DNA from: Candidatus Azambacteria bacterium
Lineage (GTDB): Bacteria > Patescibacteriota > Minisyncoccia > GWC2-36-17 > WO2-46-25
Assembly: GCA_016234725.1 (NCBI GenBank)
Contig: JACRAK010000012.1
Coordinates: forward strand, 10,619-74,618
Direction of reading: 5' to 3'
Length of the DNA: 64,000 nt
Positions 1-64,000 of this stretch are shown here, piece by piece. Both the position numbers and the translations under genes were made by a program. The notes below the pieces were generated by a model. That model saw nothing but the letters and a program-made list of their open reading frames with translations. It ran no database searches and was not told the DNA's origin. How positions within the stretch are numbered: the first letter of the stretch is position 1; every line of letters starts with the position of its first letter.

Positions 1-167
1 AAGAACAGCTGTGGCGCGTGAACCTTGAGTCCGGCAAGAAAGAAATGCTCTATGAATTTGCGGGTATAAGCTTTGACGCGGCCAGCCTCTTACTCTCGCC
101 GCAGGAAGACGTTCTTGTTTTTCTCAATAGAAAAGACGGGTTTCTCTACAGCGTGAAGCTTAAGTAG
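1..167 (+). CDS. 3' end of a gene entering from the left edge (C-terminal ...SPQEDVLVFLNRKDGFLYSVKLK*), beta-propeller-like hypothetical
   Basis: Open frame 3 from window edge to TAG at 165-167; too short for the ORF track; its last 60 bp are duplicated at 950-1010. Confidence 0.3.
   Translation, partial: EQLWRVNLESGKKEMLYEFAGISFDAASLLLSPQEDVLVFLNRKDGFLYSVKLK
107..167. repeat. Direct repeat copy 1 (3' end of left-edge gene)
   Basis: about 90% identical to 950-1010; both copies keep the frame DVLVF(L/F)xRKDGFLYSVxLK*. Confidence 0.6.
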
Positions 168-171
168 CCTT

Positions 172-200
172 AATCTTACGAGACTAAGTCTCATAAGATT
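172..200. repeat. REP-like hairpin (aatcttacgagact-a-agtctcataagatt) overlapping transposase stop
   Basis: 14-bp stem with 1 mismatch; core GAGACT-N-AGTCTC shared with 924-946 and 721-737. Confidence 0.6.
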
Positions 201-915
201 GTGCTTTTGAGCTATATTCCAATGATAGCTCTCTGATAGCTTCGCTGTCTATTTCTTGTAACCAATTAAACATACTCTTTTTGTGTTCTTCTGGTCCGCC
301 AAAGCAACTATGTAAGAAGCTTCGTGAAGTTACTGAGGGGAAGTTGTGTTTGCCGATATAGTCGGGATAACTGGACCACCGATAATTTTCCAAAAACTGC
401 ATTGCGTCCGCACGATCACCCACCTCTCCCTCTCTCCAGTTTGGAAACTTTAACGCAAAGGGATTTAAATGGAGGTAGTAGGGGAGGTGTATGAAATGAG
501 CCTCGCGCTCAACAAGAACGGCTTTGTATGTGCCTTGGAATAGGGCTCCGGTTCTTTGATACTTTTGGTTGAAGTATGTAGCATACCCCAATCCTACTTT
601 ATGCATAAATTTTGCAATACCTCCTTCCCGCCGCTGTCTCAAGAGCAGGTGAAAATGGTTTGGCATTAAAACAAAAGCCAAGATTTCAACGACCATATCT
701 CTTTTCCTTCGTTCTGATTTATGAGACTTAGTCTCATGAGATTGAAGAAAAGGTTTTTTGTAGTACAAATTAGTTGCGGGCAGACTATCATTAAACTCAA
801 ACAGATCGTGAATGAAGCGAAAATGATCGCTGTCATCCATATAAATATCACGCTTTTCTACGCCGCGATTATAGATATGGTAAATTTCTTCTTCTTCGAA
901 TTTTATTTTTCTCAT
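184..915 (-). CDS. IS200/IS605-family HuH (Y1) transposase, REP-associated tyrosine transposase-like
   Basis: 243 aa; HuH motif LMPNHFHLL; C-terminal GALFQGTYKAVLVE...YLHLNP typical of the PF01797 family; flanked by palindromic hairpins. Confidence 0.7.
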   Translation of the reverse strand: MRKIKFEEEEIYHIYNRGVEKRDIYMDDSDHFRFIHDLFEFNDSLPATNLYYKKPFLQSHETKSHKSERRKRDMVVEILAFVLMPNHFHLLLRQRREGGIAKFMHKVGLGYATYFNQKYQRTGALFQGTYKAVLVEREAHFIHLPYYLHLNPFALKFPNWREGEVGDRADAMQFLENYRWSSYPDYIGKHNFPSVTSRSFLHSCFGGPEEHKKSMFNWLQEIDSEAIRELSLEYSSKAQSYET

Positions 916-923
916 ATTATCAT

Positions 924-946
924 CTTACGAGACTAAGTCTCGTAAA
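924..946. repeat. REP-like hairpin (cttacgagact-a-agtctcgtaa) 9 bp upstream of transposase start
   Basis: 10-11 bp stem, same core as 172-200. Confidence 0.6.
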
Positions 947-949
947 GTC

Positions 950-1010
950 AAGACGTTCTTGTTTTTTTCAGTAGAAAAGACGGCTTTCTCTACAGCGTAA
1001 CGCTTAAATA
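950..1010. repeat. Direct repeat copy 2 (duplicated 3' gene fragment) on far side of transposase
   Basis: see 107-167. Confidence 0.6.
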
Positions 1011-2443
1011 AGCTCCCGGGAGGGGCGCATGATCTGCCGCAACACGCGCAGGTCTTCTTGCGTGACGCCTTTGAGCGCATACAGCGCTCCCGCATACACA
1101 AGCACTCCAAGCGCCGTAAGGAACAAAAAGCTCTGGGAAGGAGAAACAACAAGCGCGGCGGCCATCACCGCCGCCGCTCCACCCGCCTTCGCCAGCGCCC
1201 CGATACGCGGAAGATAGGCCGTTGCCCGATAAATGATAAAAAGCATGAGAGAGGACACCACAAGCTCTGTGGCGGCGGTTGTGGCGGCAGCGCCGACGTA
1301 CGAATACCGGGAAATAAGGTACAGGTTCGCAATGATGTTAAGCAGCGCGGCTCCTCCGTACACCCACATCACCCTTTTCTGTTCATGGATCGCGATGATC
1401 GTGCTTCCAAACAGCGCGCCGAAAAAAATAAATACGATCGCGACAAGTAATATCCGAAGCGGCAGTGCCGCTTCCTCAAACCCGCTCCCCGCAAGGATGC
1501 GGACGATGTCGGGAGCGAGATAGATCCCGCCCGCCGTAAGCGGCACCACGAGTATCGCCAGAAAATCGAATGTTTTTTGAAACACCGCGCGAAACATCGT
1601 TTTGTCCGCGGTGAAATATTTTGAAAGAAGCGGCATGACCAGCCCGACGAACATGATCGGAAAGAAAATGATGTTCTCAAGTATCTTATACGCGACGCCA
1701 TATACCCCCACCTCATGCGGCGCCTGTAAAAGCGACAGCAGCAGCGTATCGCCTTTGAAATACACGAGCACGAGCACCGCAGACACCGCCATCGGCCAGC
1801 TTTCTTTCAGCGTTCGCGCAAGCGCTTCTTTTCGGAACATGAGCGCAAAAGGGATCTGCCGCCGCACATACGACCACACGACAAAAAACTGCACGGCTCC
1901 CCCGAGGGTGAACACGAAAAGAAAGTGGAGGAAGCTTCCGCCGGCATAAAAAAGATACGCCGCCGCCGCAAGCTGCGTGACCCGCGCGGCAATATCGGCA
2001 AGCGCGGGGATGGCTGTTTTGAGGTGCTTTTGAAACACCCCCATGAGCACCGCAGAAAGCGACTGGAACGCAAACCCAAGCGCCGCGACCACTACCCCCC
2101 ATTTCACCGCAGCGCTATACGGCATGAACGAAACCACCGCGAAAGAAAGCGCCATGGACGCGCCCAAAAGAAAAAGGCGCGTTGAGAAAATAACGGATAC
2201 GACCTTTGCCTCATCTGCGTCCGGCTTGGCGATCTCCCGCGCAAGAAAGGGGTACAGGCCGAAGTCCGCACACACCGAAAAAATATAGAGGAACGCGAGA
2301 ACCGTGCTGTACGCGCCAAATCCGTCCGTCCCGATGGTTCGCGTGATCAGCGCGACGGAAACGACCCCGAGCGCTCCCGCCGCAAACCTCCCGCCAAACG
2401 AGATAAGAAAGTTCTGCGCTATCTTTTTTTTGAGCTCGCTCAT
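1004..2443 (-). CDS. Polysaccharide/oligosaccharide flippase (Wzx-like, MOP superfamily) membrane protein
   Basis: 479 aa, many TM helices, Gly/Ala-rich hydrophobic pattern typical of Wzx/MurJ-type flippases. Confidence 0.5.
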   Translation of the reverse strand: MSELKKKIAQNFLISFGGRFAAGALGVVSVALITRTIGTDGFGAYSTVLAFLYIFSVCADFGLYPFLAREIAKPDADEAKVVSVIFSTRLFLLGASMALSFAVVSFMPYSAAVKWGVVVAALGFAFQSLSAVLMGVFQKHLKTAIPALADIAARVTQLAAAAYLFYAGGSFLHFLFVFTLGGAVQFFVVWSYVRRQIPFALMFRKEALARTLKESWPMAVSAVLVLVYFKGDTLLLSLLQAPHEVGVYGVAYKILENIIFFPIMFVGLVMPLLSKYFTADKTMFRAVFQKTFDFLAILVVPLTAGGIYLAPDIVRILAGSGFEEAALPLRILLVAIVFIFFGALFGSTIIAIHEQKRVMWVYGGAALLNIIANLYLISRYSYVGAAATTAATELVVSSLMLFIIYRATAYLPRIGALAKAGGAAAVMAAALVVSPSQSFLFLTALGVLVYAGALYALKGVTQEDLRVLRQIMRPSRELI

Positions 2444-2448
2444 TAGGC

Positions 2449-3177
2449 CTACTGCGCTTCCTCTTTGGAGGTGCTTTTAAGCACATGCAGCTGCTGCATG
2501 ATCGAGAACCCGGTCGTTACCGCAAGATACAGCGCGATGCCCGCGGGGAGAATGTATGCCGTGAACGCGATCACCGCCGGCATCACGTACACCATTTGTT
2601 TTGACATGTGCGCGGAGAAATCGTTCTGCGGGGCGCCTTTTTGCCTCTTTTGCTGGTCTTTCAGCATCATGCGTGATTGATAGAACTGGAGCGCCCCCGC
2701 CATGACCGCAAGCACGACGTTGTGCGTTGCCGCAAGATCGACCATTCCTACAAAGAAATGCTGCATGGCCCCGGGATTCGGGATAAAGCCATAGAGCGCA
2801 TTCAGGCTTTCTTCTTTAAACCCCGCAAAAAATACTCGGTACAGGGCAAACAGGACGGGGAGCTGTATGAGGATCGGTAAAAACCCCGAGAACGGATTTA
2901 CTTTTTTTTCTTTGTACAGCGCCATGACGCGCTTCATTTGCTCGTCTTTATTATTTTTGTATTGCTCTTGGATCTTCTTTATTTCCGGTTGCAGCGCCAT
3001 GAGCTCTTTTTGCGAGCGCAGCGCGCGGCTTGCAAGCGGCCACAACGCGAGCCGCAACAGAACCGTGAGAATGATGATGGCGATGCCGAGATCGTAGAAC
3101 GCCGCGGTTTGATACAACCCTACCAGCGCATTGAACAGCGGGCGGTAAAAAACTTCATTGAACAGAGAACCGAGCAT
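2449..3177 (-). CDS. yidC: Membrane protein insertase YidC/Oxa1 (short form)
   Basis: 242 aa; conserved YidC core (…NPFSGFLPILIQLPVLFALYRVF…); position downstream of rnpA. Confidence 0.8.
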   Translation of the reverse strand: MLGSLFNEVFYRPLFNALVGLYQTAAFYDLGIAIIILTVLLRLALWPLASRALRSQKELMALQPEIKKIQEQYKNNKDEQMKRVMALYKEKKVNPFSGFLPILIQLPVLFALYRVFFAGFKEESLNALYGFIPNPGAMQHFFVGMVDLAATHNVVLAVMAGALQFYQSRMMLKDQQKRQKGAPQNDFSAHMSKQMVYVMPAVIAFTAYILPAGIALYLAVTTGFSIMQQLHVLKSTSKEEAQ

Positions 3178-3183
3178 AGTGTA

Positions 3184-3531
3184 TTACTGGGGAAGCGTGG
3201 GGAGTATTTTTTTAAGCGAAGCGAACACCGCTTCTTTTATGTCATTGAATTGCGCGTCGATGATCCCTTTTTTTGCCACAAACACCATGTCGCGCCCCTG
3301 CGCGGCGACGTGCGGATTTTTTTGCACGATCGCGCGCAGCCTTCTTTTTGCCTTATTCCGTTCCGTTGCCTTTTTCGATACCTTCTTGCTTACCACAAAC
3401 CCGTAGCGGTCCTTCGCGGAGTTGTTGCGGATATATTTTAACAAAAAAAACGGGGTGGCCACAAACCTCCCCCTTCCCAACACGGCATTAAAATCTTTTT
3501 CTGTAACGATCCTCCGAGTCCTTGTGAGCAC
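3184..3531 (-). CDS. rnpA: RNase P protein component
   Basis: RnpA motif FVVSKKVSKKATERNKAKRRLR; likely GTG start at 3531 (the ORF-track start 3630 overlaps rpmH in another frame). Confidence 0.75.
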   Translation of the reverse strand: MLTRTRRIVTEKDFNAVLGRGRFVATPFFLLKYIRNNSAKDRYGFVVSKKVSKKATERNKAKRRLRAIVQKNPHVAAQGRDMVFVAKKGIIDAQFNDIKEAVFASLKKILPTLPQ

Positions 3532-3541
3532 TGTGGCAATA

Positions 3542-3676
3542 TTAGACCGAGAGCCTTGTTCGCCCCCTTCTCCTTCTTTTTGTGATCGTTCGTGCGCCGG
3601 TCTTGGTGCCCATGCGCGCAAGAAACCCATGTTTTTTCGCCCGCTTCTTGTTTTTCGGCGTATATGTTTTTCCCAT
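3542..3676 (-). CDS. rpmH: 50S ribosomal protein L34
   Basis: Manual translation MGKTYTPKNKKRAKKHGFLARMGTKTGARTITKRRRRGRTRLSV*; missed by the >=60 aa ORF track. Confidence 0.85.
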   Translation of the reverse strand: MGKTYTPKNKKRAKKHGFLARMGTKTGARTITKRRRRGRTRLSV

Positions 3677-4011
3677 ACCCTTACGTCCTTTGTTTATTTT
3701 TTATATACTGTACGAAGCGAATTATACGAGGATTCGCGTATAAAAGTCAACCCCGTTACAAGCTTATATGAGGCATTCTTTATGTATTGACGCAAGCCGT
3801 AAGGCGGCTTCGCCTTGGCGCTCACATTAAGAAGAAAATCGTCGACGAGCTTGTAACGGGGTCAACAACACAGGAGCGGGGAAATAAGGGAAGTGCACAC
3901 GATATCCACATCATATCAACAGAAATTGTTCTTTTTCTCCTTGTTTTGCCCATTTCTGGAAATCTTTCCCAGGTGGTATACTTTGGGAAGATTTCTTTCG
4001 CCGCGGGATTT
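3677..4011. promoter_or_regulatory. rpmH<->dnaA divergent intergenic region with DnaA box and inverted repeats (oriC part / dnaA promoter)
   Basis: tATCCACAt at 3903-3911; 14-bp inverted repeat accccgttacaagc (3750-3763)/(3849-3862); extended -10 TGgTATACT about 3978-3986. Confidence 0.45.
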
Positions 4012-5379
4012 ATGGAACACACCGAGCTCTGGCAACACGTGCTTTCCGAGGTTGAGCTGAGCGTATCGAAGGCAAGCTTCAATACCTGGTTTCAGCACAC
4101 CGGGATCCAGTCCAAACAGGATGGCGTTGTTTTTATTTCCGTTCCTAACTCTTTCGCGAAAGAGTGGCTGGAGAATAAATTCAACAAGTTCATCCTGAAG
4201 TCGCTTCGCACCATTTCTTCCGAAGTAAAAGACGTTAAATTCGTGATTGCCGCGTCGCCATCGCCGCTCACCCCGCAAAAAACGAAAAAGAAAAAAGAAG
4301 AGGAGGAAAAAGAGATCGCTCTCGACAATCAGTTTGAGTTTGCCGGCGTAGACGCCGAAACCAACTTAAACAGCAAGTACACATTCGATGAATTCGTCGT
4401 CGGCTCGTCAAACGAGCTCGCGCACGCGGCCGCCATCTCCGTTACCAAAAACCTCGGCACGATATACAACCCTTTGTTCGTGTACGGAGGAGTGGGGGCG
4501 GGGAAAACGCACCTCATTCAGGCGATCGGCAACGAAGTGCTGAAAATGCATAAGGGGAAGAAGGTAAAATATGTCTCTTCCGAGAAGTTCACGAACGAAC
4601 TCGTGAACGCGATCCAAAACAGGAGTATGGAGCGATTCAAAGAGGACTATAGGCAAAACGATGTCCTTATCATCGACGACGTCCAATTCCTTGCCGGCAA
4701 AGACAAAACGCAGGAAGAATTTTTTCACACATTCAATGCGCTGTACGAGAAGAACAAACAAATCATCATAAGCTCTGACCGCCCGCCGAAAGCGATCCCT
4801 ACGCTCGAAGACCGCCTGCAATCGCGCTTTGAAGGAGGGATGATCGCAGACATCGGCTATCCGGACTACGAAACGCGCCTCGCTATATTAAAAAACAAGA
4901 TTATTAAAAAACAGGTTGTGCTTTCCGACGACATTGTTGAATTTATCGCAAATAATTTTCAAAAGAACCTCCGCGAACTTGAAGGAGCGCTCAATAAGGT
5001 GCTTGTCCACATGAAAATAGCAAAAAACCCGCTTTCAGTGGAAGAAGTGAAAAAGATATTGTATCCGTCTATCCATACGCCAAAAAAGAACATCAATGTA
5101 AAACAAATAATCCAGGCGGTCGCGAATTTTTACGGCGTACAAGAAAAACAGCTTATTATCAAAACAAGAAAGCAGGAGATCGTGAAGCCGCGTCAGATCA
5201 TTATGTATTTGCTGCGAGAGGAATTTAAGTTTTCCTACCCTTCTATCGGCAGCAAGATAGGGGGCCGCGACCACACCACTGTTATGCACGCGTGCGAGAA
5301 AATAGAAGGACAATTAAAAGAAGACGAGTCGCTTATAGAAGAGCTTAATCTTATTAAAAAAATTGTGTATAACGCATAG
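4012..5379 (+). CDS. dnaA: Chromosomal replication initiator DnaA
   Basis: Start chosen at MEHTELWQHVLSE (canonical DnaA N-term); Walker A GGVGAGKTHL; C-terminal DNA-binding domain. Confidence 0.9.
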   Translation: MEHTELWQHVLSEVELSVSKASFNTWFQHTGIQSKQDGVVFISVPNSFAKEWLENKFNKFILKSLRTISSEVKDVKFVIAASPSPLTPQKTKKKKEEEEKEIALDNQFEFAGVDAETNLNSKYTFDEFVVGSSNELAHAAAISVTKNLGTIYNPLFVYGGVGAGKTHLIQAIGNEVLKMHKGKKVKYVSSEKFTNELVNAIQNRSMERFKEDYRQNDVLIIDDVQFLAGKDKTQEEFFHTFNALYEKNKQIIISSDRPPKAIPTLEDRLQSRFEGGMIADIGYPDYETRLAILKNKIIKKQVVLSDDIVEFIANNFQKNLRELEGALNKVLVHMKIAKNPLSVEEVKKILYPSIHTPKKNINVKQIIQAVANFYGVQEKQLIIKTRKQEIVKPRQIIMYLLREEFKFSYPSIGSKIGGRDHTTVMHACEKIEGQLKEDESLIEELNLIKKIVYNA

Positions 5380-5584
5380 GATAACAAAAGGATAACGCGT
5401 GCATAAAACCGGTGTTTTAAAAAAGATGTTTTTATCCCCCTTTTTTCCACCGCACTATCTCCTTGTTTTCCCCACTATTGCCAACATGAAAAACATACAC
5501 ACCGCCTGTCTCTATCCTTATTATCCCCACTTTTTCACCCTTTAATTATAACTATAAATTTTTCTTTTTATTTATATATTTATT
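5380..5584. promoter_or_regulatory. Candidate oriC (DnaA-box cluster plus AT-rich unwinding element) between dnaA and dnaN
   Basis: Several TTATCCMCA-like boxes (ggataac x2, ttatccccc, tttccaccg, ttatcccca) followed by an almost pure AT 30-mer at about 5555-5584. Confidence 0.5.
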
Positions 5585-6688
5585 ATGCGGATAATCTGTT
5601 TGCAAGAAAATTTAAAAAATAATCTTCTTACTCTTGAAAGGATCTCTTCTAAAAACCAAGAACTTCCTATTTTAGGAAATGTGCTGTTAAAAACAGAAGA
5701 AGGATTTTTAAAAGCGTTTGCCACTGATCTCGAAATCGGGGTGGAGATCGCTATTCCGTGCAAGATAGAAAAAAAGGGGGAAGCGGTGGTGCCGATCAAA
5801 CTTATAGCGGGATTTATTGCGAATCTTCCCAACACAAAACTCACCTTGGAAGAAAAAAACAATGCAATAGTCATAGAAACGGAAGGGGTCACCACGACCA
5901 TTCCCGCCGCGAATAAAAATGAATTTCCCATCGTCCCGAAAATAAAAGAAGAGAATATGATAACGATGAGCGGCGAGGCGCTGCGAGGCGGGATCGCTCA
6001 GGTGATAAATTCCGCAGCGATCTCGTATACGATCCCGGAGATCGCGGGAGTGTTGTTCGTATGCGGCGCGGACGTAGTGAAGATCGTGGCGACAGATAGT
6101 TTTCGGCTCTCGGAAAAAACACTATTTAAAACCAAAGAGTATGCGATAAAAAAAGAACAGTCATTCATCCTTCCGGCAAAAACCGCAGCCGAACTTTCAA
6201 AAATAATAACCCCCGAAGATGAGATCGTGGAAATATACCTCGCGCAAAACCAAGTACTGTTCAAATTAAAACACGCTACGATCGTGTCGCGGTTAGTGGC
6301 CGGAGAATATCCGAAGTATGAGCGGATCATTCCCAAAACAAGCACGACAAAGATAGCGCTCAATAAAACCGAATTTATTTCAAAACTAAAACTCGCAAGC
6401 CTGTTTTCGTCAAAAATTAACGATGTGAAACTGGACATCCGCGCCAATAAAAACGAAATGGAGCTCACGGCGGCAGACCAGGCAAAAGGGAATTTTTCTG
6501 CAACGATACGCGCAGACATGACCGGAGAAAGCGCCGAAGCACTGTTTAATTATAAATACCTCCTAGACGGACTTTCCAATATCAGCGAAGAGGAGATCGT
6601 GTTCGAGGTGAACGGAGCGGCTTCGCCCGCGATCCTGAAAACAAAGAACGACACATACCAATACGTGGCGATGCCGATAAAAATGTAA
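5585..6688 (+). CDS. dnaN: DNA polymerase III beta sliding clamp
   Basis: 367 aa, three-domain clamp pattern, position after dnaA. Confidence 0.9.
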   Translation: MRIICLQENLKNNLLTLERISSKNQELPILGNVLLKTEEGFLKAFATDLEIGVEIAIPCKIEKKGEAVVPIKLIAGFIANLPNTKLTLEEKNNAIVIETEGVTTTIPAANKNEFPIVPKIKEENMITMSGEALRGGIAQVINSAAISYTIPEIAGVLFVCGADVVKIVATDSFRLSEKTLFKTKEYAIKKEQSFILPAKTAAELSKIITPEDEIVEIYLAQNQVLFKLKHATIVSRLVAGEYPKYERIIPKTSTTKIALNKTEFISKLKLASLFSSKINDVKLDIRANKNEMELTAADQAKGNFSATIRADMTGESAEALFNYKYLLDGLSNISEEEIVFEVNGAASPAILKTKNDTYQYVAMPIKM

Positions 6689-6690
6689 CA

Positions 6691-6966
6691 ATGTTTGTCT
6701 CGTTAAAAAACATCATCCCGAAGGCGATCGAGAAACACGGGATCCACAAACACATCCGCGCGCTCACGGAAAAAGAAAACATAGAAAAAACGATCAGCGA
6801 CGTGGTAAAAAGAAACGTGATCCTCGTGAAGCACCACGGGAAGAAGATCAGTGTACGAGGGGGGAATTTCTCGGCAGCAAACGAGATACGGCTGCGGGAG
6901 GAAGAAATAAAAAAACGACTCGCAAAAAAAGGCATTCATATCGACGCCATCCGCTGCGCCCTCTAA
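6691..6966 (+). CDS. Small DUF721/DciA-like protein (possible helicase-operator) following dnaN
   Basis: 91 aa, basic; location and size typical of DciA/DUF721 genes in the dnaA-dnaN neighbourhood; weak sequence support. Confidence 0.35.
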   Translation: MFVSLKNIIPKAIEKHGIHKHIRALTEKENIEKTISDVVKRNVILVKHHGKKISVRGGNFSAANEIRLREEEIKKRLAKKGIHIDAIRCAL

Positions 6967-6975
6967 AGGGCGTTT

Positions 6976-9459
6976 TTATCGTATGAGCGGTAGCTCATAC
7001 GTACCGACGTTGTCGTAGATGTCGTACGCGTGTACGGTGAGCGTGTGGGGCCTCGGGGAGAGTGGTGTGGCGCTTACGATCGTTTCATACGGATATTGAA
7101 AGGCGGAAGAGGCGAACCCATCGTCAAGGGAGAATGAAACCTCTTTGATCGGAAAGGGGGCGGCGATCGATGCGCGCGCGTAGAACGCGTCGGAAACGGC
7201 AGTGTAGGGAAGCGGATCAAGGACGATTATACGGGGCGTGTTTTGTTCCGTGTGGATGTCGTCAAATTGCGTAGGAGGCATTTCTGAGGGAACTGCAAAG
7301 GTTTTGTTTTCCGCGATCCAGTCGCGTATCGCAACTTCCCAGTTGTAATACTGCGGGTCATCCTGCGGGGTGAGCGGCGCGTCCCCAAGCGGATCGTTTT
7401 TATTGATGTAGTGAAGGATGCTGTGAACCTCCTTGAACGCCTTTTCTTCTATCTTATTGGGGGGCGTGCGCGCGGTGACGAGCTTGCGGGAGTCCTTGTC
7501 TATCTGTACCACCGTTTCCCCGATGTAGCTGCCGTTGAGAAGCGGCTTGGCGCTGTATATAGGCTCAGGAGGGGGGAATGATGCCGCTCCTTTTAACTGG
7601 ATCGCTTTTTCCATGAACGCGCGGAAGATAGGTCCTGCGGCGGCAATACCCGCGCCGCCCCGCTCCATCGGGGTTCCGTCGTTGTTGCCGACCCATATCG
7701 CAGCGGAAACGGACGGCGTATACCCGACCACCCATGCGTCGCGGTATTTTTGCGTGGTGCCCGTTTTTGCGGCGACCTGCGCGCTTTCAAAAAACAACGG
7801 ACTCCGTTCGCCAAACACCGGCGCGCGCAACGCGTTGTCGGAAAGGATCGCGGTGATGGTGCGAGCGACATTTTTTGAAAGCACCTCTTTCGATTTCGGC
7901 GCCCATTTTTCTATTATTTTCCCGCGCGCATCCTCGATCTTTAAAATAAACGCTTTTTCTTGCCGCACGCCGTCGTTCGCGAATACGCCGTAGGCATACG
8001 CCATGTCGAGCGGAGAAACTTCGCCGCCGCCTAAAACGAGAGAGAGACCAAGGGCGCTCGGGTCGGTGAGCGTGGTGACGCCCATGTCGTGCGCGAGAGC
8101 AACGACGGATTCCATTCCCGCGAGATACAGCACCTGCACCGACGGCACGTTGAGCGACTGCGCAAGCGCGCTTTTTGCCGATACCGGGCCGCGAAAGCGC
8201 TCATCGTAATTAAGGGGGATGTAGGACTGCAAAGGGTCTGCGGAGAACTCGGTCTTCACATCGAACAGCACGGTGTCGGGAGTAAATCCTTTCTGAAAAA
8301 AGGCGGCGTAGGCAAGCGGCTTGAACGAAGACCCCGGCTGGCGGTTCTTTGACGTGGTGACGTTGTAATTTCCTTCGCGCTCGATATCAAAATAATCGCG
8401 GGAGCCCACCATCGTCAGAAGCTGGCCTGTGGCCGGGTCGATCGCGGCAAGCGCGGCGTTCTGCGCGTTATATTTTTTCTCGTTTTCTTCTCCGATGCGC
8501 GCCACGATCTCCTCTGCGGTTTTTTGCAGCTCGTAGTCGAGCGTGGTGTATACTTTCAGGCCGGCGTTTTCCACGTAGTTCGCGCCGTACTTTTCTTCGA
8601 GGTAGTTTTTTACATACGCCACAAAGTGAGGTGCCTGTATGTCCGCGCGCTGTTTTTGAAAGAGAAGCGGTTCATTTTTCGCCCGTGCGAGGTCTTGCTC
8701 GGCGATAAACCCGACCTTCTGCATGCGCTCAAGCACGTTGTTCTTTCGCGCTATGAGTTCTTCTTTGTGCTGGCCGTACGGAGAGTAGTAGCTTGGCGCC
8801 TTCGGGAGCGCTGCGAGCAGCGCCGCTTCGTTGAGCGAGAGGGCGGCGGCGGATTTGCCGAAAAACGTCTGCGCGGCCGCCTCGGCGCCATAGGCGTTCG
8901 AACCGTAGGGGATCTGGTTCAAATAGAAGGAGAAGATCTCTTCTTTGGTGTAGCTTTTTTCTATTTTATACGAAAGCACTGCCTCCTTTATTTTTCTCGT
9001 GAGCGTTTTTTCCGGCGTGAGAAATGCGTTTTTCACCAATTGCTGGGTGATGGTGGATCCGCCCTGCGCCCTTTTTCCGCGCAACACGTCCACAAAGACC
9101 GCGCGGAGCAGCGAGCGAAGGTCGATGCCGCCGTGCTCGTAGAAATTAAAGTCTTCCGCCACGATCGTCGCGTCTTTCAGGTCTTGGCTGAAGCGGTCAA
9201 ACGGCACAACGGTCCTTTTTTCTTCGCCGTGCACCTCATACAGCAACACTGTGCCCGTGCGGTCATAGATCTTCGTGGACTCCGCCACTTTGCGCTCGCT
9301 GATCGTGAACGGGTTGGGCAGATCGCGCAGTAAAAATACGCCCGCAAGCGCGCCGCCCGCTCCTGCGACGAGGAGTCCTCCAAAAAAAAGAACAAGCATC
9401 GTTTTCATGATGCTCTTTTTCCGGGAGGGGGCATGCGTATAGCGTTTTCGACGTGGCAT
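6976..9459 (-). CDS. Class A penicillin-binding protein (PBP1A-type transglycosylase/transpeptidase)
   Basis: GT51 motifs (EDxxFxxHxG, GGSTITQQ) then transpeptidase SxxK/KTG; start set at MPRRKRYTHAPSRKK before TM helix. Confidence 0.8.
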   Translation of the reverse strand: MPRRKRYTHAPSRKKSIMKTMLVLFFGGLLVAGAGGALAGVFLLRDLPNPFTISERKVAESTKIYDRTGTVLLYEVHGEEKRTVVPFDRFSQDLKDATIVAEDFNFYEHGGIDLRSLLRAVFVDVLRGKRAQGGSTITQQLVKNAFLTPEKTLTRKIKEAVLSYKIEKSYTKEEIFSFYLNQIPYGSNAYGAEAAAQTFFGKSAAALSLNEAALLAALPKAPSYYSPYGQHKEELIARKNNVLERMQKVGFIAEQDLARAKNEPLLFQKQRADIQAPHFVAYVKNYLEEKYGANYVENAGLKVYTTLDYELQKTAEEIVARIGEENEKKYNAQNAALAAIDPATGQLLTMVGSRDYFDIEREGNYNVTTSKNRQPGSSFKPLAYAAFFQKGFTPDTVLFDVKTEFSADPLQSYIPLNYDERFRGPVSAKSALAQSLNVPSVQVLYLAGMESVVALAHDMGVTTLTDPSALGLSLVLGGGEVSPLDMAYAYGVFANDGVRQEKAFILKIEDARGKIIEKWAPKSKEVLSKNVARTITAILSDNALRAPVFGERSPLFFESAQVAAKTGTTQKYRDAWVVGYTPSVSAAIWVGNNDGTPMERGGAGIAAAGPIFRAFMEKAIQLKGAASFPPPEPIYSAKPLLNGSYIGETVVQIDKDSRKLVTARTPPNKIEEKAFKEVHSILHYINKNDPLGDAPLTPQDDPQYYNWEVAIRDWIAENKTFAVPSEMPPTQFDDIHTEQNTPRIIVLDPLPYTAVSDAFYARASIAAPFPIKEVSFSLDDGFASSAFQYPYETIVSATPLSPRPHTLTVHAYDIYDNVGTYELPLIR

Positions 9460-9503
9460 ATCAGCGTGATGGTATTGTACCACAAAAACGAATACTTTCA
9501 AGC

Positions 9504-9531
9504 TTGACACAAAACAAAAAATTGATAAAAT
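9504..9531 (+). promoter_or_regulatory. Sigma70-like promoter (TTGACA-16-TAAAAT)
   Basis: Near-consensus hexamers in PBP1A divergent region, facing the 9625 ORF. Confidence 0.35.
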
Positions 9532-9624
9532 GACTTCGAAAACAGCTTTTATCATTAATCATCTCAGTTTCGTTTCGTGTTTCTACAGCGGGATGCGGGG
9601 CGAAGCTCGTTGTGTTCTTACACC

Positions 9625-9819
9625 ATGAAGGAAGAGTATAAGGATGAAGACGCCATCGAAGGCGTTGAAAAAGAGCCGGGAGAAATTAATGACGAAGAGC
9701 TTGCGCTCGATGCGTGGGACAATAACGATGACGATGGCATCGTGCCTGAGGCCACCGAAGAGCTGAGTCCGTACGAGGACCAAGAAGAAAAGCTCAGCCG
9801 CTTCTCGCCGGAGTACTAG
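9625..9819 (+). CDS. Small highly acidic hypothetical protein
   Basis: MKEEYKDEDAIEGVEKEPGEINDEELALDAWDNNDDDG...; no clear SD; low confidence. Confidence 0.25.
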   Translation: MKEEYKDEDAIEGVEKEPGEINDEELALDAWDNNDDDGIVPEATEELSPYEDQEEKLSRFSPEY

Positions 9820-10325
9820 ACGGTCCGGCGCGTGCTCTGTTCGAGTGTTTTTAATATCATACTACTGTGCGTACAGATCGCGGCGGCCAATGCGTCCGCC
9901 GCATCGTCTTGTGTGAGGGGGCTTTTTATGCCAAGGATCGCTTGCACCATTTTTTGCACCTGCTTTTTTTCCGCTCGTCCGTAGCCGGTGACCGCTTGCT
10001 TGATCTGCAGGGGGGTGAATTCGAGTACCGCGACATGATGCCGTTCGCATGTCGCGAGGATGACGCCGCGCGCCTGCGCGACCTTGATCGCGGTCTTGAG
10101 GTTTTTAAAAAAGAAGATGTCTTCAATGCCGATCACGTCCGGCGCGTGCAGAGAAAGGATCTCCCCAAGCTTTTTTTCAAGTTCGTGGAGCTTTTGCGGG
10201 GTCGTTTTGCCTGCCGACGGGACGGCAATGCATCCGTGCGCGACAAGCGCAATGGACGAACCCGTTTTTTTGATGACCCCGAAGCCGATGAGCGTATCCC
10301 CGGGGTCGATGCCCATGATGATCAT
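9816..10325 (-). CDS. ruvC: Holliday junction resolvase RuvC
   Basis: MIIMGIDPGDTLIGFGVI… with catalytic D/E pattern of RuvC. Confidence 0.85.
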   Translation of the reverse strand: MIIMGIDPGDTLIGFGVIKKTGSSIALVAHGCIAVPSAGKTTPQKLHELEKKLGEILSLHAPDVIGIEDIFFFKNLKTAIKVAQARGVILATCERHHVAVLEFTPLQIKQAVTGYGRAEKKQVQKMVQAILGIKSPLTQDDAADALAAAICTHSSMILKTLEQSTRRTV

Positions 10326-10337
10326 AAGAAAAAGAGA

Positions 10338-11063
10338 TTAGGAGACAAACGAAACGTTCGAATAAATATCTTGCACGTCGTCATTGTCATCAAGCGCATC
10401 AAGAAACGCCTCGACCTGTTTTTGCGCGTGCGGGTTCGCGACGGTCACGGTGTTTTTCGGCGTGTAGTCGAGTTCCGCGCGTTCCGGCACAATGCCCTTT
10501 CCTTCAAAAAATGTTTTTATGTGAAATAACTCATCGGGCTTGGTGATGATGACCGCGGCGCCATCTTCCTGCTGTACATCATGTGCGCCTCCTTCGATCG
10601 CGAGCGCTTCAATGGCTTCAAACGAAGTTCCCGTAAGCGGCACAACGATCCTCCCGCAGCGCTCGAACATCCAGGTGACCGAGCCGGGGGAGGCGAGATT
10701 GCCGCCGTGGTCTGAAAGCAGATGGCGTATCTCTTGCGATGTGCGGTTGCGCGAGTCGGTGATCGCGTCGATGATGACCGCAACGCCTCCGGGCCCGTAT
10801 CCTTCGAATTGCACCGTCTCGATCTTTTCGCCGCCGCCGCCCGACCATTTTTTCATGATCCGCTGGACGTTTTCTGAGGGCATATTCGCCTCTTTTGCTT
10901 TTTCAAGCGCAAGCCGCAGACCGGGGTTCAGTTCGGGGAGAAGCCCCTTTTCTTTGATCGCGATGCTGATCATGCGCGATATCTTGCCGAACACCTTTCC
11001 TTTTTGAACGTCTGCGGCGCCTTTCTTCCTTTTAATGGTCGACCATTTTGAATGTCCCGACAT
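10338..11063 (-). CDS. yebC: YebC/PmpR family DNA-binding transcriptional regulator
   Basis: MSGHSKWSTIKRKKGAADVQKGK… canonical YebC N-terminus. Confidence 0.85.
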   Translation of the reverse strand: MSGHSKWSTIKRKKGAADVQKGKVFGKISRMISIAIKEKGLLPELNPGLRLALEKAKEANMPSENVQRIMKKWSGGGGEKIETVQFEGYGPGGVAVIIDAITDSRNRTSQEIRHLLSDHGGNLASPGSVTWMFERCGRIVVPLTGTSFEAIEALAIEGGAHDVQQEDGAAVIITKPDELFHIKTFFEGKGIVPERAELDYTPKNTVTVANPHAQKQVEAFLDALDDNDDVQDIYSNVSFVS

Positions 11064-11136
11064 GCTGTCTTGAAGCTTGAATCCTGAAACTTGAAACGAG
11101 CTACGTTTCAAGTTTTACGTTACAAGTTTCATGGTG

Positions 11137-12150
11137 TTAGAGTAGCGTTCCCTGATTTTGCCCCGCCTCAAACGGAATGCCCAGGTGCGCGTAGGCGTCT
11201 TTGGTGGCGATCCTTCCTTTCATACTGCGGGCAAGAAAGCCGATCTGCAATAAATACGGCTCGTAAATATCCTCAATGGTCTCGACCTCTTCCGAGGTTG
11301 AGGCGGCGATGGTCTTAAGCCCCACGGGGCCGCCATGGTATTGAGAGATGATGGTCTCAAGAATGCGCAGGTCGGTCGCTTCAAGCCCGATGGGGTCGAT
11401 GTCCATCATCGCGAGCGCCTTGTGCGCAACGTCGCGCGTAACGGGTTCGTGGTCGTGCACCTGCGCATAGTCGCGGACGCGCTTGAGAATACGGTTCGCC
11501 ACGCGCGGGGTGAAGCGCGACGCGTCGGCGATCACATCCACCGCCTCGTCGAGAAGGTTCGCGCCCAAAAGCGCCGCGGAGCGCGCGATGATCTTTTTAA
11601 TTTCGTCTTTCTGGTAAAATTCCAAACGGTGCGTCGCGCCGAACCGCGAGCGGAACGGCGAGGAGAGAAGACCCGCGCGCGTTGTTGCCGCGATAATAGT
11701 AAAGCGGGGAAGCTGTAATTGCAATGTGCGCGCGGAAGGACCTTTGCCTAAAATAATATCAAGCGTGCCGTTTTCCATCGCGGGGTAAAGCATTTCTTCC
11801 ACCACTTTATGCAGGCGATGCGCTTCATCGATAAAAAGCATATCGCCCTCTTCCATATTGGTGAGGATCGCGGCAAGGTCGCCGACCTTTTCTATCGCGG
11901 GGCCCGACGTCACTTTCAGCGCCGCGCCCATTTCTTTTGCGATGAGGTTGGCGAGCGTGGTCTTGCCGAGTCCGGCGGGACCGTACAGCAGAACGTGCTC
12001 GATCGGTTCTTTGCGCTTGCGCGCGGCCTCGATAAGAACGCGCAGATTCCGTTTTATCTTTTCTTGGCCGATGTAGTCGTCCCAGCGCCCCGGTCGGAGG
12101 GCTAGGTCAAGCGAGGCGTCTTCTTTTTTGAGTATTTGTTCGGGAGGCAT
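11137..12150 (-). CDS. ruvB: Holliday junction branch migration ATPase RuvB
   Basis: AAA+ Walker A GPAGLGKTT, sensor motifs, winged-helix C-term. Confidence 0.9.
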   Translation of the reverse strand: MPPEQILKKEDASLDLALRPGRWDDYIGQEKIKRNLRVLIEAARKRKEPIEHVLLYGPAGLGKTTLANLIAKEMGAALKVTSGPAIEKVGDLAAILTNMEEGDMLFIDEAHRLHKVVEEMLYPAMENGTLDIILGKGPSARTLQLQLPRFTIIAATTRAGLLSSPFRSRFGATHRLEFYQKDEIKKIIARSAALLGANLLDEAVDVIADASRFTPRVANRILKRVRDYAQVHDHEPVTRDVAHKALAMMDIDPIGLEATDLRILETIISQYHGGPVGLKTIAASTSEEVETIEDIYEPYLLQIGFLARSMKGRIATKDAYAHLGIPFEAGQNQGTLL

Positions 12151-12191
12151 ACCCCTCTATTTTACTACATTTTTGAGCTTCGCGCGCCCTA

Positions 12192-12220
12192 TTGACAAAG
12201 CCAATTTTGTTTGCTATAAT
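12192..12220 (+). promoter_or_regulatory. Consensus sigma70 promoter TTGACA-N17-TATAAT driving the sRNA candidate
   Basis: Perfect -35 and -10 hexamers with 17-nt spacer. Confidence 0.6.
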
Positions 12221-12225
12221 TGGGC

Positions 12226-12437
12226 ATCAAAAGTATTTGGCAGTACAGCTAAAACATTAAAAACTCACTGACCTGTAGGCAATTAAGATTTTCTCGTTGA
12301 TCTTAAATAGGGGTGCTTCTCAGCTTGGGTAGCTTGGTTCCGACTGAACTATTCCTCGGATGTATTCTTTACTCTTGGCTCCGGCTAGGATTTTTGCCTA
12401 CAGGTTTGTGAGTTTTTTATTTTCTCTGTTTTTTTTG
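12226..12437 (+). ncRNA. Candidate structured small RNA (about 200 nt), unclassified (6S-like long closing stem)
   Basis: No ORF; 12-bp closing helix ACCUGUAGGCAA(12269-12280)/UUGCCUACAGGU(12393-12404) extended by CUCAC/GUGAG, followed by U-run; internal hairpin UUAAGAU..AUCUUAA. Confidence 0.45.
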
Positions 12438-12445
12438 GAGCTATG

Positions 12446-14119
12446 TTATTGTCCTGCGACGGATTCTATCTCTTCAATGGTGGTAAGTCCCGCAAGCACT
12501 TTCAGAAAGCCGTCCTGCTTGATCGATATCATGCCGCTTTTGCGCGCAAGCTCCCATAATTGCGATTGCGTGGGTTTTACGATGATCACTTCTTCCGCGT
12601 CTTTGCCCACCGCGAACATTTCATACAGCCCAACCCTTCCTTTATAGCCGGTGTTGTTGCACAGCTTGCATGCGGAAGGCCGAGACACCATCGTGTATTC
12701 ATCGAGAGCCGGTGCCGCAACGCGCAGCGAGAGGTCCGCGAACGCCGTTTTTAATTTCTGAAGCTCTTCTTTCGTCACCGGGCTTTTCGTGGAACAATGC
12801 GCGCACACTTTCCGCACCAGACGCTGCGCGATCAGCATATTGATCGCCGGCGCGATGATGTTCGGAGAAAGATCCATATCAATGAGCCGCAAGATCGCGC
12901 TTGGCGCATCATTGGTATGCAGTGTAGAGAATACCAGGTGGCCCGTCAAGGCGGCGTGGAGCGCGATGTCCGCTGTTTCCATGTCGCGGATCTCGCCCAC
13001 GAGTATCACGTCGGGGTCTTGGCGTAAAATAGAACGAAGTCCGGAAGAAAACGTATACCCGGCTTCGGTGTTCGTCTGGCTTTGTGAAATGCCGTCGACA
13101 TGATACTCGATCGGGTCTTCGATCGTGATGATCTTCACCGCAGGGGAGTTTATCTTTTTCAAAAACGCGTAGAGCGTCGTGGTTTTTCCCGACCCCGTCG
13201 GGCCGGTGACCAAAATAAGCCCGTTGGGGCGCTTCAGTTCCTTCGCGACCAGCTCCAGGTCGTGCGGCAAAAGGCCCAGGTCCTCAAGCGGAATGGAAAT
13301 GGTCTTGGGATTGAGGATACGCATCACGAGCGATTCGCCGTTGGGCCCCGGAAGCACCGAGGTGCGCACTTCGATCGACTTGTCGCTTGCCGTAATGGAA
13401 AAACGGCCGTCTTGCGGCGCGTTGGTCACGTTCAATTTAAGGCGCGAGAGCACCTTGATACGGCTGTTGAGGAGCGCATACATTTTTTTATCCAGCGTCG
13501 CGACCTCCTGGAGCACGCCGTCGATGCGGAAACGCACCGTCACGCTGTCTTCTCGCGGTTCTATATGGACGTCCGAGCTGTCGAGCGCGAGCGACCCCGC
13601 AATGATAAGCTCGATCACCGCGGTGGCGTTTTTAAGCACTGCGCGCAAAAACACGTCCTTGAAATCGTCGACATAATGGATCTCCTGCTGGAGCTTTTCG
13701 AGGTTCTCGGGCGTGATCTCAATAGTGCCCGACACATCTTCTTTTTCTTTCGGCAGGAGCGCGTAAAACCCCCATGCGTGGTCCAAGCTCCGGCCCGAGG
13801 CGAGAAAAAGATCGACGATAAGCCCTTTGTTCTTGAGATTTTCTATCATGAGCATCGTCTGCGGATCCTTCGGGTTTTTGACGGCGATCTTGAGGTTGGG
13901 GCCGAATTTCTGTATCACCGCGAGATGCGCGCGGCGGGCGGTTTCTTCGTCCACGGTCGAGAGCGAATCCGCGTTGATGGTCTGCGAAGAAAGGTCGACA
14001 TACGGGATGCCTATTTTCTCGGAAAAGCGCTGTGCCGCCTCTTCTTCTTCTTTCTTGCGCAGTTCTTCAAATTTCGCCTGCTCCTTCTTTTCTTCAAATG
14101 TATGTTCACGCATGGTCAT
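12446..14119 (-). CDS. Type II secretion/type IV pilus assembly ATPase (GspE/PilB family)
   Basis: 557 aa; Walker A GPTGSGKTT, Asp box, His box and tetracysteine motif CxxC…CxxC of GspE/PilB. Confidence 0.8.
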   Translation of the reverse strand: MTMREHTFEEKKEQAKFEELRKKEEEEAAQRFSEKIGIPYVDLSSQTINADSLSTVDEETARRAHLAVIQKFGPNLKIAVKNPKDPQTMLMIENLKNKGLIVDLFLASGRSLDHAWGFYALLPKEKEDVSGTIEITPENLEKLQQEIHYVDDFKDVFLRAVLKNATAVIELIIAGSLALDSSDVHIEPREDSVTVRFRIDGVLQEVATLDKKMYALLNSRIKVLSRLKLNVTNAPQDGRFSITASDKSIEVRTSVLPGPNGESLVMRILNPKTISIPLEDLGLLPHDLELVAKELKRPNGLILVTGPTGSGKTTTLYAFLKKINSPAVKIITIEDPIEYHVDGISQSQTNTEAGYTFSSGLRSILRQDPDVILVGEIRDMETADIALHAALTGHLVFSTLHTNDAPSAILRLIDMDLSPNIIAPAINMLIAQRLVRKVCAHCSTKSPVTKEELQKLKTAFADLSLRVAAPALDEYTMVSRPSACKLCNNTGYKGRVGLYEMFAVGKDAEEVIIVKPTQSQLWELARKSGMISIKQDGFLKVLAGLTTIEEIESVAGQ

Positions 14120-14218
14120 ATGCGCTTATCATACCGTCAAATCGCGCATTTGAGCAAGCAATTGCATCGTGCTAATTTCCCCGCTGAAAAGCGGCTTTTT
14201 ATGTGATAAGATGAAGTC

Positions 14219-14482
14219 ATGGAAATCACAGAGAAAAAACTGCAGGCGATTTTAATAAAAGGAAGAAAAGAGTTTCAGCGGTATGTTGGCGCGCTTGGAA
14301 ATAATTTTTCTTCACAAGTGAAGCTGGTCGCTGAATCGTTGTCCGGCATCCAGAATCAGCTCGTGGCCATTCGGGAGATGGTTGCCAAAAACACGGAGGA
14401 CATAGAGACGATGAAGAGGGATCTTCATCTCATCAAGCACGATCTTAAGCGCAAGGTTGGTATGACGAGTTTGCAATATTAG
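14219..14482 (+). CDS. Hypothetical small coiled-coil protein
   Basis: 87 aa, no recognisable motif. Confidence 0.25.
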   Translation: MEITEKKLQAILIKGRKEFQRYVGALGNNFSSQVKLVAESLSGIQNQLVAIREMVAKNTEDIETMKRDLHLIKHDLKRKVGMTSLQY

Positions 14483-14602
14483 AGCGACGCGTGGTCATGC
14501 TGGAAACGAAAGCAAAAAGATAAAAAAACACAATGGCATGGCGAGAAGCCGGAAAGTGAAGTAATAAGGCATGCGGGAGCGGATATACAAAATTATGTAA
14601 AC

Positions 14603-14632
14603 AAAAAGACGGCATTTGATTGCCGTCTTTTT
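14603..14632. terminator. Bidirectional intrinsic terminator (aaaaagacggca-tttgat-tgccgtcttttt)
   Basis: Perfect GC-rich stem flanked by A-run and T-run; near-identical copy at 21817-21848. Confidence 0.6.
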
Positions 14633-14639
14633 AAATTAT

Positions 14640-15302
14640 CTACTGATTCGCAAAATTTCTCTCTGCTTCAGATAATGAGATCCCAAAGATTTCTTTGAAT
14701 TTTTCTTCAAACTGAGGATGGTAGTAGTTTTTATTCAAGGATCGTAATAATCCCAATATTTTTTCAAAGGAATATTTTTCTATCAAAAAGGAGGTAAACA
14801 AGCATGCATGTTTATATGCATCATGGTTAGCATATACGCTCCATCCATACTCAGTGGAGAGCTTCGCGACATAATTCTCTTCTATATAATATCCCCGCTG
14901 ATTTTTATATTGATCGACTTGGCCCGCTACATACATCGCTATCCCTTCATTCAGCCATACGGGAATGGCCGCCGCGCCCACGATCTTCTTTGCGAACGCA
15001 TGCCACAGCTCATGCTTTAAGATTTTTATAAAATCACTTTTTGGGTGAGAGCTTTGCTTTTCAAAAGAGTTCGGATGAAGAATGTCTATAGAACCATCCG
15101 CAGATGTGTTTCCCACATGCCATGGTGGTGTTTTCATCCCGATCCGCTTCTCATAGTTAGCTCTGGATTCGTGGAGTCGGATAACGATAGGGAAGTCGGC
15201 GGGTATGTGCAGCTGACCCCCGAGATCAGCAAGCGCCTTTTCAACTTCTTTCTTTATTACATTAAGACCCCTCTTCGGTCCTTGCAGCGTGAAATTACTC
15301 AT
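14640..15302 (-). CDS. HExxH-motif putative zinc metallopeptidase (paralog family 1 of 4)
   Basis: 220 aa; HELWH … NEGIAMY (HExxH+E); same architecture as 22081, 25568, 28265. Confidence 0.4.
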   Translation of the reverse strand: MSNFTLQGPKRGLNVIKKEVEKALADLGGQLHIPADFPIVIRLHESRANYEKRIGMKTPPWHVGNTSADGSIDILHPNSFEKQSSHPKSDFIKILKHELWHAFAKKIVGAAAIPVWLNEGIAMYVAGQVDQYKNQRGYYIEENYVAKLSTEYGWSVYANHDAYKHACLFTSFLIEKYSFEKILGLLRSLNKNYYHPQFEEKFKEIFGISLSEAERNFANQ

Positions 15303-15553
15303 AAGAGGATTATATCACAAAGAAGCAGTCTTATTTCACCGGCATCAGCCATTTTTTTGTGCAAAATTAATTCAATGTATAAATTAACTGAATAACCCAT
15401 GTTTTTTGGTGTTAAAAGAGCTTAAAAGACATTAAGATATTAAAATTGACAAAAACAAATCTTAGTATATTATTCAACATAGTTAAGGGTAAGGAGAAAG
15501 ATCTTTAAAAACATAGATTGCAAAATTTAACCCGAGAAAAGGAGGTGGCCGAA

Positions 15554-15793
15554 ATGATCACAAACATGGATGAAAAACTGAAGTTTTATTGTCCTCGGTG
15601 CAAAGTAATGTTTTCTTGTGCTGGTGACGATGGCGTGGCAAAATGTCCAATTTGCAAGGTCAAAAGAAGTGATGGTTTTAATCAAATCGGACACAACTGC
15701 TTTCAGTGCGTAGCCTGCAAATGCCGATTTGAAAACATTTCAAAAGAAGGACTAAAATGTCCTAACGGATGTGTAAAGGAGGATGTGGAATGA
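15554..15793 (+). CDS. Small double zinc-ribbon protein, translationally coupled to trpS
   Basis: 79 aa from MITNMDEK; strong SD aaggagg; CPRC…CPIC…CFQCVAC…CPNGC; stop overlaps trpS ATG. Confidence 0.4.
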   Translation: MITNMDEKLKFYCPRCKVMFSCAGDDGVAKCPICKVKRSDGFNQIGHNCFQCVACKCRFENISKEGLKCPNGCVKEDVE

Positions 15794-16791
15794 AAAGCAA
15801 GAGTGTTATTCTGTCAGGAATACGAGCAACAGGGAGGCTTCATTTCGGAAATTTTCTTGGCGCGGTTCAAAATTTTGTTAAGTTTCAGCAACCAGGGAAT
15901 ACCTGTCTTTATTTTATCGCTGACTGGCATACCCTCACGACTTTTCAAGACCCTAAAGAGCTTCGAGGAAATTTGATAGAGATAGTGAAAGATTACATTG
16001 CTGCCGGCCTTGATCCCGAGCGGTCCATTATTTACGCTCAATCAAGTGTTCCGGAGATTGCGGAGCTCTGTCTCTATCTAAGCATGATCCAGCCTTTTGG
16101 TGATCTGGTGAGGATTCCGACGTTTAAGGATCTTATTCGAAAGAATCCAAACAATGTGAATCTGGGAATTGTGACGTATCCGGTTCTTATGGCAGCCGAT
16201 ATCCTTGGTCCAAGAGCAACGCTAGTTCCTGTTGGCGAAGATCAGATTCCAAATATTGAACTTGCGCAATCATTAGCGCGCAAGTTCAATAATCATTTCG
16301 GCGATACATTTGTTATCCCCGATATGATGATGCAGATGATTCGGGTTCCCGGTCTAGATGGGAATAAGATGGGAAAATCGGAGGCAGATAATGCAATCGA
16401 TGTAAATTCCCCAATTTCTGTAATTCGCGAGCGATACCTAAAAAAAGGAATAACAGACATTGAACGTAAGCGAGCAAAAGATCCCGGGGACCCCTATAAT
16501 CGTTGCCAGTCCGTGTATCCTTTGCACGAGCTTATCACGATTGGTGAGGCCGAAACGCGAACCATAGCAACCGCATGCCTAGAAGCCAGGATTGGATGTG
16601 TGGAATGCAAGCATCGTCTTGTGGATGGCATTGATAAGATATTGGGGCCATTCCAAGAGGCGCGCGCTAAGCTCGCTGACAAAAACGACCAAATCAGGGA
16701 AATTCTTCACGAGGGAGGGAAAAAGGCGAGAGTGCTGGTCCGTGAAACAACAATGGTCGTGCGCGAAAAGATGGGTATTGTCATCCATTAA
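15790..16791 (+). CDS. trpS: Tryptophan--tRNA ligase
   Basis: Class I motifs (GRLHFGN HIGH-variant, KMGKS); SD aaggagg before ATG 15790. Confidence 0.85.
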   Translation: MKSKSVILSGIRATGRLHFGNFLGAVQNFVKFQQPGNTCLYFIADWHTLTTFQDPKELRGNLIEIVKDYIAAGLDPERSIIYAQSSVPEIAELCLYLSMIQPFGDLVRIPTFKDLIRKNPNNVNLGIVTYPVLMAADILGPRATLVPVGEDQIPNIELAQSLARKFNNHFGDTFVIPDMMMQMIRVPGLDGNKMGKSEADNAIDVNSPISVIRERYLKKGITDIERKRAKDPGDPYNRCQSVYPLHELITIGEAETRTIATACLEARIGCVECKHRLVDGIDKILGPFQEARAKLADKNDQIREILHEGGKKARVLVRETTMVVREKMGIVIH

Positions 16792-16817
16792 CTCTAAAGA
16801 AGGAGGAGGGAAATGTT

Positions 16818-17942
16818 ATGGAACAGTTCTTGAGCTTAAAAGAACTGGGGAGCCGACTCTATAAGGTCGACATGCTTGTTGTTGCTCTCTTGAAGCGCCG
16901 AATGGATTTGGCGCTTCAAGTAGGGGAGTTCAAGGTAAGGAATGGGCAAAAGATTTTTCGTGCAAGCGTCGAATCAAAACGATTGGCTCAGGTGAAAGCT
17001 GAGGCGCGCAAGCGCAATCTAAGCCAGCACTTTGCAGCATCCATTCTGTATCAAGCTATAAATGAATCATGTAAGCAGCAAATGATTCAGTTGCAAAATA
17101 CAAATGCTCGGCGGCACAAAAAGGCAAAAACCGAAAAAGAGAGCTACCGCCTCTTGAAAAAAAACCTTCTGCTTCTTACGAGGCGATGGGCTGATTCATA
17201 TGATGATCAGTATGACAAAGCTTTTTTTGCGACGCACGCTTATCTTGATTTCGAGGATCAGATCCTCGAGCAAGAGATAAGGCAAATTGCTGATCGGGGA
17301 ATTGCTTTGGACTTGGGGTGTGCAACAGGAAGGTTGTCTACGAAGCTTTCCCCGTCATTCAGATGGGTGTATGGATACGATCTGAGTCCTCATATGCTCA
17401 TGAAGGCAAACGCAAAAGAAAAAAAAGTCCAAAATGTCAGCTTCATTGAAGCTGATTTAGAAAAAGGAATTCCTCAGTCAGACAGTTCGGTATCGTTTGT
17501 GGCAATGAATTTAGGTACGGCAAGCGATATCCGTGATATTTCCGGAGTTCTTAAGGAGGTTAAGCGCGTCCTTGTCTCTGGCGGAAGGTTTTTCTTCTCG
17601 TTTTACAATCGAGAAGCGTTGTTGTATCAATGGGATTTCATCCCATGGCCAGTTGGACTTGCTGCTGAAATCAACATCCACAAACATTGCCTAGACGTTC
17701 ATTTAGGCGCAAAGGTTTTGTCAGTATATGCTCGTCCGTACACCTCGAAGGAGGCGAGGAATCTTTTCCCTAAAGGAATGAAGCTTTCGAAGGTTCTTAC
17801 TCACCCAACGATCAGCTCCATTCTTCCTAATAATCTGTTTGAAGGAAAAGCATCCATTCAAAAGTCTGTGGCTGATATCGATCGACACCTTGCAAAGGCT
17901 CACGATGGCGCATATATCATCGTAACAGGTAAAAAAATGTAG
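16818..17942 (+). CDS. Fusion protein: N-terminal AroQ-type chorismate mutase-like domain + class I SAM-dependent methyltransferase
   Basis: N-term RLYKVDMLVVALLKRRMDLALQVGEFK (AroQ pattern R..ID..D..LL.LL..R..L..VG..K); C-term LDLGCATGR and VLVSGGRFFF methyltransferase motifs. Confidence 0.55.
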   Translation: MEQFLSLKELGSRLYKVDMLVVALLKRRMDLALQVGEFKVRNGQKIFRASVESKRLAQVKAEARKRNLSQHFAASILYQAINESCKQQMIQLQNTNARRHKKAKTEKESYRLLKKNLLLLTRRWADSYDDQYDKAFFATHAYLDFEDQILEQEIRQIADRGIALDLGCATGRLSTKLSPSFRWVYGYDLSPHMLMKANAKEKKVQNVSFIEADLEKGIPQSDSSVSFVAMNLGTASDIRDISGVLKEVKRVLVSGGRFFFSFYNREALLYQWDFIPWPVGLAAEINIHKHCLDVHLGAKVLSVYARPYTSKEARNLFPKGMKLSKVLTHPTISSILPNNLFEGKASIQKSVADIDRHLAKAHDGAYIIVTGKKM

Positions 17943-17946
17943 CTTT

Positions 17947-17977
17947 AAAGACCCCTGTATCCCGGGGGTCTTTTTTA
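17947..17977 (+). terminator. Intrinsic terminator after CM-MTase gene
   Basis: agacccc-loop-ggggtct followed by TTTTTT. Confidence 0.6.
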
Positions 17978-18007
17978 TATCTGGTGTCTTGAGGCGCTCT
18001 AAAGCTC

Positions 18008-18035
18008 TTGACAAATTTTTTTATGGTGCTAGATT
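18008..18035 (+). promoter_or_regulatory. Promoter TTGACA-16-TAGATT for the TrpD-like gene leader
   Basis: Consensus -35; about 355-nt untranslated leader follows. Confidence 0.45.
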
Positions 18036-18041
18036 TAGCTC

Positions 18042-18397
18042 AGGTCTTTTATAGTAGCAAAACCTTTGATGTGGGTCCCTCGAGTAGTCGAGGGATTGGG
18101 CTCATATCGCTCGACATGACATATGGCGAGCAAGGTGGCTTCTGCGAAAGTGGAAACCCGGATTCCTCCGTAATCATGGGATAATTGATGTCAGCCGAAA
18201 GGCACTTGAGTCAATGAGGGAAGCTTTTGCTTCCGAAAAAGGGTGGTAGCACGTAGATAAAACTCTTCGTCCCTTTGCGTAATTTTTTGCGCACAGAGAT
18301 GAGGAGTTTTTTGTTAAAACCCTCAGCATTTAAGGCGAGTTCTTTTACAAATCACGCACAAATCGTGCACAACCGTTTGACCCAAAGGGAGGGTGTT
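18042..18397 (+). promoter_or_regulatory. Long structured 5' leader with internal intrinsic terminator; weak T-box-like motif AGGGUGGUAGCACG
   Basis: AAAAAGGGUGGUAGCACG at 18231-18253 overlapping a terminator (AAAGGG…CCCUUUgcg + UUUUUU at 18283-18288) upstream of SD/ATG 18398. Confidence 0.3.
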
Positions 18398-19783
18398 ATG
18401 AAAAAAGTTTCGCGCATCATTTTGTCTGGACACAAATTGTTAAAGCAAAAAGCTCGGGAAATCTTGGCTATCGACTACGATGTATCCAAACGGGCCGTGG
18501 GCAACGAAGGCATTCTTCATTTGCTGGAAAGTACAACAGTTGGCATGCTGGATCGGAAAGTAAAGCACGGAGAAAATCTTTCGTTCGAGGAAGCATTTTG
18601 CGGAATGTGTTATGTGCTTGCAGCAACAAACGCCCATTTTTATGAAGCATATCGCGGTCTGTTTGAACGAGCCTACGGCAACACAAACTTCACGAGTGAA
18701 AAAGCGCTGGCAATAGCCTCGTCCTTTTTGAGCCTTATGGCGGCGAAAGAATCACTGAATTACCTTACAGCTGAAGAAATTGCTGGAATGGTTGCCGCCG
18801 GAATGATGGACACCGTTATTTCGCTTGATGTGCCAAGGGTCGTTGAAACCTGCGGCATGGGAGGCGACAAAGGATTTCGCCGTTCCCGCGTTGGCATTTC
18901 CAAGAAAACGATCAACGTTTCAACGCTGAGTGCTCTCGTGCTTTCTGCCATCGGACTTCCTGCCGCTAAGCACGGATCCTACGCAAATACATCCGCAGTA
19001 GGCAGCACAGAGGCCATCGAGTTATTTGGGGCAAAAACCTCAATGATATCGGAAGCAGAGGTGTTGGACGTCTTGGAAAAAGCAAACTTTTGCTTTTTTG
19101 ATGCCCACTGGTGCAAAACCATCCATGATTTATCACATCTTTTAATGATGGAAACGATCAATCATGTGATTGGGCCGATGACCCCACCTTTTAGTTCAAA
19201 AACGGAGGTGAACAAGCTCATGGGGGTGAATGAAAAAATTCACCCCAAGACAGTTGCTGAAGCGTATGCGATTCTCCATCAAAAAAGGAAGCAGAATGTT
19301 GGGGGCGTCATCATTGTGTGCGGGCTTGACGAAAAAGCTCGAGGAATTGACCCCCTGAATTTTGCTACGGTTAAGAAGCATGCAATTGTTGATGAAGTAT
19401 CTCCGTATGTTTCTGTGGTTTCCGCGACGCTTAAGGGCGAGTACCTTGGAACATGGATGCTTTCTCCGGAGGATTTTGGGGTTAGCATTGATGCAGAAAA
19501 GATTCAGATCGTTAATAAGCAGGAGGAGATCCAAGAAGCAAATATTGCAGCGTTAAGCGGCGCAAACTCCGAGCTCGCAGACTACCTTGCGGTAAATGCG
19601 GCGCTGGGATTGTACGCAGCGGAATATTTATCGCGAAACGATGCGATTACGCCGAATGGGCTTAATCATCATTACCTGCGAGAATGTTTCAGGCGTTGCC
19701 GAAAGGCAATTTCATCCGGTGCGGCAAAAAATGTTCTTGATGGATATGTGCGGGTAAGTAAAAATGTTCTTTTGTTGACATGA
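18398..19783 (+). CDS. Anthranilate phosphoribosyltransferase family protein (TrpD/TrpD2-like, glycosyltransferase family 3), N-terminally extended
   Basis: CGMGGDKGF and KHGSYANTSAVGSTEAIELFG motifs; SD aaagggaggg; 461 aa. Confidence 0.6.
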   Translation: MKKVSRIILSGHKLLKQKAREILAIDYDVSKRAVGNEGILHLLESTTVGMLDRKVKHGENLSFEEAFCGMCYVLAATNAHFYEAYRGLFERAYGNTNFTSEKALAIASSFLSLMAAKESLNYLTAEEIAGMVAAGMMDTVISLDVPRVVETCGMGGDKGFRRSRVGISKKTINVSTLSALVLSAIGLPAAKHGSYANTSAVGSTEAIELFGAKTSMISEAEVLDVLEKANFCFFDAHWCKTIHDLSHLLMMETINHVIGPMTPPFSSKTEVNKLMGVNEKIHPKTVAEAYAILHQKRKQNVGGVIIVCGLDEKARGIDPLNFATVKKHAIVDEVSPYVSVVSATLKGEYLGTWMLSPEDFGVSIDAEKIQIVNKQEEIQEANIAALSGANSELADYLAVNAALGLYAAEYLSRNDAITPNGLNHHYLRECFRRCRKAISSGAAKNVLDGYVRVSKNVLLLT

Positions 19784-19797
19784 GCAGCATTTTAATA

Positions 19798-19826
19798 AAG
19801 AGGGGGGAAAAATTCTCCCCTCTTTA
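19798..19826 (+). terminator. Intrinsic terminator (aaagagggg-ggaaaaattc-tcccctcttt)
   Basis: Perfect stem and T-run. Confidence 0.6.
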
Positions 19827-19871
19827 TTATTAGAGAAAAAGAGATATAATAAACTTATTGACATTTCATTA

Positions 19872-20690
19872 ATGGATACTAAATTTAAAAAAATATTTAA
19901 TAAGGAAAAAGGGGTCATTGTCGGAGCGATTCATTTTCCGCCACTCCTTGGTTTTTCGGAGTTTCCGGGTTTTGAGATCGCTCGTTTAAATGCGCTTAAG
20001 GACCTCGAAGCGTTCGTTCATGGTGGAGCAGATGCCATTGTTTTTGAAAATAATTATGATATCCCGCACACGGAATTTGTCGGGCCAGAGATTTGCGCAT
20101 CAATGCTTCTTTTAGGCGCAGAAATTAAAAAAGCAACGACCCTGCCTGTTGGGATAAGTGTTTTGTGGAATGATTACAAAACAGCGTTGTCTATCGCGAA
20201 AGTTTTAGACCTTCAATTTATTCGTATACCGGTTTTTGTTGATACCGTTAAAACAAGCTATGGCATCATTGAAGGAAAGCATGAAGAGATCATGGCATAC
20301 AGGAAGAACATTCAAGCGGAACGCATTGCGCTGTTTACTGATATCCATGTTAAGCATGCTGAAACCGTGTCGGCGTTTTCAATAATCGAATCCGCACAGA
20401 GGGCAATCACAAGAGGATCCGATGGGCTAATTGTGACAGGAAAGTGGACGGGCAACGCACCCACCCTTGCTGAGCTCAAGAGCATAAGGGAGGCAGTGGC
20501 AGATTTCCCCGTCATATGCGGCAGCGGAGTTGATAGCAAAAATATTCATGAATTGTTTGAATGTGCAGATGGAGCAATTGTCAGCACTTCTTTAAAAGAA
20601 GGAGTTCGCAAGCAAGGGGAGATAAATGTGAAGGGTTACGAACAGCGCATTGATGAAGAGAGGGTCAGAGAATTGGTGATAAGTATTTAA
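19872..20690 (+). CDS. BtpA/SgcQ family TIM-barrel protein
   Basis: N-terminal GVIVGAIHFPPLLGFSEFPG matches the BtpA signature. Confidence 0.5.
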   Translation: MDTKFKKIFNKEKGVIVGAIHFPPLLGFSEFPGFEIARLNALKDLEAFVHGGADAIVFENNYDIPHTEFVGPEICASMLLLGAEIKKATTLPVGISVLWNDYKTALSIAKVLDLQFIRIPVFVDTVKTSYGIIEGKHEEIMAYRKNIQAERIALFTDIHVKHAETVSAFSIIESAQRAITRGSDGLIVTGKWTGNAPTLAELKSIREAVADFPVICGSGVDSKNIHELFECADGAIVSTSLKEGVRKQGEINVKGYEQRIDEERVRELVISI

Positions 20691-20718
20691 AAACACCGGA
20701 GAGCGTCCGGTGTTTTTA
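20691..20718. terminator. Bidirectional terminator (aaaacaccgga-gagcg-tccggtgttttt)
   Basis: Perfect 9-bp stem with flanking A/T runs between convergent genes. Confidence 0.6.
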
Positions 20719-20733
20719 ATGAGCTAATTAATT

Positions 20734-21708
20734 TCACTCAAAGATTGTTATTTTTGGAGGTCGTACGAAGAACATCACTTCCTCATCCAAATTCTTCACA
20801 GTCATTCCCGATGGAGCAAGGATCACGTGCCCTGTGAGCGGTGCAAAGAGGTTGTGTTTTCCATTAGTGGCAATTTTTTGGCCAGCGATAACCTCTTCGT
20901 AGGGTTTAAATTGTTTCACTAGCGAATAAGAAGCATCGGGAAAGATGAGAGAGCTATCAACAAAGTATTCCCGATATTTCTGATCATTGGTTGTTGTTCC
21001 TCCTTCGATCATTCCAAGATTTTTCAACAAAACCTCGGTGCAGGCAATCGCTCGCGTGAATGCTTGGGGGCTTTCGTGAGATCCCGCTTCAATTCCCATT
21101 ACCGGTATCGAGCCATTTCCATAGAAAAATACAGCGGGTTTCGCTATCTGCACGTTTTCTATGTTGGTAATGATATCTGTGATTGGGAATCCGCGAATCA
21201 ATTGGGGGTGAACAGCCCCGATGTTCATAATCATTCCGTCATTTTCTTGGGTGGTGCTATGAATGTCAAAGCCGACATCAAATTGCTCCCAGATATTTTT
21301 TAGTTCTTGGACACGACGGATTTCATACCGAGAGTCATTTTTGTTGCACCTCATAACATTGTCCGGTAGGCGATTCATATTGATGTCCACGAAACGAGAC
21401 GACATCTTTTCTTCTGTGTTTTTGGCGGCTAAAAATCTTTCAGTTGCGCGAATGTTATTGAGAGAAAAAATAACCACCCCATTTTTAAGACGCTGCTCAA
21501 GTGGAAATTTTTCTCTAAAGTACTCAAGTACCGCGAGTCCGCTAGGCTCATTTCCGTGAGTGTGAATCGTTATGCCGAGCACTGGTCCCGATTTGCTCGC
21601 ACCAATTTTCCAAATCCCACCTACTCCTTGATATGAGGAATTTTTGATAAAATTAAGGTGCTTTTTTAAGTATCCTATCCCTAGGTATTTCGGTGATTTC
21701 GGCTCCAT
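20734..21708 (-). CDS. Succinylglutamate desuccinylase/aspartoacylase (AstE/AspA, M14-like) family protein
   Basis: ITIHTHGNEPSG (HGNE zinc-ligand motif). Confidence 0.5.
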   Translation of the reverse strand: MEPKSPKYLGIGYLKKHLNFIKNSSYQGVGGIWKIGASKSGPVLGITIHTHGNEPSGLAVLEYFREKFPLEQRLKNGVVIFSLNNIRATERFLAAKNTEEKMSSRFVDINMNRLPDNVMRCNKNDSRYEIRRVQELKNIWEQFDVGFDIHSTTQENDGMIMNIGAVHPQLIRGFPITDIITNIENVQIAKPAVFFYGNGSIPVMGIEAGSHESPQAFTRAIACTEVLLKNLGMIEGGTTTNDQKYREYFVDSSLIFPDASYSLVKQFKPYEEVIAGQKIATNGKHNLFAPLTGHVILAPSGMTVKNLDEEVMFFVRPPKITIFE

Positions 21709-21816
21709 TTTAACCTCCTATTTTAAATGAGCAACTAAATTCCTTATTTTTTTGAAGATATCACCTGTGTGTTTTTTTGTAAATACTCGTCAAGCATTAC
21801 ACGCGCCCAAAAAACA

Positions 21817-21848
21817 CCATATCTAGAAAAAAGACGGCATTTGATTGC
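21817..21848. terminator. Bidirectional terminator hairpin, near-copy of 14603-14632
   Basis: aaaaaagacggca-tttgat-tgccgcctttttt. Confidence 0.5.
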
Positions 21849-21871
21849 CGCCTTTTTTGCCGATGATTCTC

Positions 21872-21950
21872 TATTTCGCTGCCGTCAGTCACTTTTTGTA
21901 GCGGGGGAGTGCGCCGGAAACTATCTGCGCATATGTTTCTCGGAGGTGTT
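21872..21950. repeat. Conserved about 75-bp noncoding element, copy A
   Basis: about 88% identical to 24551-24624 (…cactttttgtagcgggggagt…ccggaaactatctg…atatgtttctcg.aggtgt.tggtc). Confidence 0.55.
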
Positions 21951-22080
21951 TGGTCATCGGACCTTCTTTTTGCTTGTTAAATACAACGCCGTCGATTTTC
22001 CCGATGCCGTTCACTTCCACCGCAGTGCCGCAAAAAACGCTTCATCGAATTTTTTATAGTAAGAAAAATAAAAACCCCGG

Positions 22081-22821
22081 CTAATGAGCCGGGGTTTTTA
22101 TTAATTCAATTACCTTATCAAGAAAGAGGGTAAAATTTTGCTTTGTTTTCTTATGCTTCTTGTATAATTGCAAGACTTTTTGTCTTATTTCTTTGTGACC
22201 ATAATAGCCGCGGTCAGGAAGATAAAGAAATTCGGAAAGATCCTCGTTTAGCAAAACTGTTAAAATTTCTTTTAGGTCCCCGACCTGTTTCTCGCCCAAT
22301 CCTTTTTCATTACAATAACCGCTATATCTTTTTAAAAATTCTATATGCATGATCTCGTGCGATGCTGTATTGGGGAAATCGCTAAATTGATTAAACATGA
22401 AGCTGTTCTTTCCAAAAGGAATTCTTTTCCCGAAGGTAAAATAAGCGCGATATTCTTTTTCAAATTCTTTAAGAGGAATATCTAGCATTTTTGAAAGACC
22501 TAAAAGGCATTCCTTGCCTGCTTCACCCCATCTTTTTTCTGCTCTTGCTGATATGTCTTTTATAATATGCGTTGCTTTGGGTGTTTTTAAGAATTTATCA
22601 AGAACCTTTTCTATTTTAGGAAGAATTTTTTCTTCGGAATCTGTTTTTTCAGCGAGTAATTCAATTTCCTGAGGAATGCCGCCCAAATCCCATTTTTTAT
22701 GCCCGCCGGCATCATACGATATATTTTTGACACATGAATCAACCCAATTTTTTAATTCCCAATCCTTATTAAATTCAAGTGTGATTTTAGGGAATAAGTT
22801 CTTTTTTGAGGCATTTTTCAT
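22081..22821 (-). CDS. HExxH-motif putative metallopeptidase (paralog, module A)
   Basis: Start set at MKNASKK; TASHEIMHIEF … ILTVLLNEDL, homologous to 28265 protein (TAMHEIMHIFF … MTVLLNLWF). Confidence 0.45.
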   Translation of the reverse strand: MKNASKKNLFPKITLEFNKDWELKNWVDSCVKNISYDAGGHKKWDLGGIPQEIELLAEKTDSEEKILPKIEKVLDKFLKTPKATHIIKDISARAEKRWGEAGKECLLGLSKMLDIPLKEFEKEYRAYFTFGKRIPFGKNSFMFNQFSDFPNTASHEIMHIEFLKRYSGYCNEKGLGEKQVGDLKEILTVLLNEDLSEFLYLPDRGYYGHKEIRQKVLQLYKKHKKTKQNFTLFLDKVIELIKTPAH

Positions 22822-22854
22822 GCGTTTAAAATACCATAAAAAGAGAAAATGCGC

Positions 22855-22890
22855 TAGCCTATTTAGGCTAGCGCATTTTGAGGCCGGAGA
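22855..22890 (-). terminator. Intrinsic terminator after peptide A (gcgctagccta-aat-aggctagcgc + U-rich)
   Basis: Perfect 10-bp stem immediately after peptide stop. Confidence 0.55.
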
Positions 22891-22894
22891 AGCG

Positions 22895-23026
22895 TTAATA
22901 ATCAGTGCAGCAGTCTCCGTCAGGACAGTCGCAGTCACTACACTGACTCGTGCAATCGAGCAAGGTCTTGCTGGCGACTTCTGATTCAGCAAGAACCAAA
23001 ACTCGATTTTTATCTGTTGTTCCCAT
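22895..23026 (-). CDS. Cys-rich RiPP precursor candidate A (43 aa, six Cys; SCIFF/ranthipeptide-like)
   Basis: Manual ORF MGTTDKNRVLVLAESEVASKTLLDCTSQCSDCDCPDGDCCTDY*; perfect SD aaggaggtgatc; ATG directly abuts the rSAM stop. Confidence 0.6.
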   Translation of the reverse strand: MGTTDKNRVLVLAESEVASKTLLDCTSQCSDCDCPDGDCCTDY

Positions 23027-24115
23027 TTAGATCACCTCCTTTGTTTTGACATGCCCCCAAATTAACTGTAAGGCTTTAAGTTCAATTAATCGTGGAATCA
23101 TGATCTTAAAGAGTTTGCAGTATGGGGAAGAAGTGGTGGCTAGGTCATGAGCTCCAAAATTGATGACGGGACATCCGCCCCCACAAACAAGAGACCACTG
23201 GCAATCTTGACAGCCCTTGTAATCAAGCACATCTTTTGAATGTAGTTCGGGAAAAGTGTCTTGAGACCACGCCATTTCCAAAAAGGTTTTCTTGGTTTCA
23301 AGATTGCCTATCGGCTTTTTATCCATCCTTGCCTGGCAAACAAATACATTGCCGTTATGATCAACGGCTACGCCGGAATGGCCAAGATTGCACCCTCGTA
23401 AATGAGGCTTCCTATCGAGATGAATCTCGCACAGCTGTTGCGCGGCAACGGCGCTATGATTACGAATTGCAAGAGCGTAATAATCATAGCAATCATTAAG
23501 GGCGCTCGAAGCTTTTTTCATAAAGTCTTCGTATCCCTTAAAATCTCCTACATTATCCCGATATAGACCATAACGAAACGGAATGCTTGCATCAATCAAA
23601 AAACGGCTCAGCATAGGCACGCCGGAAATATTTCTATCCGTTATGGTTGTTAGTATCGTCGGGCGGACATCATTCCCCATGCATAAGTTCAGATTTTTGG
23701 CCACGACATCAAAAGAACCGGTGCCAGCGCCGAAGAAGCGTGTTTTGTTGTGCCACTCACCTAAACCATCTAACGACATACAGACCCTCACCGAGTTATC
23801 TTTAATCATCTTTATTAGATTAAGATCGAGCAGAGTCCCGTTTGTCAGTAAGATTAATTTAGCGCGAATACCTTTTTCTACGAATCGTTTCTGAGTCTGT
23901 TCGATCAAAAAATTAATCAACGTTTTATGCAGCGTGGGCTCTCCTCCAGCAAGACGTATTGTTACTAGGTCCAGACCGTGATGGCTTACAGTTTGTTCAA
24001 GCTTATCCAGATATAAGCTTGCTGTCTGAAAAGACATGAACTTTTTGTCCTTATTTATATAACAGTAAGGACATTTTAAATTACAGCAGTTGGCTATATG
24101 GAGCCATGTGCTCAT
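23027..24115 (-). CDS. Radical SAM/SPASM-domain peptide maturase A
   Basis: CNLKCPYC (CxxxCxxC) and C-terminal SPASM CQDCQWSLVCGGGC; start at MSTWLH (upstream TTG extension possible). Confidence 0.7.
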   Translation of the reverse strand: MSTWLHIANCCNLKCPYCYINKDKKFMSFQTASLYLDKLEQTVSHHGLDLVTIRLAGGEPTLHKTLINFLIEQTQKRFVEKGIRAKLILLTNGTLLDLNLIKMIKDNSVRVCMSLDGLGEWHNKTRFFGAGTGSFDVVAKNLNLCMGNDVRPTILTTITDRNISGVPMLSRFLIDASIPFRYGLYRDNVGDFKGYEDFMKKASSALNDCYDYYALAIRNHSAVAAQQLCEIHLDRKPHLRGCNLGHSGVAVDHNGNVFVCQARMDKKPIGNLETKKTFLEMAWSQDTFPELHSKDVLDYKGCQDCQWSLVCGGGCPVINFGAHDLATTSSPYCKLFKIMIPRLIELKALQLIWGHVKTKEVI

Positions 24116-24185
24116 GCCCTTAACATTGTTTTTTTCTAGACTAGGTCTAAACAGCGGAGCATCTTTTGGTTGAATAAGTCCGTTT

Positions 24186-24491
24186 TCAAGCAGAAGTTTT
24201 ATCCGTGGCAAATCTTTCTCGGTCTGAAAAAGGGACAGATTGTCTATAAAGAAGCTTAGTTCTCATGTCGAGCAGGACCACGCCTCTTTTGCTTCCAGGG
24301 ACAAGCGCATAACCATAGCCGTCTACTTCTCCTGTGTAACAATTACCCGTCTTTTTATATGCCTCTATTTCCCTCATTTTCTTTCCTCCGTAGGTTTTAT
24401 GATGTTGTAAAAGATCTTTTCGTATTTGTCTTTCTAATAACATAACAATAGCGTTTTTGTCAAATTCTTCATAAGAAGGGTTACTAATCAA
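24186..24491 (-). CDS. Hypothetical 101-aa protein upstream of rSAM A (non-ATG start)
   Basis: ORF with TTG start and no SD; possibly an accessory/RRE-like protein or not expressed. Confidence 0.2.
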   Translation of the reverse strand: MISNPSYEEFDKNAIVMLLERQIRKDLLQHHKTYGGKKMREIEAYKKTGNCYTGEVDGYGYALVPGSKRGVVLLDMRTKLLYRQSVPFSDRERFATDKTSA

Positions 24492-24502
24492 TAAAAATGA
24501 AA

Positions 24503-24529
24503 AACTCCCTTTCTAAGGAGTTTTTCTTG
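24503..24529. terminator. Bidirectional terminator hairpin (aaaaactccc-tttctaa-gggagttttt)
   Basis: Perfect stem with flanking A/T runs; followed by repeat copy B. Confidence 0.5.
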
Positions 24530-24550
24530 GTTCGCGTTTTTACTGTACAA

Positions 24551-24624
24551 CCGTCAACCACTTTTTGTAGCGGGGGAGTTTGCCGGAAACTATCTGGGTA
24601 TATGTTTCTCGCAGGTGTCTGGTC
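24551..24624. repeat. Conserved about 75-bp noncoding element, copy B
   Basis: see 21872-21950. Confidence 0.55.
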
Positions 24625-24686
24625 GTGGATCGGTAAGCATTGTAAATAAAAGACCTTTTGTGTAGGATACAAGCGAAAGGAAAACC

Positions 24687-25400
24687 ATGATCCCACGACT
24701 TGTCCAGCAAATCACCTATTGGCCGATATACCTCTTTTTTAAAGTGTTTTTTTGTTTTCGCGTGGAAGGACAGGAGAATCTGAAAGGACTGGAAGACAAG
24801 CCGGTTATTTTTGCGTCAAACCATGCAAGCTTTCTCGATGGTCCCATGTGTGCAGTGGCGATGCCGCGGGAAGGAATCGTACCAAAAAAGTTTTTTGCCA
24901 TGCGGTTTCTTGTCGCAAAAGAAGCGTTCGCGTTGGTAAAAAACGTCGTTCCGTTTCCCATATCTATAATCTTTGCGATCTATGTGCGTATGAATGGGGG
25001 CGTTCCCGTGGTGAGAGGCATGAACAATATTCAAAAAAATCTTGAGGAAGCAGTGAGGATACTTAGCAAGGGAACAAAAATGTGGATTTTCCCGGAAGGG
25101 AAACTGTCAAAAGACGGAACGCTTCAAAAAGGGAAGCGGGGCGTTGCCTATTTGCATCAAGCAACTAGCGCGGCTATTGTGCCGGTAGGGCTTATCGGCA
25201 CGTGTCGCATGCCTTCACAATTTTTTCGTTTCCAGCGTCCGTGCGTGACGGTGCGCATTGGCTTGCCAATGCATATTCCCGAAGGCGTTTCCTTGGAAGA
25301 GGGGACGGACATGATAATGAAGGAAATAGGACTGCTTCTTAGTGGCATGGCCACTTCATTGACCACGGCACGCGTAGAAAAAGCGCCATCAGCGATTTAA
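24687..25400 (+). CDS. plsC: 1-acyl-sn-glycerol-3-phosphate acyltransferase (PlsC family)
   Basis: NHASFLDG (HX4D) and FPEG motifs; putative promoter TTGTAA-17-TAGGAT at 24638-24666. Confidence 0.7.
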   Translation: MIPRLVQQITYWPIYLFFKVFFCFRVEGQENLKGLEDKPVIFASNHASFLDGPMCAVAMPREGIVPKKFFAMRFLVAKEAFALVKNVVPFPISIIFAIYVRMNGGVPVVRGMNNIQKNLEEAVRILSKGTKMWIFPEGKLSKDGTLQKGKRGVAYLHQATSAAIVPVGLIGTCRMPSQFFRFQRPCVTVRIGLPMHIPEGVSLEEGTDMIMKEIGLLLSGMATSLTTARVEKAPSAI

Positions 25401-25419
25401 ATTAGAAAATAAAAAGGCG

Positions 25420-25455
25420 GCGTAGGCGATAATTGAATCGCCGCCTTTTTATTTT
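25420..25455. terminator. Bidirectional terminator (aaaaaggcggcg…cgccgccttttt)
   Basis: GC stem with A/T flanks after plsC. Confidence 0.55.
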
Positions 25456-25465
25456 AGAATAACTC

Positions 25466-25561
25466 CACCCTCTTTTGTTTTTTGCCGACAGGATCAGAAA
25501 AACCGGGCGTGGCGGAAGTTATGGCGGAAAGCTTTGAAAAATAAAGGTTTTTTGGTATCAT
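25466..25561 (+). promoter_or_regulatory. Conserved regulatory element copy 1 (GGCGGAA-N5-GGCGGAA direct repeat + TTGAAA-N17-TATCAT promoter)
   Basis: Shares the core (a)tc(t/a)gaaaaaccgggcgtggcggaagttatggcggaaa(a/g)ctttgaaaaataaa with copies 2 and 3. Confidence 0.6.
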
Positions 25562-25567
25562 GAAAAC

Positions 25568-26587
25568 ATGAAGCTACGATTTATAACATCAAAAATAGAG
25601 AATCAATTCTTCTTTATCGCGAATCTTTCTGAATGGCATTTTTCATGTCGATTAGATTATAACCAGGCGTGGATCGAGGAAACAGGAGCATTGAGCAATG
25701 AAGAGAAAAGGAAGCTCAAAGTCTTCGCAAGTATCTTGCAGAAACATGGATTTACTTACGATAAGAATGGAAAAACAAAATACATCGGTAAATATTTTTA
25801 TTGTTATTCGGAGGAAAAAGCATGGGAAGAATTGGGAAAAAATATTACCAAAAAAGAGGCCCTAAGAATAAAAAATGTTTTTAAGATTTTTGAACCACGA
25901 TTTGAAAAAACATGGAACCCGCAAGAGCTCGCGGCAAGAGTAAAAACAATACAAAGTTTTACAAAAGAAAAAAGATGGAAGGAGCTCGTGCAGCGCGTAA
26001 ATATATTATTTGGGGGGCCTGCCATAACAAAAAAGATTTTTATTGTTGTCTTGATTTCTCCTCTGGCAGGAGAAGGAGTGACGGCTGCCGGTAGCGCAAA
26101 TAACGGAGATCAATGCATAACATACGAGATTCCCAAATTAAAAAATGGAGGGTGGGAGCGTGATTATTCTATGGGAGTTTTAGCTCACGAGATCGCTCAC
26201 GCGTTGTTTTCTAAAAAAGGCGGCGAAAAAGAGATTGCAAAGATTATTAAAAAAGAAAATATTCCTGCGCATATAAAAGGATTCCCCACGAGCGCTGTTT
26301 CTGTGATTAACGAGGCCATTACAGAGAGCTTTATTCCCCTCGGCTACCTTGGTCAAAAATATGCTGGGAGAGACCTCGCTCCGTTATTGTTAGATAATAG
26401 CGATAAAGGATGGCTCACAGAAGAAAAGACAAAGAAAGAGAGAGGAATTAATTACCGCAATATAAGAAAATATCTTATCTGGCAATTGTATCCTCTTGCT
26501 GTTATATATGGACGACAAAGTAAATCCATCGATGCATATTTTATCAGGCAGGCAGTATTATTACTGAAAAATGCGCTCGGCAAATAA
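25568..26587 (+). CDS. HExxH-motif putative metallopeptidase (paralog, module B)
   Basis: 339 aa; GVLAHEIAHALF … VINEAITESF. Confidence 0.4.
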   Translation: MKLRFITSKIENQFFFIANLSEWHFSCRLDYNQAWIEETGALSNEEKRKLKVFASILQKHGFTYDKNGKTKYIGKYFYCYSEEKAWEELGKNITKKEALRIKNVFKIFEPRFEKTWNPQELAARVKTIQSFTKEKRWKELVQRVNILFGGPAITKKIFIVVLISPLAGEGVTAAGSANNGDQCITYEIPKLKNGGWERDYSMGVLAHEIAHALFSKKGGEKEIAKIIKKENIPAHIKGFPTSAVSVINEAITESFIPLGYLGQKYAGRDLAPLLLDNSDKGWLTEEKTKKERGINYRNIRKYLIWQLYPLAVIYGRQSKSIDAYFIRQAVLLLKNALGK

Positions 26588-26601
26588 AAAAAAGGCAACC
26601 G

Positions 26602-27681
26602 TTAGGGTGCCTGTGGTATTGCCGATGCTTTTTGGAGAAAAAGCTTGATGTAGTCGAACATCCTTTTTCTTGTCTCGCAAAAAGGGTAGTCTCCGCCATA
26701 GTTTCCTGTCGCCCAGTAGGAGTCGGCTCTGCATCCGCCACGACAAATTGCTACATATTCGCAACGGCCGCATTTTTCAGCATTGTGATTGCTTCTTATT
26801 TCAGCGAGCGCCTTAGTTTTTGATCCCGCTAAAGCATTGATCAGTGATTGGCTGAGGATGTTACCAAGCATAAACCTCTCTTCCACCAATGAACCACAGG
26901 GAACGATGTTTCCTTCTTGATCAATGGTGATCATTTTCTTTAAGCAAGAGTTAGCAAAGGAGCACCCTCTCGGTCTCTGGCCAAGAAGCGAGCGCATCAT
27001 TGTGTCGAGCGGCTCGATTGAGGGAAAAGAGTTTTCCGTATGCGCCCAAAGATCGAATACGTCCTTATAGAAAGCAAACATTTCATCGTTTGAGGGCATT
27101 ATCGGTCTTTCTGAAAGTGGCACGCTTTTTAGAGGCAGCAAGCCAAATGAGTTCACGCCGAGAGCTTCATAGAAATGAAATATCTCTTTGGCGCGAGAAA
27201 CATTTAGTTTACTTATAACAGAAAGAACACCAAGAGGCATGCCAGTCGCTTTTATTTCTGCGCAAGTTCTTAATAGCGCACTTATATCAGAGCGGCGATG
27301 AGCTATGTATACATCTGTTGGCGCATCAAGACTAATCCCCACATGGAAATCATTCTTTTGAAGAAAATCAATCCACGAGGCATCCAGCAAGAGGCCGTTT
27401 GTTTGGATGTTGTTGTGATATACAATGCCTCTTTTTTCCGTTTCCTCCTTCTGGGCATTTATTACTTCTTGATAAAAATTTTTACCAACAAGAAGCGGTT
27501 CGCCGCCATGCCAGCAGAACTCGACACTGTCAAAGCCGATGGAGGCATTATGAATCATAACCCTGATGTTTTTTATCTCGAACTTTTTTATGTTTCTTCG
27601 AGAGGCGCGTGAGTAACAATACACGCACTGAATGTTGCAGTCAGATCCCGTGATCATGATGATCGTCATGGCTTTCTTCAT
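26602..27681 (-). CDS. Radical SAM/SPASM-domain peptide maturase B
   Basis: CNIQCVYC and SPASM CGRCEYVAICRGGC. Confidence 0.7.
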   Translation of the reverse strand: MKKAMTIIMITGSDCNIQCVYCYSRASRRNIKKFEIKNIRVMIHNASIGFDSVEFCWHGGEPLLVGKNFYQEVINAQKEETEKRGIVYHNNIQTNGLLLDASWIDFLQKNDFHVGISLDAPTDVYIAHRRSDISALLRTCAEIKATGMPLGVLSVISKLNVSRAKEIFHFYEALGVNSFGLLPLKSVPLSERPIMPSNDEMFAFYKDVFDLWAHTENSFPSIEPLDTMMRSLLGQRPRGCSFANSCLKKMITIDQEGNIVPCGSLVEERFMLGNILSQSLINALAGSKTKALAEIRSNHNAEKCGRCEYVAICRGGCRADSYWATGNYGGDYPFCETRKRMFDYIKLFLQKASAIPQAP

Positions 27682-27756
27682 AAAATTCGCTCCCGTGTTT
27701 TTTTGAATGCGGATGTGGAGGGAGGGGGTATTTACTACCCCCTCCTGTTCGAGCTA

Positions 27757-27939
27757 TTACTTGGTGCTGGCGTCGCGATAATGATCGTGCGACGGTTGAT
27801 CGACCCAGTGATCGTGTTTCATGCTCAGCGAGTCACCGTTTTTAATCTTGGCAGTCGCTTGAGTAATGATCTTTTGCACGGGTCCGGATATGCAGACGCC
27901 TGACATATCCTTAACATGACTATCGATTCCGCGTTCCAT
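27757..27939 (-). CDS. 60-aa candidate precursor peptide B (His/aromatic-rich C-terminus)
   Basis: SD aaggagggtaaat-ATG; MERGIDSHVKDMSGVCISGPVQKIITQATAKIKNGDSLSMKHDHWVDQPSHDHYRDASTK; hairpin GGAGGGGG…CCCCCTCC between it and rSAM B. Confidence 0.45.
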   Translation of the reverse strand: MERGIDSHVKDMSGVCISGPVQKIITQATAKIKNGDSLSMKHDHWVDQPSHDHYRDASTK

Positions 27940-28100
27940 ATTTACCCTCCTTTCTTTGAGTTTTCAGCCCATTAGATGGCTGAAATTGGGGTTTCCATTA
28001 ACGAAATTATTAAAGGACATAACAAGCGCATATATACGCTTTTCCCTTTATGATGTCAACGCCCTGTGTATGCCGCGCCCTGTATGACACTGTATGGCAA

Positions 28101-28238
28101 GTTTAAGAAACTACGCAACCACTCAAAACATATTTTATCACCCAACAACCCCATTGTTTTTAAAGATAATCTGAAAAACCGGGCGTGGCGGAAGTTATGG
28201 CGGAAAACTTTGAAAAATAAAATTGTTTTTGATATGAT
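28101..28238. promoter_or_regulatory. Conserved regulatory element copy 2 between divergent promoters (rSAM-B operon on - ; HExxH c on +)
   Basis: about 125 bp about 90% identical to copy 3; -35 TTGAAA 28210-28215, -10 TATGAT 28233-28238; minus-strand TTGACA-17-TATATA at about 28020-28050. Confidence 0.6.
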
Positions 28239-28264
28239 GGAGAGGGAAATTAAACAAAGAAACA

Positions 28265-28978
28265 ATGAGCACCCCGCGTGTTATATTTTCTTACAATCAG
28301 GAAAAAGATATCAAAAACATTCAAATTGGACTTGATACTGTGAGTCGCGGCAGACAACCAGATAGAGAGCTTGTACAAATTATCCAGCAATACGGCAGCG
28401 CGCCATCAGAAGAAGACATCAAGGAATATTTAATTTCTCGATGGAAGAATAAAAGGGGTGTCCCTGACCTTATCGTAAAACAACTCCAAGAATATTGGGA
28501 CACAATAGAAGAAAAATATTTTAATCATCTTGCAGATCGAATGCAGCTCACGTCCTTTCATGGAATTAAACAGCTAGGCGGTTTTTTAAGTGTGCGTTAC
28601 GGAAGCGGTTATAATACTGAACAACAATGGTTTGCGGTAAGTGTGTATAATAGCACCCTAAAGAACACATTAACGGCAATGCATGAGATCATGCATATTT
28701 TTTTTCATAAACAATGGTGGGATTTTTGCAAAAAACAAGGATTGCCCGATAACAATATATGGGATGTAAAAGAATCAATGACGGTGCTTTTAAATTTGTG
28801 GTTTAAAAATCAGGTTATTGATACTGATTGGGGATATGATGAGCACGCCGAGCTTCGCCGTTTCATTATAGATTGGTTTTTGGAAACGAGAGATTTTAAA
28901 AAAACATTGGAAAGGGCGTGTATATATATGAAAGAACACTCAGAAAAAAGCCCTGATTGGATAACCAATCAGGGCTAG
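28265..28978 (+). CDS. HExxH-motif putative metallopeptidase (paralog, module C)
   Basis: 237 aa; TAMHEIMHIFFHK … ESMTVLLNLWF. Confidence 0.45.
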   Translation: MSTPRVIFSYNQEKDIKNIQIGLDTVSRGRQPDRELVQIIQQYGSAPSEEDIKEYLISRWKNKRGVPDLIVKQLQEYWDTIEEKYFNHLADRMQLTSFHGIKQLGGFLSVRYGSGYNTEQQWFAVSVYNSTLKNTLTAMHEIMHIFFHKQWWDFCKKQGLPDNNIWDVKESMTVLLNLWFKNQVIDTDWGYDEHAELRRFIIDWFLETRDFKKTLERACIYMKEHSEKSPDWITNQG

Positions 28979-29002
28979 TTTGCTGATGTAAAACACCAGC
29001 TT

Positions 29003-29155
29003 TTAGGAGCCATCGCAGCCGTCTGTGCCGCCGTGACATCCTGACTGGCATACGTTGCAGCCGCTGTTGTCACAGGTGCCACCGCTGTTGTCGCATGCGG
29101 CTAGTACGGTAGTAGCCGACGATCCTTCAATGAGCGAAGAAAAAGCGAGCTTCAT
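29003..29155 (-). CDS. Cys-rich RiPP precursor candidate C (50 aa, seven Cys)
   Basis: Manual ORF MKLAFSSLIEGSSATTVLAACDNSGGTCDNSGCNVCQSGCHGGTDGCDGS*; perfect SD aaggaggtgattg; downstream of rSAM C on same strand. Confidence 0.6.
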   Translation of the reverse strand: MKLAFSSLIEGSSATTVLAACDNSGGTCDNSGCNVCQSGCHGGTDGCDGS

Positions 29156-29226
29156 AACAATCACCTCCTTATTGGGAGTTTCTGTGTTTTGCTGACTCCT
29201 TCCCAGTGAGTAGCAAGTGGGGGTGT

Positions 29227-30534
29227 TTACACCACCAGCTCCAAAACATTTCTGCTGATAAGCTCGCTAAGAAAATGCAGATATTTTGCATTTTCCATAG
29301 AGATTTTATACATAGCGCGAAGAGATTTTGGAGTGAACGACAGTTTTTTGATGTGAATGTCTTCTATGAGATTCAGTGTCTCGTGCTCCACGAAGGTGTT
29401 TTTAATGCCACTCGTGTTGATTATCCCTAATGGTTCATCTCGGCGAAAGCGACAAGCTCTTCTTACGCGGAGCACCGTGTTGTTCTTAAGAAGCGCATGT
29501 GTTTTTGGAACCGCGCGTTTTTGAGCCATTTGTGCTCTCATGATCGAGTCTTCACCGTGAACATCGCCATTAAGGGAGGCGACTCGGCAGCCACCACCAC
29601 ACATAGCGACAAGCTTACAGGAAAGACAGGCCCGAGGAAGAAGAGATCCGTCACGCCACTGAACCATTTTTAACCAAATGGATTTCAAATCTTCAGTGGA
29701 AAGAGATCCATAAGCGATTTCGTGGTGGGGGCATGCGCGCACCGATCCATCTGAAGCAATGGCGATGGACGTTTTACCAGCAGAACAGGTTCGCTGACCA
29801 AGGAGGGAATAAGCATCGTCGTTGTCGAAAAAACAGATGGGGTAGGGAACGAGAGAGTCTAATTGCATGCCAGTGGTTTTCAGATCAAGTAGCTGGTCAA
29901 CAATTAAACCGACGCTTTTTATTGGAAGAGCGAGTTCCTTTGAAGACTGTTTGTTTGGTAAGCGCGGAGATGTAACGCGTGTCGCAGAAAATGCTACCAC
30001 CCCAAGCTTATGTGCAAACTCGCCAGTTTTTTTCACATCTAGCAGGTTTTGCTCCATTACAACCATATTTACAGCGGTGCGGATGCCGGCGGCATGAGCA
30101 CACTCAATACCCCGCACGATACGCTGAAAAGATCCTTTTGTGCCGGAAAGAGAATCGTGGGTATTGGAATCATACGATAAGAGCGATGTTAATATTGTTC
30201 GGAGTCCCACCGAAAAAAGCTCCTTTGCAATTTTTTCAGTAAGTAGAACAAGGTTTGAATTTAGGCTGAACGAGATTTTCCTCTTCGAAAGTTCCTTAAT
30301 GAGAAAAATAAGTTCGCCCTTATTTAGAAGTGGTTCTCCTCCTGTAAGTATGACGTGGAAAATCTTGTGGGCAGCAAGTTGCTCAGCAATTCGAATCGAC
30401 AACGCCTCCGAAATGCTTTTATTTGGAACTAATCCATCGTCTCGCCAAAAATTGTAGCAGTGGAAACATTTTTGGTTGCAGCCAGTATTGATTTCAACAT
30501 GAGCAGCTAGTGGAGCATCAAGCGTTTTATACAT
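29227..30534 (-). CDS. Radical SAM/SPASM-domain peptide maturase C with C-terminal PqqD-like (RRE-like) extension
   Basis: CNQKCFHC; SPASM CLSCKLVAMCGGGC; C-terminal about 110 aa …KKLSFTPKSLRAMYKISMENAKYLHFLSELISRNVLEL resembling PqqD/RRE; SD aaaaggaggctgtt. Confidence 0.7.
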   Translation of the reverse strand: MYKTLDAPLAAHVEINTGCNQKCFHCYNFWRDDGLVPNKSISEALSIRIAEQLAAHKIFHVILTGGEPLLNKGELIFLIKELSKRKISFSLNSNLVLLTEKIAKELFSVGLRTILTSLLSYDSNTHDSLSGTKGSFQRIVRGIECAHAAGIRTAVNMVVMEQNLLDVKKTGEFAHKLGVVAFSATRVTSPRLPNKQSSKELALPIKSVGLIVDQLLDLKTTGMQLDSLVPYPICFFDNDDAYSLLGQRTCSAGKTSIAIASDGSVRACPHHEIAYGSLSTEDLKSIWLKMVQWRDGSLLPRACLSCKLVAMCGGGCRVASLNGDVHGEDSIMRAQMAQKRAVPKTHALLKNNTVLRVRRACRFRRDEPLGIINTSGIKNTFVEHETLNLIEDIHIKKLSFTPKSLRAMYKISMENAKYLHFLSELISRNVLELVV

Positions 30535-30646
30535 AACAGCCTCCTTTTGTTTTTAAAGCTCTTCCTCGACATATCAATAATGCACGAGGTTTATTAATAA
30601 AAACATTAATACATTTATATTAATTTGTCAATACATTATGGAGCGG

Positions 30647-30786
30647 TTTCAAGAAACTAACGCAACCCCTCAAAACATATTTTATCACTCACCAGCCCCC
30701 TTTGTTTTTTAAAGATAATCTGAAAAACCGGGCGTGGCGGAAGTTATGGCGGAAAACTTTGAAAAATAAAGGTTTTTTGGTATGAT
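30647..30786. promoter_or_regulatory. Conserved regulatory element copy 3 between divergent promoters (rSAM-C operon on - ; MTase/HK on +)
   Basis: Same 125-bp element; -35 TTGAAA 30759-30764, -10 TATGAT 30781-30786; minus-strand TTGACA-17-TAATGT about 30600-30630. Confidence 0.6.
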
Positions 30787-30822
30787 AACCTTGTTCTCAC
30801 TATTTATACTAAAAAGAAATAT

Positions 30823-31695
30823 ATGCACGATCTCGAAAATATTAAAATTATTATTGATAGCGATCGTAAGCTTTATGAAATTCATAGTTTCATAAGGAAA
30901 ACAATCGATATTTTTTTAGTCCCAATCTTAAATAGATTGCCACGTGGTTTATTTAGGAAATCAAGCAAAAAAGCAGAAACAGTGAATAAGCATGCAACAA
31001 CCCATAGAGCATTAGAAGTGATTTATTCGTTTAACAACCAGGTAAATTTCGAAAAAGGCATCTTCGACGGGTTTTTTACTTATTTTTGGCAGAAAACCAG
31101 TCATGCTAAGGCTTTAAGAAATCGGCTTAAATTAGTAAAGAGAGAGCTCTTAAAAGCAATACATTCTCTAAATAAAAAGGAAATAAAAATACTGAATCTT
31201 GCGTGTGGTTCAAATAGAGCGGTTATAGAGGTTGTGGGAATGCACAAAAACGATTTCGATTTTAAGGTATTTGGGATGGATAAAAATGAAAGCGCGATCG
31301 AAGATGCGAAAGCATTAACAACCGCTTTTGATGTTGACCATCTGTTTAGCTGGCATCAAAATACGGTTTCCGGTTTTTTAAAAGAGGCGGAGCAAGCCCA
31401 GTTTGATATAGTAGAGATGGTTGGATTTTTGGATTATGTGCCGGACGAGAAAGCCGTTTTTTTGTTTGATCAAATTTATTCAGTTCTGGCTGACGGCGGC
31501 TTCTTCATCACAGGGAATATAAAAGATAATAAGGAAAGAAGATTTGTTACCGAGGTGGTTGGTTGGCCGCATCTTATTTTTCGTAGCGAGAATGACCTTG
31601 CGAGAATATTGAAGCAATCCAAATTTAAAGACGCAGCTACCCATATCGTATACGAACCGCACAATATCCACGGAGTGGTAGTGTGTAAAAAATAA
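30823..31695 (+). CDS. Putative class I SAM-dependent methyltransferase
   Basis: ILNLACGSNRAV (motif I-like) and LADGGFFITG (post I/II). Confidence 0.4.
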   Translation: MHDLENIKIIIDSDRKLYEIHSFIRKTIDIFLVPILNRLPRGLFRKSSKKAETVNKHATTHRALEVIYSFNNQVNFEKGIFDGFFTYFWQKTSHAKALRNRLKLVKRELLKAIHSLNKKEIKILNLACGSNRAVIEVVGMHKNDFDFKVFGMDKNESAIEDAKALTTAFDVDHLFSWHQNTVSGFLKEAEQAQFDIVEMVGFLDYVPDEKAVFLFDQIYSVLADGGFFITGNIKDNKERRFVTEVVGWPHLIFRSENDLARILKQSKFKDAATHIVYEPHNIHGVVVCKK

Positions 31696-31704
31696 ATCCG
31701 TTTT

Positions 31705-33882
31705 GTGTTCTATTTTATAGCAACGTCTTTAGTAAATGCTTTTATTGCCGGCTTGCTCGGATTCCTTGTCATTTCAAAAAATTGGAGGGATCTCGCGAAC
31801 AAGTTATTTTTTGGACTTAGCATTTCTGTTGTCTTCTGGGCATTAAATTATTGGCAATGGCTTTCTTCTCAAAACGCAAATTCCGCGCTGGTTTTTTCAC
31901 GGCTATTTTCGGTAGGAGCTCTTTTTATTCCCATTTTTTATTTTCATTGGGTTCTTATTTTCAGCGGAACAAACAAACAATACAAGACATTTCTTAAAGT
32001 TTTATATTTCATCGCTTTTGTTTTTCTTTCCCTTTCCTTCTCAAAACTATTTATCGAAGGAGTGGGGCAAAAACTTTTTTTCCCTTTTTGGCCAACCCCC
32101 GGAATTCTTTACAATATCTATTTAATTGTTATCTATTTTGGACTCACGATCTATTCTTTGTTTATTCTCTGGAGGAGTTATATTCGTAGTAATGACAGCC
32201 ATCAGAAAGCAATCATTAAATATATCATATTGGGATCCTTCATTGGGTTTAGCGGGGGAGCAACAAACTTTTTCTTATGGTACGATATCCCGATTTTGCC
32301 GTATGGAAATATTCTTGTTAGTTTCTATCCCTTAGCTCTTGCTCTCGCCAGCTTCCGGCACGGCCTTTTCAACATCAAGGTCATCGCCACAGAATTGCTG
32401 ACGCTCACTGTCTGGATCGCGGTATTGGTTGAATTGATATTAGCTGAAACATGGGAAAAGCGGCTTTTGGAAGCGGGGTTGTTGGCGTTCGTGGTGGTGT
32501 CCGGTATTTTTATTATCCGCAGCGTGTTGAAGGAGGTTGAGCAGAAGGACAAGTTTAAAGATTTATCAGAACGACTGGAAAGCGCGAATGCGCAGCTTAA
32601 ACAAAAAACGCTGTATCTGACGACATTACAGGGGTTTACGCATGACATCGGCAGGACGCTTGATTTTAAGGAGATCACTCAAAAGATCGTTGACGGCATT
32701 TCGGAAAAATTTGGGTATCTTGCCGGCCTGCTTCTCTTGGTGTCCGAAGACGGCAAGATGATCTTTCCCGTTACTATCACGGAGAACACGATCACGAAGA
32801 TCGCGCTTAAGATATTGCCAAAACAGATGCATGAATATGCCGGCGATTTTGAGCATGACGATACGCTATCGATCCGGGCGGTCAAGGACAACGCGATACA
32901 GCAAAGCAATGCCATAGCCGATTTTCTCAGCCCGCCGATCTCCGAAACGCTGTGCGTGACGATCCAGAAGGCAACCGGGCTGAAATCCGGCGTAGCGATA
33001 CCGATACGCTCTGAAGGGAAGGCGATCGGCGTACTCGATATTTTTCTTGATCGGCCGAAAGAAGAGATAGGAGGCGACGAGCTCGAGGTGATGAAAACGC
33101 TTGCAAACCAGATCGGCATCGTACTCAAAAATGCATCGCTGTTCGAACAAGTGAAGGAAGCAAACGAAAAGCTGAAAGAATTGGACGATCTGAAAACGGA
33201 CTTTATTTCCATCGCGTCGCATCAGTTGCGTACGCCGCTCACGGCGATCAAGGGGTATACCTCTATGATCATGGAAGGGTCATACGGCGAGGTGTCTGAT
33301 AAAGTGAGAGTAACAATAGGAAAGGTGTTTCAATCCGCCCAGCGCCTTATTTATATCGTGAATGACTTGCTTGATATTTCCCGTATCGAGCAGGGGCGGT
33401 TTACCATTGCGCTTGAGCCGATAAAGGTGGCGAATGTGCTGAAAGATGTGGTGGAGGAGCTCCAGCAGAATGCAAAAAGCAAGAACCTTTCACTTGAGCT
33501 TGCGGTAGCACCGGAAAATATGGAGGTAACGGCGAGCGCCGACTTTAACAAGATACGGCAGGTGTTTTTGAATGTGATCGACAATGCGATCAAATATACC
33601 AACGAAGGATATGTGCGCGTGGGAGTTGAGAAGAGAGCGAATGATGTGCTTATGTCCGTAAAGGATTCCGGCATCGGTATTTCAGAGGCAAGCATGAAGA
33701 ATCTGTTCCAGAAATTCAGCCGGGCAAAAGGCGTGACAAAGCTCCATACCGACGGCTCCGGCCTCGGGCTCTTTATCGTCAAGAAGATCATGGAAGCCCA
33801 TGGCGGCACCGTGTGGGCGGAATCGGAAGGCGAAGGCAAGGGCTCGCAGTTTTATGTTTCCATCCCTTTGCAAAAGGAGTAG
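31705..33882 (+). CDS. Sensor histidine kinase with N-terminal 7TM domain, GAF-like region, HisKA and HATPase_c
   Basis: 7 hydrophobic helices; H-box SHQLRTPLTAIKGY; N/G1/G2 boxes; AT-rich 5' half vs GC-rich 3' half. Confidence 0.75.
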   Translation: MFYFIATSLVNAFIAGLLGFLVISKNWRDLANKLFFGLSISVVFWALNYWQWLSSQNANSALVFSRLFSVGALFIPIFYFHWVLIFSGTNKQYKTFLKVLYFIAFVFLSLSFSKLFIEGVGQKLFFPFWPTPGILYNIYLIVIYFGLTIYSLFILWRSYIRSNDSHQKAIIKYIILGSFIGFSGGATNFFLWYDIPILPYGNILVSFYPLALALASFRHGLFNIKVIATELLTLTVWIAVLVELILAETWEKRLLEAGLLAFVVVSGIFIIRSVLKEVEQKDKFKDLSERLESANAQLKQKTLYLTTLQGFTHDIGRTLDFKEITQKIVDGISEKFGYLAGLLLLVSEDGKMIFPVTITENTITKIALKILPKQMHEYAGDFEHDDTLSIRAVKDNAIQQSNAIADFLSPPISETLCVTIQKATGLKSGVAIPIRSEGKAIGVLDIFLDRPKEEIGGDELEVMKTLANQIGIVLKNASLFEQVKEANEKLKELDDLKTDFISIASHQLRTPLTAIKGYTSMIMEGSYGEVSDKVRVTIGKVFQSAQRLIYIVNDLLDISRIEQGRFTIALEPIKVANVLKDVVEELQQNAKSKNLSLELAVAPENMEVTASADFNKIRQVFLNVIDNAIKYTNEGYVRVGVEKRANDVLMSVKDSGIGISEASMKNLFQKFSRAKGVTKLHTDGSGLGLFIVKKIMEAHGGTVWAESEGEGKGSQFYVSIPLQKE

Positions 33883-33924
33883 GTAGCATTGGTTATTTTA
33901 TAAAATAAAACCCATATTAAGTAT

Positions 33925-34947
33925 ATGAATACACTAAACAGGAAATATAAAGCCGGGGTTATTGGCCTCGGCCATCAATCTTTGGAGGATCATATTCCCG
34001 CTATTAAGGCGTCTCCCGATGTTGAATTAGTAGGTGTGGTCGAGGTAGATGAACAGAAGTTAAAATCGTTTCTTGAAGAAAACAAAGATATAGATGGTTA
34101 TAATAATATAGATGATTTTTTAAAAAACAAACAACCAGATTTTATTGTCATTACTGTCCCGCACCACCTGCATTATGAAATAGTAAAAAAGGCAACGGAA
34201 AGAAGAATTCACATTCTTAAAGAAAAGCCATTCGCTATTTCCTTTGAACAAGGAAAGGAAATAAAAAAATTGGCAGAAAAAACCGAGACCCAGATTATGA
34301 TTACCCTCCAAAGAAGATTTAATCCAATATATTCTACTTTTTTTCAATTAATAGATAAGATTGGCGAACCCTTTTTTATTGAATCAAAATATACTTTTTA
34401 TACTGATTCGCCGCATGAAGGGTGGAGGGGGAGAAAAGATTTAGCTGGAGGAGGGTGTTTAATAGATATGGGGTATCATGCGATTGATCTTTTGATGTGG
34501 TATTTTGGGTTGCCTGATTTAGTTTTTGCTGAAACATCGTGTGCAGCAAAAGAAAATACTTGTTACGATGCGGAGGATACAGCACAAATCACTTTTCGCT
34601 ATAATAGTGAAAAGAATATTTTTGGTTCGCTTCTTGTTTCACGGGTAATCCCTCCAAAGCAAGAGTTTATAAATATATATGGTACAAGGGGAATTATCCA
34701 TATTGAGAGAGGAAAAATTGAGAGGTATGCTTCAAATGGCGAAACGCAAGAGGCTCTCAAAAGGGAGCAGCAATGGTCATCAGCGGCGCAAGATCAGATC
34801 GAATATTTTTTGAAGGTAATAGAAGGAAAAAAAGAAAATCTAAGTAATCCAGAGTTTCATTTACAACACCTCGCCTTTATTGAAGCAGCATATAAAGCAA
34901 GAGAATCGAAACAATATATAAATCCAAAAAAATATCTGGAAAAATGA
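33925..34947 (+). CDS. Gfo/Idh/MocA family NAD(P)-dependent oxidoreductase
   Basis: N-terminal Rossmann GVIGLGHQ…; family-typical length. Confidence 0.65.
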   Translation: MNTLNRKYKAGVIGLGHQSLEDHIPAIKASPDVELVGVVEVDEQKLKSFLEENKDIDGYNNIDDFLKNKQPDFIVITVPHHLHYEIVKKATERRIHILKEKPFAISFEQGKEIKKLAEKTETQIMITLQRRFNPIYSTFFQLIDKIGEPFFIESKYTFYTDSPHEGWRGRKDLAGGGCLIDMGYHAIDLLMWYFGLPDLVFAETSCAAKENTCYDAEDTAQITFRYNSEKNIFGSLLVSRVIPPKQEFINIYGTRGIIHIERGKIERYASNGETQEALKREQQWSSAAQDQIEYFLKVIEGKKENLSNPEFHLQHLAFIEAAYKARESKQYINPKKYLEK

Positions 34948-36206
34948 AAAAGGAAAAACAAAAACTTGCAATTTTAGGAGGATCTCCAACTATAAAAAGC
35001 AAGAGGTCTCATTATCAATGGCCAAAGATAACAAAAAGTATAGAGAAAGCAGTTATAAAGCAGCTTTATGAAGGCATTTCCATATACGATAAAAGCGGCA
35101 TCTTTGAAAGGTTTGAGGAGAATTTTGCTAAGTATCACGAAAGAAAGTATGCGCTATTATGCAATTCTGGCACAACAGCGATTCACTCGATGTTTGTTGC
35201 TGCTGGATTCAAACAAGGAGATGAGGTAATTTGTCCAGCTTACACATTTTTTGCTACGGTAACCCCTCTTTTATTTGTTGGTGCAAAGCCAATACTTTGT
35301 GATTGTGATGAAAACGGGAATATAGATCCAGGGGAAATTAAAAAGAAAATCAATTCAAAAACTAAGGGAGTGGTTATAACCCATATGTGGGGGATTCCTT
35401 GCCAAATGGATGAGATTGTAAAAATTTGCAAAAAAAATAAATTACTGTTATTAGAAGACTGTTCTCATGCGCATGGAGCAACATATAAAAGCAAACCTCT
35501 CGGCTCTTTTGGTGATTTAGCAGCATGGAGCCTTCAGGGGTTAAAAAATGTGAGTGGTGGAGAGGGTGGAGTTCTTGTCGCAAATAATGATGAATTCTAC
35601 TATAAAGCACTCCTCCTTGGGCATTACAATAAGCGATGCAAGCAAGAGATTCCCAAAACACATAAATTTTATAAATATGCAATAACAGGCATGGGATTAA
35701 AATACAGAGCTCATCCTCTTGCGATTGCCATTGCATACAATGTGTTTAAAGACCTAGATGCTTATAGGAAAATTAAAAATAAATTTGCTTTAAAAATAAT
35801 AAAAGAGCTTAGAAGCATAAATGGCCTTGCTGCTCCAAAAATAAAATCAGGGGTCACTCCCTCTTGGTATGCGCTCGTGTTTCAATATAAGAAGGATAAG
35901 TTTCAAGATCTTCCCATCGAGAAAATTTTTAGTGCTTTCCAAGCAGAAAACCTAACAGAAGTGGATCGTCCAGTATCAACCGCCCCTCTTAATCTTTTAC
36001 CCCTATTTCAAAGCCCTGAAGAGTTGTTTCCTGTCTATAAAAATAATCTGTTTTCGTATAAACCGGGAGATTTCCCGCGCGCGGAAAATTTTTATCACAA
36101 CGCAATCAAACTTCCCTTATGGACAAGTAAGAAAGACGCAAAAATGGTAGCTATGTATATAAAAGGAATCAAAAAAGTTATTAAAAATTATAGAAAATTA
36201 CTATGA
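34944..36206 (+). CDS. DegT/DnrJ/EryC1/StrS family PLP-dependent sugar aminotransferase
   Basis: …DLAAWSLQGLKNVSGGEGG (Schiff-base Lys region), fold-type I pattern. Confidence 0.65.
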   Translation: MKKEKQKLAILGGSPTIKSKRSHYQWPKITKSIEKAVIKQLYEGISIYDKSGIFERFEENFAKYHERKYALLCNSGTTAIHSMFVAAGFKQGDEVICPAYTFFATVTPLLFVGAKPILCDCDENGNIDPGEIKKKINSKTKGVVITHMWGIPCQMDEIVKICKKNKLLLLEDCSHAHGATYKSKPLGSFGDLAAWSLQGLKNVSGGEGGVLVANNDEFYYKALLLGHYNKRCKQEIPKTHKFYKYAITGMGLKYRAHPLAIAIAYNVFKDLDAYRKIKNKFALKIIKELRSINGLAAPKIKSGVTPSWYALVFQYKKDKFQDLPIEKIFSAFQAENLTEVDRPVSTAPLNLLPLFQSPEELFPVYKNNLFSYKPGDFPRAENFYHNAIKLPLWTSKKDAKMVAMYIKGIKKVIKNYRKLL

Positions 36207-36646
36207 ATCAGAAAAAAATTGTACAAAAAGTCGTTCTTGCAGGAGTAGTGATGAATGAAGGGAAAATTTTAATTCTTCAAAGGCATAGTGGTGAAGACGT
36301 ATATCCGGGTATATGGGAATTGCCAAGTGGAAAAAGAGAAGCTCTTGAGCTATCTGAGGAGTCTCTTGCTCGCGAGGTGAAGGAGGAAAGCGGTCTTGAC
36401 ATTAAAATTATTTCGCCTTTTTCCATGTTTGATTATCAAATTGAAAAGCCCGATGAAATTCGCGATTCAACTCAAATAAATTTTCTTGTGATTCCAATTA
36501 ATAACCCCGAGGTTATTTTAAGTTCTGAACATCAGGCATTTGTATGGATTGGGGTTGATGAAATTGACAGATATGATATTACTGAAGACACAAAAAAAGT
36601 TATTAAAAAAGGATTTGAGTTTGCTCTATTGTTAAAATTAGTATAA
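36203..36646 (+). CDS. NUDIX hydrolase
   Basis: Nudix box GKREALELSEESLAREVKEESGL. Confidence 0.65.
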   Translation: MNQKKIVQKVVLAGVVMNEGKILILQRHSGEDVYPGIWELPSGKREALELSEESLAREVKEESGLDIKIISPFSMFDYQIEKPDEIRDSTQINFLVIPINNPEVILSSEHQAFVWIGVDEIDRYDITEDTKKVIKKGFEFALLLKLV

Positions 36647-37314
36647 TGATGGGAAAAGAGAGTCCTTTTTTTTGGATAAACATAGAAGGTACAGATGGAG
36701 TTGGAAAAACAACGATATCCAGAAAACTCCGCGATCATCTACAAGAGCTTTATCCTAACGAGAAATTTATTTTATTTAATGAATTTTCTAATTTTGAAAT
36801 AGGGAAAATAATAAAGCGGGTAATAAAAAAAGAAAAGTTTTTTAAATTAAATTCAAATACTCACTATCCTCTCGCGGAAACACTTATGCTCGTTACTGAT
36901 CTAATGTGTCAATTTGAAGCGGAGGTGTTTAGTAGAAAAAGCAGAAAAAAAGTATATATTATTTCAGATAGAGGCCCCCATTCTTTTTTAACCTATCAAT
37001 TAATAAGGCTAAACGATTTTTATCCGCAAGGGAAGTGGAAAAAATGGGTAGAAGATATATTAAGACCGTTTGGCAGACCAGATCTTTCTATTTTTCTTGT
37101 TTCAGATATTGGTGAAATAAAAAATAGATTGATAAAAAGAGGAGATGATCGAGTATTAGAGGATTTGCAATTTATTACGAAAATACAAAGCTCTTATATA
37201 AATTTAGCAAAAAAAGATAAAAAATCTTTTGTTTTAAAAAATAAAAATAATGCCCTACAGCGAACAGTAGATGATGCTACTCAAATTGTAAAACAATATT
37301 TACTGGGGAAGTGA
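36646..37314 (+). CDS. Thymidylate kinase-like P-loop kinase
   Basis: P-loop IEGTDGVGKTT (Tmk EGxDGxGKTT). Confidence 0.5.
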   Translation: MMGKESPFFWINIEGTDGVGKTTISRKLRDHLQELYPNEKFILFNEFSNFEIGKIIKRVIKKEKFFKLNSNTHYPLAETLMLVTDLMCQFEAEVFSRKSRKKVYIISDRGPHSFLTYQLIRLNDFYPQGKWKKWVEDILRPFGRPDLSIFLVSDIGEIKNRLIKRGDDRVLEDLQFITKIQSSYINLAKKDKKSFVLKNKNNALQRTVDDATQIVKQYLLGK

Positions 37315-37379
37315 TAATTCCATCAAAAAAGCATTTATAAAAGAAACAGCGCAATAATTTTGTTATTGCGCTGTTAAAA

Positions 37380-37841
37380 CTACTCAATCTTAAGGATGAT
37401 GATGGCTTTTCTTTTTCCTCCAACCTTGCCTTCTCTGGCATCGTTAATCATAGCTCCTACTAATAAACGAGCAAGAGGAGCATTGTAAGAAATGGTGTTT
37501 TTTTGATCGTGAAAGATCATAAAACTACCTATCCGGATGGTTTGAATCTTGCCAGTTTCCTCGTCTTGAAATGTTGCGCATTTCCCGATACTTACTTTTT
37601 CACTGCTTGTTTCCGGTGATACTACTTTTGCATTATTTCTTATCTTGATAAGTTCACGTAGCCTTGAAGACCACATGTATTGCTGACGCTCCCCATCCTC
37701 AAAAGCAAAATTATCATGGAATGTCTCCGCTCCTTCCTGACAGCTTTTCCCCATTTCTTGTCCTATTTCTTTTATCTTATCGCAAATTTGCTCGATTTGC
37801 TTATCTAAACCCTCAAAATCTTCTTTCAAAAAAAAGTACAT
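37380..37841 (-). CDS. Transcription elongation factor GreA/GreB family
   Basis: Coiled-coil N-term; C-terminal …ISYNAPLARLLVG (GreA SPLGxALLG). Confidence 0.65.
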   Translation of the reverse strand: MYFFLKEDFEGLDKQIEQICDKIKEIGQEMGKSCQEGAETFHDNFAFEDGERQQYMWSSRLRELIKIRNNAKVVSPETSSEKVSIGKCATFQDEETGKIQTIRIGSFMIFHDQKNTISYNAPLARLLVGAMINDAREGKVGGKRKAIIILKIE

Positions 37842-37957
37842 GATCGCCTCCTTTATGTGTGACTAATTTTTTAAAGATCGTCTTACGTGCTACAATACCC
37901 CCAAACACCGAGGTCTGTCAATCATTAAAAACTGGAAAAGTTTATTAATACATCATT

Positions 37958-38082
37958 TCATCGTAAAAAAGATCATGGAAGCTCATGGCGGCACCGTGTG
38001 GGCGGAATCGGAAGGCGAAGGCAAGGGCTCGCAGTTTTATGTTTCCATCCCGCTTGCGGCAGTGCAGACGGTGGTGAAGTAA
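37958..38082 (+). pseudogene. Duplicated 3'-terminal fragment of the histidine kinase gene (copy of 33775-33882)
   Basis: about 97% nt identity to the HK C-terminal coding end (…MEAHGGTVWAESEGEGKGSQFYVSIP…); GC-rich island in AT-rich surroundings. Confidence 0.7.
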
Positions 38083-38117
38083 TAAAGGAGCACATGAAGT
38101 AATGAGGTCGTAGCAAA

Positions 38118-38588
38118 ATGCACTCCTTTAAAGTATTATTCAAATATATGATTGAACAAAAAACTCATTTAGGTATTTATGGCGTGATACAGAGTGACAA
38201 TAATATTCTCTTAATAAAAAAGTCTCGCGGACCCTATAAGGGGAAGTTTGATTTGCCCGGCGGAAAGTTAGAACATGGAGAGGGTTTGTGTGATGGATTA
38301 GCGAGGGAGATCAATGAAGAAACGGGGCTCACAGCAAAGGATTTTAAATTGTACGATAACTACAGTGTTACCGTTGATTTTAACGATGGGAAAAAAGAAA
38401 TTAGTATGTATCATGTTGGGCTGATATATTTAGTTATCGTGGCGAGTATAGACGATATAAAAGAAACCACAGATGAAGAGGACTCATTGGGCTCGTTTTG
38501 GCATACAATTGCGAATTTAGATGTTGAACAACTTTCTCCTTTTGCAAAAATGGCGGTTAAGACTATAAGAAATGAACCGCAGAAATAA
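38118..38588 (+). CDS. NUDIX hydrolase
   Basis: Nudix box GGKLEHGEGLCDGLAREINEETGL. Confidence 0.65.
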   Translation: MHSFKVLFKYMIEQKTHLGIYGVIQSDNNILLIKKSRGPYKGKFDLPGGKLEHGEGLCDGLAREINEETGLTAKDFKLYDNYSVTVDFNDGKKEISMYHVGLIYLVIVASIDDIKETTDEEDSLGSFWHTIANLDVEQLSPFAKMAVKTIRNEPQK

Positions 38589-38606
38589 AAACGACTACAT
38601 AATTTT

Positions 38607-39158
38607 ATGAGTGATGTATCGCATACAATACATAAACCGTATCAATCTTTTTGGGTAGAGAAGTTCGAAGAAGAGAAGATAATGCTGAAGGAAATATTTG
38701 GCGATAAAACCATTGCTATTGAGCATATAGGAAGCACTTCAATCCCAGGGCTTTTATCGAAGCCGATAGTTGATATTGCGGTGATGATCGAGAATCCGGA
38801 AGACGCGGACTCCTTTACTGAACCTCTTGTTAATCTAGGATATAGATTTCATTCATCAAGCACCGAAAGATATTTCTATACCAAAGGCACTCCCATTGAA
38901 TATCATGTATCGATAGCGTATGCAGACCGAGGAGGTTTTTGGCCTCGGCAGATCTTGTTTCGAGATTATTTACGGACCAATCCGGAAGCTCGGGATGAGT
39001 ATGCAAGATTGAAAGAAAGATTGTTGCAGAAAGATCCGACCGGGAAAGGCGAATACTTGAGCGGCAAAACCGAATTTGTTCAAAAAATATTAGAAAGAGC
39101 GGGGTGGAAAGAGGGTCAGACATACAGAACAATGCTTCCTTTGCAAAAGAGGGTATAA
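38607..39158 (+). CDS. GrpB/UPF0157 family protein
   Basis: …IEHIGSTSIPGLLSKPIVDIAVMIE… signature. Confidence 0.55.
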   Translation: MSDVSHTIHKPYQSFWVEKFEEEKIMLKEIFGDKTIAIEHIGSTSIPGLLSKPIVDIAVMIENPEDADSFTEPLVNLGYRFHSSSTERYFYTKGTPIEYHVSIAYADRGGFWPRQILFRDYLRTNPEARDEYARLKERLLQKDPTGKGEYLSGKTEFVQKILERAGWKEGQTYRTMLPLQKRV

Positions 39159-39169
39159 TAAGGTAGATT

Positions 39170-41035
39170 TTGAGTATGAATATCTACCGGAAAATCGCGG
39201 ATGCGATGCAGGATCCATCTGTTTCTGCATTTGTTGAAGAAGAAAAGATCGGGCTTGCGGAGGTAAAGCATATAAAAGAAGCCATATCCCAAAAAGAGAA
39301 GCAGGAGGAGTTTTTGGATTTACCGGAAGGCGAGGATGCATATCCGTTTCTTACATATAAACATTCTATTAGGGATTTTCTAAGAGGGGAGTATGGATTT
39401 GATGAATTAGCGGAGGTGCCGAAAGGGGTGGATGCGGATTTCGCAATCCCGTGTTTTTCTATTGCGATGATAAAGGGAATAAAACCACAGGAGGCGGCGA
39501 TAGAAATTGCGGAAGCGATAAAAAAAGAATGTGCATTCATTGAGCGCGCGGAGGTTACCGGCGGATATGTGAATATATATGTAGACGCAAAAGCACTGGG
39601 GCAGGAAACGATAGTTTCGGTGGAAACGCTGAAGGAGCACTATGGCGCGTCTCGTGCGGGAAAGCGGGCGAAGGTGGTTATCGAATATTCCTCTCCGAAT
39701 GCGGCAAAGCCGATGAGCGTGGGGCATTTGCGCTCGACCATTATCGGCGAGTCGCTGAAAAAGATATATGAGGCGCAAGGATTTACAGTGATCGGCATCG
39801 ATCATGTCGGTGATTTTGGCACGCAATTTGGGAAATTGCTGTATGCGATATCGCAATGGAAAGATGACGATGCATTTGCGAAAGAGCCGGTGAAAGAAAT
39901 GCTGCGGTTGTATGTGAAATTCCATGAAGAAGCAAAGAGCGATCCCACGCTTGAAGATAAGGGAAGGGAAATGTTTCAGAAGCTGGAGGCGGGAGATGCC
40001 AAGCTTGCGCGCCAGTGGGCGGATCTGTGTGCGGTGAGCGCGGATGATTTTGAAAAGATCTATGCGATGCTCGGGGTGAAGATCGATCTTCTGCTCGGGG
40101 AAAGCTTTTATCAAAGCAGAATACCCGATGTGATCGCGCGGTGTTTGGAAAAAAATATCGCGGTGAAAAATGAAGACGGTTCGGTGGCGGTGAATTTTGC
40201 GGATGAAGAATTTCCGTCGTTTCTGCTTGCGAAAAAAGACGGGTCGTCGTTGTATGCGGCGCGCGATATTGCGGCGGCTGAATTCCGGCTTGAGCAGTTT
40301 GATCCCGTAAAGATCATCTATGTGGTGGGCGGGGAGCAAACGCTCCACTTTAGACAAGTATTTAAAACACTCGGACTCCTCGGGCATGATGCGGGAAAAT
40401 TCACGCACGACAGCTTCGGGCTTGTGTCGCTGCCGGAAGGGAAGATGTCGACGCGAGAAGGACGCGTGATATTTTTGGAAGATCTGATCAACGAATCAAT
40501 CGAGCGCGCGAGGAAGATCGTGGCCGAAAAAAACCCTGAGCTGACAGATGCGGAAAAGAAGGAGATCGCGGAAGCGGTGGGTATCGGCGCTATCATCTAC
40601 AATGATCTTTCGCAAAGCAGAGAAAAGAATATTCAATTCACGTGGGATCGGGCGCTCAGCATGGAAGGAAACAGTGCGCCGTATCTGCAGTATGCCTATG
40701 CACGCGCGATGAGTATTGTAAAGAAAGCGGGCGATGTTCCTGTATTTGTAAAAGAGCATATCGTTATCGAAGCGGAGCAGGAGCAAAAACTGGTGCGCAT
40801 GATCGCGCGGCTTCCCGAGGCGGTACAGCATGCGCAGGTGGCAGGCGCCCCGCATATCGTGGCGACATATCTCAATGCGCTCGTGCAGGAATTCAGCCGG
40901 TTTTATAACGAGTGCCCGGTGCTTACCGCAGAGGGCGCGACGAGGGAAACACGGCTTCACCTTGTGCGCGCGACCGCGCAGGTGATCAAAAATGGACTTT
41001 TCTTATTAGGAATCCGCACACTCGATCGGATGTGA
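39170..41035 (+). CDS. argS: Arginine--tRNA ligase
   Basis: Class I ArgRS: SSPNAAKPMSVGHLRSTIIG, DALR anticodon-binding C-term. Confidence 0.9.
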   Translation: MSMNIYRKIADAMQDPSVSAFVEEEKIGLAEVKHIKEAISQKEKQEEFLDLPEGEDAYPFLTYKHSIRDFLRGEYGFDELAEVPKGVDADFAIPCFSIAMIKGIKPQEAAIEIAEAIKKECAFIERAEVTGGYVNIYVDAKALGQETIVSVETLKEHYGASRAGKRAKVVIEYSSPNAAKPMSVGHLRSTIIGESLKKIYEAQGFTVIGIDHVGDFGTQFGKLLYAISQWKDDDAFAKEPVKEMLRLYVKFHEEAKSDPTLEDKGREMFQKLEAGDAKLARQWADLCAVSADDFEKIYAMLGVKIDLLLGESFYQSRIPDVIARCLEKNIAVKNEDGSVAVNFADEEFPSFLLAKKDGSSLYAARDIAAAEFRLEQFDPVKIIYVVGGEQTLHFRQVFKTLGLLGHDAGKFTHDSFGLVSLPEGKMSTREGRVIFLEDLINESIERARKIVAEKNPELTDAEKKEIAEAVGIGAIIYNDLSQSREKNIQFTWDRALSMEGNSAPYLQYAYARAMSIVKKAGDVPVFVKEHIVIEAEQEQKLVRMIARLPEAVQHAQVAGAPHIVATYLNALVQEFSRFYNECPVLTAEGATRETRLHLVRATAQVIKNGLFLLGIRTLDRM

Positions 41036-41151
41036 TACAATATATAGAGGAATAAAGCACCTTTTTATCCTTTTCTCATCCGTTCACGCCTTCCATATTA
41101 TGCAAAAACAGGAAGGCTCCACTTCGGTTAAGAATCGGAAAGAATAAAAAG

Positions 41152-41622
41152 GTGCTTAACGTCGCTAAAAACACAGTGAATATCATAATCACCAAAAGCG
41201 CGGAGGAGACGAAGGCCGTGGCGAAGCTGTTCGCCGAGATGATCGCGCAGGAAAGGACGGCACAAGGCGCAGTGGTGGTGGCGCTTGAGGGTTCGCTCGG
41301 CGCAGGGAAGACCACGTTCGCGCAGGGGTTTGCTGAAGGGCTTGGCGTGAAAGAGAAAGTGAAGAGCCCGACATTCGTGCTCGTGCATGCGCACGCGCTG
41401 AAAAAGAAGATGCGGTTTAAGAATTTTTATCACGCTGATTGTTATCGTCTTGAGAGTGAAAAGGATGTGAGCGCGATCGGGCTTGATGAGGCGATGCGAG
41501 ACCCCGAGAATATCGTACTGGTGGAGTGGGCGCGGCGCATCAAAAAAGCGATGCCGAAAGATACGATACGTGTGACATTTAAATATATCAATGAACAAAC
41601 AAGAAAGATTAATTTTAATTGA
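41152..41622 (+). CDS. tsaE: tRNA threonylcarbamoyladenosine biosynthesis protein TsaE
   Basis: P-loop ALEGSLGAGKTTFAQG, about 155 aa. Confidence 0.75.
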   Translation: MLNVAKNTVNIIITKSAEETKAVAKLFAEMIAQERTAQGAVVVALEGSLGAGKTTFAQGFAEGLGVKEKVKSPTFVLVHAHALKKKMRFKNFYHADCYRLESEKDVSAIGLDEAMRDPENIVLVEWARRIKKAMPKDTIRVTFKYINEQTRKINFN

Positions 41623-44134
41623 CGGAAACGCGCTCGTGCACCGCGCGTTTCACGCATTGCCGCCGCTCTCCCACGAAGGAGAGCCGACGAATGCCGTGTA
41701 TGGATTTACGAGCGTTTTGCTTAAGGTACTCCGCGAGCTGAAGCCCGATTACGTCATTGCGACGTTCGACTTGGCCGCGCCGACATTCCGCCATGAGGAA
41801 TTCGCCGAATACAAGGCGCACCGACCCAAGACCGCTGATGACCTCGTGGTGCAATTCCCGAAAGTGAAAGATATGGTGCGCGCATTTGATATTCCTATTT
41901 TTGAAAAAGAAGGTTTTGAAGCGGACGATCTTATCGGCACGATCGCTTTGCTTGCAAAACAGCACACGCCGCGGGTGAAAACCATTATTATCACCGGCGA
42001 TCTTGACACGCTCCAGCTCGTTGATGACGACACCGAGGTGTATACGCTCAAAAAAGGAATTTCAGATACGGTGGTGTATGATGAAAAAGCTGTGCGGGAG
42101 CGGTTTGGCATCGCGCCGTCGCAGATGAATGATTTCAAAGGGCTCAAAGGAGACCCGTCGGACAATATTCCCGGCGTGCCGGGCGTGGGGGAAAAGACCG
42201 CAACGCAACTATTGCAAGAGTACGGCTCGCTTGAAAATATATATGAAAACATCGGCGTGATGCCCGAAAAGGTGCGGGCAAAAATAGAGCCGTTCAAAGA
42301 CCAGGCGTTCTTTTCCAAAAGTTTGGCGACCATCAAGCGCGATGTGCCGATAGAGCTCGATATGGAAAAAGCGAAGTTCGGCGGGTATGACCAAGCAGGA
42401 ATAGAAGAAACGCTGAGAAAATACGGATTTGCAAGCTTGATCCCGCGGCTGGCGCTGCATCGAGCGCACCACGAAGAGATGGCGGTGAGCGGGCAAGCGC
42501 CGACGACAGTAGGGAGCGGGGACATCGGCAAGCTGGGCAAAGAAAAAATGATCGCATGCGCATGGGACGGCGCGCACGCGCAGGTAGCGACACAGGGCGG
42601 CGCGATATATCAGTGCGCGTTCGCAGACATAAAAAGCGTGCTTGAAGACGAGCGCGTGAAAAAGATCTGCTACGACAGCAAGCAGTTTATCAAAGCGTGC
42701 CGGAAAAAAGGCGTCGCGCCGCGCGGCATCGAGTTTGATATCATGCTCGCGGCGTATCTGTTGGCGCCGGGGGAGCGGGGGTATCCGCTTGAGCATATCG
42801 CCCATAAAGAAGATGTCGCCGCGCGGCCGCCGCTTTCTTTTTTTGCGCTGCGGGAGAAGCTGGACGACACATTGCGCGCAGAAGGGCTTGTGAAAGTGAT
42901 GTATGAAATAGAAATGCCGCTTGTGCCGGTGCTTGCCGAGATGGAGCGGGTGGGCGTGAAAATAGATGTGCGGGCGCTTGAGACGCTTTCTTTGCATCTT
43001 GAACAGGAAAAAAACGAGGCGACACAGCGCATTTTTGCGCACGCAGGGGAGGAGTTCAACCCTGATTCGCCCGCCCAGCTTTCAAAGATATTATTTGAAA
43101 AACTGAACATTGCGCTTCCGGCGCGCGCAAAGCGCGTGAAGTCGGGCCTTTACAGCACCAAGGCGGATGAGCTTGAAAAGATACGGGACGCGCACCCGCT
43201 TGTGGGCGAGATCATTCGGTATCGCGAAGTGGCGAAACTGAAAAGCACCTACGCGGACGCGTTGCGCGAAGCGGTGCATCCCGACACGGGACGAATACAC
43301 ACCATTTTTAACCAGACCGGCACGGCAACAGGGCGGCTGTCTTCATCGGACCCGAATATGCAGAACATTCCCCAGCGCGGGGAGTTTGCCGACGCCGTAC
43401 GTTCCGCGTTCGTTGCCGATGAGGGCTTCAGCTTTGTCGCGCTGGATTTTTCACAGATCGAATTGCGCATCATCGCGTCGCTTTCGGGCGATGAGAAAAT
43501 GATCCACATCTTTGAATCGGGCGGGGATATTCACCGAGCGACCGCCGCGGAGGTGAATCACGTGCCGCTTGAAGCTGTGACGAAAGAAATGCGCAACAGC
43601 GCAAAAGCGCTCAATTTCGGGATACTGTACGGGATGGGCCAGCGCGCATTTGCACAGACCGCGGGCATTGATATCAAGACCGCAAAACAATTCATCGAAG
43701 AATATTTCAAGAATTTTACCGGCGTTGCCGCATTTATAGAAAAAACAAAGGAACACGCAAAGAAATACGGTTTTGCGCAGACGCTTACGGGGCGGAAGCG
43801 GTGGCTGCCCGAGATACGCTCGCAAAACCCGATGATCCGCAACGGCGCCGAGCGCATGGCGCAGAACATGCCGACACAGGGCCTGCAGGCCGACATCATC
43901 AAGCTCGCGATGATACGCATTGCGCGTGAGGTGCTTGCGCCGCGGCACACTGACGATGTGCGCTTGCTGCTGCAGATACACGACGAATTAATTTTTGAGG
44001 TGAAGGATGATATAATCAAGGAGGTCGTGCCGATACTCCGGCACATCATGGAGTCCGTGTTTCCTTTGCGCGTGCCTATCCGTGTCGATGTGCACGCGGG
44101 CAAGCGGTGGGGGGCTCTTCACCCGTTTCTCTAA
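41591..44134 (+). CDS. polA: DNA polymerase I (5'-3' exonuclease + family A polymerase, Taq-like length)
   Basis: N-terminal LILIDGNALVHRAFHAL; motifs A/B/C (…DYSQIELR…, RRSAKAINFGIIYG-like, …HDE…). Confidence 0.9.
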   Translation: MNKQERLILIDGNALVHRAFHALPPLSHEGEPTNAVYGFTSVLLKVLRELKPDYVIATFDLAAPTFRHEEFAEYKAHRPKTADDLVVQFPKVKDMVRAFDIPIFEKEGFEADDLIGTIALLAKQHTPRVKTIIITGDLDTLQLVDDDTEVYTLKKGISDTVVYDEKAVRERFGIAPSQMNDFKGLKGDPSDNIPGVPGVGEKTATQLLQEYGSLENIYENIGVMPEKVRAKIEPFKDQAFFSKSLATIKRDVPIELDMEKAKFGGYDQAGIEETLRKYGFASLIPRLALHRAHHEEMAVSGQAPTTVGSGDIGKLGKEKMIACAWDGAHAQVATQGGAIYQCAFADIKSVLEDERVKKICYDSKQFIKACRKKGVAPRGIEFDIMLAAYLLAPGERGYPLEHIAHKEDVAARPPLSFFALREKLDDTLRAEGLVKVMYEIEMPLVPVLAEMERVGVKIDVRALETLSLHLEQEKNEATQRIFAHAGEEFNPDSPAQLSKILFEKLNIALPARAKRVKSGLYSTKADELEKIRDAHPLVGEIIRYREVAKLKSTYADALREAVHPDTGRIHTIFNQTGTATGRLSSSDPNMQNIPQRGEFADAVRSAFVADEGFSFVALDFSQIELRIIASLSGDEKMIHIFESGGDIHRATAAEVNHVPLEAVTKEMRNSAKALNFGILYGMGQRAFAQTAGIDIKTAKQFIEEYFKNFTGVAAFIEKTKEHAKKYGFAQTLTGRKRWLPEIRSQNPMIRNGAERMAQNMPTQGLQADIIKLAMIRIAREVLAPRHTDDVRLLLQIHDELIFEVKDDIIKEVVPILRHIMESVFPLRVPIRVDVHAGKRWGALHPFL

Positions 44135-44135
44135 C

Positions 44136-46268
44136 ATGGCGCTTTTCACTCACCACGATAAAAAAACAGCGGCACGGGAAACGCCAAGCGCGTTTCCCGT
44201 GTGGCGGACGGTGGCCGTCGGCTTGGTCGTCGTCGTGGCTTTTAATATCTTTTGGCTTGTTCCCGCGCTTCGCGACATGGAAGACAGGGTGCTTGCTCAT
44301 TTGCTTGAAACAGCGGAGAAGATCGAGATCGAAGCGAAAGAGATCGTTATCAGTCATCCAAAAAACCAGATCGATGAGCTTGCGCTCTTTGTGCTGCAAA
44401 AGCTGCGCGGCAATGTGACGCTCGATACGTTCGACGCGGGAGAGATCACGGCATTCTTGCAGGACAGGAACGAGGTGGTCGAGGTGTTTATCATCGATGC
44501 ATCAGGCATGGAAAAGGCGCGCGTATCGCATGGAAGAGTATTTGCGCCGCACGAACTCCGCAATGTCGCGGGAAGCGATTATTTTATCGAAGCACTCAAC
44601 GGGGGGTTTACCGCCCGCGCGTATCATTTGCCGCAGAAAGGCATTCCAAACATTCTCGCGTATGAACGCGTTGATGTGCCCGACCTCGGCACGTTCGTGT
44701 TCGGCGTGAATGTCGACATCCGCGATCGGCTGGAAGGGTTTTCGCAGAAGATCATGGAGGAAGAAGGGGAGCGCGTGTATATCGCCGATGATACCGGCGC
44801 GATCATCGACCACTATGCCCCGGAGCGGGTCGGCAATTCTTTGCTGCAGCTGGATTTCGTGAAGAAGGTGTTTGACGAGAGGGGAGGGGAAAAATATACG
44901 TATCAGTCCGGCGCGTATACCGACCGATCCGGCGAGAAAATGCAGGCGGTCGCGCTGTTGTTCGAGCCGATAAATTTCGTGATCGTTGCCGAAGAAGAAT
45001 ACGGGGAAGTGTGGCAAACATGGAACAAATTTCTCTTTTTTGCCATTGCGGGCCTGATCCTTTTTGTGCTGCTCGCGCTTGTGCTGACGCGGAGCACGCT
45101 TCGCGCGGTTGATTTTTCAAATCAGCTCATACGGGAAAAAGGAAGAACGGAGTCGGTGATCGCAAATCTCGAAACAGGCATCATCGAGTACAGCCCTGAT
45201 TTCCTCGTAACGCTTATGAATCCGAAAGCAGAGCAGATCCTCGGCGTTACAAAAGAAGATGCGCTCGGAGCCATTATCCATCCGAACATTATCCATAAAA
45301 ATCCGGCGCTCACGTCTCTGGCGCAGGTGCTGTACCCCATTCTCGCCGAGAACGTGCGGAAGGTCCGCCTTCAAAAAGGGATGCCTGATATCATTGAAAT
45401 GAGGTTGAGCAGGCCTTCCGAGATCGAGCTGCAGATCTCCACCATCCCTATTCGCGACGAGAAGAATAGCGTGGTGCGGTATTTGAAGGTGCTTCGCGAC
45501 GTATCGCGCGAGCAGGCGATCGCAAAGTCGAAGTCGGAATTCATTTCCGTTGCGGCGCATCAGCTGCGCACGCCGCTGTCGGCGATCAAGTGGGTCATGA
45601 AGCTCATGCTGGACCAGGACGCGGGGCCGATCACCCCTGAACAAAAAGACCTGTTGACGAAAGGGTATGAGTCCAATGAGCGGATGATCGAGCTGGTGAC
45701 CGACATGCTTGATGTTGCGCGCATTGAAGAAGGGAAGTTCGGATTTTCCTTTCAGCATACGAACCTCATCGCGCTGGTCCAGAAAGCGATGGATGCGTTC
45801 GTCGTAAAGGCGAAAGAAAAGAACATCATGCTCGTGTTTGAAAAGCCGGAAACGGCCTATTCGCTCAAGATCGATGCCGCGCGCATCGAGCTGGTGCTGC
45901 AGAATTTCATCGATAACGCGCTCAAATACACCCCCAATGACGGAACGATCACGGTAAGCATCACGGCAACCGGGAGATATGTAAAGATAAGCATTCGGGA
46001 CACGGGCATCGGCGTGCCCAAGGAGCAGGCGGTGCGCCTGTTCACGAAATTCTTCCGCGGGACGAACGCGGTGAAACGGCAAACGGAGGGAAGCGGGCTC
46101 GGGCTGTTTTTGGCAAAGAACATCGTGATGCGCCATGGGGGGAATGTTTCCGTGGAAACGGAAGAAGGGAAGGGCTCGGCATTCTCCTTTACATTGCCGC
46201 TGGACGAAGATAAGATTCCCGGAGAAGAGGGCAAGAACGAGGAATTCGTAAACGGACTCTCCACATGA
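44136..46268 (+). CDS. Sensor histidine kinase (TM/extracytoplasmic region, PAS, HisKA, HATPase_c)
   Basis: H-box AAHQLRTPLSAIKW; G-boxes; start placed just after polA stop. Confidence 0.75.
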   Translation: MALFTHHDKKTAARETPSAFPVWRTVAVGLVVVVAFNIFWLVPALRDMEDRVLAHLLETAEKIEIEAKEIVISHPKNQIDELALFVLQKLRGNVTLDTFDAGEITAFLQDRNEVVEVFIIDASGMEKARVSHGRVFAPHELRNVAGSDYFIEALNGGFTARAYHLPQKGIPNILAYERVDVPDLGTFVFGVNVDIRDRLEGFSQKIMEEEGERVYIADDTGAIIDHYAPERVGNSLLQLDFVKKVFDERGGEKYTYQSGAYTDRSGEKMQAVALLFEPINFVIVAEEEYGEVWQTWNKFLFFAIAGLILFVLLALVLTRSTLRAVDFSNQLIREKGRTESVIANLETGIIEYSPDFLVTLMNPKAEQILGVTKEDALGAIIHPNIIHKNPALTSLAQVLYPILAENVRKVRLQKGMPDIIEMRLSRPSEIELQISTIPIRDEKNSVVRYLKVLRDVSREQAIAKSKSEFISVAAHQLRTPLSAIKWVMKLMLDQDAGPITPEQKDLLTKGYESNERMIELVTDMLDVARIEEGKFGFSFQHTNLIALVQKAMDAFVVKAKEKNIMLVFEKPETAYSLKIDAARIELVLQNFIDNALKYTPNDGTITVSITATGRYVKISIRDTGIGVPKEQAVRLFTKFFRGTNAVKRQTEGSGLGLFLAKNIVMRHGGNVSVETEEGKGSAFSFTLPLDEDKIPGEEGKNEEFVNGLST

Positions 46269-46516
46269 AAAAGAACGTAAAAAAGAAGGCGACAGCGATC
46301 ACCAAGGACGCGGTCATCGCCGACGTGGTGCGCAAACACCCGGAAGCCATTCCCGTCTTTTTGCGGTATGGGCTTCACTGCGTGGGGTGCGCGATGGCGC
46401 AATTTGATACGATCGCATCCGGCGCGCGTTCGCACGGCGTGAATCCCGAGTATATCGTGAAAGATCTTAATGCGCATATTGCGGCGATGCGGCGCGCGGA
46501 CCGGAAAAAGAAATAA
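46265..46516 (+). CDS. DUF1858-like small redox/disulfide-domain protein
   Basis: 83 aa with LHCVGCAMA CxxC. Confidence 0.4.
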   Translation: MKKNVKKKATAITKDAVIADVVRKHPEAIPVFLRYGLHCVGCAMAQFDTIASGARSHGVNPEYIVKDLNAHIAAMRRADRKKK

Positions 46517-46530
46517 TTTCTTGCACACAT

Positions 46531-47244
46531 ATGCTTTTTTTAGAAGTCAAAAATCTTTCAATAAAAATAGGGCGGGAGAAGGTGGTGGACAACGTCTCTT
46601 TTACGATAAAAAAAGGGGAAAATGTCGCGATCATCGGGCCCAATGGCGCAGGGAAAACCACGATGCTTCGCGCGCTCTTGGGAAGTGCACGGTATGAGGG
46701 AGAGGTGGTCTGGCACGAGAAGCCGATCATCGGGTATGTGCCGCAAAAGTTCGACTTTGATAAAACGGTCCCGTTTACGGTTGAGGAATTCTTTTTGGTA
46801 TATAGCAGGAAAAGCAAAGGGTTTTGGTTTCCGTCCTGCGCGGCGGTACGGGAGATCGAAAAATATTTGAAGTACGTGAAGGCCGAACATCTTCTTAAAA
46901 GAAATCTCGGAGAGATATCGCACGGCGAGCTTCAGCGGGTGCTTATCGCGCAGGCGATATTCGAGCGTCCGAACATTCTGTTATTGGACGAGCCGACCGC
47001 GAGCGTCGATGTGGAGGGGGAGCGCACGATCTACTATCTGGTAAAAGAGATGATAAAGGATTTTTCCTTGACCTCCATCATTATTTCGCATGATCTGCAC
47101 GTGGTGCATGATTTTGCCGACCGGGTCATCTGTTTGAATCGAAAAATGCTGTGCGAAGGCGCGCCGAACGCGGTGCTGAACAAGGAAAATCTCAGCGCGC
47201 TCTACGGCGGCGACGTCACACTATATAGGCATGAACACAAATAG
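46531..47244 (+). CDS. Metal (Zn/Mn) ABC transporter ATP-binding protein
   Basis: Walker A GPNGAGKTT, signature ISHGELQR, Walker B LLLLDEP. Confidence 0.75.
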   Translation: MLFLEVKNLSIKIGREKVVDNVSFTIKKGENVAIIGPNGAGKTTMLRALLGSARYEGEVVWHEKPIIGYVPQKFDFDKTVPFTVEEFFLVYSRKSKGFWFPSCAAVREIEKYLKYVKAEHLLKRNLGEISHGELQRVLIAQAIFERPNILLLDEPTASVDVEGERTIYYLVKEMIKDFSLTSIIISHDLHVVHDFADRVICLNRKMLCEGAPNAVLNKENLSALYGGDVTLYRHEHK

Positions 47245-47246
47245 AT

Positions 47247-48020
47247 ATGGATAGTAATCTTCTTTTGTTAAGCGTGGTGGTTGCGATCGCGGCGTCGTTC
47301 CTCGGCGTATTTATCATTCTTCGCCGGCTCGCGCTCGTGTCCGATGTGCTTTCGCATGTGGCGCTTCCCGGGGTTGCGCTTGCGCTGATTCTGGGCGTGA
47401 ACCCGTTTTTCGGTGCGTTTCTGGCGCTTGGAGCGGTGACCGTTGTTATTTTCTTCCTTGAGCGGCGGTTCGCGCTTTCCATCGATGCGATCGTAGGTGT
47501 TGCCTTCACCGTGGCGCTTGCGGTCGGTATGATCCTTATTCCGGATGAACACGCGGCAGAGGCGCTGTTTGGCGATATTGCCGCGATCGGGCGGGGAGAT
47601 GCGGTGTTTGGCGTGGCGCTCGGCGCGCTGCTCATCGCGCTTACTTTTGTGCTGTTTCGGCGGTTCGCGCACGCGACGTTCTCAAAGGAGCTTTCCCGGG
47701 ACGAGACGGTCGCGGATGGACGGGCGGAGTTCGTTTTTTTGGTCGCGCTTGCGCTTGCGATCGCGCTCGGCATTAAAGTGGTGGGTACATTGCTCATGGG
47801 CGCGATGATGATCCTGCCGGTAGTGGCGGCAAAAAATATCGCCTGGAGCTTAAAAAGCATGACGGCGCTTGCCATTGTGCTTGGAGTGCTTGAAATGGTG
47901 GGAGGGGTGTCGCTTGCGCAGGCATATGACACGGTTCCCGGCGCGGCGATCATTTTGATCGGCGGCGCGGTATTCGCGGTATCGCTGGTTTCGCGCGCCG
48001 TGGGGCGCGCGAAACCATGA
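47247..48020 (+). CDS. Metal ABC transporter permease (ABC-3/ZnuB family)
   Basis: 257 aa, 7-8 TM helices, adjacent to the ATPase. Confidence 0.7.
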   Translation: MDSNLLLLSVVVAIAASFLGVFIILRRLALVSDVLSHVALPGVALALILGVNPFFGAFLALGAVTVVIFFLERRFALSIDAIVGVAFTVALAVGMILIPDEHAAEALFGDIAAIGRGDAVFGVALGALLIALTFVLFRRFAHATFSKELSRDETVADGRAEFVFLVALALAIALGIKVVGTLLMGAMMILPVVAAKNIAWSLKSMTALAIVLGVLEMVGGVSLAQAYDTVPGAAIILIGGAVFAVSLVSRAVGRAKP

Positions 48021-48045
48021 GATAGGTTCTGACAGAGAAACATAA

Positions 48046-48078
48046 AAAACACTCCGCAAAAGAGCGGAGTGTTTTTTA
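48046..48078. terminator. Bidirectional terminator (aaaaaacactccgc-aaaag-agcggagtgtttttt)
   Basis: Perfect 10-bp stem with flanking A/T runs between convergent genes. Confidence 0.65.
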
Positions 48079-48096
48079 TGTTTGCGCGGGCAATGG

Positions 48097-48441
48097 TTAT
48101 TTTGCCGCCGCGACGATCTTTGAGAATATCACGGGGTGTTCTTTCGCGACGTGCGCGAGCATTTTTCTGTTGATCGCGATCTTGCTCGTGTTCAGCTTGT
48201 TGATGAGCGCATTGTAGGGGAGTCCGTTCTCGCGTGATGCCGCGTTGATCTGGACGTTCCACAGCGTGCGGAAATCGCCCTTCTTTTTTCTGCGGTGCGC
48301 GAACATGTAGCTGAATGCGTGCAGGGTCGCTTCACGCATGCGCGTGATCTTTGAATTTCTTCCCGAACGAAATCCTTTCGTGTGTTTCCGAAGATTCTTT
48401 CTCCTTTTATTCGCAATGGTCCCTCTTTTTACTCGTGGCAT
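48097..48441 (-). CDS. rplT: 50S ribosomal protein L20
   Basis: MPRVKRGTIANKRRKNLRKHTKGFRSGR…. Confidence 0.9.
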   Translation of the reverse strand: MPRVKRGTIANKRRKNLRKHTKGFRSGRNSKITRMREATLHAFSYMFAHRRKKKGDFRTLWNVQINAASRENGLPYNALINKLNTSKIAINRKMLAHVAKEHPVIFSKIVAAAK

Positions 48442-48581
48442 ACCCCGTAATACAACTTCGACTTGTTTTGCAAACGCAAAACAAGGAAATCGCTTTTAAT
48501 TAAAAATTAACACATATTCGCATATAATGCGTGTTGCGAAAAAATCGTTTATATATTGTCGAAGTTGATATACGGGGCATA
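48439..48581 (-). promoter_or_regulatory. about 143-nt long-stem RNA structure (two helices, 11+10 bp, 3x3 internal loop) whose 3' arm contains the rplT AUG
   Basis: Arms cataccccgtaatacaacttcgac (48439-48462) / gtcgaagttgatatacggggcata (48558-48581); homologous element precedes rpmI. Confidence 0.5.
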
Positions 48582-48586
48582 TTTTT

Positions 48587-48781
48587 TTATCGAGAGAACG
48601 GCATTTTATCGCGCATTTTCGGGGCGTCGGTACCGGCGACCGCTCCAAACCCGCGCTTACTTCGTTCCGCTTCTCCTGTTTGTCGTGCGTTAAAATGATT
48701 CTGACCGATGGTGCGCCGCATGAGCTTGCCTCGCGCGGTTACCTTTATTCTTTTTGAGACCGATTTGTTTGTTTTTTGCAT
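48587..48781 (-). CDS. rpmI: 50S ribosomal protein L35
   Basis: Start at MQKTNKSVSKRIKVTARGKLMRR…. Confidence 0.8.
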   Translation of the reverse strand: MQKTNKSVSKRIKVTARGKLMRRTIGQNHFNARQTGEAERSKRGFGAVAGTDAPKMRDKMPFSR

Positions 48782-48921
48782 ACCCCGTATATCAACTTGG
48801 ATAATATTCACATTATCGAAAGTTGTAATAAATAATTATTCTTGCGTATATCCTTTAGCATGCCCCCGCGCAAGGTCTTTCGCATGCGAAAGACCAATCC
48901 AAGTTGTATTACGGGGCATAC
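48779..48921 (-). promoter_or_regulatory. Second copy of the long-stem structure; 3' arm contains the rpmI AUG
   Basis: Arms cataccccgtatatcaacttggat (48779-48802) / atccaagttgtattacggggcata (48898-48921); stem-end bases covary with copy 1 (cgac/gtcg vs ggat/atcc). Confidence 0.5.
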
Positions 48922-48923
48922 TG

Positions 48924-49427
48924 TTATTTTCCTAATACCGTTATAAATCCTGACGGAAGCTGCTTGATGGGCTGCTCTACGGTGTGCTCCATGGTTACCT
49001 TGCTTAAAAAGAGCACAAACCTCTTTCGCGCAAACTCTTTATTCGCCCGCTCCCTTCCCCGCAAGAACATCTCAACCTTTACCTTATACCCTTCTTTGAG
49101 AAATTCTTCAAGCTGCTTGATCTTGATCATCATATCGTGCTCTGACGTCGCTTGGCCGATCTTTACCGCTTTCAGCTCCCCCGCTTTATGTTTTACCTTC
49201 TGTTTTTTAAGCTGTTTTTCCTGCTGGTAGAGATATTTGCCCAGATTGATGATCTTTGCAACAGGGGGCACGGCGGTGGGGGCGATCTCGACGAGATCAA
49301 GCCCTTTCTCGCGCGCCGCATGCAAGGCCGCCGCAAGGTCCATGATGTCCAAATTCTTTCCCTCTTCGTCGATCACCCGTAATTTCGGAGCCCGTATTTG
49401 ATTGTTGACCCGTGGTTTTGGTGCGAT
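48924..49427 (-). CDS. infC: Translation initiation factor IF-3 (non-AUG start)
   Basis: Frame extends upstream of the GTG at 49376: …IAPKPRVNNQIRAPKLRVIDEEGKNL (canonical IF3 N-term); probable AUC/AUA start about 49427/49394. Confidence 0.75.
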   Translation of the reverse strand: MAPKPRVNNQIRAPKLRVIDEEGKNLDIMDLAAALHAAREKGLDLVEIAPTAVPPVAKIINLGKYLYQQEKQLKKQKVKHKAGELKAVKIGQATSEHDMMIKIKQLEEFLKEGYKVKVEMFLRGRERANKEFARKRFVLFLSKVTMEHTVEQPIKQLPSGFITVLGK

Positions 49428-49476
49428 TGCCGTTGCGTATTACTGATAACTACCGGTTGTTCCGGTGGTGTATTTG

Positions 49477-49850
49477 TGGAGATGGCGAGAGTTGAACTCG
49501 CATCCAAAAAGCTATTCACACTATTTCTCCAAACGTAGGTTGTTTGTTGTTCTCGCGTGCCGGCTGGAAAGCAACCAAAATGCCGGAACGTACAGCCGCT
49601 TAGCTTAACGATACGCTGCGGCGGCGTATCGCGCAACCTGATACTATAACACCGGAGGCCCACCTATCAGGCGTTAGCAGGTCCGATGGCAAGAGTACTA
49701 GACCCTTGCGAAAGAAAGAGGAGCAAAGCTTAACGCTATTGCATTCTTTACTTTTGAGAATAAGTTTGCACTTATTGGTGTGTGCCGCCGTTTTCCGAGC
49801 AGGCGACGACCTCGGTCTGCATAGTGTGAAAAGAACTCTCTGTCAAAGCC
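49477..49850 (-). ncRNA. ssrA: tmRNA (SsrA)
   Basis: 5' GGGGAUGUUGGGCUUUGACAGAG…; 3' tRNA-like T-arm GCGAGUUCAACUCUCGC and acceptor CAUCUCC pairing with 5' GGGGAUG; adjacent to smpB; CCA not encoded. Confidence 0.75.
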
Positions 49851-49916
49851 CAACATCCCCGAAACTATAAAACATAAAACATGGAACTTGAAACATAAAA
49901 CTAAAAGATTCAAGTT

Positions 49917-50366
49917 TTACGCTTCATGTTTCATGATTTTTGCTTTCTCGCGTGTAAACTCTTTTTTCTTGATGTCCTCACGCTTTTCGAACTTCTTTTT
50001 CGAGCGTGCGAGGCCGAATTCAAGCTTGATTTTACGACCCTCATTGTACAGCGAAATGGGAATGAGTGTCAAGCCTTTTTTGGCCGTTTTTCCTGCAAGT
50101 TCAGCGATCTCCCGCTTGGTCAGCAAGAGTTTTCGCGGGCGGGTTTTATCATACCCCGCGGGCGTGTTCTGGGGCTGGTAGGGCGCGATAGGCGCATTGA
50201 TCCAAAACGCCTCGCCGCCGCGGATGATGACGAAGGAACCAGCAAGGTTCGCCTTTTTCGAGAATGCCGCCTTCGCCTCAAAACCAAAAAGCACGATGCC
50301 TGCGCGGTATCGGTCAAGTATTTCATAGTCAAATAACACTTTTTTGTTTTCAGCAAGTAAGGCCAT
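49917..50366 (-). CDS. smpB: SsrA-binding protein SmpB
   Basis: MALLAENKKVLFDYEILDRYRAGIVL… canonical SmpB. Confidence 0.9.
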   Translation of the reverse strand: MALLAENKKVLFDYEILDRYRAGIVLFGFEAKAAFSKKANLAGSFVIIRGGEAFWINAPIAPYQPQNTPAGYDKTRPRKLLLTKREIAELAGKTAKKGLTLIPISLYNEGRKIKLEFGLARSKKKFEKREDIKKKEFTREKAKIMKHEA

Positions 50367-50423
50367 AGATATAGTATACCAAAAGAATGCCCCGGCTGGG
50401 TAAGAGCCGGGGCGGTTGTGTTA

Positions 50424-51614
50424 CTACAAAGGAAGATAGATCTTGAAGATCGTACGATGCGCGATCTTTTTATGTCTTTTTTTCGTTTTGCTTTCCGCAA
50501 TGATCGTGCCGCCGTGTCCCTGGACGATCTGTTCGGTCGTCGCAAGACCGAGGCCGGTGCCGTTCGTTTTCGTGGTGAAGAACGGGTTGAATATCTCCTT
50601 GAGATCTTCCTGATCGATCACTTTTCCGTCGTTCGCGATCGAAACGAGGATGCGCTTTCTGCGCGGCCGGATCTTCATTCTCACCCATGTGTTCTTCGCT
50701 CCCGCTTCATCCGCGTTTCGTATGATATCGTGCAGGCACGTCTCCATCATTTCTTTATCGAAACATACCGTGATGTCGTGATCGAGTTGGAAGAGGTGGA
50801 AATGGACGGTGGGGTGTGATGGGCGTATTTTTTCAAGAAAGTGCCGCAAAAATCCGTTTACGCCATAATCGCCCAGCTTGAGCCGCTCGGGAGCGAACTT
50901 TGAGTACTCAAGGACGTTCTTCGTTACTCGTTCGAGTCCTTTGACCTCCTCGGAGACCAAAGATGCATATTTTCTTCCGGCGCTTGAAAGCGACTGGTCT
51001 TCCTTGAGGCGGTTTGAGAGCCCGCCGATGATCATAAGCGCGTTCCGCACCACATGCGCGACTTGCGCATATTTCTGCCCCATAAGCGATAACCGCTCCC
51101 GTTGCAGCGCTCTTTTTTCTTCCTCCATGTTTTTGTGCGCTTTTTCTATCGCGCGCGCTACGGGCCCGCTGACGATCTTTGCTGTTTTCATGACTTCCGA
51201 CGGTCTTTCTATGACCGATGTGAAATCGAACACCATGATACCGAGCGGTTCTTCTTTTGAAAGAAGCGGGGCAAAGATAATGTCAGAAATGCCGTAGCGC
51301 GCGGCATGCTCTTTGAGGTGCGGCGTCCGCGGATTCCGCGCAGGATCATGTATGTGCACTACGCGCTGGTGTTCGTTCATGACGCCCCGTAAGAATTCGG
51401 CGTGTTTCTCGGTAACTTCTTGTCCAACGGCATGACCTCCTTCTGGATATCCCGCATACAGGACCAGCCCGTTTTTTTTCACGGGGAGTACGATGCAGCA
51501 GCGCGGGCATCCGGCGATCTGCGCGCTCTTTGCTGCGGCAATGCGCAGCGCCTCCGAAAGCGATTTGATTATGATCTCCTCCGCCATCTCCGCAAATGCG
51601 ATCAACTTGTTCAT
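50424..51614 (-). CDS. Cytoplasmic sensor histidine kinase with GAF domain
   Basis: GAF-like N-term; H-box; C-terminal GLGLATTEQIVQGHGGTI. Confidence 0.7.
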   Translation of the reverse strand: MNKLIAFAEMAEEIIIKSLSEALRIAAAKSAQIAGCPRCCIVLPVKKNGLVLYAGYPEGGHAVGQEVTEKHAEFLRGVMNEHQRVVHIHDPARNPRTPHLKEHAARYGISDIIFAPLLSKEEPLGIMVFDFTSVIERPSEVMKTAKIVSGPVARAIEKAHKNMEEEKRALQRERLSLMGQKYAQVAHVVRNALMIIGGLSNRLKEDQSLSSAGRKYASLVSEEVKGLERVTKNVLEYSKFAPERLKLGDYGVNGFLRHFLEKIRPSHPTVHFHLFQLDHDITVCFDKEMMETCLHDIIRNADEAGAKNTWVRMKIRPRRKRILVSIANDGKVIDQEDLKEIFNPFFTTKTNGTGLGLATTEQIVQGHGGTIIAESKTKKRHKKIAHRTIFKIYLPL

Positions 51615-51753
51615 GTCTCCCTCCCTTTATATTTTGTTTTAATGTGCGTCGTTTTTTGAATACGCGTGTTGTACGCTATTTTTATGCATCAGTCAAGAGT
51701 GTAAAAAGCCTGTTTTCTTGATAGTTTCTAGGTTTTCGAGTACCATAGCTACT

Positions 51754-54700
51754 ATGAGTACACAAGAAAAACAGGAAAAATCTCAGCTTGCGCGCATGGA
51801 AGAAGAGGTGCTTGCGTGGTGGAACGAACAGAAGGTGTTTGAGCAGGTTCTCGCAAAACGAAAAAAAGGGAAATTATTCGTGTTTTATGAGGGTCCTCCG
51901 ACCGCCAACGGCATGCCGCATCCGGGGCACGTGATGGGGCGGTGCTTTAAGGATCTTTTTTTGCGGTATAAATCGATGCAGGGGTATTTTGTTCCGCGGA
52001 ACGCGGGGTGGGATACGCACGGCTTGCCGGTGGAGATAGAAATAGAAAAAAAACTCGGCATCACCAAAAAATCCGACATCGAGAAATTCGGCATCGGGGA
52101 ATTCAACCGGTTGTGCAAAGAGTCGGTATGGAAATACAAAGACGAATGGGAAAAGATGACCAATCGCATCGGGTTCTGGCTCGATATGAAGCATCCGTAT
52201 ATCACGTATGAAGCGAAATATATGGAAACGCTGTGGTGGATCATCAAACGCATATTCGAGAAAGGGCTTTTGGTGGAGGAGTACAAGGTGATGCAATACT
52301 GCGCGCGGTGCGGGACCGGCCTTTCGTCGCATGAGATCGCGCAGGGATATAAAACGGTCAAAGACAAGTCGGTATATGTGAAATTCCCTCTGGCGCGGCG
52401 TGCGGCCGAAGAGCGCGTGCATGAGAAAGCGAAACACAAAGCGGTGTTTGATGAGCACGATGATCCCGATGGGCGCGAATATTTTTTGGTATGGACGACG
52501 ACGCCCTGGACGCTCCCCGCGAATGTTGCGCTCGCAGTACACCCTGATATCGAGTATGTAAAGGCGAAAAAAGAGAACGAAGTGCTTATCGTAGCGAAGG
52601 ATCGCGTGAGCATCCTCGGCGAAGGATGGGAGGTCGTGCGGACGATGAAGGGAAAGGAACTTCTCGGTGTGCGGTATGAGCAGCTTTTCACATTCCTTAC
52701 GCCAGACAAAGACGCGTTCTTTGTCGTTGCGGGTGATTTTGTGTCTGCTCTAGACGGGTCGGGGATAGTGCATCTGGCGCCCGCATACGGAGAAGACGAC
52801 ATGGCGGCGGCAAAAAAATACAACCTTCCCGTATTGCACCCGGTGCAGGAGAATGGGGAGTTTGGCGCGCCGATCCCGTGGCGGGGGACGTTCGTGAAAA
52901 ATACGGACGGAGCGATCGTGAACGAGCTTCGAGAGCGCGGACTCTTTTTCAAAGAAGAAGCATACGAACATGAATATCCGTTCTGCTGGCGGTGCGATAC
53001 GCCGATTTTATATTACGCGCGGAAATCGTGGTTCATCACGATGTCTCAATTGCGAGGAAAGCTGATCGAAAGCAATAAAAAAGTAAATTGGGTGCCCGCC
53101 CATACAAAAGAAGGGAGATTCGGCGAATGGCTCACGCAGGCAAAGGATTGGGCGTTCTCGCGCGAGCGGTATTGGGGCACGCCGCTGCCGTTGTGGCGGT
53201 GCGACGGGTGCGGCACAGTGGAGGCCATCGGGAGCGTTGCCGAGCTCGGCGCGCGGTCCCGGTTGCGCAACCGGTATTTCATGATACGGCACGGGCAGGC
53301 GGCGTTCAACGCGAAACGCATAGCGGAAACATCAGGAAGGGCGGAAAATCATCTCACAAAAAAAGGTATTTTGGAGAGCACGGCTGCGCTCGCGCGATTT
53401 GCAAAAAAACACAAAGGAGTCGTTCCCGATGTTATTATCTCATCTCCGTTCGTACGCACACAGGAAACGGCGCGCATCGTGGCGGAACATTTTGGCATCG
53501 CGCCCGAGCGCATCGTGACGGATGCGGCGATCCAGGAGATGGACATCGGCGTGTTTGATGGCAAGCCGGTAAAACAATACCATGCGTATTTTGCTTCGTA
53601 TGAAGAGATGTTTGAAAAGCGGCCTCCCGAAGCGAAAGAGAATCTGACCGATCTTCGCGCGCGCGTCGCCGCGTTCATACAGGATGCGGAGAAACGACAC
53701 GAAGGGAAGACCATTTTTATCGTGGGGCACGAGTATTCATTATGGATGCTGGAAACAGCATTATATGGATATGACCTTGCAGAGACCATCGCGGCAAAAA
53801 AGAAAAAAGGAGACGACTATATCGCAACCGGAGAGATGCGCGAACTGCCGCGCATGCATTTGCCGCTTGATGAGAACGGATCTTTGGATCTGCACAAGCC
53901 GCACATTGATGCTATTACCTTTGCATGCCGGGCGTGCGAAAAGGGAATGATGCGACGCGTGCCGGAAGTATGCGATGTGTGGTTTGATTCCGGTGCGATG
54001 CCCTTCGCGCAGATGCATTTTCCGTTCGCGCAGGGCGACACGAGCGGCGCTAAAAAAAGCATCGTTCAACTCATGAAGCAGATCCCGTACCCCGCCGATT
54101 TTATCACCGAGGGCGTTGATCAGACGCGCGGGTGGTTCTATACGCTCCTTGCGGTCGCGACCGCGCTTGATGCGGGCGTCCCGTACCGCACCGTGATCTC
54201 GCAGGGGCATATTTTGGACAAGCACGGCAAAAAGATGTCGAAGTCAAAAAAGAATTATACCGATCCGCTTATGATCGCCGACACATACGGCATCGATGCG
54301 CTGCGGTGGTTTTTTTTCGTGGTGAATCCGGTGGGGGAGCCGAAGCGGTTTGATGAAAAAGACGTGCTTGATGCGCAGCGCAAATCGGTCATGATGCTTA
54401 TCAACATCGGGAACTTTCTCAGATCATACGCATACGCGGGGCGCGCGCCGGCGGCCCTGCCCCCGGCCAAAAACCCGCTTGACCGATGGATCATATCAAA
54501 ACTGAACCATGCGGTGGCCGCCGTGACGGATGCGATGGAGGCGTATGACGCGCAAAGCGCGGGACGGCACATCGCGGCGCTCCTTGACGACGTTTCCAAT
54601 TGGTATATCCGCCGCTCGCGCGAACGGTTCCAGCTCGCCGAAGATGCGCACGATCACAAAGCCGCAAGCATGGTGCTCACAATGGTGTTTGAGCGCACGC

Positions 54701-55323
54701 TGACGCTTGCAGCGCCGTTCATTCCATTTACCACTGAACGGCTGTGGTTGAACATGGGCAAAAAAACAAGTATTCATTGTGAAAAGTATCCGCGCGCGGA
54801 CAAAAAACGCATTGATAAGAAGCTCGAATATGCTATGATGCGGGTACGGGAAGCGGCGAGCGCGGCGCTCAAAGCGAGAGCGGAAGCGCGCATGAAAGTG
54901 CGCCAGCCGCTTGGCATAGTAAAGATCAGCGGCAAGGCATTTGGTCATGTGAAAAAAGAATTGCTCCATCTTCTTAAAGATGAGGTGAATGTAAAAGAGG
55001 TCGTGGTGGATGATGCGCTTGCCGAAGGAGTGTGGCTCGACACGACCGTCACGCCGGAGCTGAAAGAAGAAGGAATGATGCGGGAGGTCACGCGGCACAT
55101 CCAGCAGGCGCGCAAAGAAGCCGGGCTTACGAAGAAAGACAGCGTCGTGCTCCAATGCGCCGCCGACGGAGAAATGAGACGTACGCTTGAAGCATGGGGT
55201 GAGCGGCTGTCCTTAAGGATCGTTGCGCGAAACATAGAGTATGTCGCGCGCGATGGTATGAAGGATCCCCGCGAGATCACCGGAGACGATTATCATTTGT
55301 GGTTTGCACTAAAACCGATATGA
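51754..55323 (+). CDS. ileS: Isoleucine--tRNA ligase carrying an in-frame histidine-phosphatase (PGAM-like) domain insertion
   Basis: HIGH (PHPGHV), KMSKS, CP1 editing region, zinc-knuckle WRCDGCG; inserted about 200 aa with RHG (FMIRHGQAAFN) and GHE (IVGHEYS) motifs at about 53248-53856. Confidence 0.85.
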   Translation: MSTQEKQEKSQLARMEEEVLAWWNEQKVFEQVLAKRKKGKLFVFYEGPPTANGMPHPGHVMGRCFKDLFLRYKSMQGYFVPRNAGWDTHGLPVEIEIEKKLGITKKSDIEKFGIGEFNRLCKESVWKYKDEWEKMTNRIGFWLDMKHPYITYEAKYMETLWWIIKRIFEKGLLVEEYKVMQYCARCGTGLSSHEIAQGYKTVKDKSVYVKFPLARRAAEERVHEKAKHKAVFDEHDDPDGREYFLVWTTTPWTLPANVALAVHPDIEYVKAKKENEVLIVAKDRVSILGEGWEVVRTMKGKELLGVRYEQLFTFLTPDKDAFFVVAGDFVSALDGSGIVHLAPAYGEDDMAAAKKYNLPVLHPVQENGEFGAPIPWRGTFVKNTDGAIVNELRERGLFFKEEAYEHEYPFCWRCDTPILYYARKSWFITMSQLRGKLIESNKKVNWVPAHTKEGRFGEWLTQAKDWAFSRERYWGTPLPLWRCDGCGTVEAIGSVAELGARSRLRNRYFMIRHGQAAFNAKRIAETSGRAENHLTKKGILESTAALARFAKKHKGVVPDVIISSPFVRTQETARIVAEHFGIAPERIVTDAAIQEMDIGVFDGKPVKQYHAYFASYEEMFEKRPPEAKENLTDLRARVAAFIQDAEKRHEGKTIFIVGHEYSLWMLETALYGYDLAETIAAKKKKGDDYIATGEMRELPRMHLPLDENGSLDLHKPHIDAITFACRACEKGMMRRVPEVCDVWFDSGAMPFAQMHFPFAQGDTSGAKKSIVQLMKQIPYPADFITEGVDQTRGWFYTLLAVATALDAGVPYRTVISQGHILDKHGKKMSKSKKNYTDPLMIADTYGIDALRWFFFVVNPVGEPKRFDEKDVLDAQRKSVMMLINIGNFLRSYAYAGRAPAALPPAKNPLDRWIISKLNHAVAAVTDAMEAYDAQSAGRHIAALLDDVSNWYIRRSRERFQLAEDAHDHKAASMVLTMVFERTLTLAAPFIPFTTERLWLNMGKKTSIHCEKYPRADKKRIDKKLEYAMMRVREAASAALKARAEARMKVRQPLGIVKISGKAFGHVKKELLHLLKDEVNVKEVVVDDALAEGVWLDTTVTPELKEEGMMREVTRHIQQARKEAGLTKKDSVVLQCAADGEMRRTLEAWGERLSLRIVARNIEYVARDGMKDPREITGDDYHLWFALKPI

Positions 55324-55901
55324 GCCAGCGATCGACCATTGCACTTGTCGTGAAAAGAAAAAACAAGGGGGAGCACGACCAACTGCTCACCCTGTTCACG
55401 AAGCGATACGGAAAGATCGAGTGCGTGTGCCGGGGGATCCGCAAGAAGGAGGCGAAGCTTGCCGGACATCTCGGGTTGTTGTGCGTTTCCGACGTCAGCT
55501 TCGTGTTGGGGAAACACACGAAAGTGCTCACCTCCGCATGCGATCGCGAGCATTTTTCGGCGATCAAAAAGGACCTTATCAAGTTGAAAGCCGCACAGCG
55601 CATCGTGAAGCTCCTTGATGCGTATACGATCACGGAAGCAAAAGACGAGGCGATCTTCAACCTGGTGGTCGGCGCGCTTGATTATCTGAATCGGCGGGAG
55701 ATGACGATGCTTGAATTGAAATTTTTCCTCCGCTATTTTGAATTTAAATTCTTGAGCCTGCTGGGGTATGAGCCGGAAGACAAGACGATCATGCGGGCGT
55801 TTTGCAATGAGCATATCGCGCTCTCCGAGCAAGAGCTCGATACGATGGAAGAGATCTTTGACCGGCATTTCAGGGATATTTACGGAGTAGTGAATATGTA
55901 A
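55320..55901 (+). CDS. recO: DNA repair protein RecO
   Basis: OB-fold N-term; ATG overlaps ileS stop (ATGA). Confidence 0.65.
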   Translation: MSQRSTIALVVKRKNKGEHDQLLTLFTKRYGKIECVCRGIRKKEAKLAGHLGLLCVSDVSFVLGKHTKVLTSACDREHFSAIKKDLIKLKAAQRIVKLLDAYTITEAKDEAIFNLVVGALDYLNRREMTMLELKFFLRYFEFKFLSLLGYEPEDKTIMRAFCNEHIALSEQELDTMEEIFDRHFRDIYGVVNM

Positions 55902-55908
55902 CCTTTGA

Positions 55909-56070
55909 ATTACGAAATGTATTTTTATTTTGCCGCCGTCACCTTCAATTCTTTCTTTTATCTTAACGGAAGCGCAGCCTTTCCATACCTATTATATAAA
56001 TAAAAAGGCGTGAGAGGATGAAAGAAAGAATTGAAGGTGACGGCGGCAGGAAAAGGCGTTGTTTCGTAAT
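55909..56070. repeat. Large inverted repeat (28-bp perfect arms tgccgccgtcaccttcaattctttcttt / aaagaaagaattgaaggtgacggcggca, extended imperfectly), 62-bp centre
   Basis: Arms 55931-55958 and 56021-56048; outer 9-bp attacgaaa/tttcgtaat; between recO and surface-protein gene. Confidence 0.6.
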
Positions 56071-56087
56071 GCAAGGATATAATAAAT

Positions 56088-57974
56088 ATGGATAGTCGTT
56101 TAGAAGAATTCGAAAAAAAATTATACGCGCGCAAGGAGGGCGAGGGGGCGAAGCGCAAAGGATATGAAGCATACAAAGAAGAAGATGCGGTGCGCATGCG
56201 CGGCGGGTGGGAAAAGGACGAGCCGGCCTCTCTTACGGTCGGCGTGAAAAAAATACGCCTCAAGCCGATCATCGCGGTGGCGGTAGTCGCGCTTATGCTG
56301 GGCGGCGGATATTATCTTTTTACGCGCGAACGTCCGTTTGACGTTGCCGGAGTGCGCGGCACCATCGAGGGGCCGGCGCGCGTGTCATCGGGCGACGAGG
56401 TATCCTATGTCATTACCTATCGGAACAATACGAGCGTTGCGTTGCGGGGAGGGAAGGTGGTGTTCACGTGGCCGGAAGGCGCGGTGGTTGCCGAAGGAAG
56501 CGACGGAGCGGCGCGGGAAGCGAAAGAAGAGGTGGGCATGATCGTGCCGGGCCAGGAGAAAAGCGCGACGTTCAAAGGAAGGATATACGGAACACAGGAC
56601 GAGCATAAAGAGATCGCGGTGGTATTTCAGTATACGCCGGAAAATGTTGCGGCGGTATTTGAAGATAAAAAAACGCTGGCCCTTACCATTGCGGCAACGC
56701 CGATCGCGCTCATTATCCAGGCGCCCGGGCAGGCGGTCTCCGGCAAGGAAGTGGAGATCGCGGTGGAGTATCAGAATCAATCCGATGCGCCTTTTTCCGA
56801 CATGACGCTGCGCGCCATATATCCGGAAGGATTTGCTTTTGTGTCCGCCGACCCCGCGCCGTCTTCCGAGAATAATACATGGAAGCTCGGCGCTATAGAA
56901 GGAAGGGAGAGCGGGAAAATAAAGATCAAAGGGAGTTTCTCCGGCGCGCAAGGAGAAGCGAAGTCGGTGTACATGGAGCTTGGTATTGTGGGGGACAACG
57001 GTGCGTTCGCGCAGTATGCGCGCGCCGACAGCGCGGTGACCATTGCATCGTCCGCGCTCTTTGTGTTTTTGACCGCGAACGACTCACGGGATTACGTAGC
57101 AAATCCCGGGGGGTCGATAAAATTTAAGGTGCACTACAAGAACACCACGAATGTGCAGATCCCGAATGTCACAATATTGGCGAACATTGACGACACATAC
57201 ATAGATATCAGGACGTTGTCCGTGCAATGGGGGTATGTTGATGGAAGAACGAATTCGATCATATGGAATCCTGTCAGTGTGCCGGAGCTCGCGGTGCTTG
57301 ATCCGAAAGAAGAAGGCGTTGTGTCGTTTTCCGCCACAGTGAAACCGTCGTTTTTGCCAAAGAGCTTTTCAGACAAAAACTTGAAGGTGTCCGCGCGTAC
57401 GCGCATCACCGCCTCAGCGCAACCGGAAAGCTTGAAAGGGCTGCCGCTTGAAAGCGAGGATACCGTCAGCGTAAAGATCAACACGCAATTTTCATTCAAC
57501 GAAAAAGCATATTTCCAGGACGGGTTTCTTTTAAACACCGGTCCGCTTCCCCCTACGGTTGGCCAACGCACCACGTATGGGATATCATGGCAGCTGTCGA
57601 GCACCATCAACGATGTTGACGAAGTTGAAGCGACCGCGGTAATTCCGCCGAATGTCGAATGGACGGGGAAGGTGTATCCTCAGGATGCGAATATCACGTA
57701 TGATCCCGATAGGGGGATCATACGATGGAAGCCGGGAAAGGTGTTTGCAGGGACCAGCAATCTTATTTCTCCTGTGCGGGTTGATTTTCAGCTTGCGTTT
57801 ACGCCTGCGGACGTGCATGTGGGCCAAGTGATCAATCTGGTTTCCGGCGCAACATTGAAGGCGGTAGATGCGTTCACCGGTACGCAGATGGAGCGGCAGG
57901 TGTCTCCGGTCAACACGGATCTGCTAAACTCCCTGAAGGGGGAGCAAGGGCGGGTTATCGGGACAGGCATATAA
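56088..57974 (+). CDS. Membrane-anchored surface protein with tandem beta-sandwich (DUF11/CARDB-like) repeats
   Basis: Charged N-term, single TM (IIAVAVVALMLGGGYYLF), repetitive extracytoplasmic Ser/Thr/Val-rich domains. Confidence 0.4.
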   Translation: MDSRLEEFEKKLYARKEGEGAKRKGYEAYKEEDAVRMRGGWEKDEPASLTVGVKKIRLKPIIAVAVVALMLGGGYYLFTRERPFDVAGVRGTIEGPARVSSGDEVSYVITYRNNTSVALRGGKVVFTWPEGAVVAEGSDGAAREAKEEVGMIVPGQEKSATFKGRIYGTQDEHKEIAVVFQYTPENVAAVFEDKKTLALTIAATPIALIIQAPGQAVSGKEVEIAVEYQNQSDAPFSDMTLRAIYPEGFAFVSADPAPSSENNTWKLGAIEGRESGKIKIKGSFSGAQGEAKSVYMELGIVGDNGAFAQYARADSAVTIASSALFVFLTANDSRDYVANPGGSIKFKVHYKNTTNVQIPNVTILANIDDTYIDIRTLSVQWGYVDGRTNSIIWNPVSVPELAVLDPKEEGVVSFSATVKPSFLPKSFSDKNLKVSARTRITASAQPESLKGLPLESEDTVSVKINTQFSFNEKAYFQDGFLLNTGPLPPTVGQRTTYGISWQLSSTINDVDEVEATAVIPPNVEWTGKVYPQDANITYDPDRGIIRWKPGKVFAGTSNLISPVRVDFQLAFTPADVHVGQVINLVSGATLKAVDAFTGTQMERQVSPVNTDLLNSLKGEQGRVIGTGI

Positions 57975-57988
57975 GATAAACACATACC

Positions 57989-59389
57989 ATGGCAGGGCAA
58001 ACAACATTGGAAGACATCGTTTCGCTGTGCAAGCGGCGAGGGTTCGTGTATCCGTCGTCCGAGATCTACGGCGGGTTTGCCGGCGTGTATGACTACGGGC
58101 ATTACGGCGTGTTGCTGAAAAACAATATTCAGGCGGCATGGTGGCGGCACATGGTGCAGCTGCGCGACGATGTGTACGGGCTCGACAGCGCCATCTTCAT
58201 GCACCCAAAAACGTGGGTGGCATCCGGCCATGTCGGCGGCTTTAACGACCCGCAGATCGATTGCAGGAAATGCAAGAACCGCATGCGCGCGGATCATGTG
58301 CTTGAGGCGTTCGGCATCAACGCCGATAAGGCGACGATCGAATACATTAATACCGAGCTCGACAAGCTGAAAGAGAAAAAAGCATTGAAATGCGCGAACT
58401 GCGGATCTTCCGATCTGACGCCGGCACGGGTCTTTTCGCTCATGGTGAAATCAAATCTCGGCTCTCCGACCGAGGAGTTGAGCGATGAGAACGCGGCATA
58501 CCTCCGCCCGGAAACGTGCGGCGGTATTTATCTGGAATACAAAAACACCATTGATTCTTTGCATCCGAAGCTGCCGTTTGGGATCGCGCAGGTGGGGAAG
58601 GCGTTCCGCAATGAGATCGTTGCCCGCCAATTCGTGTTCCGCACCCGGGAGTTCGAGCAAATGGAGATGCAGTATTTTTTGCATCCCGATGACATGAAAA
58701 AAAGCTACGAGATGTGGAAGCAGGAGCGGTGGCGATGGTATCTGGCGTACGGGATCCCACAGGAGAAGATACGATGGTACCAGCACGAGAAGCTCGCGCA
58801 CTACGCGTCGGAAGCGTACGATATCGAGTTTTCGTTCTCGTCGCTCGGCGGCTTTAAGGAGGTTGAAGGCATCCATGCGCGCGGCGATTGGGACTTGTCA
58901 CAGCACGCAAAGCATTCCGGCGCCGACCTGTCGTATACGGATGAAACGACCAAACAGAAATTCATTCCGCATATCATGGAAACGTCCGTCGGGCTGGGGC
59001 GATTGTTTTTGATGTTCATTGATCACGCGTATACGCAAGAAGAGGTGAACGGAGAAACGCGGACGGTGCTGAAGCTCGATAAGCGCCTCGCTCCCGTGAA
59101 GGCTGCGGTGTTTCCGCTGTTGCGCAACAAGCCGGAGCTCGTGAGCAAAGCGCGCGAGGTATACGACCTGCTGAAAGGCGTGTTCATGTGCGAGTTCGAC
59201 GACAACGGCAACATCGGCAAGCGCTACCGGAGGCAGGACGAAATAGGCACGCCATGGTGCCTTACCATTGATTTTCAAACACTGGAAGACGGCACGATCA
59301 CCGTGCGCGACCGCGACACGCTCGCGCAGGAGCGCGTGGCGATCGCCGATTGCGTTGCATATCTAAAGGAACGCTATGAATCCCGTTAG
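57989..59389 (+). CDS. glyQS: Glycine--tRNA ligase (dimeric alpha2 type)
   Basis: MAGQTTLEDIVSLCKRRGFVYPSSEIYGGFAGVYDYG… class II motifs. Confidence 0.9.
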   Translation: MAGQTTLEDIVSLCKRRGFVYPSSEIYGGFAGVYDYGHYGVLLKNNIQAAWWRHMVQLRDDVYGLDSAIFMHPKTWVASGHVGGFNDPQIDCRKCKNRMRADHVLEAFGINADKATIEYINTELDKLKEKKALKCANCGSSDLTPARVFSLMVKSNLGSPTEELSDENAAYLRPETCGGIYLEYKNTIDSLHPKLPFGIAQVGKAFRNEIVARQFVFRTREFEQMEMQYFLHPDDMKKSYEMWKQERWRWYLAYGIPQEKIRWYQHEKLAHYASEAYDIEFSFSSLGGFKEVEGIHARGDWDLSQHAKHSGADLSYTDETTKQKFIPHIMETSVGLGRLFLMFIDHAYTQEEVNGETRTVLKLDKRLAPVKAAVFPLLRNKPELVSKAREVYDLLKGVFMCEFDDNGNIGKRYRRQDEIGTPWCLTIDFQTLEDGTITVRDRDTLAQERVAIADCVAYLKERYESR

Positions 59390-59486
59390 AAGTCCTTGGC
59401 ATAAAATTTCTTAGAAATTTTATGCGAGACAGCAACAGGGGAAACACGCAAAACATTATTTTTTTCATGACAATGATACTATTAAA

Positions 59487-60791
59487 ATGCGAACTTCTAA
59501 CGGGATGAAAAATAAACTTACGTATCGAAAAACAACGCTCGAAAACGGATTACGCATCATCACCATTCCTATGCGAAACACGTCTACTGTGGCTTCCATG
59601 GTGTTCGTGAAAACCGGGTCGCGGTATGAGCAAAAAAAAGAGAACGGCATTTCGCATGTGTTGGAACATATGTTTTTCGAAGGGACGAAAAAGAGGCCAA
59701 GCAGCATGAGCGTGAATAGAGAGCTCGACAGGGTGGGGGCGGTGAAAAATGCGTATACGTCAAACGACCACACCGCATATTATGTGAAGACGGACGCAAA
59801 ACACTTCGACTTAGGGCTGGATGTTTTGTCGGATATGTACCTTCATTCATTATTCCGTCCGGCATCTATTGAAAAAGAGCGGCGGGTGGTGGTGGAGGAG
59901 ATCCGCATGTATAAAGACACGCCACAGCGGCAGGTATGGGATAATTTTTCCCAACTCCTGTATCCCGACAATTCGCTCGGGCGGTCTGTTCTCGGCCCCG
60001 AGAGCACGGTGTTGTCGCTTACGCGCGCAAACCTTCTTTCATATTTAAAAGAGTTTTATGTTGCGCAAAATACGACAGTGGTGATCGCGGGGAATATTGA
60101 TGAACATGCGGCGATCGCGAAAGTGAAGCGCTATTTTAAAACCATAAGAACGGGAAAACCCTCTGTGTTTTCGCCGGTGGGCGGTCGGCAGGAAAAACCG
60201 CGCGTGCATGTGGAATATAAAAAAATAGATCAGGCGCATCTTGTGCTTGGCGCGCAGGGGTATGCGATCGGCGATAAACGGCGACATGCGCTTGAGGTGC
60301 TTGAGGCGATCTTGGGCGGATATTTCAGCTCGCGGCTTATGACGTCGGTGCGGGACACATTAGGCCTTGCGTATTATGTCGGCGCTGATGCGGATCATCA
60401 CGAAGATACGGGGTCGTTTTCGGCATATGCGGGCATCAATCTTGCAAAGGTGGAGCTCGGCATTACCGCGATCTTGAAGGAGTTTGAAAAAGTACGAACG
60501 CGCGTCGTTCCGAAAAAAGAGATCGATGATGCGAAAACCCACATTGAGGGAGCGTTGAGCTTGCAGTTGGAATTGTCCAACAGCGTTGCACTCGGCGCGG
60601 GGTGGTCAGAGGTGCTGTCGGGGCGCATCGAAACGCCAAAGGAGTATATGCGAAAGATCAAAGCGGTGACCGCAGCGGATATCCGCGCGGTCGCCAACGA
60701 CGTATTGAGGCCGCAGAGCATGAATCTTGCCATTATCGGCCCGTTTAAAGAAAAAGATATAAAACGTTTTCAGGCGTTGCTTCACATATAA
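59487..60791 (+). CDS. M16 family (insulinase-like) zinc peptidase
   Basis: Inverted zinc motif HVLEHMFFEGT (HxxEH). Confidence 0.75.
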   Translation: MRTSNGMKNKLTYRKTTLENGLRIITIPMRNTSTVASMVFVKTGSRYEQKKENGISHVLEHMFFEGTKKRPSSMSVNRELDRVGAVKNAYTSNDHTAYYVKTDAKHFDLGLDVLSDMYLHSLFRPASIEKERRVVVEEIRMYKDTPQRQVWDNFSQLLYPDNSLGRSVLGPESTVLSLTRANLLSYLKEFYVAQNTTVVIAGNIDEHAAIAKVKRYFKTIRTGKPSVFSPVGGRQEKPRVHVEYKKIDQAHLVLGAQGYAIGDKRRHALEVLEAILGGYFSSRLMTSVRDTLGLAYYVGADADHHEDTGSFSAYAGINLAKVELGITAILKEFEKVRTRVVPKKEIDDAKTHIEGALSLQLELSNSVALGAGWSEVLSGRIETPKEYMRKIKAVTAADIRAVANDVLRPQSMNLAIIGPFKEKDIKRFQALLHI

Positions 60792-61061
60792 TTATGCAGA
60801 ACTCATTTCAATACTCTTTCCTGCCGCGATACGTGTCCATGCTGTGTCGGGACAAGGAGCGACGACGAAGGAGTAGTTTTCACTACTTCAAGGAGGAGCG
60901 ACGCCGTATCCGGCACAGCATGGCCGTATCCCGAAGGGTTCTGGCGATTTTCATTCATCGCTTCGTTGCTCCTCGTCATGGTAATATAATTAGCATTTCC
61001 TCGTCGCGCCTCGCGAGTGAAAGAAAATCGCTCAAGAACGCGGCTAGGAAATAGTATTAAA

Positions 61062-62444
61062 ATGAGTTCTACTCAATATCCAAAACTTACGTTTTACGGC
61101 GGCGCGGGGGCGGTGACAGGTGCGTGTTATTTACTCGAAACGGCGCACACGAAGATCATCATCGATTGCGGGATGTTCCAAGGGTCGCGTTTTTCCGAAA
61201 CGCTCAACAGCGATCCGTTTCCGTTCGATCCTAAAGAGCTCAAGGCGGCGCTCATCACCCACGCGCATATCGACCATACCGGGCGCCTGCCGAAGCTGTG
61301 CAAGGACGGATTTAGCGGGAACATCCACGCGACCATGCCGACGCTTGATTTTACGAAAGCGCTTCTGATCGATTCGCAGCATGTGATCGCGATGGAGGCG
61401 AAACATGAAGGGCAAGAACCGTTCTATACCGAGAAAGACGTCGAGCTTGTGTTCGCGCTTGTCAAGCCCGTCGAATACGGAATGATGGTGCATATTGCCG
61501 AAGATATGGCATGTAAGTTCTACGATGCGGGGCATATTTTAGGGTCCTCTATGATCGAGGTGTTCGTCACGGTGGGGGATAAAAAAACAAAGATCGTGTT
61601 CACGGGCGACCTCGGCAATTCACCCGGACCGTTGTTGCGCGATACGCACAAGGAAACCGAAGCGGATTACGTCGTGATCGAATCGGCGTACGGCGACCGG
61701 TTGCATGAAGGGGAAGGAGAGAGGAAAGACACCTTGGAAGACATTATTGAAGAAACGGCTGCCGCAGGCGGCGTGCTTATGATCCCGGCGTTTGCCACCG
61801 AGCGCACGCAAGAGCTGTTGTACGAATTCAACGAGCTTGTGGAGCATGACCGCATTCCGAAAATGCCGGTGTTCATCGATTCTCCGCTCGCGATAAAGAT
61901 CACGGAAGTGTATAAGCGCTACTCGTCGTTTTACGATGAAGAGGCGTTGCGCCTGCTGAAGTCGGGCGATGAGATATTCAGTTTTCCCGGGTTGAAATTC
62001 ACGCCGACCATCGAGGATTCCAAGCGCATCAACAGCGTGCCGCCGCCCAAGATCATTTTAGCGGGTTCCGGCATGTCGCACGGCGGGAGGATCGTGTATC
62101 ACGAAAAATTATATCTGCCCGACCCCAAGAGCACGCTGCTTATCATCGGGTACCAGATCAAGGGATCGCTCGGGAGACGGCTGCTTGACGGAGAAAAAAC
62201 GGTACGGATCCACGGCGATGAGGTGACTGTCCGCGCGAGGATCAGGCAGATCTCGGGGTATTCGGCGCACGCCGACCAGCAAGGGCTGTATCGGTGGGTG
62301 GAGCCGATGCGGCTGTCGATCAAGAAATTGTTCGTGGTGCAAGGGGAGGAGAGCGCATCAGAGACCTTTGCGCAGATCGTGAAAGATCAGCTGGCGATAG
62401 ATGCGATCGCGCCGAAGGTCGGCGACTCGTTTGTTTTGGAATAG
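61062..62444 (+). CDS. MBL-fold beta-CASP ribonuclease (RNase J / CPSF-like)
   Basis: HAHIDHTG (HxHxDH) and beta-CASP motifs; start set at MSSTQYPKLTFYGG. Confidence 0.7.
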   Translation: MSSTQYPKLTFYGGAGAVTGACYLLETAHTKIIIDCGMFQGSRFSETLNSDPFPFDPKELKAALITHAHIDHTGRLPKLCKDGFSGNIHATMPTLDFTKALLIDSQHVIAMEAKHEGQEPFYTEKDVELVFALVKPVEYGMMVHIAEDMACKFYDAGHILGSSMIEVFVTVGDKKTKIVFTGDLGNSPGPLLRDTHKETEADYVVIESAYGDRLHEGEGERKDTLEDIIEETAAAGGVLMIPAFATERTQELLYEFNELVEHDRIPKMPVFIDSPLAIKITEVYKRYSSFYDEEALRLLKSGDEIFSFPGLKFTPTIEDSKRINSVPPPKIILAGSGMSHGGRIVYHEKLYLPDPKSTLLIIGYQIKGSLGRRLLDGEKTVRIHGDEVTVRARIRQISGYSAHADQQGLYRWVEPMRLSIKKLFVVQGEESASETFAQIVKDQLAIDAIAPKVGDSFVLE

Positions 62445-62473
62445 GGCGCGTGGTATCATTGAGTAAAACACCT

Positions 62474-63064
62474 ATGGTTTCATCACCAAAATATAAGATA
62501 TGCGTATCGGGCGCCGCGGAATCAACGCATTGCGGCGCGGCCGTGCTTGCGCTCGCCGAAGAGATCGGACGGGAGATCGTACGGCAGGGGGCGGTGCTCG
62601 TGACCGGCGCGACGTCAGGCATTCCGTATTGGGCGGCAAAAGGCGCGAAGGCGGAAGGAGGGATCTCGATCGGCCTGTCCCCGGCGGCTTCCGAGCTTGC
62701 GCATGTGAAAGCGTACAAGCTCCCGATCGATTACTTCGATCTCATTATTTATACCGGGTTTGATTATTCGGGAAGGAATTTGCTTCTCACGCGCGCGGCG
62801 GACGCGGTGATCACGATCTGCGGGCGCATGGGCACGCTGAACGAATTCACCATCGCATTTGAAGACCGCAAGCCGCAAGGAGTGCTTATCGGCACCGGCG
62901 GCACCGCTGATTATCTGAAGAACATCATTGATAAGATGCATCGGGGCCCCGGGAAAGTGGTGTATCATAAAGAACCGAAAAAACTTGTCGCAGAAGTGAT
63001 CAAGCTTATCAGCAAGGATCAGAGAATGAAAACAGAACCGTCAAAGCGGAGAAATTCGTCATAA
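62474..63064 (+). CDS. LOG/TIGR00725-like Rossmann-fold protein
   Basis: VTGATSGIPYWAAKGA … CGRMGTLNEF (LOG GGGxGxM … PGGxGTxxE pattern). Confidence 0.45.
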   Translation: MVSSPKYKICVSGAAESTHCGAAVLALAEEIGREIVRQGAVLVTGATSGIPYWAAKGAKAEGGISIGLSPAASELAHVKAYKLPIDYFDLIIYTGFDYSGRNLLLTRAADAVITICGRMGTLNEFTIAFEDRKPQGVLIGTGGTADYLKNIIDKMHRGPGKVVYHKEPKKLVAEVIKLISKDQRMKTEPSKRRNSS

Positions 63065-63079
63065 CCATTCATCATCGGT

Positions 63080-63532
63080 ATGCTCGACACCCATCAATTT
63101 TCCATGATCGTCTCGCTTGTCGTTGCGGCGACACTCGGGTTCATTGTCGGCATAGAGCGCGAATTCGTGCGGAAAGAAGCGGGCATCAAAACATATGCGC
63201 TGGTCACGCTCGGCGCCGCATTGTTCACGGTCATTTCATTCGACCCGAATTTTCCCGACCCTTCCCGCATCATCGCGCAGATCGTCACCGGCATCGGTTT
63301 TATCGGCGCGGGGATCATCATTTTCCATCAAAACAAGATACACGGACTCACGACCGCCGCGGGGTTGTGGACGATGGCGGGGGTGGGGGTCGCCGCCGGT
63401 ATGCGGTATTACACGCTTGCGGTCGCGGGCACGCTCATCGTGCTTTTTATCCTTCTCGCGTTACGGAAACTCAAGATCGAGGACCGGATCCATGCTTTTG
63501 TCGGCATACAAGATGAGGAGGAGAAGCAATAG
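63080..63532 (+). CDS. MgtC/SapB family membrane protein
   Basis: …ATLGFIVGIEREFVRKEAGIKTYALV… canonical MgtC N-term. Confidence 0.75.
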   Translation: MLDTHQFSMIVSLVVAATLGFIVGIEREFVRKEAGIKTYALVTLGAALFTVISFDPNFPDPSRIIAQIVTGIGFIGAGIIIFHQNKIHGLTTAAGLWTMAGVGVAAGMRYYTLAVAGTLIVLFILLALRKLKIEDRIHAFVGIQDEEEKQ

Positions 63533-63553
63533 TTAAACAGGGAGCGAAAATAT

Positions 63554-64000
63554 ATGAAAATGATCGTATTCGGGAACGCGCGGTACGGGGTCGCAACGCT
63601 CGTGGGAACGATCATCGGCGTGGGTATTTTCGGGCTGCCGTACGCGGCATCCAAGGCGGGGTTTTTTACCCAGCTTTTTTATTTAGGCGCATTTGCGGGA
63701 GTGTTCGTACTGCTTCATCTCATGTTCGGTGAGATCATGCTGCGCACCACACAGCGGCATCGTCTTGCGGGATATGTGGGGGTGTATTTTGGCGATGCGG
63801 CAAAAAAATTCATCGAGCTCATCACGGTCGTGGGAACGCTTGGCGGCATGCTCGCATATCTTTTGGTCGGCGGGCTGTTCTTAAAAACGCTGACGGGGGG
63901 CGTATTCGGCGGCATCGAGCAGCATTATATCGTTTTTTGGGCGCTGTTGAGTTTTGTGCTGTTCTCGGGATTAAAAATGGTTGAGCGGACGGAGGCCATC
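63554..64000 (+). CDS. Amino-acid permease (aromatic amino acid/TnaB-Mtr-TyrP-like), 5' partial to window end
   Basis: SD agggag; VGTIIGVGIFGLPYAASKAG motif; runs off the window. Confidence 0.5.
   Translation, partial: MKMIVFGNARYGVATLVGTIIGVGIFGLPYAASKAGFFTQLFYLGAFAGVFVLLHLMFGEIMLRTTQRHRLAGYVGVYFGDAAKKFIELITVVGTLGGMLAYLLVGGLFLKTLTGGVFGGIEQHYIVFWALLSFVLFSGLKMVERTEAI

Follow-up and report, generated by a model that had tools for sequence, protein, structure and literature searches.

In its predicted structure, the radical SAM/SPASM enzyme described here ends in a RiPP recognition element (RRE): the last ~85 residues are a PqqD/MftB-like winged helix that is fused C-terminally to the catalytic core, and binding of a precursor leader is its putative function. 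The enzyme is encoded, together with a small Cys/Asp-rich peptide, in a 64,000-nucleotide stretch of Candidatus Azambacteria DNA (the window). Dozens of CPR and DPANN genomes encode the same pair of enzyme and peptide, and this recurrence suggests that the ribosomal peptide products belong to a family not yet described. It is likely that the enzyme, the peptide and a convergently encoded HExxH protein constitute a three-gene RiPP-type cassette, in which the C-terminal RRE would dock the leader, the SPASM enzyme would cross-link the core and the HExxH protein would trim the leader. New are the unusual order of otherwise familiar parts, and a family of precursors, characteristic of CPR/DPANN genomes, that is uncharacterized and for the most part unannotated.

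The enzyme gene has the following features.

29227..30534, minus strand: radical SAM/SPASM maturase gene, 435 residues (open reading frame; Pfam Radical_SAM, Fer4_12 and SPASM)
30546-30540, minus strand: ribosome-binding site AAGGAGG of the enzyme gene
30457..30480, minus strand: cysteines C19, C23 and C26 of the CX3CX2C motif, all three 100% conserved in 117 homologs
29587..29835, minus strand: SPASM auxiliary-cluster region with C234, C250, C268, C303, C306, C312 and C316, seven of seven cysteines 100% conserved (Pfam SPASM)
29479..29586, minus strand: variable linker that joins the SPASM region to the C-terminal domain, residues 317-352, of low conservation except for R317 and D329
29230..29478, minus strand: C-terminal RRE, PqqD/MftB-like winged helix, residues 353-435

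By its Pfam matches, the enzyme is a radical SAM/SPASM protein, as the original prediction had it. Pfam Radical_SAM (PF04055) matches residues 14-173 (E = 2.5e-23; 83.5 bits, cut-off 29.5) and Pfam SPASM residues 250-306 (E = 6e-6; 26.8 bits, cut-off 21.5); Fer4_12 matches as well, and the 435-residue protein has the same sequence as a database entry (P0001) named 'radical SAM protein, Candidatus Azambacteria'. SPASM domains are defined by the seven-Cys motif CX9-15GX4C...CX2CX5CX3C...C, by which two auxiliary clusters are bound, and in the alignment of 117 homologs the spacings C250-x12-G-x4-C268 and C303x2C306x5C312x3C316 are invariant, together with C234. The usual final SPASM cysteine has no conserved counterpart in this alignment, C361 being present in just 24% of the sequences. 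Asp329 is invariant in the same alignment, and that it might act as an auxiliary-cluster ligand is speculation; a comparison of the SPASM segment with PDB sequences, made for a ligand equivalent to Asp329, gave weak alignments to TigE and SuiB that end before residue 329.

Alignments to curated models place the catalytic core at residues 5-328, with no domain N-terminal to it. The best curated match is GeoRSP_rSAM (TIGR04303), with 105.8 bits where the cut-off is 400, and the other best NCBIfam matches are NirJ2, AhbD, ACGX, ScmE, MftC (TIGR03962; 72.9 bits against 265), PqqE (62.5 against 381) and PapB (NF047865; 60.3 against 340). All scores are far under the cut-offs, and the enzyme therefore belongs to no curated family. 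Several of the best curated matches (GeoRSP, NirJ2, AhbD, ACGX, MftC, PqqE, PapB) are not thioether formers, and the nearest curated relatives of the core include C-C bond formers and heme-tailoring enzymes.

The SPASM cysteines are followed by the extension that had been predicted, with its tail sequence (...KKLSFTPKSLRAMYKISMENAKYLHFLSELISRNVLEL) as quoted; its length had been put at about 110 residues and is 119, counted from the last cysteine, Cys316. Sequence searches with this part of the protein returned little. Pfam and NCBIfam scans gave no PqqD match in the C-terminal 102 residues, a response-regulator match of the same segment (E = 0.02) was discarded as spurious, and Pfam PqqD (PF05402) yielded no match, just scattered noise, among the C-terminal domains of 58 family sequences. 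A domain profile built from the alignment of these sequences (A1; consensus L..R.R.E.FGG....G....FV......LL..L.....FT...L......FL..L....V) found weak generic winged-helix matches and nothing else among PDB sequences; since these matches were weak and generic, structure was needed to test the fold. The original prediction had made itself dependent on an RRE-like fold in the extension, and the structural model has this fold: AlphaFold2, run with the 58-sequence alignment A1, gave a pLDDT of 92.3 and a pTM of 0.82 for the C-terminal domain. The model comprises four strands (residues 355-357, 362-365, 370-373 and 379-382; 17-19, 24-27, 32-35 and 41-44 in model numbering), followed by three helices (residues 384-395, 402-409 and 415-427; model 46-57, 64-71 and 77-89). 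Low pLDDT, about 60, is confined to model residues 1-10 (protein 339-348), the sole part of the linker that was modeled. As modeled, the domain has what the strict structural definition of an RRE (PMC12710340) calls for. Its relation to MftB, the mycofactocin chaperone of the PqqD family, is visible in the relatives: 10 of the 58 family C-terminal domains match NCBIfam MftB (best E = 1.4e-5), and one matches PqqD_rel_X.

The C-terminal RRE is a fixed, family-defining architecture, as the domain is C-terminal in all long matches examined and in nearly all loci. When 1.84 billion representative proteins were searched with the A1 profile, 289 matches were obtained in total, and in every long match among the best 150 of these 289 the domain lies at about residues 340-435 of proteins of ~435 residues. 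Likewise, 65 of the 66 loci in which CX2CX5CX3C was located have 107-150 residues after this motif (median 121.5). In related loci, the stretch that precedes CX3CX2C has a median of 20 residues, most often 18, which leaves no room for an N-terminal domain. Short matches in the representative search, considered as stand-alone RRE proteins, proved to be mostly gene fragments that start in the SPASM tail, and thus provide no evidence for a free chaperone. Elsewhere in the window, a search for a frameshifted N-terminal RRE upstream of module A (24080-24520) gave an unconvincing result.

According to a review (PMC8326336), RREs are as a rule N-terminal in radical SAM RiPP enzymes, and the statement to this effect in the original prediction agrees with that source and with the NCBIfam alignments. 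In the StsB, AlbA and geopeptide maturase models, the match to the window core begins at profile position 85-110, and the extra domain of these maturases is therefore N-terminal; for TigE, whose core starts at about residue 115, window residues 54-318 align to residues 169-429. The maturases of SCIFF peptides, sactipeptides and ranthipeptides (CteB, Tte1186, AlbA, StsB, TigE) thus carry the RRE at the end opposite to that in the window enzyme. In the review, a C-terminal RRE is recorded only for SPASM-less proteusin radical SAM epimerases (PMC8326336). These enzymes, PoyD and OspD, are radical SAM RiPP enzymes reported to have a C-terminal RRE, like the window enzyme, but lack SPASM and auxiliary clusters, catalyze epimerization, act with long nitrile-hydratase-like leaders and are unrelated in sequence to the window enzyme.

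Downstream of the enzyme gene, the precursor gene and its convergent neighbor comprise the following features.

29003..29155, minus strand: precursor peptide gene, 50 residues plus stop (open reading frame; orthologs at the same position in loci L001, L003, L005, L007 and L009)
29170-29162, minus strand: precursor ribosome-binding site AAGGAGGTG, 6 nucleotides before the ATG
29096..29155, minus strand: putative leader, residues 1-20, MKLAFSSLIEGSSATTVLAA, with the family motif LAFSSLI and an inferred leader/core boundary
29006..29095, minus strand: putative core, residues 21-50, CDNSGGTCDNSGCNVCQSGCHGGTDGCDGS, with six cysteines, three of which are followed by Asp
28949..28976, minus strand: intrinsic terminator hairpin after the precursor gene, 12-base-pair stem with seven GC pairs, then a T-run
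28265..28978, plus strand: companion HExxH protein, 237 residues, zincin/gluzincin-like fold, candidate leader peptidase, convergent to the precursor gene

The small open reading frame lies 71 nucleotides downstream of the enzyme gene and encodes exactly the sequence that had been given for it, MKLAFSSLIEGSSATTVLAACDNSGGTCDNSGCNVCQSGCHGGTDGCDGS. The repeated CDNSG motif is present in two copies (residues 21-25 and 28-32), as described; the count of seven cysteines was in error, since the peptide has six. An alternative GTG start at 29164 appears in the list of open reading frames, and the ribosome-binding site belongs to the ATG. At the other end of the gene, the convergent HExxH gene and the terminator hairpin overlap, the former with its 3' end. 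The orthologous peptides are encoded immediately behind the enzyme gene in the following loci.

L001, Nomurabacteria (the same contig is deposited as Colwellbacteria, L006): peptide MRLAFAPLIIRADPMILAACDNASGGCDAGGGCDSCQSGCEGGADGCDGSFG
L003, Jorgensenbacteria: ortholog of the window peptide
L005, Wolfebacteria: ortholog of the window peptide
L007, metagenome-assembled genome (MAG) labeled Omnitrophica: ortholog of the window peptide
L009, unclassified bacterium: ortholog of the window peptide

Between the window peptide gene and that of L003, nucleotide differences at codon positions 1, 2 and 3 number 10, 8 and 33, and two further ortholog comparisons gave 15, 7 and 31, and 18, 9 and 26, respectively. 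The excess at the third position indicates purifying selection on the encoded peptide; with its ribosome-binding site, its terminator and this codon-position bias, the small open reading frame is a real gene. No NCBIfam model, that of SCIFF included, matches the window precursor, and a scan of ten diverse precursors assigned none to a family, with one sub-threshold FibroRumin match of a CYCHCACAC-type peptide. Only four relatives of the window peptide were retrieved among 5.8 billion predicted proteins. Precursor genes of this kind are essentially unannotated and almost never called.

A scan of 185,579 species genomes returned 230 relatives of the enzyme, and 80 loci were fetched: 45 are labeled CPR, 2 are from DPANN or other archaea, and the remainder are from Omnitrophota, a few MAGs labeled Proteobacteria and unclassified organisms. 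Pairing was scored where a small open reading frame with at least four cysteines in its last 40 residues follows the enzyme gene directly on the same strand. By this measure, the enzyme is paired in 50 of 77 usable loci, as compared with 3.0% of 3,464 other small open reading frames, and the paired loci are mostly CPR/Patescibacteria, with some DPANN archaea. About a third of the related loci, mostly non-CPR, have no adjacent Cys-rich open reading frame by the same measure; the peptide is located upstream of the enzyme in L004 and L012, and a few hundred bases downstream in L019, L029, L031 and L039. The conservation of the pairing across phyla makes the window peptide a credible substrate.

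A leader motif is found in 27 of 51 distinct precursors, as opposed to 1.6% of background small open reading frames. In the relatives it reads G-F/Y-x-S/T-L-L, resembling GFxSLL, with N-terminal variants such as GFETIL, GYVSLL, GIVSLL and L-x-F-x-S-L-L; in the window peptide it is LAFSSLI. To judge from its sequence, this conserved N-terminal motif looks like a leader recognition sequence for the RRE, and binding is putative, with indirect support from the occurrence of the motif together with the domain. The cores are hypervariable between lineages, and across the family they consist of 25.6% Cys and 19.8% Asp, with 130 cysteines directly before an Asp.

We propose that the RRE binds the leader motif (LAFSSLI here), probably as an extra β-strand between β3 and α3, and that leader docking would hold the Cys/Asp-rich core in the enzyme's active site. 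There, the core would be cross-linked through 5'-deoxyadenosyl radical chemistry with participation of the predicted auxiliary Fe-S clusters, and the convergently encoded protein with the HExxH motif and zincin-like fold would remove the leader. The bonds formed are probably Cys-to-carbon thioethers of the sactipeptide or ranthipeptide type, for which Asp or Asn residues after the cysteines would be possible acceptors. This assignment is made by analogy: thioethers appear most likely because Cys predominates in the cores, as it does in SCIFF peptides, sactipeptides and ranthipeptides, and because the pairing of Cys and Asp recalls the Cys-to-Asp links of the PapB type. PapB joins the Cys sulfur to the Asp β-carbon. 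Repeated Cys...Asp core motifs and a SPASM maturase are common to the PapB/freyrasin-type ranthipeptides and the window system; however, PapB has no extension (its model has 330 positions) and acts on the motif CX3D, whereas Asp usually follows Cys directly in the window family.

As judged from sequence and predicted structure, the system would work like an RRE-dependent radical SAM/SPASM RiPP pathway, and no curated family in Pfam or NCBIfam describes the enzyme-peptide pair. Membership among the SCIFF, PapB, MftC, PqqE or GeoRSP systems fails on score and precursor type. The MftC/MftB, PqqE/PqqD and GeoRSP systems also differ in having the PqqD-type chaperone as a protein of its own; in the window enzyme it is fused C-terminally. 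For SCIFF (ScfA/ScfB), there is no match to the precursor model, the RRE is C-terminal, and rSAM_six_Cys is not among the best 25 NCBIfam matches of the enzyme. A literature search for C-terminal PqqD domains, CPR ranthipeptides and related systems returned no description, although its coverage left out many subscription papers, so that absence is not proof.

The strongest of the competing explanations, which we nevertheless regard as unlikely, is that the product of the cassette is a redox or metal-binding cofactor derived from the peptide, like mycofactocin or PQQ, and not a cross-linked secreted peptide. The enzyme would then be an MftC/PqqE-like maturase fused to an MftB/PqqD-like chaperone, with C-C bond formation, decarboxylation or other chemistry as its reaction. 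Consistent with this, MftC, PqqE and GeoRSP, which align over the full length of the core (enzyme residues 3-319, 4-334 and 5-328, respectively), rank with the best curated matches, MftB specifically is matched by the C-terminal domains of relatives, no transporter or export peptidase was found in the immediate cassette, and Cys/Asp-rich cores would suit metal binding. However, the scores for MftC and PqqE given above, like all others, are far under the cut-offs. Furthermore, the Cys/Asp-rich window precursor, which ends ...GCDGS, has neither the C-terminal Val-Tyr target of mycofactocin nor the Glu/Tyr pair (Glu...Tyr) of PqqA, and hypervariable cores are typical of RiPPs that are secondary metabolites, not of cofactors. 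The RiPP-type cassette with a cross-linked core is the reading that we prefer.

Less probable still is a C-terminal domain that, as a generic winged helix, serves DNA binding, regulation or oligomerization without peptide recognition, in which case the substrate would be recognized by the catalytic core, as in RRE-less maturases. The least plausible proposal, that the small open reading frame encodes a tiny lipoprotein or a secreted Cys-rich metal-binding protein that merely neighbors the enzyme, draws on an L-A-A-C or L-S-A-C sequence at the first cysteine of the window peptide and of those in L001, L003, L005 and L007, which fits the lipobox pattern [LVI][ASTVI][GAS]C, but is rejected because of leader composition: the would-be hydrophobic region is broken by charges in all five closest orthologs (Glu10 in the window peptide; R/D, E/R, E/E/H and E/K/D in others), some have no basic N-region and a lipoprotein signal peptide is not present, while distant family precursors lack the lipobox yet retain the GFxSLL motif and adjacency to the enzyme, in a pairing far above chance.

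The docking module of the C-terminal-RRE family indicates that such a module can flank the catalytic core on either side, whereas genome-mining tools and curated models expect radical SAM RiPP maturases to have their RRE at the N-terminus or PqqD encoded by a gene of its own. That the family is missed by the Pfam PqqD model, and that its precursors are almost never called, suggests an annotation blind spot. The genomes of CPR and DPANN organisms are tiny, few natural products are known from them, and a conserved, lineage-wide cassette with hypervariable Cys/Asp cores is a testable candidate for a symbiotic or competitive molecule; with just two or three genes and a substrate of 50 residues, the system should be easy to reconstitute. 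More tentatively, the cassette could be the first example to be recognized of a new class of RiPPs that is specific to ultra-small symbionts (CPR, DPANN). Such a class would be built on a SPASM maturase, with its MftB-like RRE C-terminal and in cis, that acts on Cys-Asp-rich cores, its cross-link pattern or metal/redox function would be one unseen in sactipeptides and ranthipeptides, and its product might serve host-cell interaction.

The HExxH protein gave no match in Pfam and NCBIfam scans. His140-Glu141-x-x-His144 and Glu170 are invariant in its family, and its best structural matches are M1 peptidases. Homologs of the protein flank the enzyme gene in 9 loci, and a second, Peptidase_MA-like HExxH family does so in 19 loci. 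We favor the role of a leader peptidase. The alternative is that it might be an Asp-hydroxylating HEXXH oxygenase of the kind described in PMC12636437. In ChlB-type systems the HExxH domain is fused to the radical SAM enzyme and is an α-ketoglutarate/Fe hydroxylase, whereas the window protein is separate, with a gluzincin-like HExxH...E arrangement and the structural matches to M1 peptidases; the NCBIfam scan, in returning no match of any kind, also returned none to a HEXXH-hydroxylase model, if the library holds one. A paralog of the HExxH protein (22081-22992) follows another radical SAM gene within the same window.

The family of the 435-residue radical SAM/SPASM enzyme has seven invariant SPASM cysteines, and no final SPASM cysteine is conserved across it. 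An aspartate lying within residues 317-330 is invariant in the family:

29548-29550, minus strand, codon of Asp329 (D329)

An Asp serves as a ligand in PqqE (review, PMC8326336), and D329 may be a non-Cys ligand of auxiliary cluster II, or else the site may be open.

The window holds two further radical SAM modules, each with a small or accessory gene next to its maturase gene:

23027-24211, minus strand, third radical SAM/SPASM gene, closest to PapB
22081-22992, minus strand, HExxH paralog gene, after the third radical SAM/SPASM gene
26602-27681, minus strand, second radical SAM/SPASM gene, closest to the anaerobic sulfatase maturase and DynA
27757-27939, minus strand, 60-residue ORF upstream of the second radical SAM/SPASM gene, with an AGGAGG ribosome-binding site

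The product of the third gene reaches 142 bits against PapB (cut-off 340), and that of the second scores below the cut-off for both the anaerobic sulfatase maturase and DynA. The paralog shares 21% identity with the HExxH partner of the 435-residue enzyme (28265-28978) and keeps the HExxH motif; because it follows the third maturase gene, maturases of more than one type in this genome are accompanied by the HExxH family. The tail of the 60-residue ORF is rich in His, Trp and Tyr (...MKHDHWVDQPSHDHYRDASTK), and this ORF is a candidate precursor for a separate, cyclophane-type module. All three radical SAM modules reside in 14000-38000, where the GC content is 0.34-0.46 vs 0.50-0.55 in the flanks; this stretch of lower GC may represent an island, or no more than a region of distinct composition.

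Neither the proposed 50-residue precursor (29003-29155) nor the exact HExxH partner was found in a collection of 5.8 billion proteins, in which the 435-residue enzyme itself is present and the closest HExxH relative is 88% identical. Only four precursor relatives are called anywhere in that collection, so gene callers systematically miss these small genes.

In the Nomurabacteria ortholog locus (L001), a 439-residue protein rich in Cys, Gly and Ser, with a hydrophobic segment at its N-terminus, is encoded at 2452-3771 (plus strand), immediately upstream of the enzyme gene; the window has no conserved counterpart of this protein. In three Levybacteria-type loci (L019, L031 and L039; about 5050-5360), a Peptidase_MA-like HExxH gene comes first after the enzyme gene and a longer precursor comes next, the core of which is Pro/Cys-rich with PPPPC repeats rather than Asp/Cys-rich. 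In two loci from DPANN archaea (L018 and L020, Nanoarchaeota or archaeon MAGs), the enzyme is built in the same way, and CDC-rich peptides are encoded directly 3' of its gene; the GFxSLL motif is absent from the leaders of these peptides, and the pattern suggests CPR-DPANN transfer or a divergent recognition sequence.

Follow-up and report, generated by a model that had tools for sequence, protein, structure and literature searches.

The DNA analyzed here (the window) is a 64-kb stretch of a metagenome-assembled genome of Candidatus Azambacteria. Its backbone has a GC content of ~0.52 (GC3 0.55–0.73) and carries a 25-kb low-GC variable region flanked by genes for a pilB-like ATPase and ArgRS. 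Within this region, an intact histidine kinase (HK) gene, whose product is identical to an NCBI protein labeled Candidatus Azambacteria, is followed by a low-GC cassette, an orphan copy of the HK 3' end (the stub), and two accessory genes that precede ArgRS. Homologs of RecO, RuvB, and RuvC are encoded within or adjoining the window. The features are as follows:

31705–33882, plus strand: intact HK gene, 725 aa (Pfam: HisKA_7TM, GAF, HisKA, HATPase_c)
33772–33866, plus strand: repeat copy 1, HK codons 690–721 (FIVKKIMEAHGGTVWAESEGEGKGSQFYVSIP), from alignment
33865–33877, plus strand: palindromic motif CC(C)TTTGCAAAAGG(G), spanning the HK tail (PLQK) right before the stop codon
33884–37956, no strand: low-GC cassette, 4.07 kb (Pfam, composition; absent from the syntenic relative L001)
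33925–34947: Gfo/Idh/MocA gene (Pfam)
34944–36206: DegT gene (Pfam)
36203–36646: NUDIX gene (Pfam)
36646–37314: thymidylate-kinase-like (Tmk-like) gene (Pfam)
37345–37375: bidirectional terminator (terminator scan)
37380–37841, minus strand: gene for a GreA/GreB C-terminal-domain protein (GreA-like; Pfam)
37921–37892, minus strand: predicted GreA-like promoter, TTGACA-18-TATTGT (promoter scan)
37957–38051, plus strand: repeat copy 2, orphan HK 3' stub, 91/95 identical to copy 1
38052–38082, plus strand: stub-specific tail (…LAAVQTVVK and stop), GC 0.55, differing from the PLQKG/E of close HK relatives
38118/38148–38588, plus strand: NUDIX-B, accessory gene between stub and ArgRS
38607–39158, plus strand: GrpB, accessory gene between stub and ArgRS
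39138–39150, plus strand: second motif copy, ~20 nt upstream of the ArgRS start, at the far edge of the inserted interval
39170: ArgRS start

The HK gene is chimeric in GC3, which is 0.30–0.38 in codons 1–180 and 0.55–0.73 in codons 181–725, so the split in composition is not merely an amino-acid effect. The HKs of L001 and L003 have the same GC3 pattern. A preliminary description of this DNA had divided the gene into an AT-rich 7TM half and a GC-rich kinase half; the split is evident, but the switch lies at about codon 180, within the 7TM region and not at the kinase boundary. The kinase core (residues 481–724) is 93% identical at the amino acid level to that of 545-aa HKs bearing different sensors, which take the position of the 725-aa HK and not a place beside it. 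This conserved core is a putative homology anchor within the variable region, and all close relatives share the HK tail PLQKG/E.

Pfam analysis supported the five cassette genes named in the preliminary description, and its contrast between an AT-rich segment and GC-rich repeats also holds (cassette GC 0.35, GC3 0.22–0.36; repeats GC 0.53–0.55). As the Gfo/Idh/MocA oxidoreductase and the DegT aminotransferase form a WbpB/WbpE-like pair, the cassette is probably a nucleotide-sugar amino-modification module.

Alignment of the HK end with the DNA beyond the cassette revealed a direct repeat of 95 nt (33772–33866 and 37957–38051; 91 identical positions; spacing 4185 nt). A near-identical copy of the HK end had indeed been described downstream; however, its length is 95 nt instead of ~105 bp, and homology stops at 38051, not 38060. 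That copy 2 is an orphan gene end was correctly recognized: it has no HK homology upstream and no credible start codon. The sole ATG of the stub would give a 35-aa peptide with no evident ribosome-binding site, and an Rfam search of the stub returned no match. All four mismatches (33774, 33780, 33783, and 33798) are synonymous changes at third codon positions (P ~0.002) and fall in the first 28 nt of the repeat (P ~0.008), leaving the last 67 nt identical. Both copies have a lineage-specific ACC (Thr) codon. Past the repeat, reading continues to ...IPLQKE and a stop in copy 1 and to ...IPLAAVQTVVK and two stops in copy 2 (stop at 38080–38082); no HK ending in PLAAVQTVVK was present among the best 120 database matches. 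Because the differences are synonymous only and the stub has a C-terminal tail of its own, it appears to be the end of another HK allele that was once functional. The parent HK of the stub is hypothetical, and in the reading that we favor the stub itself is non-functional.

L001, a syntenic relative (~80% nucleotide identity, collinear on both sides), has the gene order HK, NUDIX (minus strand), GrpB, ArgRS; it contains neither the cassette nor the stub, and another insert occupies the site. The cassette was also detected in L013 (100%) and L014 (83%), in the latter beginning in an HK end and finishing in a stub as in the window; L020 has a related module in a core context. Comparison of the window with L014 gives ~92% conservation for the stub (over the shared 53 nt), 61% for adjacent intergenic DNA, and 77–86% for cassette genes, from which we infer concerted evolution of the stub. 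In L007/L008, an intact HK with a new tail (PLSR and stop) is followed by ~5 kb of other genes and then by a 50-codon stub with the canonical tail (PLQKG and stop). The L008 stub leads into native downstream DNA, homologous to the region downstream of the L001 HK, and differs from the L001 HK end by 14 synonymous and 2 nonsynonymous codons and an in-frame 6-nt deletion. Two stubs occur in L019; their starts lie near codons 710 and 698, and their tails differ. Homology between stub 1 and the end of the L012 HK covers the tail and ~30 nt downstream, beyond which the flanks differ by a 3.4-kb insertion in L012. One stub each was thus counted in the window, L007/L008, and L014, and two in L019. 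L013, L014, L018, L019, and L021 are k=31 contigs which break at repeats, so the link to a full HK is not directly visible in those samples; L007 (a contig of 1.3x coverage with indels) and L008 are ordinary ENA/GTDB contigs with stub arrangements like that of the window. The relatives with such scars are groundwater bacteria.

The left ends of the stubs vary among genomes (codons 674, 690, ~698, and ~710), so there is no constant crossover point on that side, and right extents vary as well. All four independent stub junctions fall within the final 52 codons of the 725 (by uniform chance (52/725)^4, ~3e-5), and in unrelated junctions the right edge of homology coincides at ...ATCCC, beside the palindrome. 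This motif is a 15-nt palindrome of 6+3+6 nt (CCCTTTGCAAAAGGG), found only twice in 64 kb at up to one mismatch (0.15 expected); L001 and L008 carry it at both corresponding positions. The copy of the HK-tail palindrome shortly before ArgRS is present in the window, L001, L008, and L021; in the window, the last GrpB codons run into this second copy (…LPLQKRV and stop), and seven genes lie between the two copies. In L003, a GrpB 3' stub precedes the motif, so junctions fall outside the HK too. Recurrence of the palindrome before ArgRS, together with this GrpB stub, suggests that the HK–ArgRS interval is wholly built of insertions. Homologs of NUDIX-B occur in unrelated contexts in L015, L019, and L021.

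A Pfam scan of 50 window ORFs (the five of the cassette and 45 others) detected no recombinase; the sole match of recombinase/transposase kind was an IS200-like Y1 transposase 33 kb away. Precomputed Pfam annotation likewise included no recombinase in the homologous cassettes of L013, L014, and L020. There are no terminal inverted repeats at the cassette ends, no transposase in the cassette, and no attC-like fold in the repeat, and IntI integrase is absent from the window ORFs scanned. The cassette had no blastn match in 50,697 phage records, and the HK-end pattern is absent from IMG/VR. The preliminary description had read the segment as an insertion into the 3' end of the HK gene, in the style of an integrative element with target duplication, and had suggested a search for att or recombinase sites. 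An insertion beside the HK 3' end is supported by L001, which lacks both cassette and stub, and direct repeats of the target gene's 3' end do flank the insert (95 nt, 91/95). An integrase-driven integrative element is not supported, as there is no recombinase and the stubs have no fixed left end; the search for such sites likewise yielded no recombinase, terminal inverted repeats, or constant left end of the stubs. A transposon was rejected because transposase and inverted repeats are missing and 95 nt is not a transposase-like target duplication; known target duplications are far shorter. Lack of IntI among the scanned ORFs, a fold that is not attC-like, and seven genes between two motif copies reject an integron, and the lack of phage-record and IMG/VR matches a prophage or phage-borne module. 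A polymorphic toxin locus was also rejected, considering the HisKA/HATPase_c kinase, the tails of 3–11 codons, and the metabolic/GreA-like cargo; only the mechanism may be common to both.

On balance, we favor C-terminal displacement as the explanation, with the stub as a recombination scar, namely the displaced 3' end of an HK allele, left when DNA was added via homology to the conserved HK end. In this process, DNA would be added beside the HK through its highly conserved 3' end, leaving the 3' end of the other allele behind. The addition might occur either by Campbell-type homologous insertion of a circular intermediate bearing an HK 3' fragment and the cassette, or by HFIR, that is, one-sided homologous plus one-sided illegitimate recombination of linear DNA from a related strain. 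Either route would end in an intact HK, the cassette, a short HK stub, the older accessory genes, and ArgRS, and the 67 identical nucleotides may be an exchange tract or the product of later gene conversion. By which route and in which direction the event ran is inferred, as is gene conversion. In agreement with displacement, orphan 3' fragments of varying length follow an intact gene in the same orientation and are nearly identical to it; the orphans have different tails, followed by their own older downstream DNA; and their differences bear the mark of purifying selection (window 4/4 synonymous; L008 14:2). HFIR has been proposed for T6SS arrays (PMC5361080), and Patescibacteria are reported to be naturally competent and to have kept homologous-recombination genes (PMC12455944).

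Several observations stand against this scar interpretation. The pre-insertion allele was not found among the best 120 database matches. Campbell recombination alone leaves the distribution of differences (4 in 28 nt vs. 0 in 67 nt) unexplained, and gene conversion or near-identical parents must be assumed. Clustering of junctions in the last 52 codons needs an added argument (loss of long repeats by recombination, or clean replacement where homology is long) or, alternatively, points to a site preference, and the shared ...ATCCC edge beside the palindrome could mean site-specific cutting. Such features would be expected if a trans-acting recombinase (Xer-, integron-, or integrase-like), encoded elsewhere, had integrated the cassette site-specifically, with the HK 3' end and the palindrome as att site, the 95-nt repeats as attL and attR, and a cassette that could excise as a circle. 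We regard this as unlikely. It would account for the location of the palindrome exactly at the homology end (…ATCCC) in the window stub, the L007 HK, and L019 stub 2; for motif-bearing direct repeats around other inserts (28 nt around NUDIX (minus strand) and GrpB in L001; 35 nt around a single Apyc1-like MBL gene in L021); for the restriction of the motif in the window to both edges of the inserted interval; and for the clustered junctions. By sequence inspection, the stub tail CCGCTTGCGGCAGTG also agrees with the motif at 9/15 positions. However, neither the 50 scanned ORFs nor any of the cassettes observed include a tyrosine or serine recombinase, the repeat ends vary on both sides, sites and cassettes do not pair one to one, and the L003 motif follows a GrpB stub. 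Moreover, the 6+3+6-nt motif is unlike dif sites, which are 28 bp long, and the single-strand fold of the repeat is no better than that of shuffled sequence (z -0.3 and -1.5). It is correspondingly doubtful that the stop-codon palindrome and adjoining HK 3' sequence are the attachment site of an Azambacteria cassette-capture system, with a trans-acting recombinase that is integron- or Xer/IMEX-like in function, accessory genes gained singly, and 95-nt repeats through which the cassette could exit and return in circular form. As a candidate recombination site, the palindrome at the HK/ArgRS junction is open to experimental test.

A deletion remnant of a second HK had been offered in the preliminary description as an alternative. 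In an arrangement HK1–cassette–HK2, an internal deletion would have spared the last 43 codons of a complete paralog. The resemblance of the stub to the end of another HK allele fits this proposal, as do its own tail, the frame intact to the stop, and synonymous-only differences; in addition, the kinase cores of the 725-aa and 545-aa HKs are near-identical, and the gene pool therefore includes a second HK type with such a 3' end. But no related locus (L001, L003–L007, L012) has two full HKs in tandem or around a cassette, the 545-aa HKs replace the 725-aa HK in position, all four independent stubs are at most 52 codons long, and the stub has the lineage-specific ACC codon and 67 identical nucleotides in common with the resident gene, which together make a remnant improbable. 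We give very little weight to an assembly artefact, in which the exact 67-nt repeat was misjoined and an HK-tailC-NUDIX-B strain merged with a separate cassette molecule or strain. The metagenomic origin of the window is compatible with it, and the locus is a loop in the k=31 graph: independent k=31 Logan contigs, which match 33837–38013 and 38022–47993 at 100% and both cassette junctions exactly, end at the repeat edges just as a 67-nt repeat predicts and fit an integrated cassette or a circle plus empty site equally. On the other hand, the left junction of copy 2 (GreA-like promoter/HK codon 690, with its own synonymous variants) is present in independent contigs from two samples (L013 and L014), and therefore the orphan HK fragment is real in nature whatever the repeat phasing. 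Similar stubs also occur on the ordinary contigs of L007 and L008, and 67 nt is presumably shorter than normal reads and the large k of assemblers used for such genomes. It is also highly improbable that selection keeps the stub as a functional element, whether as a homology handle for cassette swap or loss, as a silent donor in HK-end gene conversion, or as a small ORF. Its conservation relative to L014 and its intact frame are in line with this idea, whereas the encoded amino acids do not differ from those of the resident gene, leaving nothing to convert, its only possible start lacks an evident ribosome-binding site, Rfam has no match, and gene conversion from a strongly constrained neighbor explains the conservation without function.

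The locus is an ordinary but well-documented insertion hot spot, and its type of scar recurs in related groundwater bacteria. It offers a sequence-level view of how ultra-small Patescibacteria, with few mobile-element genes, gain accessory genes. Addition seems to take place at a conserved gene end, anchored by homology, in a fixed variable region near the replication origin, and to leave datable scars. Stubs and tails could mark the order of gene gains across strains, and annotators should treat short orphan kinase ends at this locus as scars, not genes.

Integrative elements such as e14 and phage 21 at icd in Escherichia coli, and islands at tRNA/tmRNA genes, insert at a gene's 3' end and bring a replacement for it. 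As with e14/phage 21, a 3'-end direct repeat brackets the insert, the gene is intact, and the far end holds an orphan 3' fragment; unlike them, the window insert has no integrase or excisionase in or near it, the left ends show no crossover that is fixed among independent events, and the cargo consists only of five metabolic/transcription-factor genes. Integron cassettes (attC) and Xer-dependent modules (IMEX, pdif modules) also lack a recombinase of their own, and the short palindromic motif at some cassette borders is similar; however, IntI is missing, the repeat is not folded like attC, the motif does not accompany each cassette, and it has no dif architecture. Flexible genomic islands of the replacement or additive type (glycosylation islands) undergo exchange through homologous recombination within their conserved flanks (PMC4033161). 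Neisseria minimal mobile elements are likewise comparable. The window resembles both in its fixed position between conserved genes (pilB-like ATPase ... HK core ... ArgRS), lineage-specific sugar-modification/accessory genes, lower GC, and lack of mobility genes, but exchange here is often additive and leaves stubs instead of a clean double-crossover replacement.

At rhs loci, a core of high GC precedes a low-GC trough, and partial cores further downstream, which vary in length, are almost the same in sequence as the gene upstream (Jackson et al. 2009, PMC2935791); orphan CT/immunity arrays occur at CdiA and T6SS effector loci (Kirchberger et al. 2017, PMC5361080). Published explanations for rhs/T6SS loci are homologous recombination via circular intermediates, or HFIR (PMC2935791, PMC5361080). 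The window has the same layout as these rhs/CdiA/T6SS loci: an intact gene with a higher-GC core, a low-GC stretch, and same-orientation 3' copies of varying length with differing tails, and no recombinase. Its gene, in contrast, is a two-component sensor kinase and not a polymorphic toxin, the tips are functionless and only 3–11 codons long, the cargo serves sugar/nucleotide metabolism in place of toxin–immunity pairs, and the host is a Patescibacterium. Because the pattern has already been described for rhs/T6SS loci and flexible genomic islands, current concepts accommodate this locus without change.

The duplicated histidine kinase (HK) end lies in a lower-GC variable region, about 10–35 kb from the likely replication origin as judged by the position of dnaA-dnaN (3787-6688, at 3.8–6.7 kb, with rnpA and yidC ahead on the opposite strand). 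NCBI proteins identical to the HK, DegT, and NUDIX of the window are labelled Candidatus Azambacteria and are located on a 96-kb contig.

Features of the HK locus (window coordinates).
184-915, minus strand: IS200-like Y1 transposase domain protein, GC 0.40, adjoining high-GC genes
14.2–39.2 kb: lower-GC variable region (about 25 kb) between the T2SSE/pilB-like ATPase gene (12446-14119) and ArgRS (39170-41035)
31705-33882: HK, 725 aa, domains HisKA_7TM, GAF, HisKA, and HATPase_c
33772-33866, plus strand: repeat copy 1, HK codons 690-721 of 725
33865: palindrome CCCTTTGCAAAAGGG, copy 1, at the HK stop
33884-37956: cassette, with Gfo/Idh/MocA, DegT, NUDIX, and thymidylate-kinase-like (Tmk-like) genes on the plus strand and a convergent GreA/GreB C-terminal-domain gene
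37345-37375: predicted bidirectional terminator closing the plus-strand gene set of the cassette
37957-38051, plus strand: repeat copy 2 (the stub), 91/95 identical to copy 1
39138: palindrome CCCTTTGCAAAAGGG, copy 2, about 20 nt upstream of the ArgRS start

The preliminary description had claimed a downstream duplication of the HK 3' end, and this was confirmed as a 95-nt direct repeat whose copies are spaced 4185 nt apart. The stub lacks both upstream HK homology and a credible start codon, and it runs into a tail of its own (...IPLAAVQTVVK and two stops, vs ...IPLQKE and one stop in the HK gene). Among the 120 best HK homologues, none ends in PLAAVQTVVK or PLSR. All four mismatches (33774, 33780, 33783, and 33798) are third-position synonymous changes within the first 28 nt of the repeat, and the final 67 nt show no differences. 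As the chance probabilities of these two patterns are about 0.002 (4/4 synonymous) and 0.008 (4/4 within the first 28 nt), the differences are not accounted for by a fresh duplicate decaying at random; they look like the divergence of a pair of functional alleles together with a tract of recombination or conversion. An Rfam search of the whole window returned a tmRNA as the sole match (49474-49860, minus strand), which adjoins smpB (span 49474-50366).

The cassette has a GC content of 0.35 vs 0.53–0.55 in the repeats, and its GC3 is 0.22–0.36 vs 0.55–0.73 in the backbone. Its GreA/GreB-type gene has its own predicted promoter (TTGACA-18-TATTGT). The Gfo/Idh/MocA and DegT pair presumably resembles known amino-sugar-forming couples of an oxidoreductase and an aminotransferase, and a DegT-NUDIX fusion protein (P0202) is on record. 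In L020, a locus of another Patescibacterium, a Gfo-DegT-NUDIX-GreA module (GreA on the minus strand) with 75% amino-acid identity is found in a core-gene context, which argues that the cassette, rather than being exotic DNA, is a copy of a conserved Patescibacterial module and can be transferred. A phage origin was rejected, both an IMG/VR scan and blastn of the cassette against phage records being empty. PADLOC matched proteins of the cassette and its neighbourhood only weakly, to candidate families (NUDIX to PDC-S07 and Tmk-like to VakA/mad8); these matches are no evidence for a defence system.

Comparison with related loci revealed that HK stubs recur. L001, a Hainich aquifer contig with approximately 80% nucleotide identity, is collinear with the window on both flanks and has the order HK, NUDIX(-) (a reverse-strand NUDIX gene), GrpB, and ArgRS, with both cassette and stub absent. 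In the loci L003-L006, a 545-aa HK occupies the same place after RuvB/T2SSE, with gene sets that differ greatly on both sides and include glycosyltransferases downstream. A further lineage is represented by contig L007 and by L008, its clean, collinear equivalent (95.8% identity), in which an intact HK with a replaced tail (...IPLSR) is followed by about 5 kb of other genes and then by a 50-codon HK stub that retains the canonical tail (PLQKG/E type) and native downstream DNA homologous to L001. Relative to the L001 HK end, the L008 stub has 14 synonymous and 2 non-synonymous codons and an in-frame 6-nt deletion. Two stubs are present in L019, one with a canonical tail and the other ending in PLSH as on the L007 HK; their left ends are near codons 710 and 698, and across loci stub left ends fall at codons 674, 690, ~698, and ~710. 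Scanning with a degenerate 33-nt HK-end pattern detected one locus (L008) in GTDB genomes and four loci, two of them already known, in metagenomes.

The HK tail holds a 6+3+6 palindrome, CCCTTTGCAAAAGGG, which at no more than one mismatch occurs twice in the window vs 0.15 sites expected by chance, and which is found at the same two positions in L001 and L008. The second copy encodes the last codons of the window GrpB (...LPLQKRV, 39138-39158). In L001, a 28-nt repeat with the palindrome flanks NUDIX(-) and GrpB; in L003 (20750-20790), GrpB is reduced to a 3' stub followed by the palindrome. In L021, a 35-nt direct repeat (4590-4625 and 5474-5510) composed of the palindrome and the ArgRS leader is located directly upstream of ArgRS and flanks a lone Apyc1-like metallo-beta-lactamase gene (Pfam Anti-Pycsar_Apyc1). 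Genes of the HK-ArgRS interval move between lineages, as homologues of NUDIX-B, the NUDIX gene 3' of the stub, lie in unrelated contexts elsewhere (78–86% identical), and NUDIX(-) of L001 is 98% identical to the in-cassette NUDIX of L008 on backbones that are only about 80% identical. This tract comprises the gene and its upstream region (L001 12264-12807 vs L008 1109-1652), adjacent to HK in one lineage and inside a cassette in the other, and points to recent lateral exchange. Following NUDIX-B homologues did not recover a pre-insertion order of HK with the stub tail and NUDIX-B. The simplest reading of these arrangements is that HK and ArgRS were neighbours at first and that all DNA now between them was added there by repeated insertion.

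The HK gene itself is compositionally chimeric, as proposed earlier, with a GC3 of 0.30–0.38 in codons 1-180 and 0.55–0.73 in the remainder; the switch near 32245 is also present in relatives (L001 and L003). The kinase core (residues 481-724) shares 93% amino-acid identity with the 545-aa HKs despite unrelated sensor parts (725-aa HKs contain GAF and 545-aa HKs lack it), and thus forms a homology island within the variable region. This pattern suggests that sensor modules have been exchanged on the gene's 5' side.

Several other modules of the window are bracketed by repeats. Three direct-repeat copies of 73–120 nt (25481-25553, 28113-28229, and 30660-30778; 84–96% identical), each lying upstream of a plus-strand gene and itself containing a strong promoter-like TTGAAA-17-TATGAT, bracket two modules of an unknown protein plus an opposite-strand radical SAM/SPASM enzyme. 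L001 lacks both modules and has a single repeat copy upstream of a methyltransferase gene; the arrangement is a further case of DNA added between repeats within this variable region. A 74-nt direct repeat (21828-21955 and 24551-24624, 89% identical) contains a 30-nt palindromic terminator-like hairpin, AAAAAGACGGCATTTGATTGCCGTCTTTTT, also present at 14603-14632, and encloses a 2.6-kb module that encodes unknown proteins of 303 and 101 aa and a radical SAM/SPASM protein; two copies of it flank a variable segment of L001's own. Within the low-GC region, the stretch 15769-19783 encodes a Trp/Tyr-type tRNA synthetase, a chorismate-mutase-methyltransferase fusion, a glycosyl transferase family 3 protein (anthranilate-PRTase-like), and BtpA, an unusual gene set as accessory content of a variable region. 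At 51718-55323, a 1201-aa class I aminoacyl-tRNA synthetase (Ile/Leu/Val/Met group) has a His_Phos_1 (histidine-phosphatase) domain inserted within its catalytic domain (residues 521-689).

We consider that the stub is probably a scar of recombination, left at a hot spot of recurrent insertion, and an example of an already known kind. The integrative-element interpretation offered earlier is upheld only in part: the segment between the repeats is an insertion, but Pfam detected no recombinase among the cassette ORFs, the cassette ends lack inverted repeats, and the IS200-like Y1 transposase is the sole mobility-type match among 50 window ORFs. Site-specific recombination at the palindrome by a trans-acting system would account for junctions that coincide at ...ATCCC and for palindrome-bearing repeats flanking inserts; however, repeat extents vary, there is not one site per cassette, no recombinase was found among the scanned ORFs, and the single-strand fold is unremarkable, which makes such a system unlikely. 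An attC-like structure was rejected because repeats and palindrome fold as single strands no better than shuffles, a transposon target duplication because of repeat length and the lack of inverted repeats and of a transposase in the cassette, and antigenic-variation-like silent copies because stub and HK gene do not differ in the residues encoded. The other suggestion of the preliminary description, a deletion remnant of a second HK, is unlikely, as an intact second copy was seen in no relative.

Mis-phased assembly, conceivable for the 67-nt repeat only, is very improbable. Two Logan contigs, L013 (SRR12113407, 4177 nt; window 33837-38013) and L018 (window 38022-47993), match at 100%, and therefore both cassette junctions and the stub/NUDIX-B junction are present in raw data. 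Their ends reach precisely 30 nt inside the exact 67-nt repeat, as fits k=31 contigs breaking there; such contigs are silent on phasing, since the graph is the same for an integrated cassette as for a circle with an empty site. In another sample, contig L014 carries the same five genes (82.7% identity), with an HK end (tail PL) at its start and an HK stub at its end. Between the window and L014, stubs are about 92% identical over 53 shared nt, vs 61% for adjoining intergenic DNA and 77–86% for cassette genes. This higher conservation, together with an ACC (Thr) codon that both window copies share and that is unseen in relatives, implies that the stub evolves in concert with the resident HK.

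Under the favoured hot-spot reading, DNA would be added via the conserved HK 3' end, the end of another HK allele staying behind as the stub, and the 67-nt identity may be an exchange tract or a later conversion. All stubs span at most 52 codons, a shortness beyond chance; long repeats might be quickly lost by recombination, or longer terminal homology might give clean, stub-free replacement. Patescibacteria are reported to keep homologous-recombination genes and natural competence (PMC12455944), and homologues of RecO, RuvB, and RuvC are encoded in or next to the window. Homology-facilitated illegitimate recombination (HFIR) has been proposed for T6SS effector arrays (PMC5361080). In rhs "C-terminal displacement," a higher-GC conserved core precedes a low-GC trough, and partial 3' copies of varying length lie in the same orientation, near-identical to the upstream gene and with their own tails; homologous recombination involving circular intermediates has been named as the cause of the displacement (PMC2935791). 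The HK locus matches this pattern in its GC core and trough, its partial 3' copies, and their own tails, and we favour the same class of event.

Follow-up and report, generated by a model that had tools for sequence, protein, structure and literature searches.

The two long hairpins in the infC-rpmI-rplT operon of the window (the whole 64-kb stretch of DNA that was analysed) very probably arose by two independent insertions of a MITE-like fold-back element, which is non-autonomous and about 110-150 bp long. They are named here element A and element B. The evidence is formed by features that can be read directly: the anatomy of the elements, the polarity of their insertion, the duplications at their borders, the family to which they belong, the distribution of its sites, its orientation bias, and the covariation of its arms. 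These include the characters by which a MITE is recognized, that is, terminal inverted repeats, a 4-nt duplication that depends on the site, small size, dispersed copies, and presence/absence polymorphism. The mobility of the family is suggested by its structure and its insertion polymorphism. The family appears to be undescribed, and its site precision, covarying arms, fixed mismatch, and free interiors are unusual.

Anatomy of elements A and B and their empty sites

The operon lies on the minus strand, directly downstream of the tmRNA gene, and its features are collected in Table 1. A terminator-like hairpin is found 3' of rplT. The N-terminus of the rpmI product (MQKTNKSVSKRIKV) aligns with rpmI as called in relatives, which supports the start codon given in the table as the true one. 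The arms of A and those of B are 23 nt long and 83% complementary. The arm core (CCCCGTANNNCAACTT) occurs exactly four times in the window, always at the arms of A or B, and a match with two mismatches at position 7322 is apparently due to chance, as about one is expected at two mismatches or fewer.

Table 1. Features of the infC-rpmI-rplT operon, of elements A and B, and of the third element of the window
Feature	Position	Strand	Remarks
infC stop codon	48926-48924	-	
Element A, upstream TATG copy	48917..48920	-	ATG at 48919-48917, 4 nt past the infC stop
Element A	48783..48916	-	134 nt, infC-rpmI spacer; precisely missing in L001, L002, L244, and L246
Element A, arms on the mRNA			5' arm CCCCGUAAUACAACUUGGAU; 3' arm AUCCAAGUUGAUAUACGGGG
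Element A, short ORF	48836..48919	-	MPRNTTWIGLSHAKDLARGHAKGYTQE; 27 codons from the upstream ATG copy; putatively translated
Element A, downstream TATG copy	48779..48782	-	holds the true rpmI start codon (48781-48779)
rpmI	48781-48587	-	
Element B, upstream TATG copy	48578..48581	-	ATG at 48580-48578, 6 nt past the rpmI stop
Element B	48443..48577	-	135 nt, rpmI-rplT spacer; missing in relatives
Element B, short ORF	48500..48580	-	MPRISTSTIYKRFFRNTHYMRICVNF; 26 codons from the upstream ATG copy; putatively translated
Element B, downstream TATG copy	48439..48442	-	holds the true rplT start codon (48441-48439)
rplT	48441-48097	-	L20 of 114 aa, 94% identical to P0001
Third element	3751..3861	-	sister family; 14-nt arms CCCCGTTACAAGCT

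On the mRNA, each element folds into an outer helix of 11-12 bp, a 3x3 internal loop, and an inner helix of 10 bp, in agreement with the original prediction, which described long-stem structures of two helices and a 3x3 loop in both spacers of the operon. Four base pairs of each outer helix are formed by the flanking TATG repeats, outside the element sequence, and the element proper contributes a 7-bp helix, the 3x3 mismatch, and the 10-bp helix. The fold energies are -53.6 kcal/mol for A and -50.3 kcal/mol for B, with z-scores of -6.2 and -7.0, respectively, vs shuffled sequences. Both start codons lie within ...ACGGGGUAUG, at the same position of the 3' arm in A and B, as had also been pointed out beforehand.

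The arms of B match those of A with the central triplet inverted, and the internal loop is AUA/AUA in A and UAU/UAU in B. Judged by this triplet, the two elements are oppositely oriented, and the orientation of A, with the ATA arm upstream, is the family norm at start codons. The elements in the two spacers had been regarded as homologous. This holds for the arms, which A and B have in common, but not for the interiors, which present no significant similarity in direct or inverted comparison. A promoter and terminator scan of 48000-49950 gave counts no higher than those of shuffled sequences, and no convincing outward promoter was found in the elements. When the whole window was searched against Rfam at the gathering score, the tmRNA was the sole match and the elements remained unmatched.

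The syntenic loci of five relatives (L001, L002, L005, L244, and L246; L003 and L004 match L005) were compared with the window. Their L20 proteins are 94% (L001), 93% (L246), about 90% (L244), 88% (L002), and 80% (L003-L005) identical to that of the window, and the sources of the 94% and 88% matches are named Patescibacteria group and Azambacteria. The window is accordingly assigned to a Patescibacteria member similar to Candidatus Azambacteria. Synteny extends in all relatives over smpB, the tmRNA region, infC, rpmI, rplT, and the ABC-3 transporter, and the operon spacers are 1-18 nt long, without element or hairpin in any of the five. In the BLAST alignment with L001, exactly 48915-48783 and 48574-48443 are lacking, and the flanking alignments overlap by the repeat. 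One TATG is present at each empty site in L246, L001, L002, and L244. The empty site of element A is TAAcacTATGcaaaaa in L246 and TAAaaaTATGcaaaaa in L001, and that of element B is TAAatacTATGccacgag in L246. Written with the preceding stop codon, the sites of L246 are TAA-cac-TATG-caaaaa and TAA-atac-TATG-ccacgag, and those of the window are TAA-cag-TATG[CCCCGTA...TACGGGG]TATG-caaaaa for A and TAA-aaaaa-TATG[...]TATG-ccacgag for B. This comparison indicates that A and B were inserted at the start codons, where each produced a target-site duplication of 4 bp, and that they postdate the split from lineages about 87% identical in DNA. An assembly artefact was ruled out, since five relatives show the same order of the flanking sequences and the interiors differ from copy to copy.

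A dispersed family with paired arms and precise target sites

The first scan covered one genome per species (GTDB) with the arm motif CCCCGTANNNCAACTTNGA, and most of its matches were single ones due to chance, of which about 1000 were estimated to be expected. In the GTDB genomes, 23 complete two-armed elements were found, nearly all on contigs labelled as Patescibacteria (the labels being Saccharibacteria, Doudnabacteria, Yanofskybacteria, Parcubacteria, and Patescibacteria). One 805-kb chromosome (OY970216.1) carries at least five copies, and at least six are present in one MAG labelled as Gammaproteobacteria. The two-armed pattern was also found on at least 120 metagenome contigs, largely of groundwater type by sample name, and a scan of viral contigs with the same pattern gave no match. 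Over both scans, the distinct complete copies amount to at least 145, and the 64-kb window contains two of the family plus one copy of a sister family. The original prediction had named paired MITEs as an alternative and the search for further copies as its test. The same arms at more than 140 unrelated loci across genomes (the genome of the window itself being seen over 64 kb), together with the inverted arms, the 4-bp duplications, the empty sites, and the many dispersed copies, bear this alternative out.

Among the copies listed, sizes range from 68 to 249 nt and are mostly 114-147 nt. The ORFs inside copies are short and incidental (10-47 codons), without coding capacity for a transposase. 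What the copies have in common is limited to their terminal inverted arms of 20 nt, CCCCGTA-NNN-CAACTTNNNN. In 110 listed copies the central triplet is mismatched, with ATA facing TAT, and in one subfamily it is perfectly paired as CTA/TAG. The interiors are unrelated; no cluster among the 110 ATA/TAT copies exceeds 10 members, and most are singletons. Even the copies of one genome do not have common interiors, which is unusual for a MITE burst and counts against the MITE-like reading. Identical 4-nt flanks of at least 14 kinds border 118 of the 145 listed copies (TATG 40, TTGA 23, CTTG 18, TAAA 10, TGAA 10, TTTG 4, CGTG 4, TGAG 3, and a few others). No single consensus was found for these 4-nt targets, apart from position 1 being a pyrimidine and position 4 a purine.

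The sister family, whose ends are CCCCGTTAGA... or CCCCGTTACA..., is present on the same contigs with the same set of duplications. The third element of the window belongs to it and, in minus-strand reading, is flanked by TTGA repeats at 3747-3750 and 3862-3865. Its insertion point is exactly the -35 box of a promoter (TTGACT-18-TATAAT) that precedes rpmH (ATG at 3676-3674). All three elements of the window adjoin ribosomal-protein genes.

Neither the window nor 1.66 Mb of fetched loci yielded a transposase gene or an autonomous copy; this is a weak negative, since the pattern used for the metagenomes could match short two-armed copies only. Arm pairs 300-6000 nt apart, relaxed arm searches, and CCCCGT...ACGGGG end pairs 400-4000 nt apart gave only enclosed housekeeping genes (cysS, pth-mfd, and yceG) or two separate small copies. 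Pfam analysis of 20 mid-size ORFs of the window detected no transposase, and these ORFs are housekeeping. In the literature, no paper with the arm sequences was found, nor a MITE family like this one described for Patescibacteria, Saccharibacteria, or the Candidate Phyla Radiation.

Concerning the arms, 100 distinct arm pairs were aligned and their pairing was compared with shuffles and with column-shifted controls. Positions 1-7 and 11-16 are essentially invariant and paired, and positions 8-10 are mismatched. Positions 17-20 vary freely yet keep Watson-Crick pairs (CG 31, UA 30, GC 20, and AU 11 at position 20), and pairing ends at position 21. Over the 100 arm pairs, 98.2% of the arm cells are paired, vs 30-44% when the partner is shifted by 1-3 columns. 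Double-sided changes number 140, vs 33 ± 7 in shuffles, and all of them are at positions 17-20. The covariation that had been noticed between the two copies of the operon (cgac/gtcg vs ggat/atcc) is real and family-wide at these positions, but it reflects a property of the element and not the binding of L20. It could come either from a folded hairpin, as DNA or RNA, that is important to the element or from templated repair between the arms.

Regarding the target sites, the 145 listed copies are distributed as 49 at a start codon, 30 at the TTG of a -35 box, 22 abutting another copy, 11 whose duplication includes a long ORF's stop codon, and 33 unclassified. For the TATG sites, the empty site was rebuilt, and the ATG was scored as a gene start when no earlier start codon was available to its ORF, the ORF had 60 codons or more, and the frame stayed open for no more than 20 codons upstream. 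Under this strict scoring, 24 of 37 TATG sites are gene starts, vs 10.3% of all TATG in the same contigs (p = 3e-15). In the TGAA class, an A precedes every copy (10/10), which gives ATGAA as the original site; the downstream copy reads G-TGAA, where the last G of the element rebuilds a GTG start, as in the genes of a translational GTPase and of peptidyl-tRNA hydrolase (Pth). The TTGA, CTTG, and TTTG sites are followed at 16-18 nt by a -10 hexamer with at least 4/6 matches in 79% of cases vs 15.5% of background TTGA, and with at least 5/6 matches in 51% vs 3%. In the start-codon class, the stop of the preceding gene is at most 18 nt away in 27 of the 49 listed copies, so the tight-operon setting of the window is typical for the family.

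A sober reading of this pattern is that much of it would be explained by a tetranucleotide preference plus purifying selection in genomes that are about 90-91% coding. If about one tenth of TATG lie outside coding sequence, start codons would in any case account for about half of the TATG that tolerate an insertion. Tandem arrays occupy one TATG in L128/L222 and one CTTG in L213/L140, and this repeated use of one site is a hint of real hot spots. As for the insertion itself, an enzyme supplied in trans would make 4-bp staggered cuts, with TATG, TTGA, CTTG, TGAA, and TAAA as the preferred targets across the family. In this genome, it would have struck TATG at the start codons of rpmI and rplT, and with the ATG duplicated in the process, both genes have remained intact. 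The surviving copies are located almost only at start codons, at the TTG of -35 boxes, at stop codons, or beside older copies.

Orientation bias and proposed translation across the hairpin

At start codons, the ATA arm is upstream in 35 of the 36 listed ATA/TAT copies, element B being the sole exception, vs a ratio of 22:15 at -35 sites, where the element is not part of the mRNA (Fisher p = 1e-4). In the usual orientation, the right arm (GUUGAUAUAC) has a UGA 13 nt before the real AUG, and the reverse arm is stop-free in all frames. Furthermore, the ORF that begins at the duplicated upstream ATG (MPRNTTS...) is open across the interior in 20 of the 51 listed start-codon copies, and in these 20 it stops inside the right arm, at the UGA or, in the CTA subfamily, at a UAG, with 11-13 nt left to the real start. 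Such through-ORFs are found in 5/51 and 2/51 start-codon copies in the other two frames (p = 2e-6). In the two comparable frames of non-start copies they are found in 11/61 and 10/61, which makes the enrichment modest (p = 0.02). This pattern fits selection for translational coupling across the element, with a moderate effect.

Once present in the mRNA, the element would form a hairpin of about -50 kcal/mol, with the real AUG enclosed in its stem. The upstream ATG copy would keep the native position right after the preceding stop codon, and a ribosome that starts or restarts there could translate the short ORF through the 5' arm. The stem would then melt, leaving the real AUG available for initiation. 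It is probably by this route, via the short ORF from the duplicated ATG, that rpmI and rplT are translated. The short ORF of element A spans the 5' arm and its stop lies 57 nt ahead of the rpmI ATG; that of element B stops 61 nt ahead of the rplT ATG. Since the short ORFs of the window end 57-61 nt before the real AUGs, tight termination-reinitiation coupling does not apply to them. With such early ends, only a weaker version would be applicable, in which translation of the 5' arm unwinds the stem.

Alternative explanations and comparison with known systems

The original prediction considered the hairpins as candidate L20 operators. L20 autoregulates rpmI-rplT in E. coli and B. subtilis, and start codons buried in stable stems are what could be expected if A and B were operators for L20 (or L35) that mimic the site in 23S rRNA and sequester the start codons. 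Nevertheless, this explanation is extremely improbable, since the hairpins are missing in the five syntenic relatives checked, with L20 80-94% identical, and the same arms are found at the starts of genes that have no relation to the operon, such as those of a translational GTPase and of Pth, as well as upstream of promoters. Both outcomes that had been named beforehand as refuting the prediction, copies scattered at unrelated places (seen across genomes) and no conservation at this operon in relatives, were observed. The window carries no 23S rRNA, in which the L20 site is the H40-H41 junction; indirectly, the unlike internal loops of A and B argue against a common protein site, and a search of 48350-49000 against Rfam at E-values up to 10 left the elements unmatched, also by the L20 leader RF00558. 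The L20 operators (the pseudoknot of the E. coli rpmI leader and RF00558 in Firmicutes) do resemble A and B in being RNA structures near the rpmI start in the same operon. They are conserved within lineages and mimic the L20 site of 23S rRNA, unlike A and B, which belong to a repeat family. A different regulatory role would be that of elements mobile in origin and later co-opted in the operon, as RNase III processing sites or as translation attenuators setting the IF3:L35:L20 ratio, perhaps via 5'A:3'B and 3'A:5'B pairings enclosing rpmI. The minimum-energy fold of the whole 521 nt uses precisely these perfect long-range helices (-167 kcal/mol, z = -5.6), the three elements of the window are all beside ribosomal-protein genes, and in Neisseria mRNAs RNase III cleaves Correia elements at the inverted repeats, elements that can also influence expression (PMC10969869). 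However, two oppositely oriented copies pair in this way automatically, the 5' arm of A being a perfect partner of the 3' arm of B and the 3' arm of A of the 5' arm of B. Moreover, the orientation of element B is almost never kept at start codons, so it looks tolerated and not selected, and the insertions are lineage-specific, hence conservation offers no test. We regard co-option as quite improbable.

The arm covariation is unusual for ordinary transposase-binding inverted repeats and suggests that a hairpin intermediate is formed or that one arm serves as template for correcting the other. For this reason, a hairpin-based route of mobility has to be kept as a rival, although it seems unlikely. 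The elements would then move not by classical DDE cut-and-paste but via a folded single-strand hairpin, as the ends of IS200/IS605, integron attC sites, and the attP of CTX phage do, or via an RNA intermediate. Positions 17-20 that covary while paired, mismatched positions 8-10, and a helix that ends sharply at position 20 would all suit such a route, as would interiors that vary freely, comparable to the variable terminal structure of attC sites, and one site struck repeatedly to give tandem arrays. On the other hand, the 4-nt duplications differ from site to site, also where the interiors of the copies are related, which is the mark of staggered double-strand cuts, and single-strand systems of the IS200/IS605 and attC kind are not known to make a target duplication. 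Both orientations are found at one kind of target, HUH, tyrosine-recombinase, and integrase genes were not seen near the copies, and templated correction between nearby inverted repeats could mimic the covariation.

The ends of IS200/IS605, their PATE derivatives, and integron attC sites are similar to the family in their covarying conserved structure, conserved unpaired stem bases, and variable distal part. These systems go together with a TnpA or IntI gene and with cassette arrays, and the family differs from IS200/IS605 and attC in its site-dependent 4-nt duplications, its two orientations, and the lack of such genes nearby. Elements of IS200/IS605 type make no duplication and insert 3' of a tetra- or pentanucleotide set by the element, in a single orientation. 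This type was ruled out because both flanks change together by site, even with related interiors, and both orientations are present at TATG in the window. The attC sites have RYYYAAC/GTTRRRY core sites and are the 3' ends of cassettes in an array beside intI, with no duplication. They were discarded as well, given the outer ends CCCCGTA/TACGGGG, the presence of duplications, and the housekeeping flanks (rpmI, rplT, cysS, pth-mfd, and yceG).

Considered as MITE-like insertions, A and B are comparable to bacterial MITEs transcribed together with genes, the Correia elements (CREE/NEMIS) of Neisseria and the ERIC sequences of enterobacteria, which are about 100-150 bp long and intergenic, with terminal inverted repeats, without a transposase gene, and form long hairpins in mRNA. 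Unlike these, the present family has unrelated interiors, covarying arms, and copies placed with nucleotide exactness on start codons and -35 boxes. Correia elements duplicate TA. A Correia element was excluded because the family duplicates 4 nt and its arms differ from the 26-bp Correia repeat. The situation of A and B inside infC-rpmI-rplT is the same as that reported in 2008 for Chunjie, a MITE of Geobacter uraniireducens (cited in PMC10969869). As far as that account goes, Chunjie is a separate family of 178-235 bp with the whole sequence conserved among copies, and a link to start codons or -35 boxes is not reported there (PMC10969869).

A more far-reaching proposal, which we put forward as a whole only tentatively, is that the copies form an undescribed, Patescibacteria-specific fold-back superfamily (termini CCCCGT...). 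It would actively target the first bases of -35 hexamers and start codons, instead of being sorted to them by selection alone, depend on the folded 20-bp hairpin with its fixed 3-nt mismatch, and be translationally transparent via the ORF from the duplicated ATG to the right-arm stop 11-13 nt before the real start. If this were true, such transparency would let the elements colonise the tightly packed operons of minimal genomes, ribosomal-protein operons included.

For annotation, long start-codon hairpins in Patescibacteria should not be taken for conserved riboregulators, and repeat masking can be applied to such arms. As copies are present or absent between close relatives, they could be used as strain markers in groundwater metagenomes. 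The family also provides natural experiments on how translation begins when the AUG is enclosed in a stem-loop of about -50 kcal/mol. Patescibacteria have tiny, densely coding genomes and are thought to carry few mobile elements. Survival by duplicating start codons, stop codons, or the edge of the -35 box may be how a transposon spreads in genomes with almost no spare DNA.

Start codons at the insertion sites

In the TGAA class, formed by main-family copies in which TGAA is the duplicated tetranucleotide, the cut is displaced by one base and the original ATG is left upstream of the element. The new start of these genes is a GTG, built from the terminal G of the element and the duplicated TG. 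Furthermore, a CTA/TAG subfamily, in which the central triplet is perfectly paired, has at least six copies in the MAG binchicken_co232_111, all of them on TATG start codons. This MAG carries the label Gammaproteobacteria, and another copy (L021) is on a contig labelled Methylomirabilota; both labels may be correct or may reflect binning errors.

Sister family and element arrangement

The sister family, whose ends are CCCCGTTAGA..., was found in the same contigs as the main family, and both share TAAA, TTGA, TGAA and TATG as 4-nt duplications. In one locus (L012), a sister-family copy is nested within a main-family copy. The member present in the window lies in the rpmH-dnaA intergenic region, where a TTGACT-18-TATAAT promoter precedes rpmH; the element is placed exactly on the -35 box of this promoter. 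It should be mentioned that all three fold-back elements of the window (A, B and this copy) adjoin ribosomal-protein genes.

Tandem arrays comprise as many as four elements, or even more, spaced only by the 4-nt repeat (CTTG, CGTG or TATG), and they are the product of repeated insertion at one target. Moreover, some inverted pairs of copies enclose a single housekeeping gene and have the same 4-nt sequence at both outer flanks, as is the case around rpmI in the window and yceG in L146; this arrangement formally matches the layout of a composite transposon.

Location of the elements and other features (L-numbers, loci from other genomes or metagenome contigs)
Feature	Location	Strand	Details
TGAA-class loci with rebuilt GTG	L135, L136, L145, L166, L170, L178, L181, L203, L229
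CTA/TAG loci, binchicken_co232_111	L053, L059, L078, L087, L093
Third fold-back element (sister family)	window 3747-3865, including TTGA repeats	minus	111 nt; arms CCCCGTTACAAGCT
Sister-family copies	L012 5042-5151; L097 1135-1232; L146 3616-3726; L137 8214-8281; others
Tandem arrays	L213 7891-8085 and 11276-11627; L140; L201; L128 2412-3010; L222; L089 820-1182
Gene-bracketing inverted pairs	window 48443-48916; L178 2191-3596; L146 2493-3726
tmRNA gene	window 49474-49860	minus	directly upstream of infC
Three radical-SAM/SPASM proteins	window 23027-24211; 26602-27681; 29227-30534

Other genes of the window

Upstream of its first ATG, GTG or TTG, the infC frame (minus strand, 49377-49425) remains open and reads like IF3 (..IAPKPRVNNQIRAPKLRV..), so translation probably begins at a non-canonical codon, for example ATC or ATA. 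In relatives, gene callers assign infC 131-202 aa. The tmRNA has a predicted tag of 23 residues (ANLFSKVKNAIALSFAPLSFARV), and no tRNA genes were found across the 64-kb window. Finally, the radical-SAM/SPASM trio spans less than 8 kb and is adjoined by ORFs that gave no Pfam match; together they may constitute a peptide-modification cluster.
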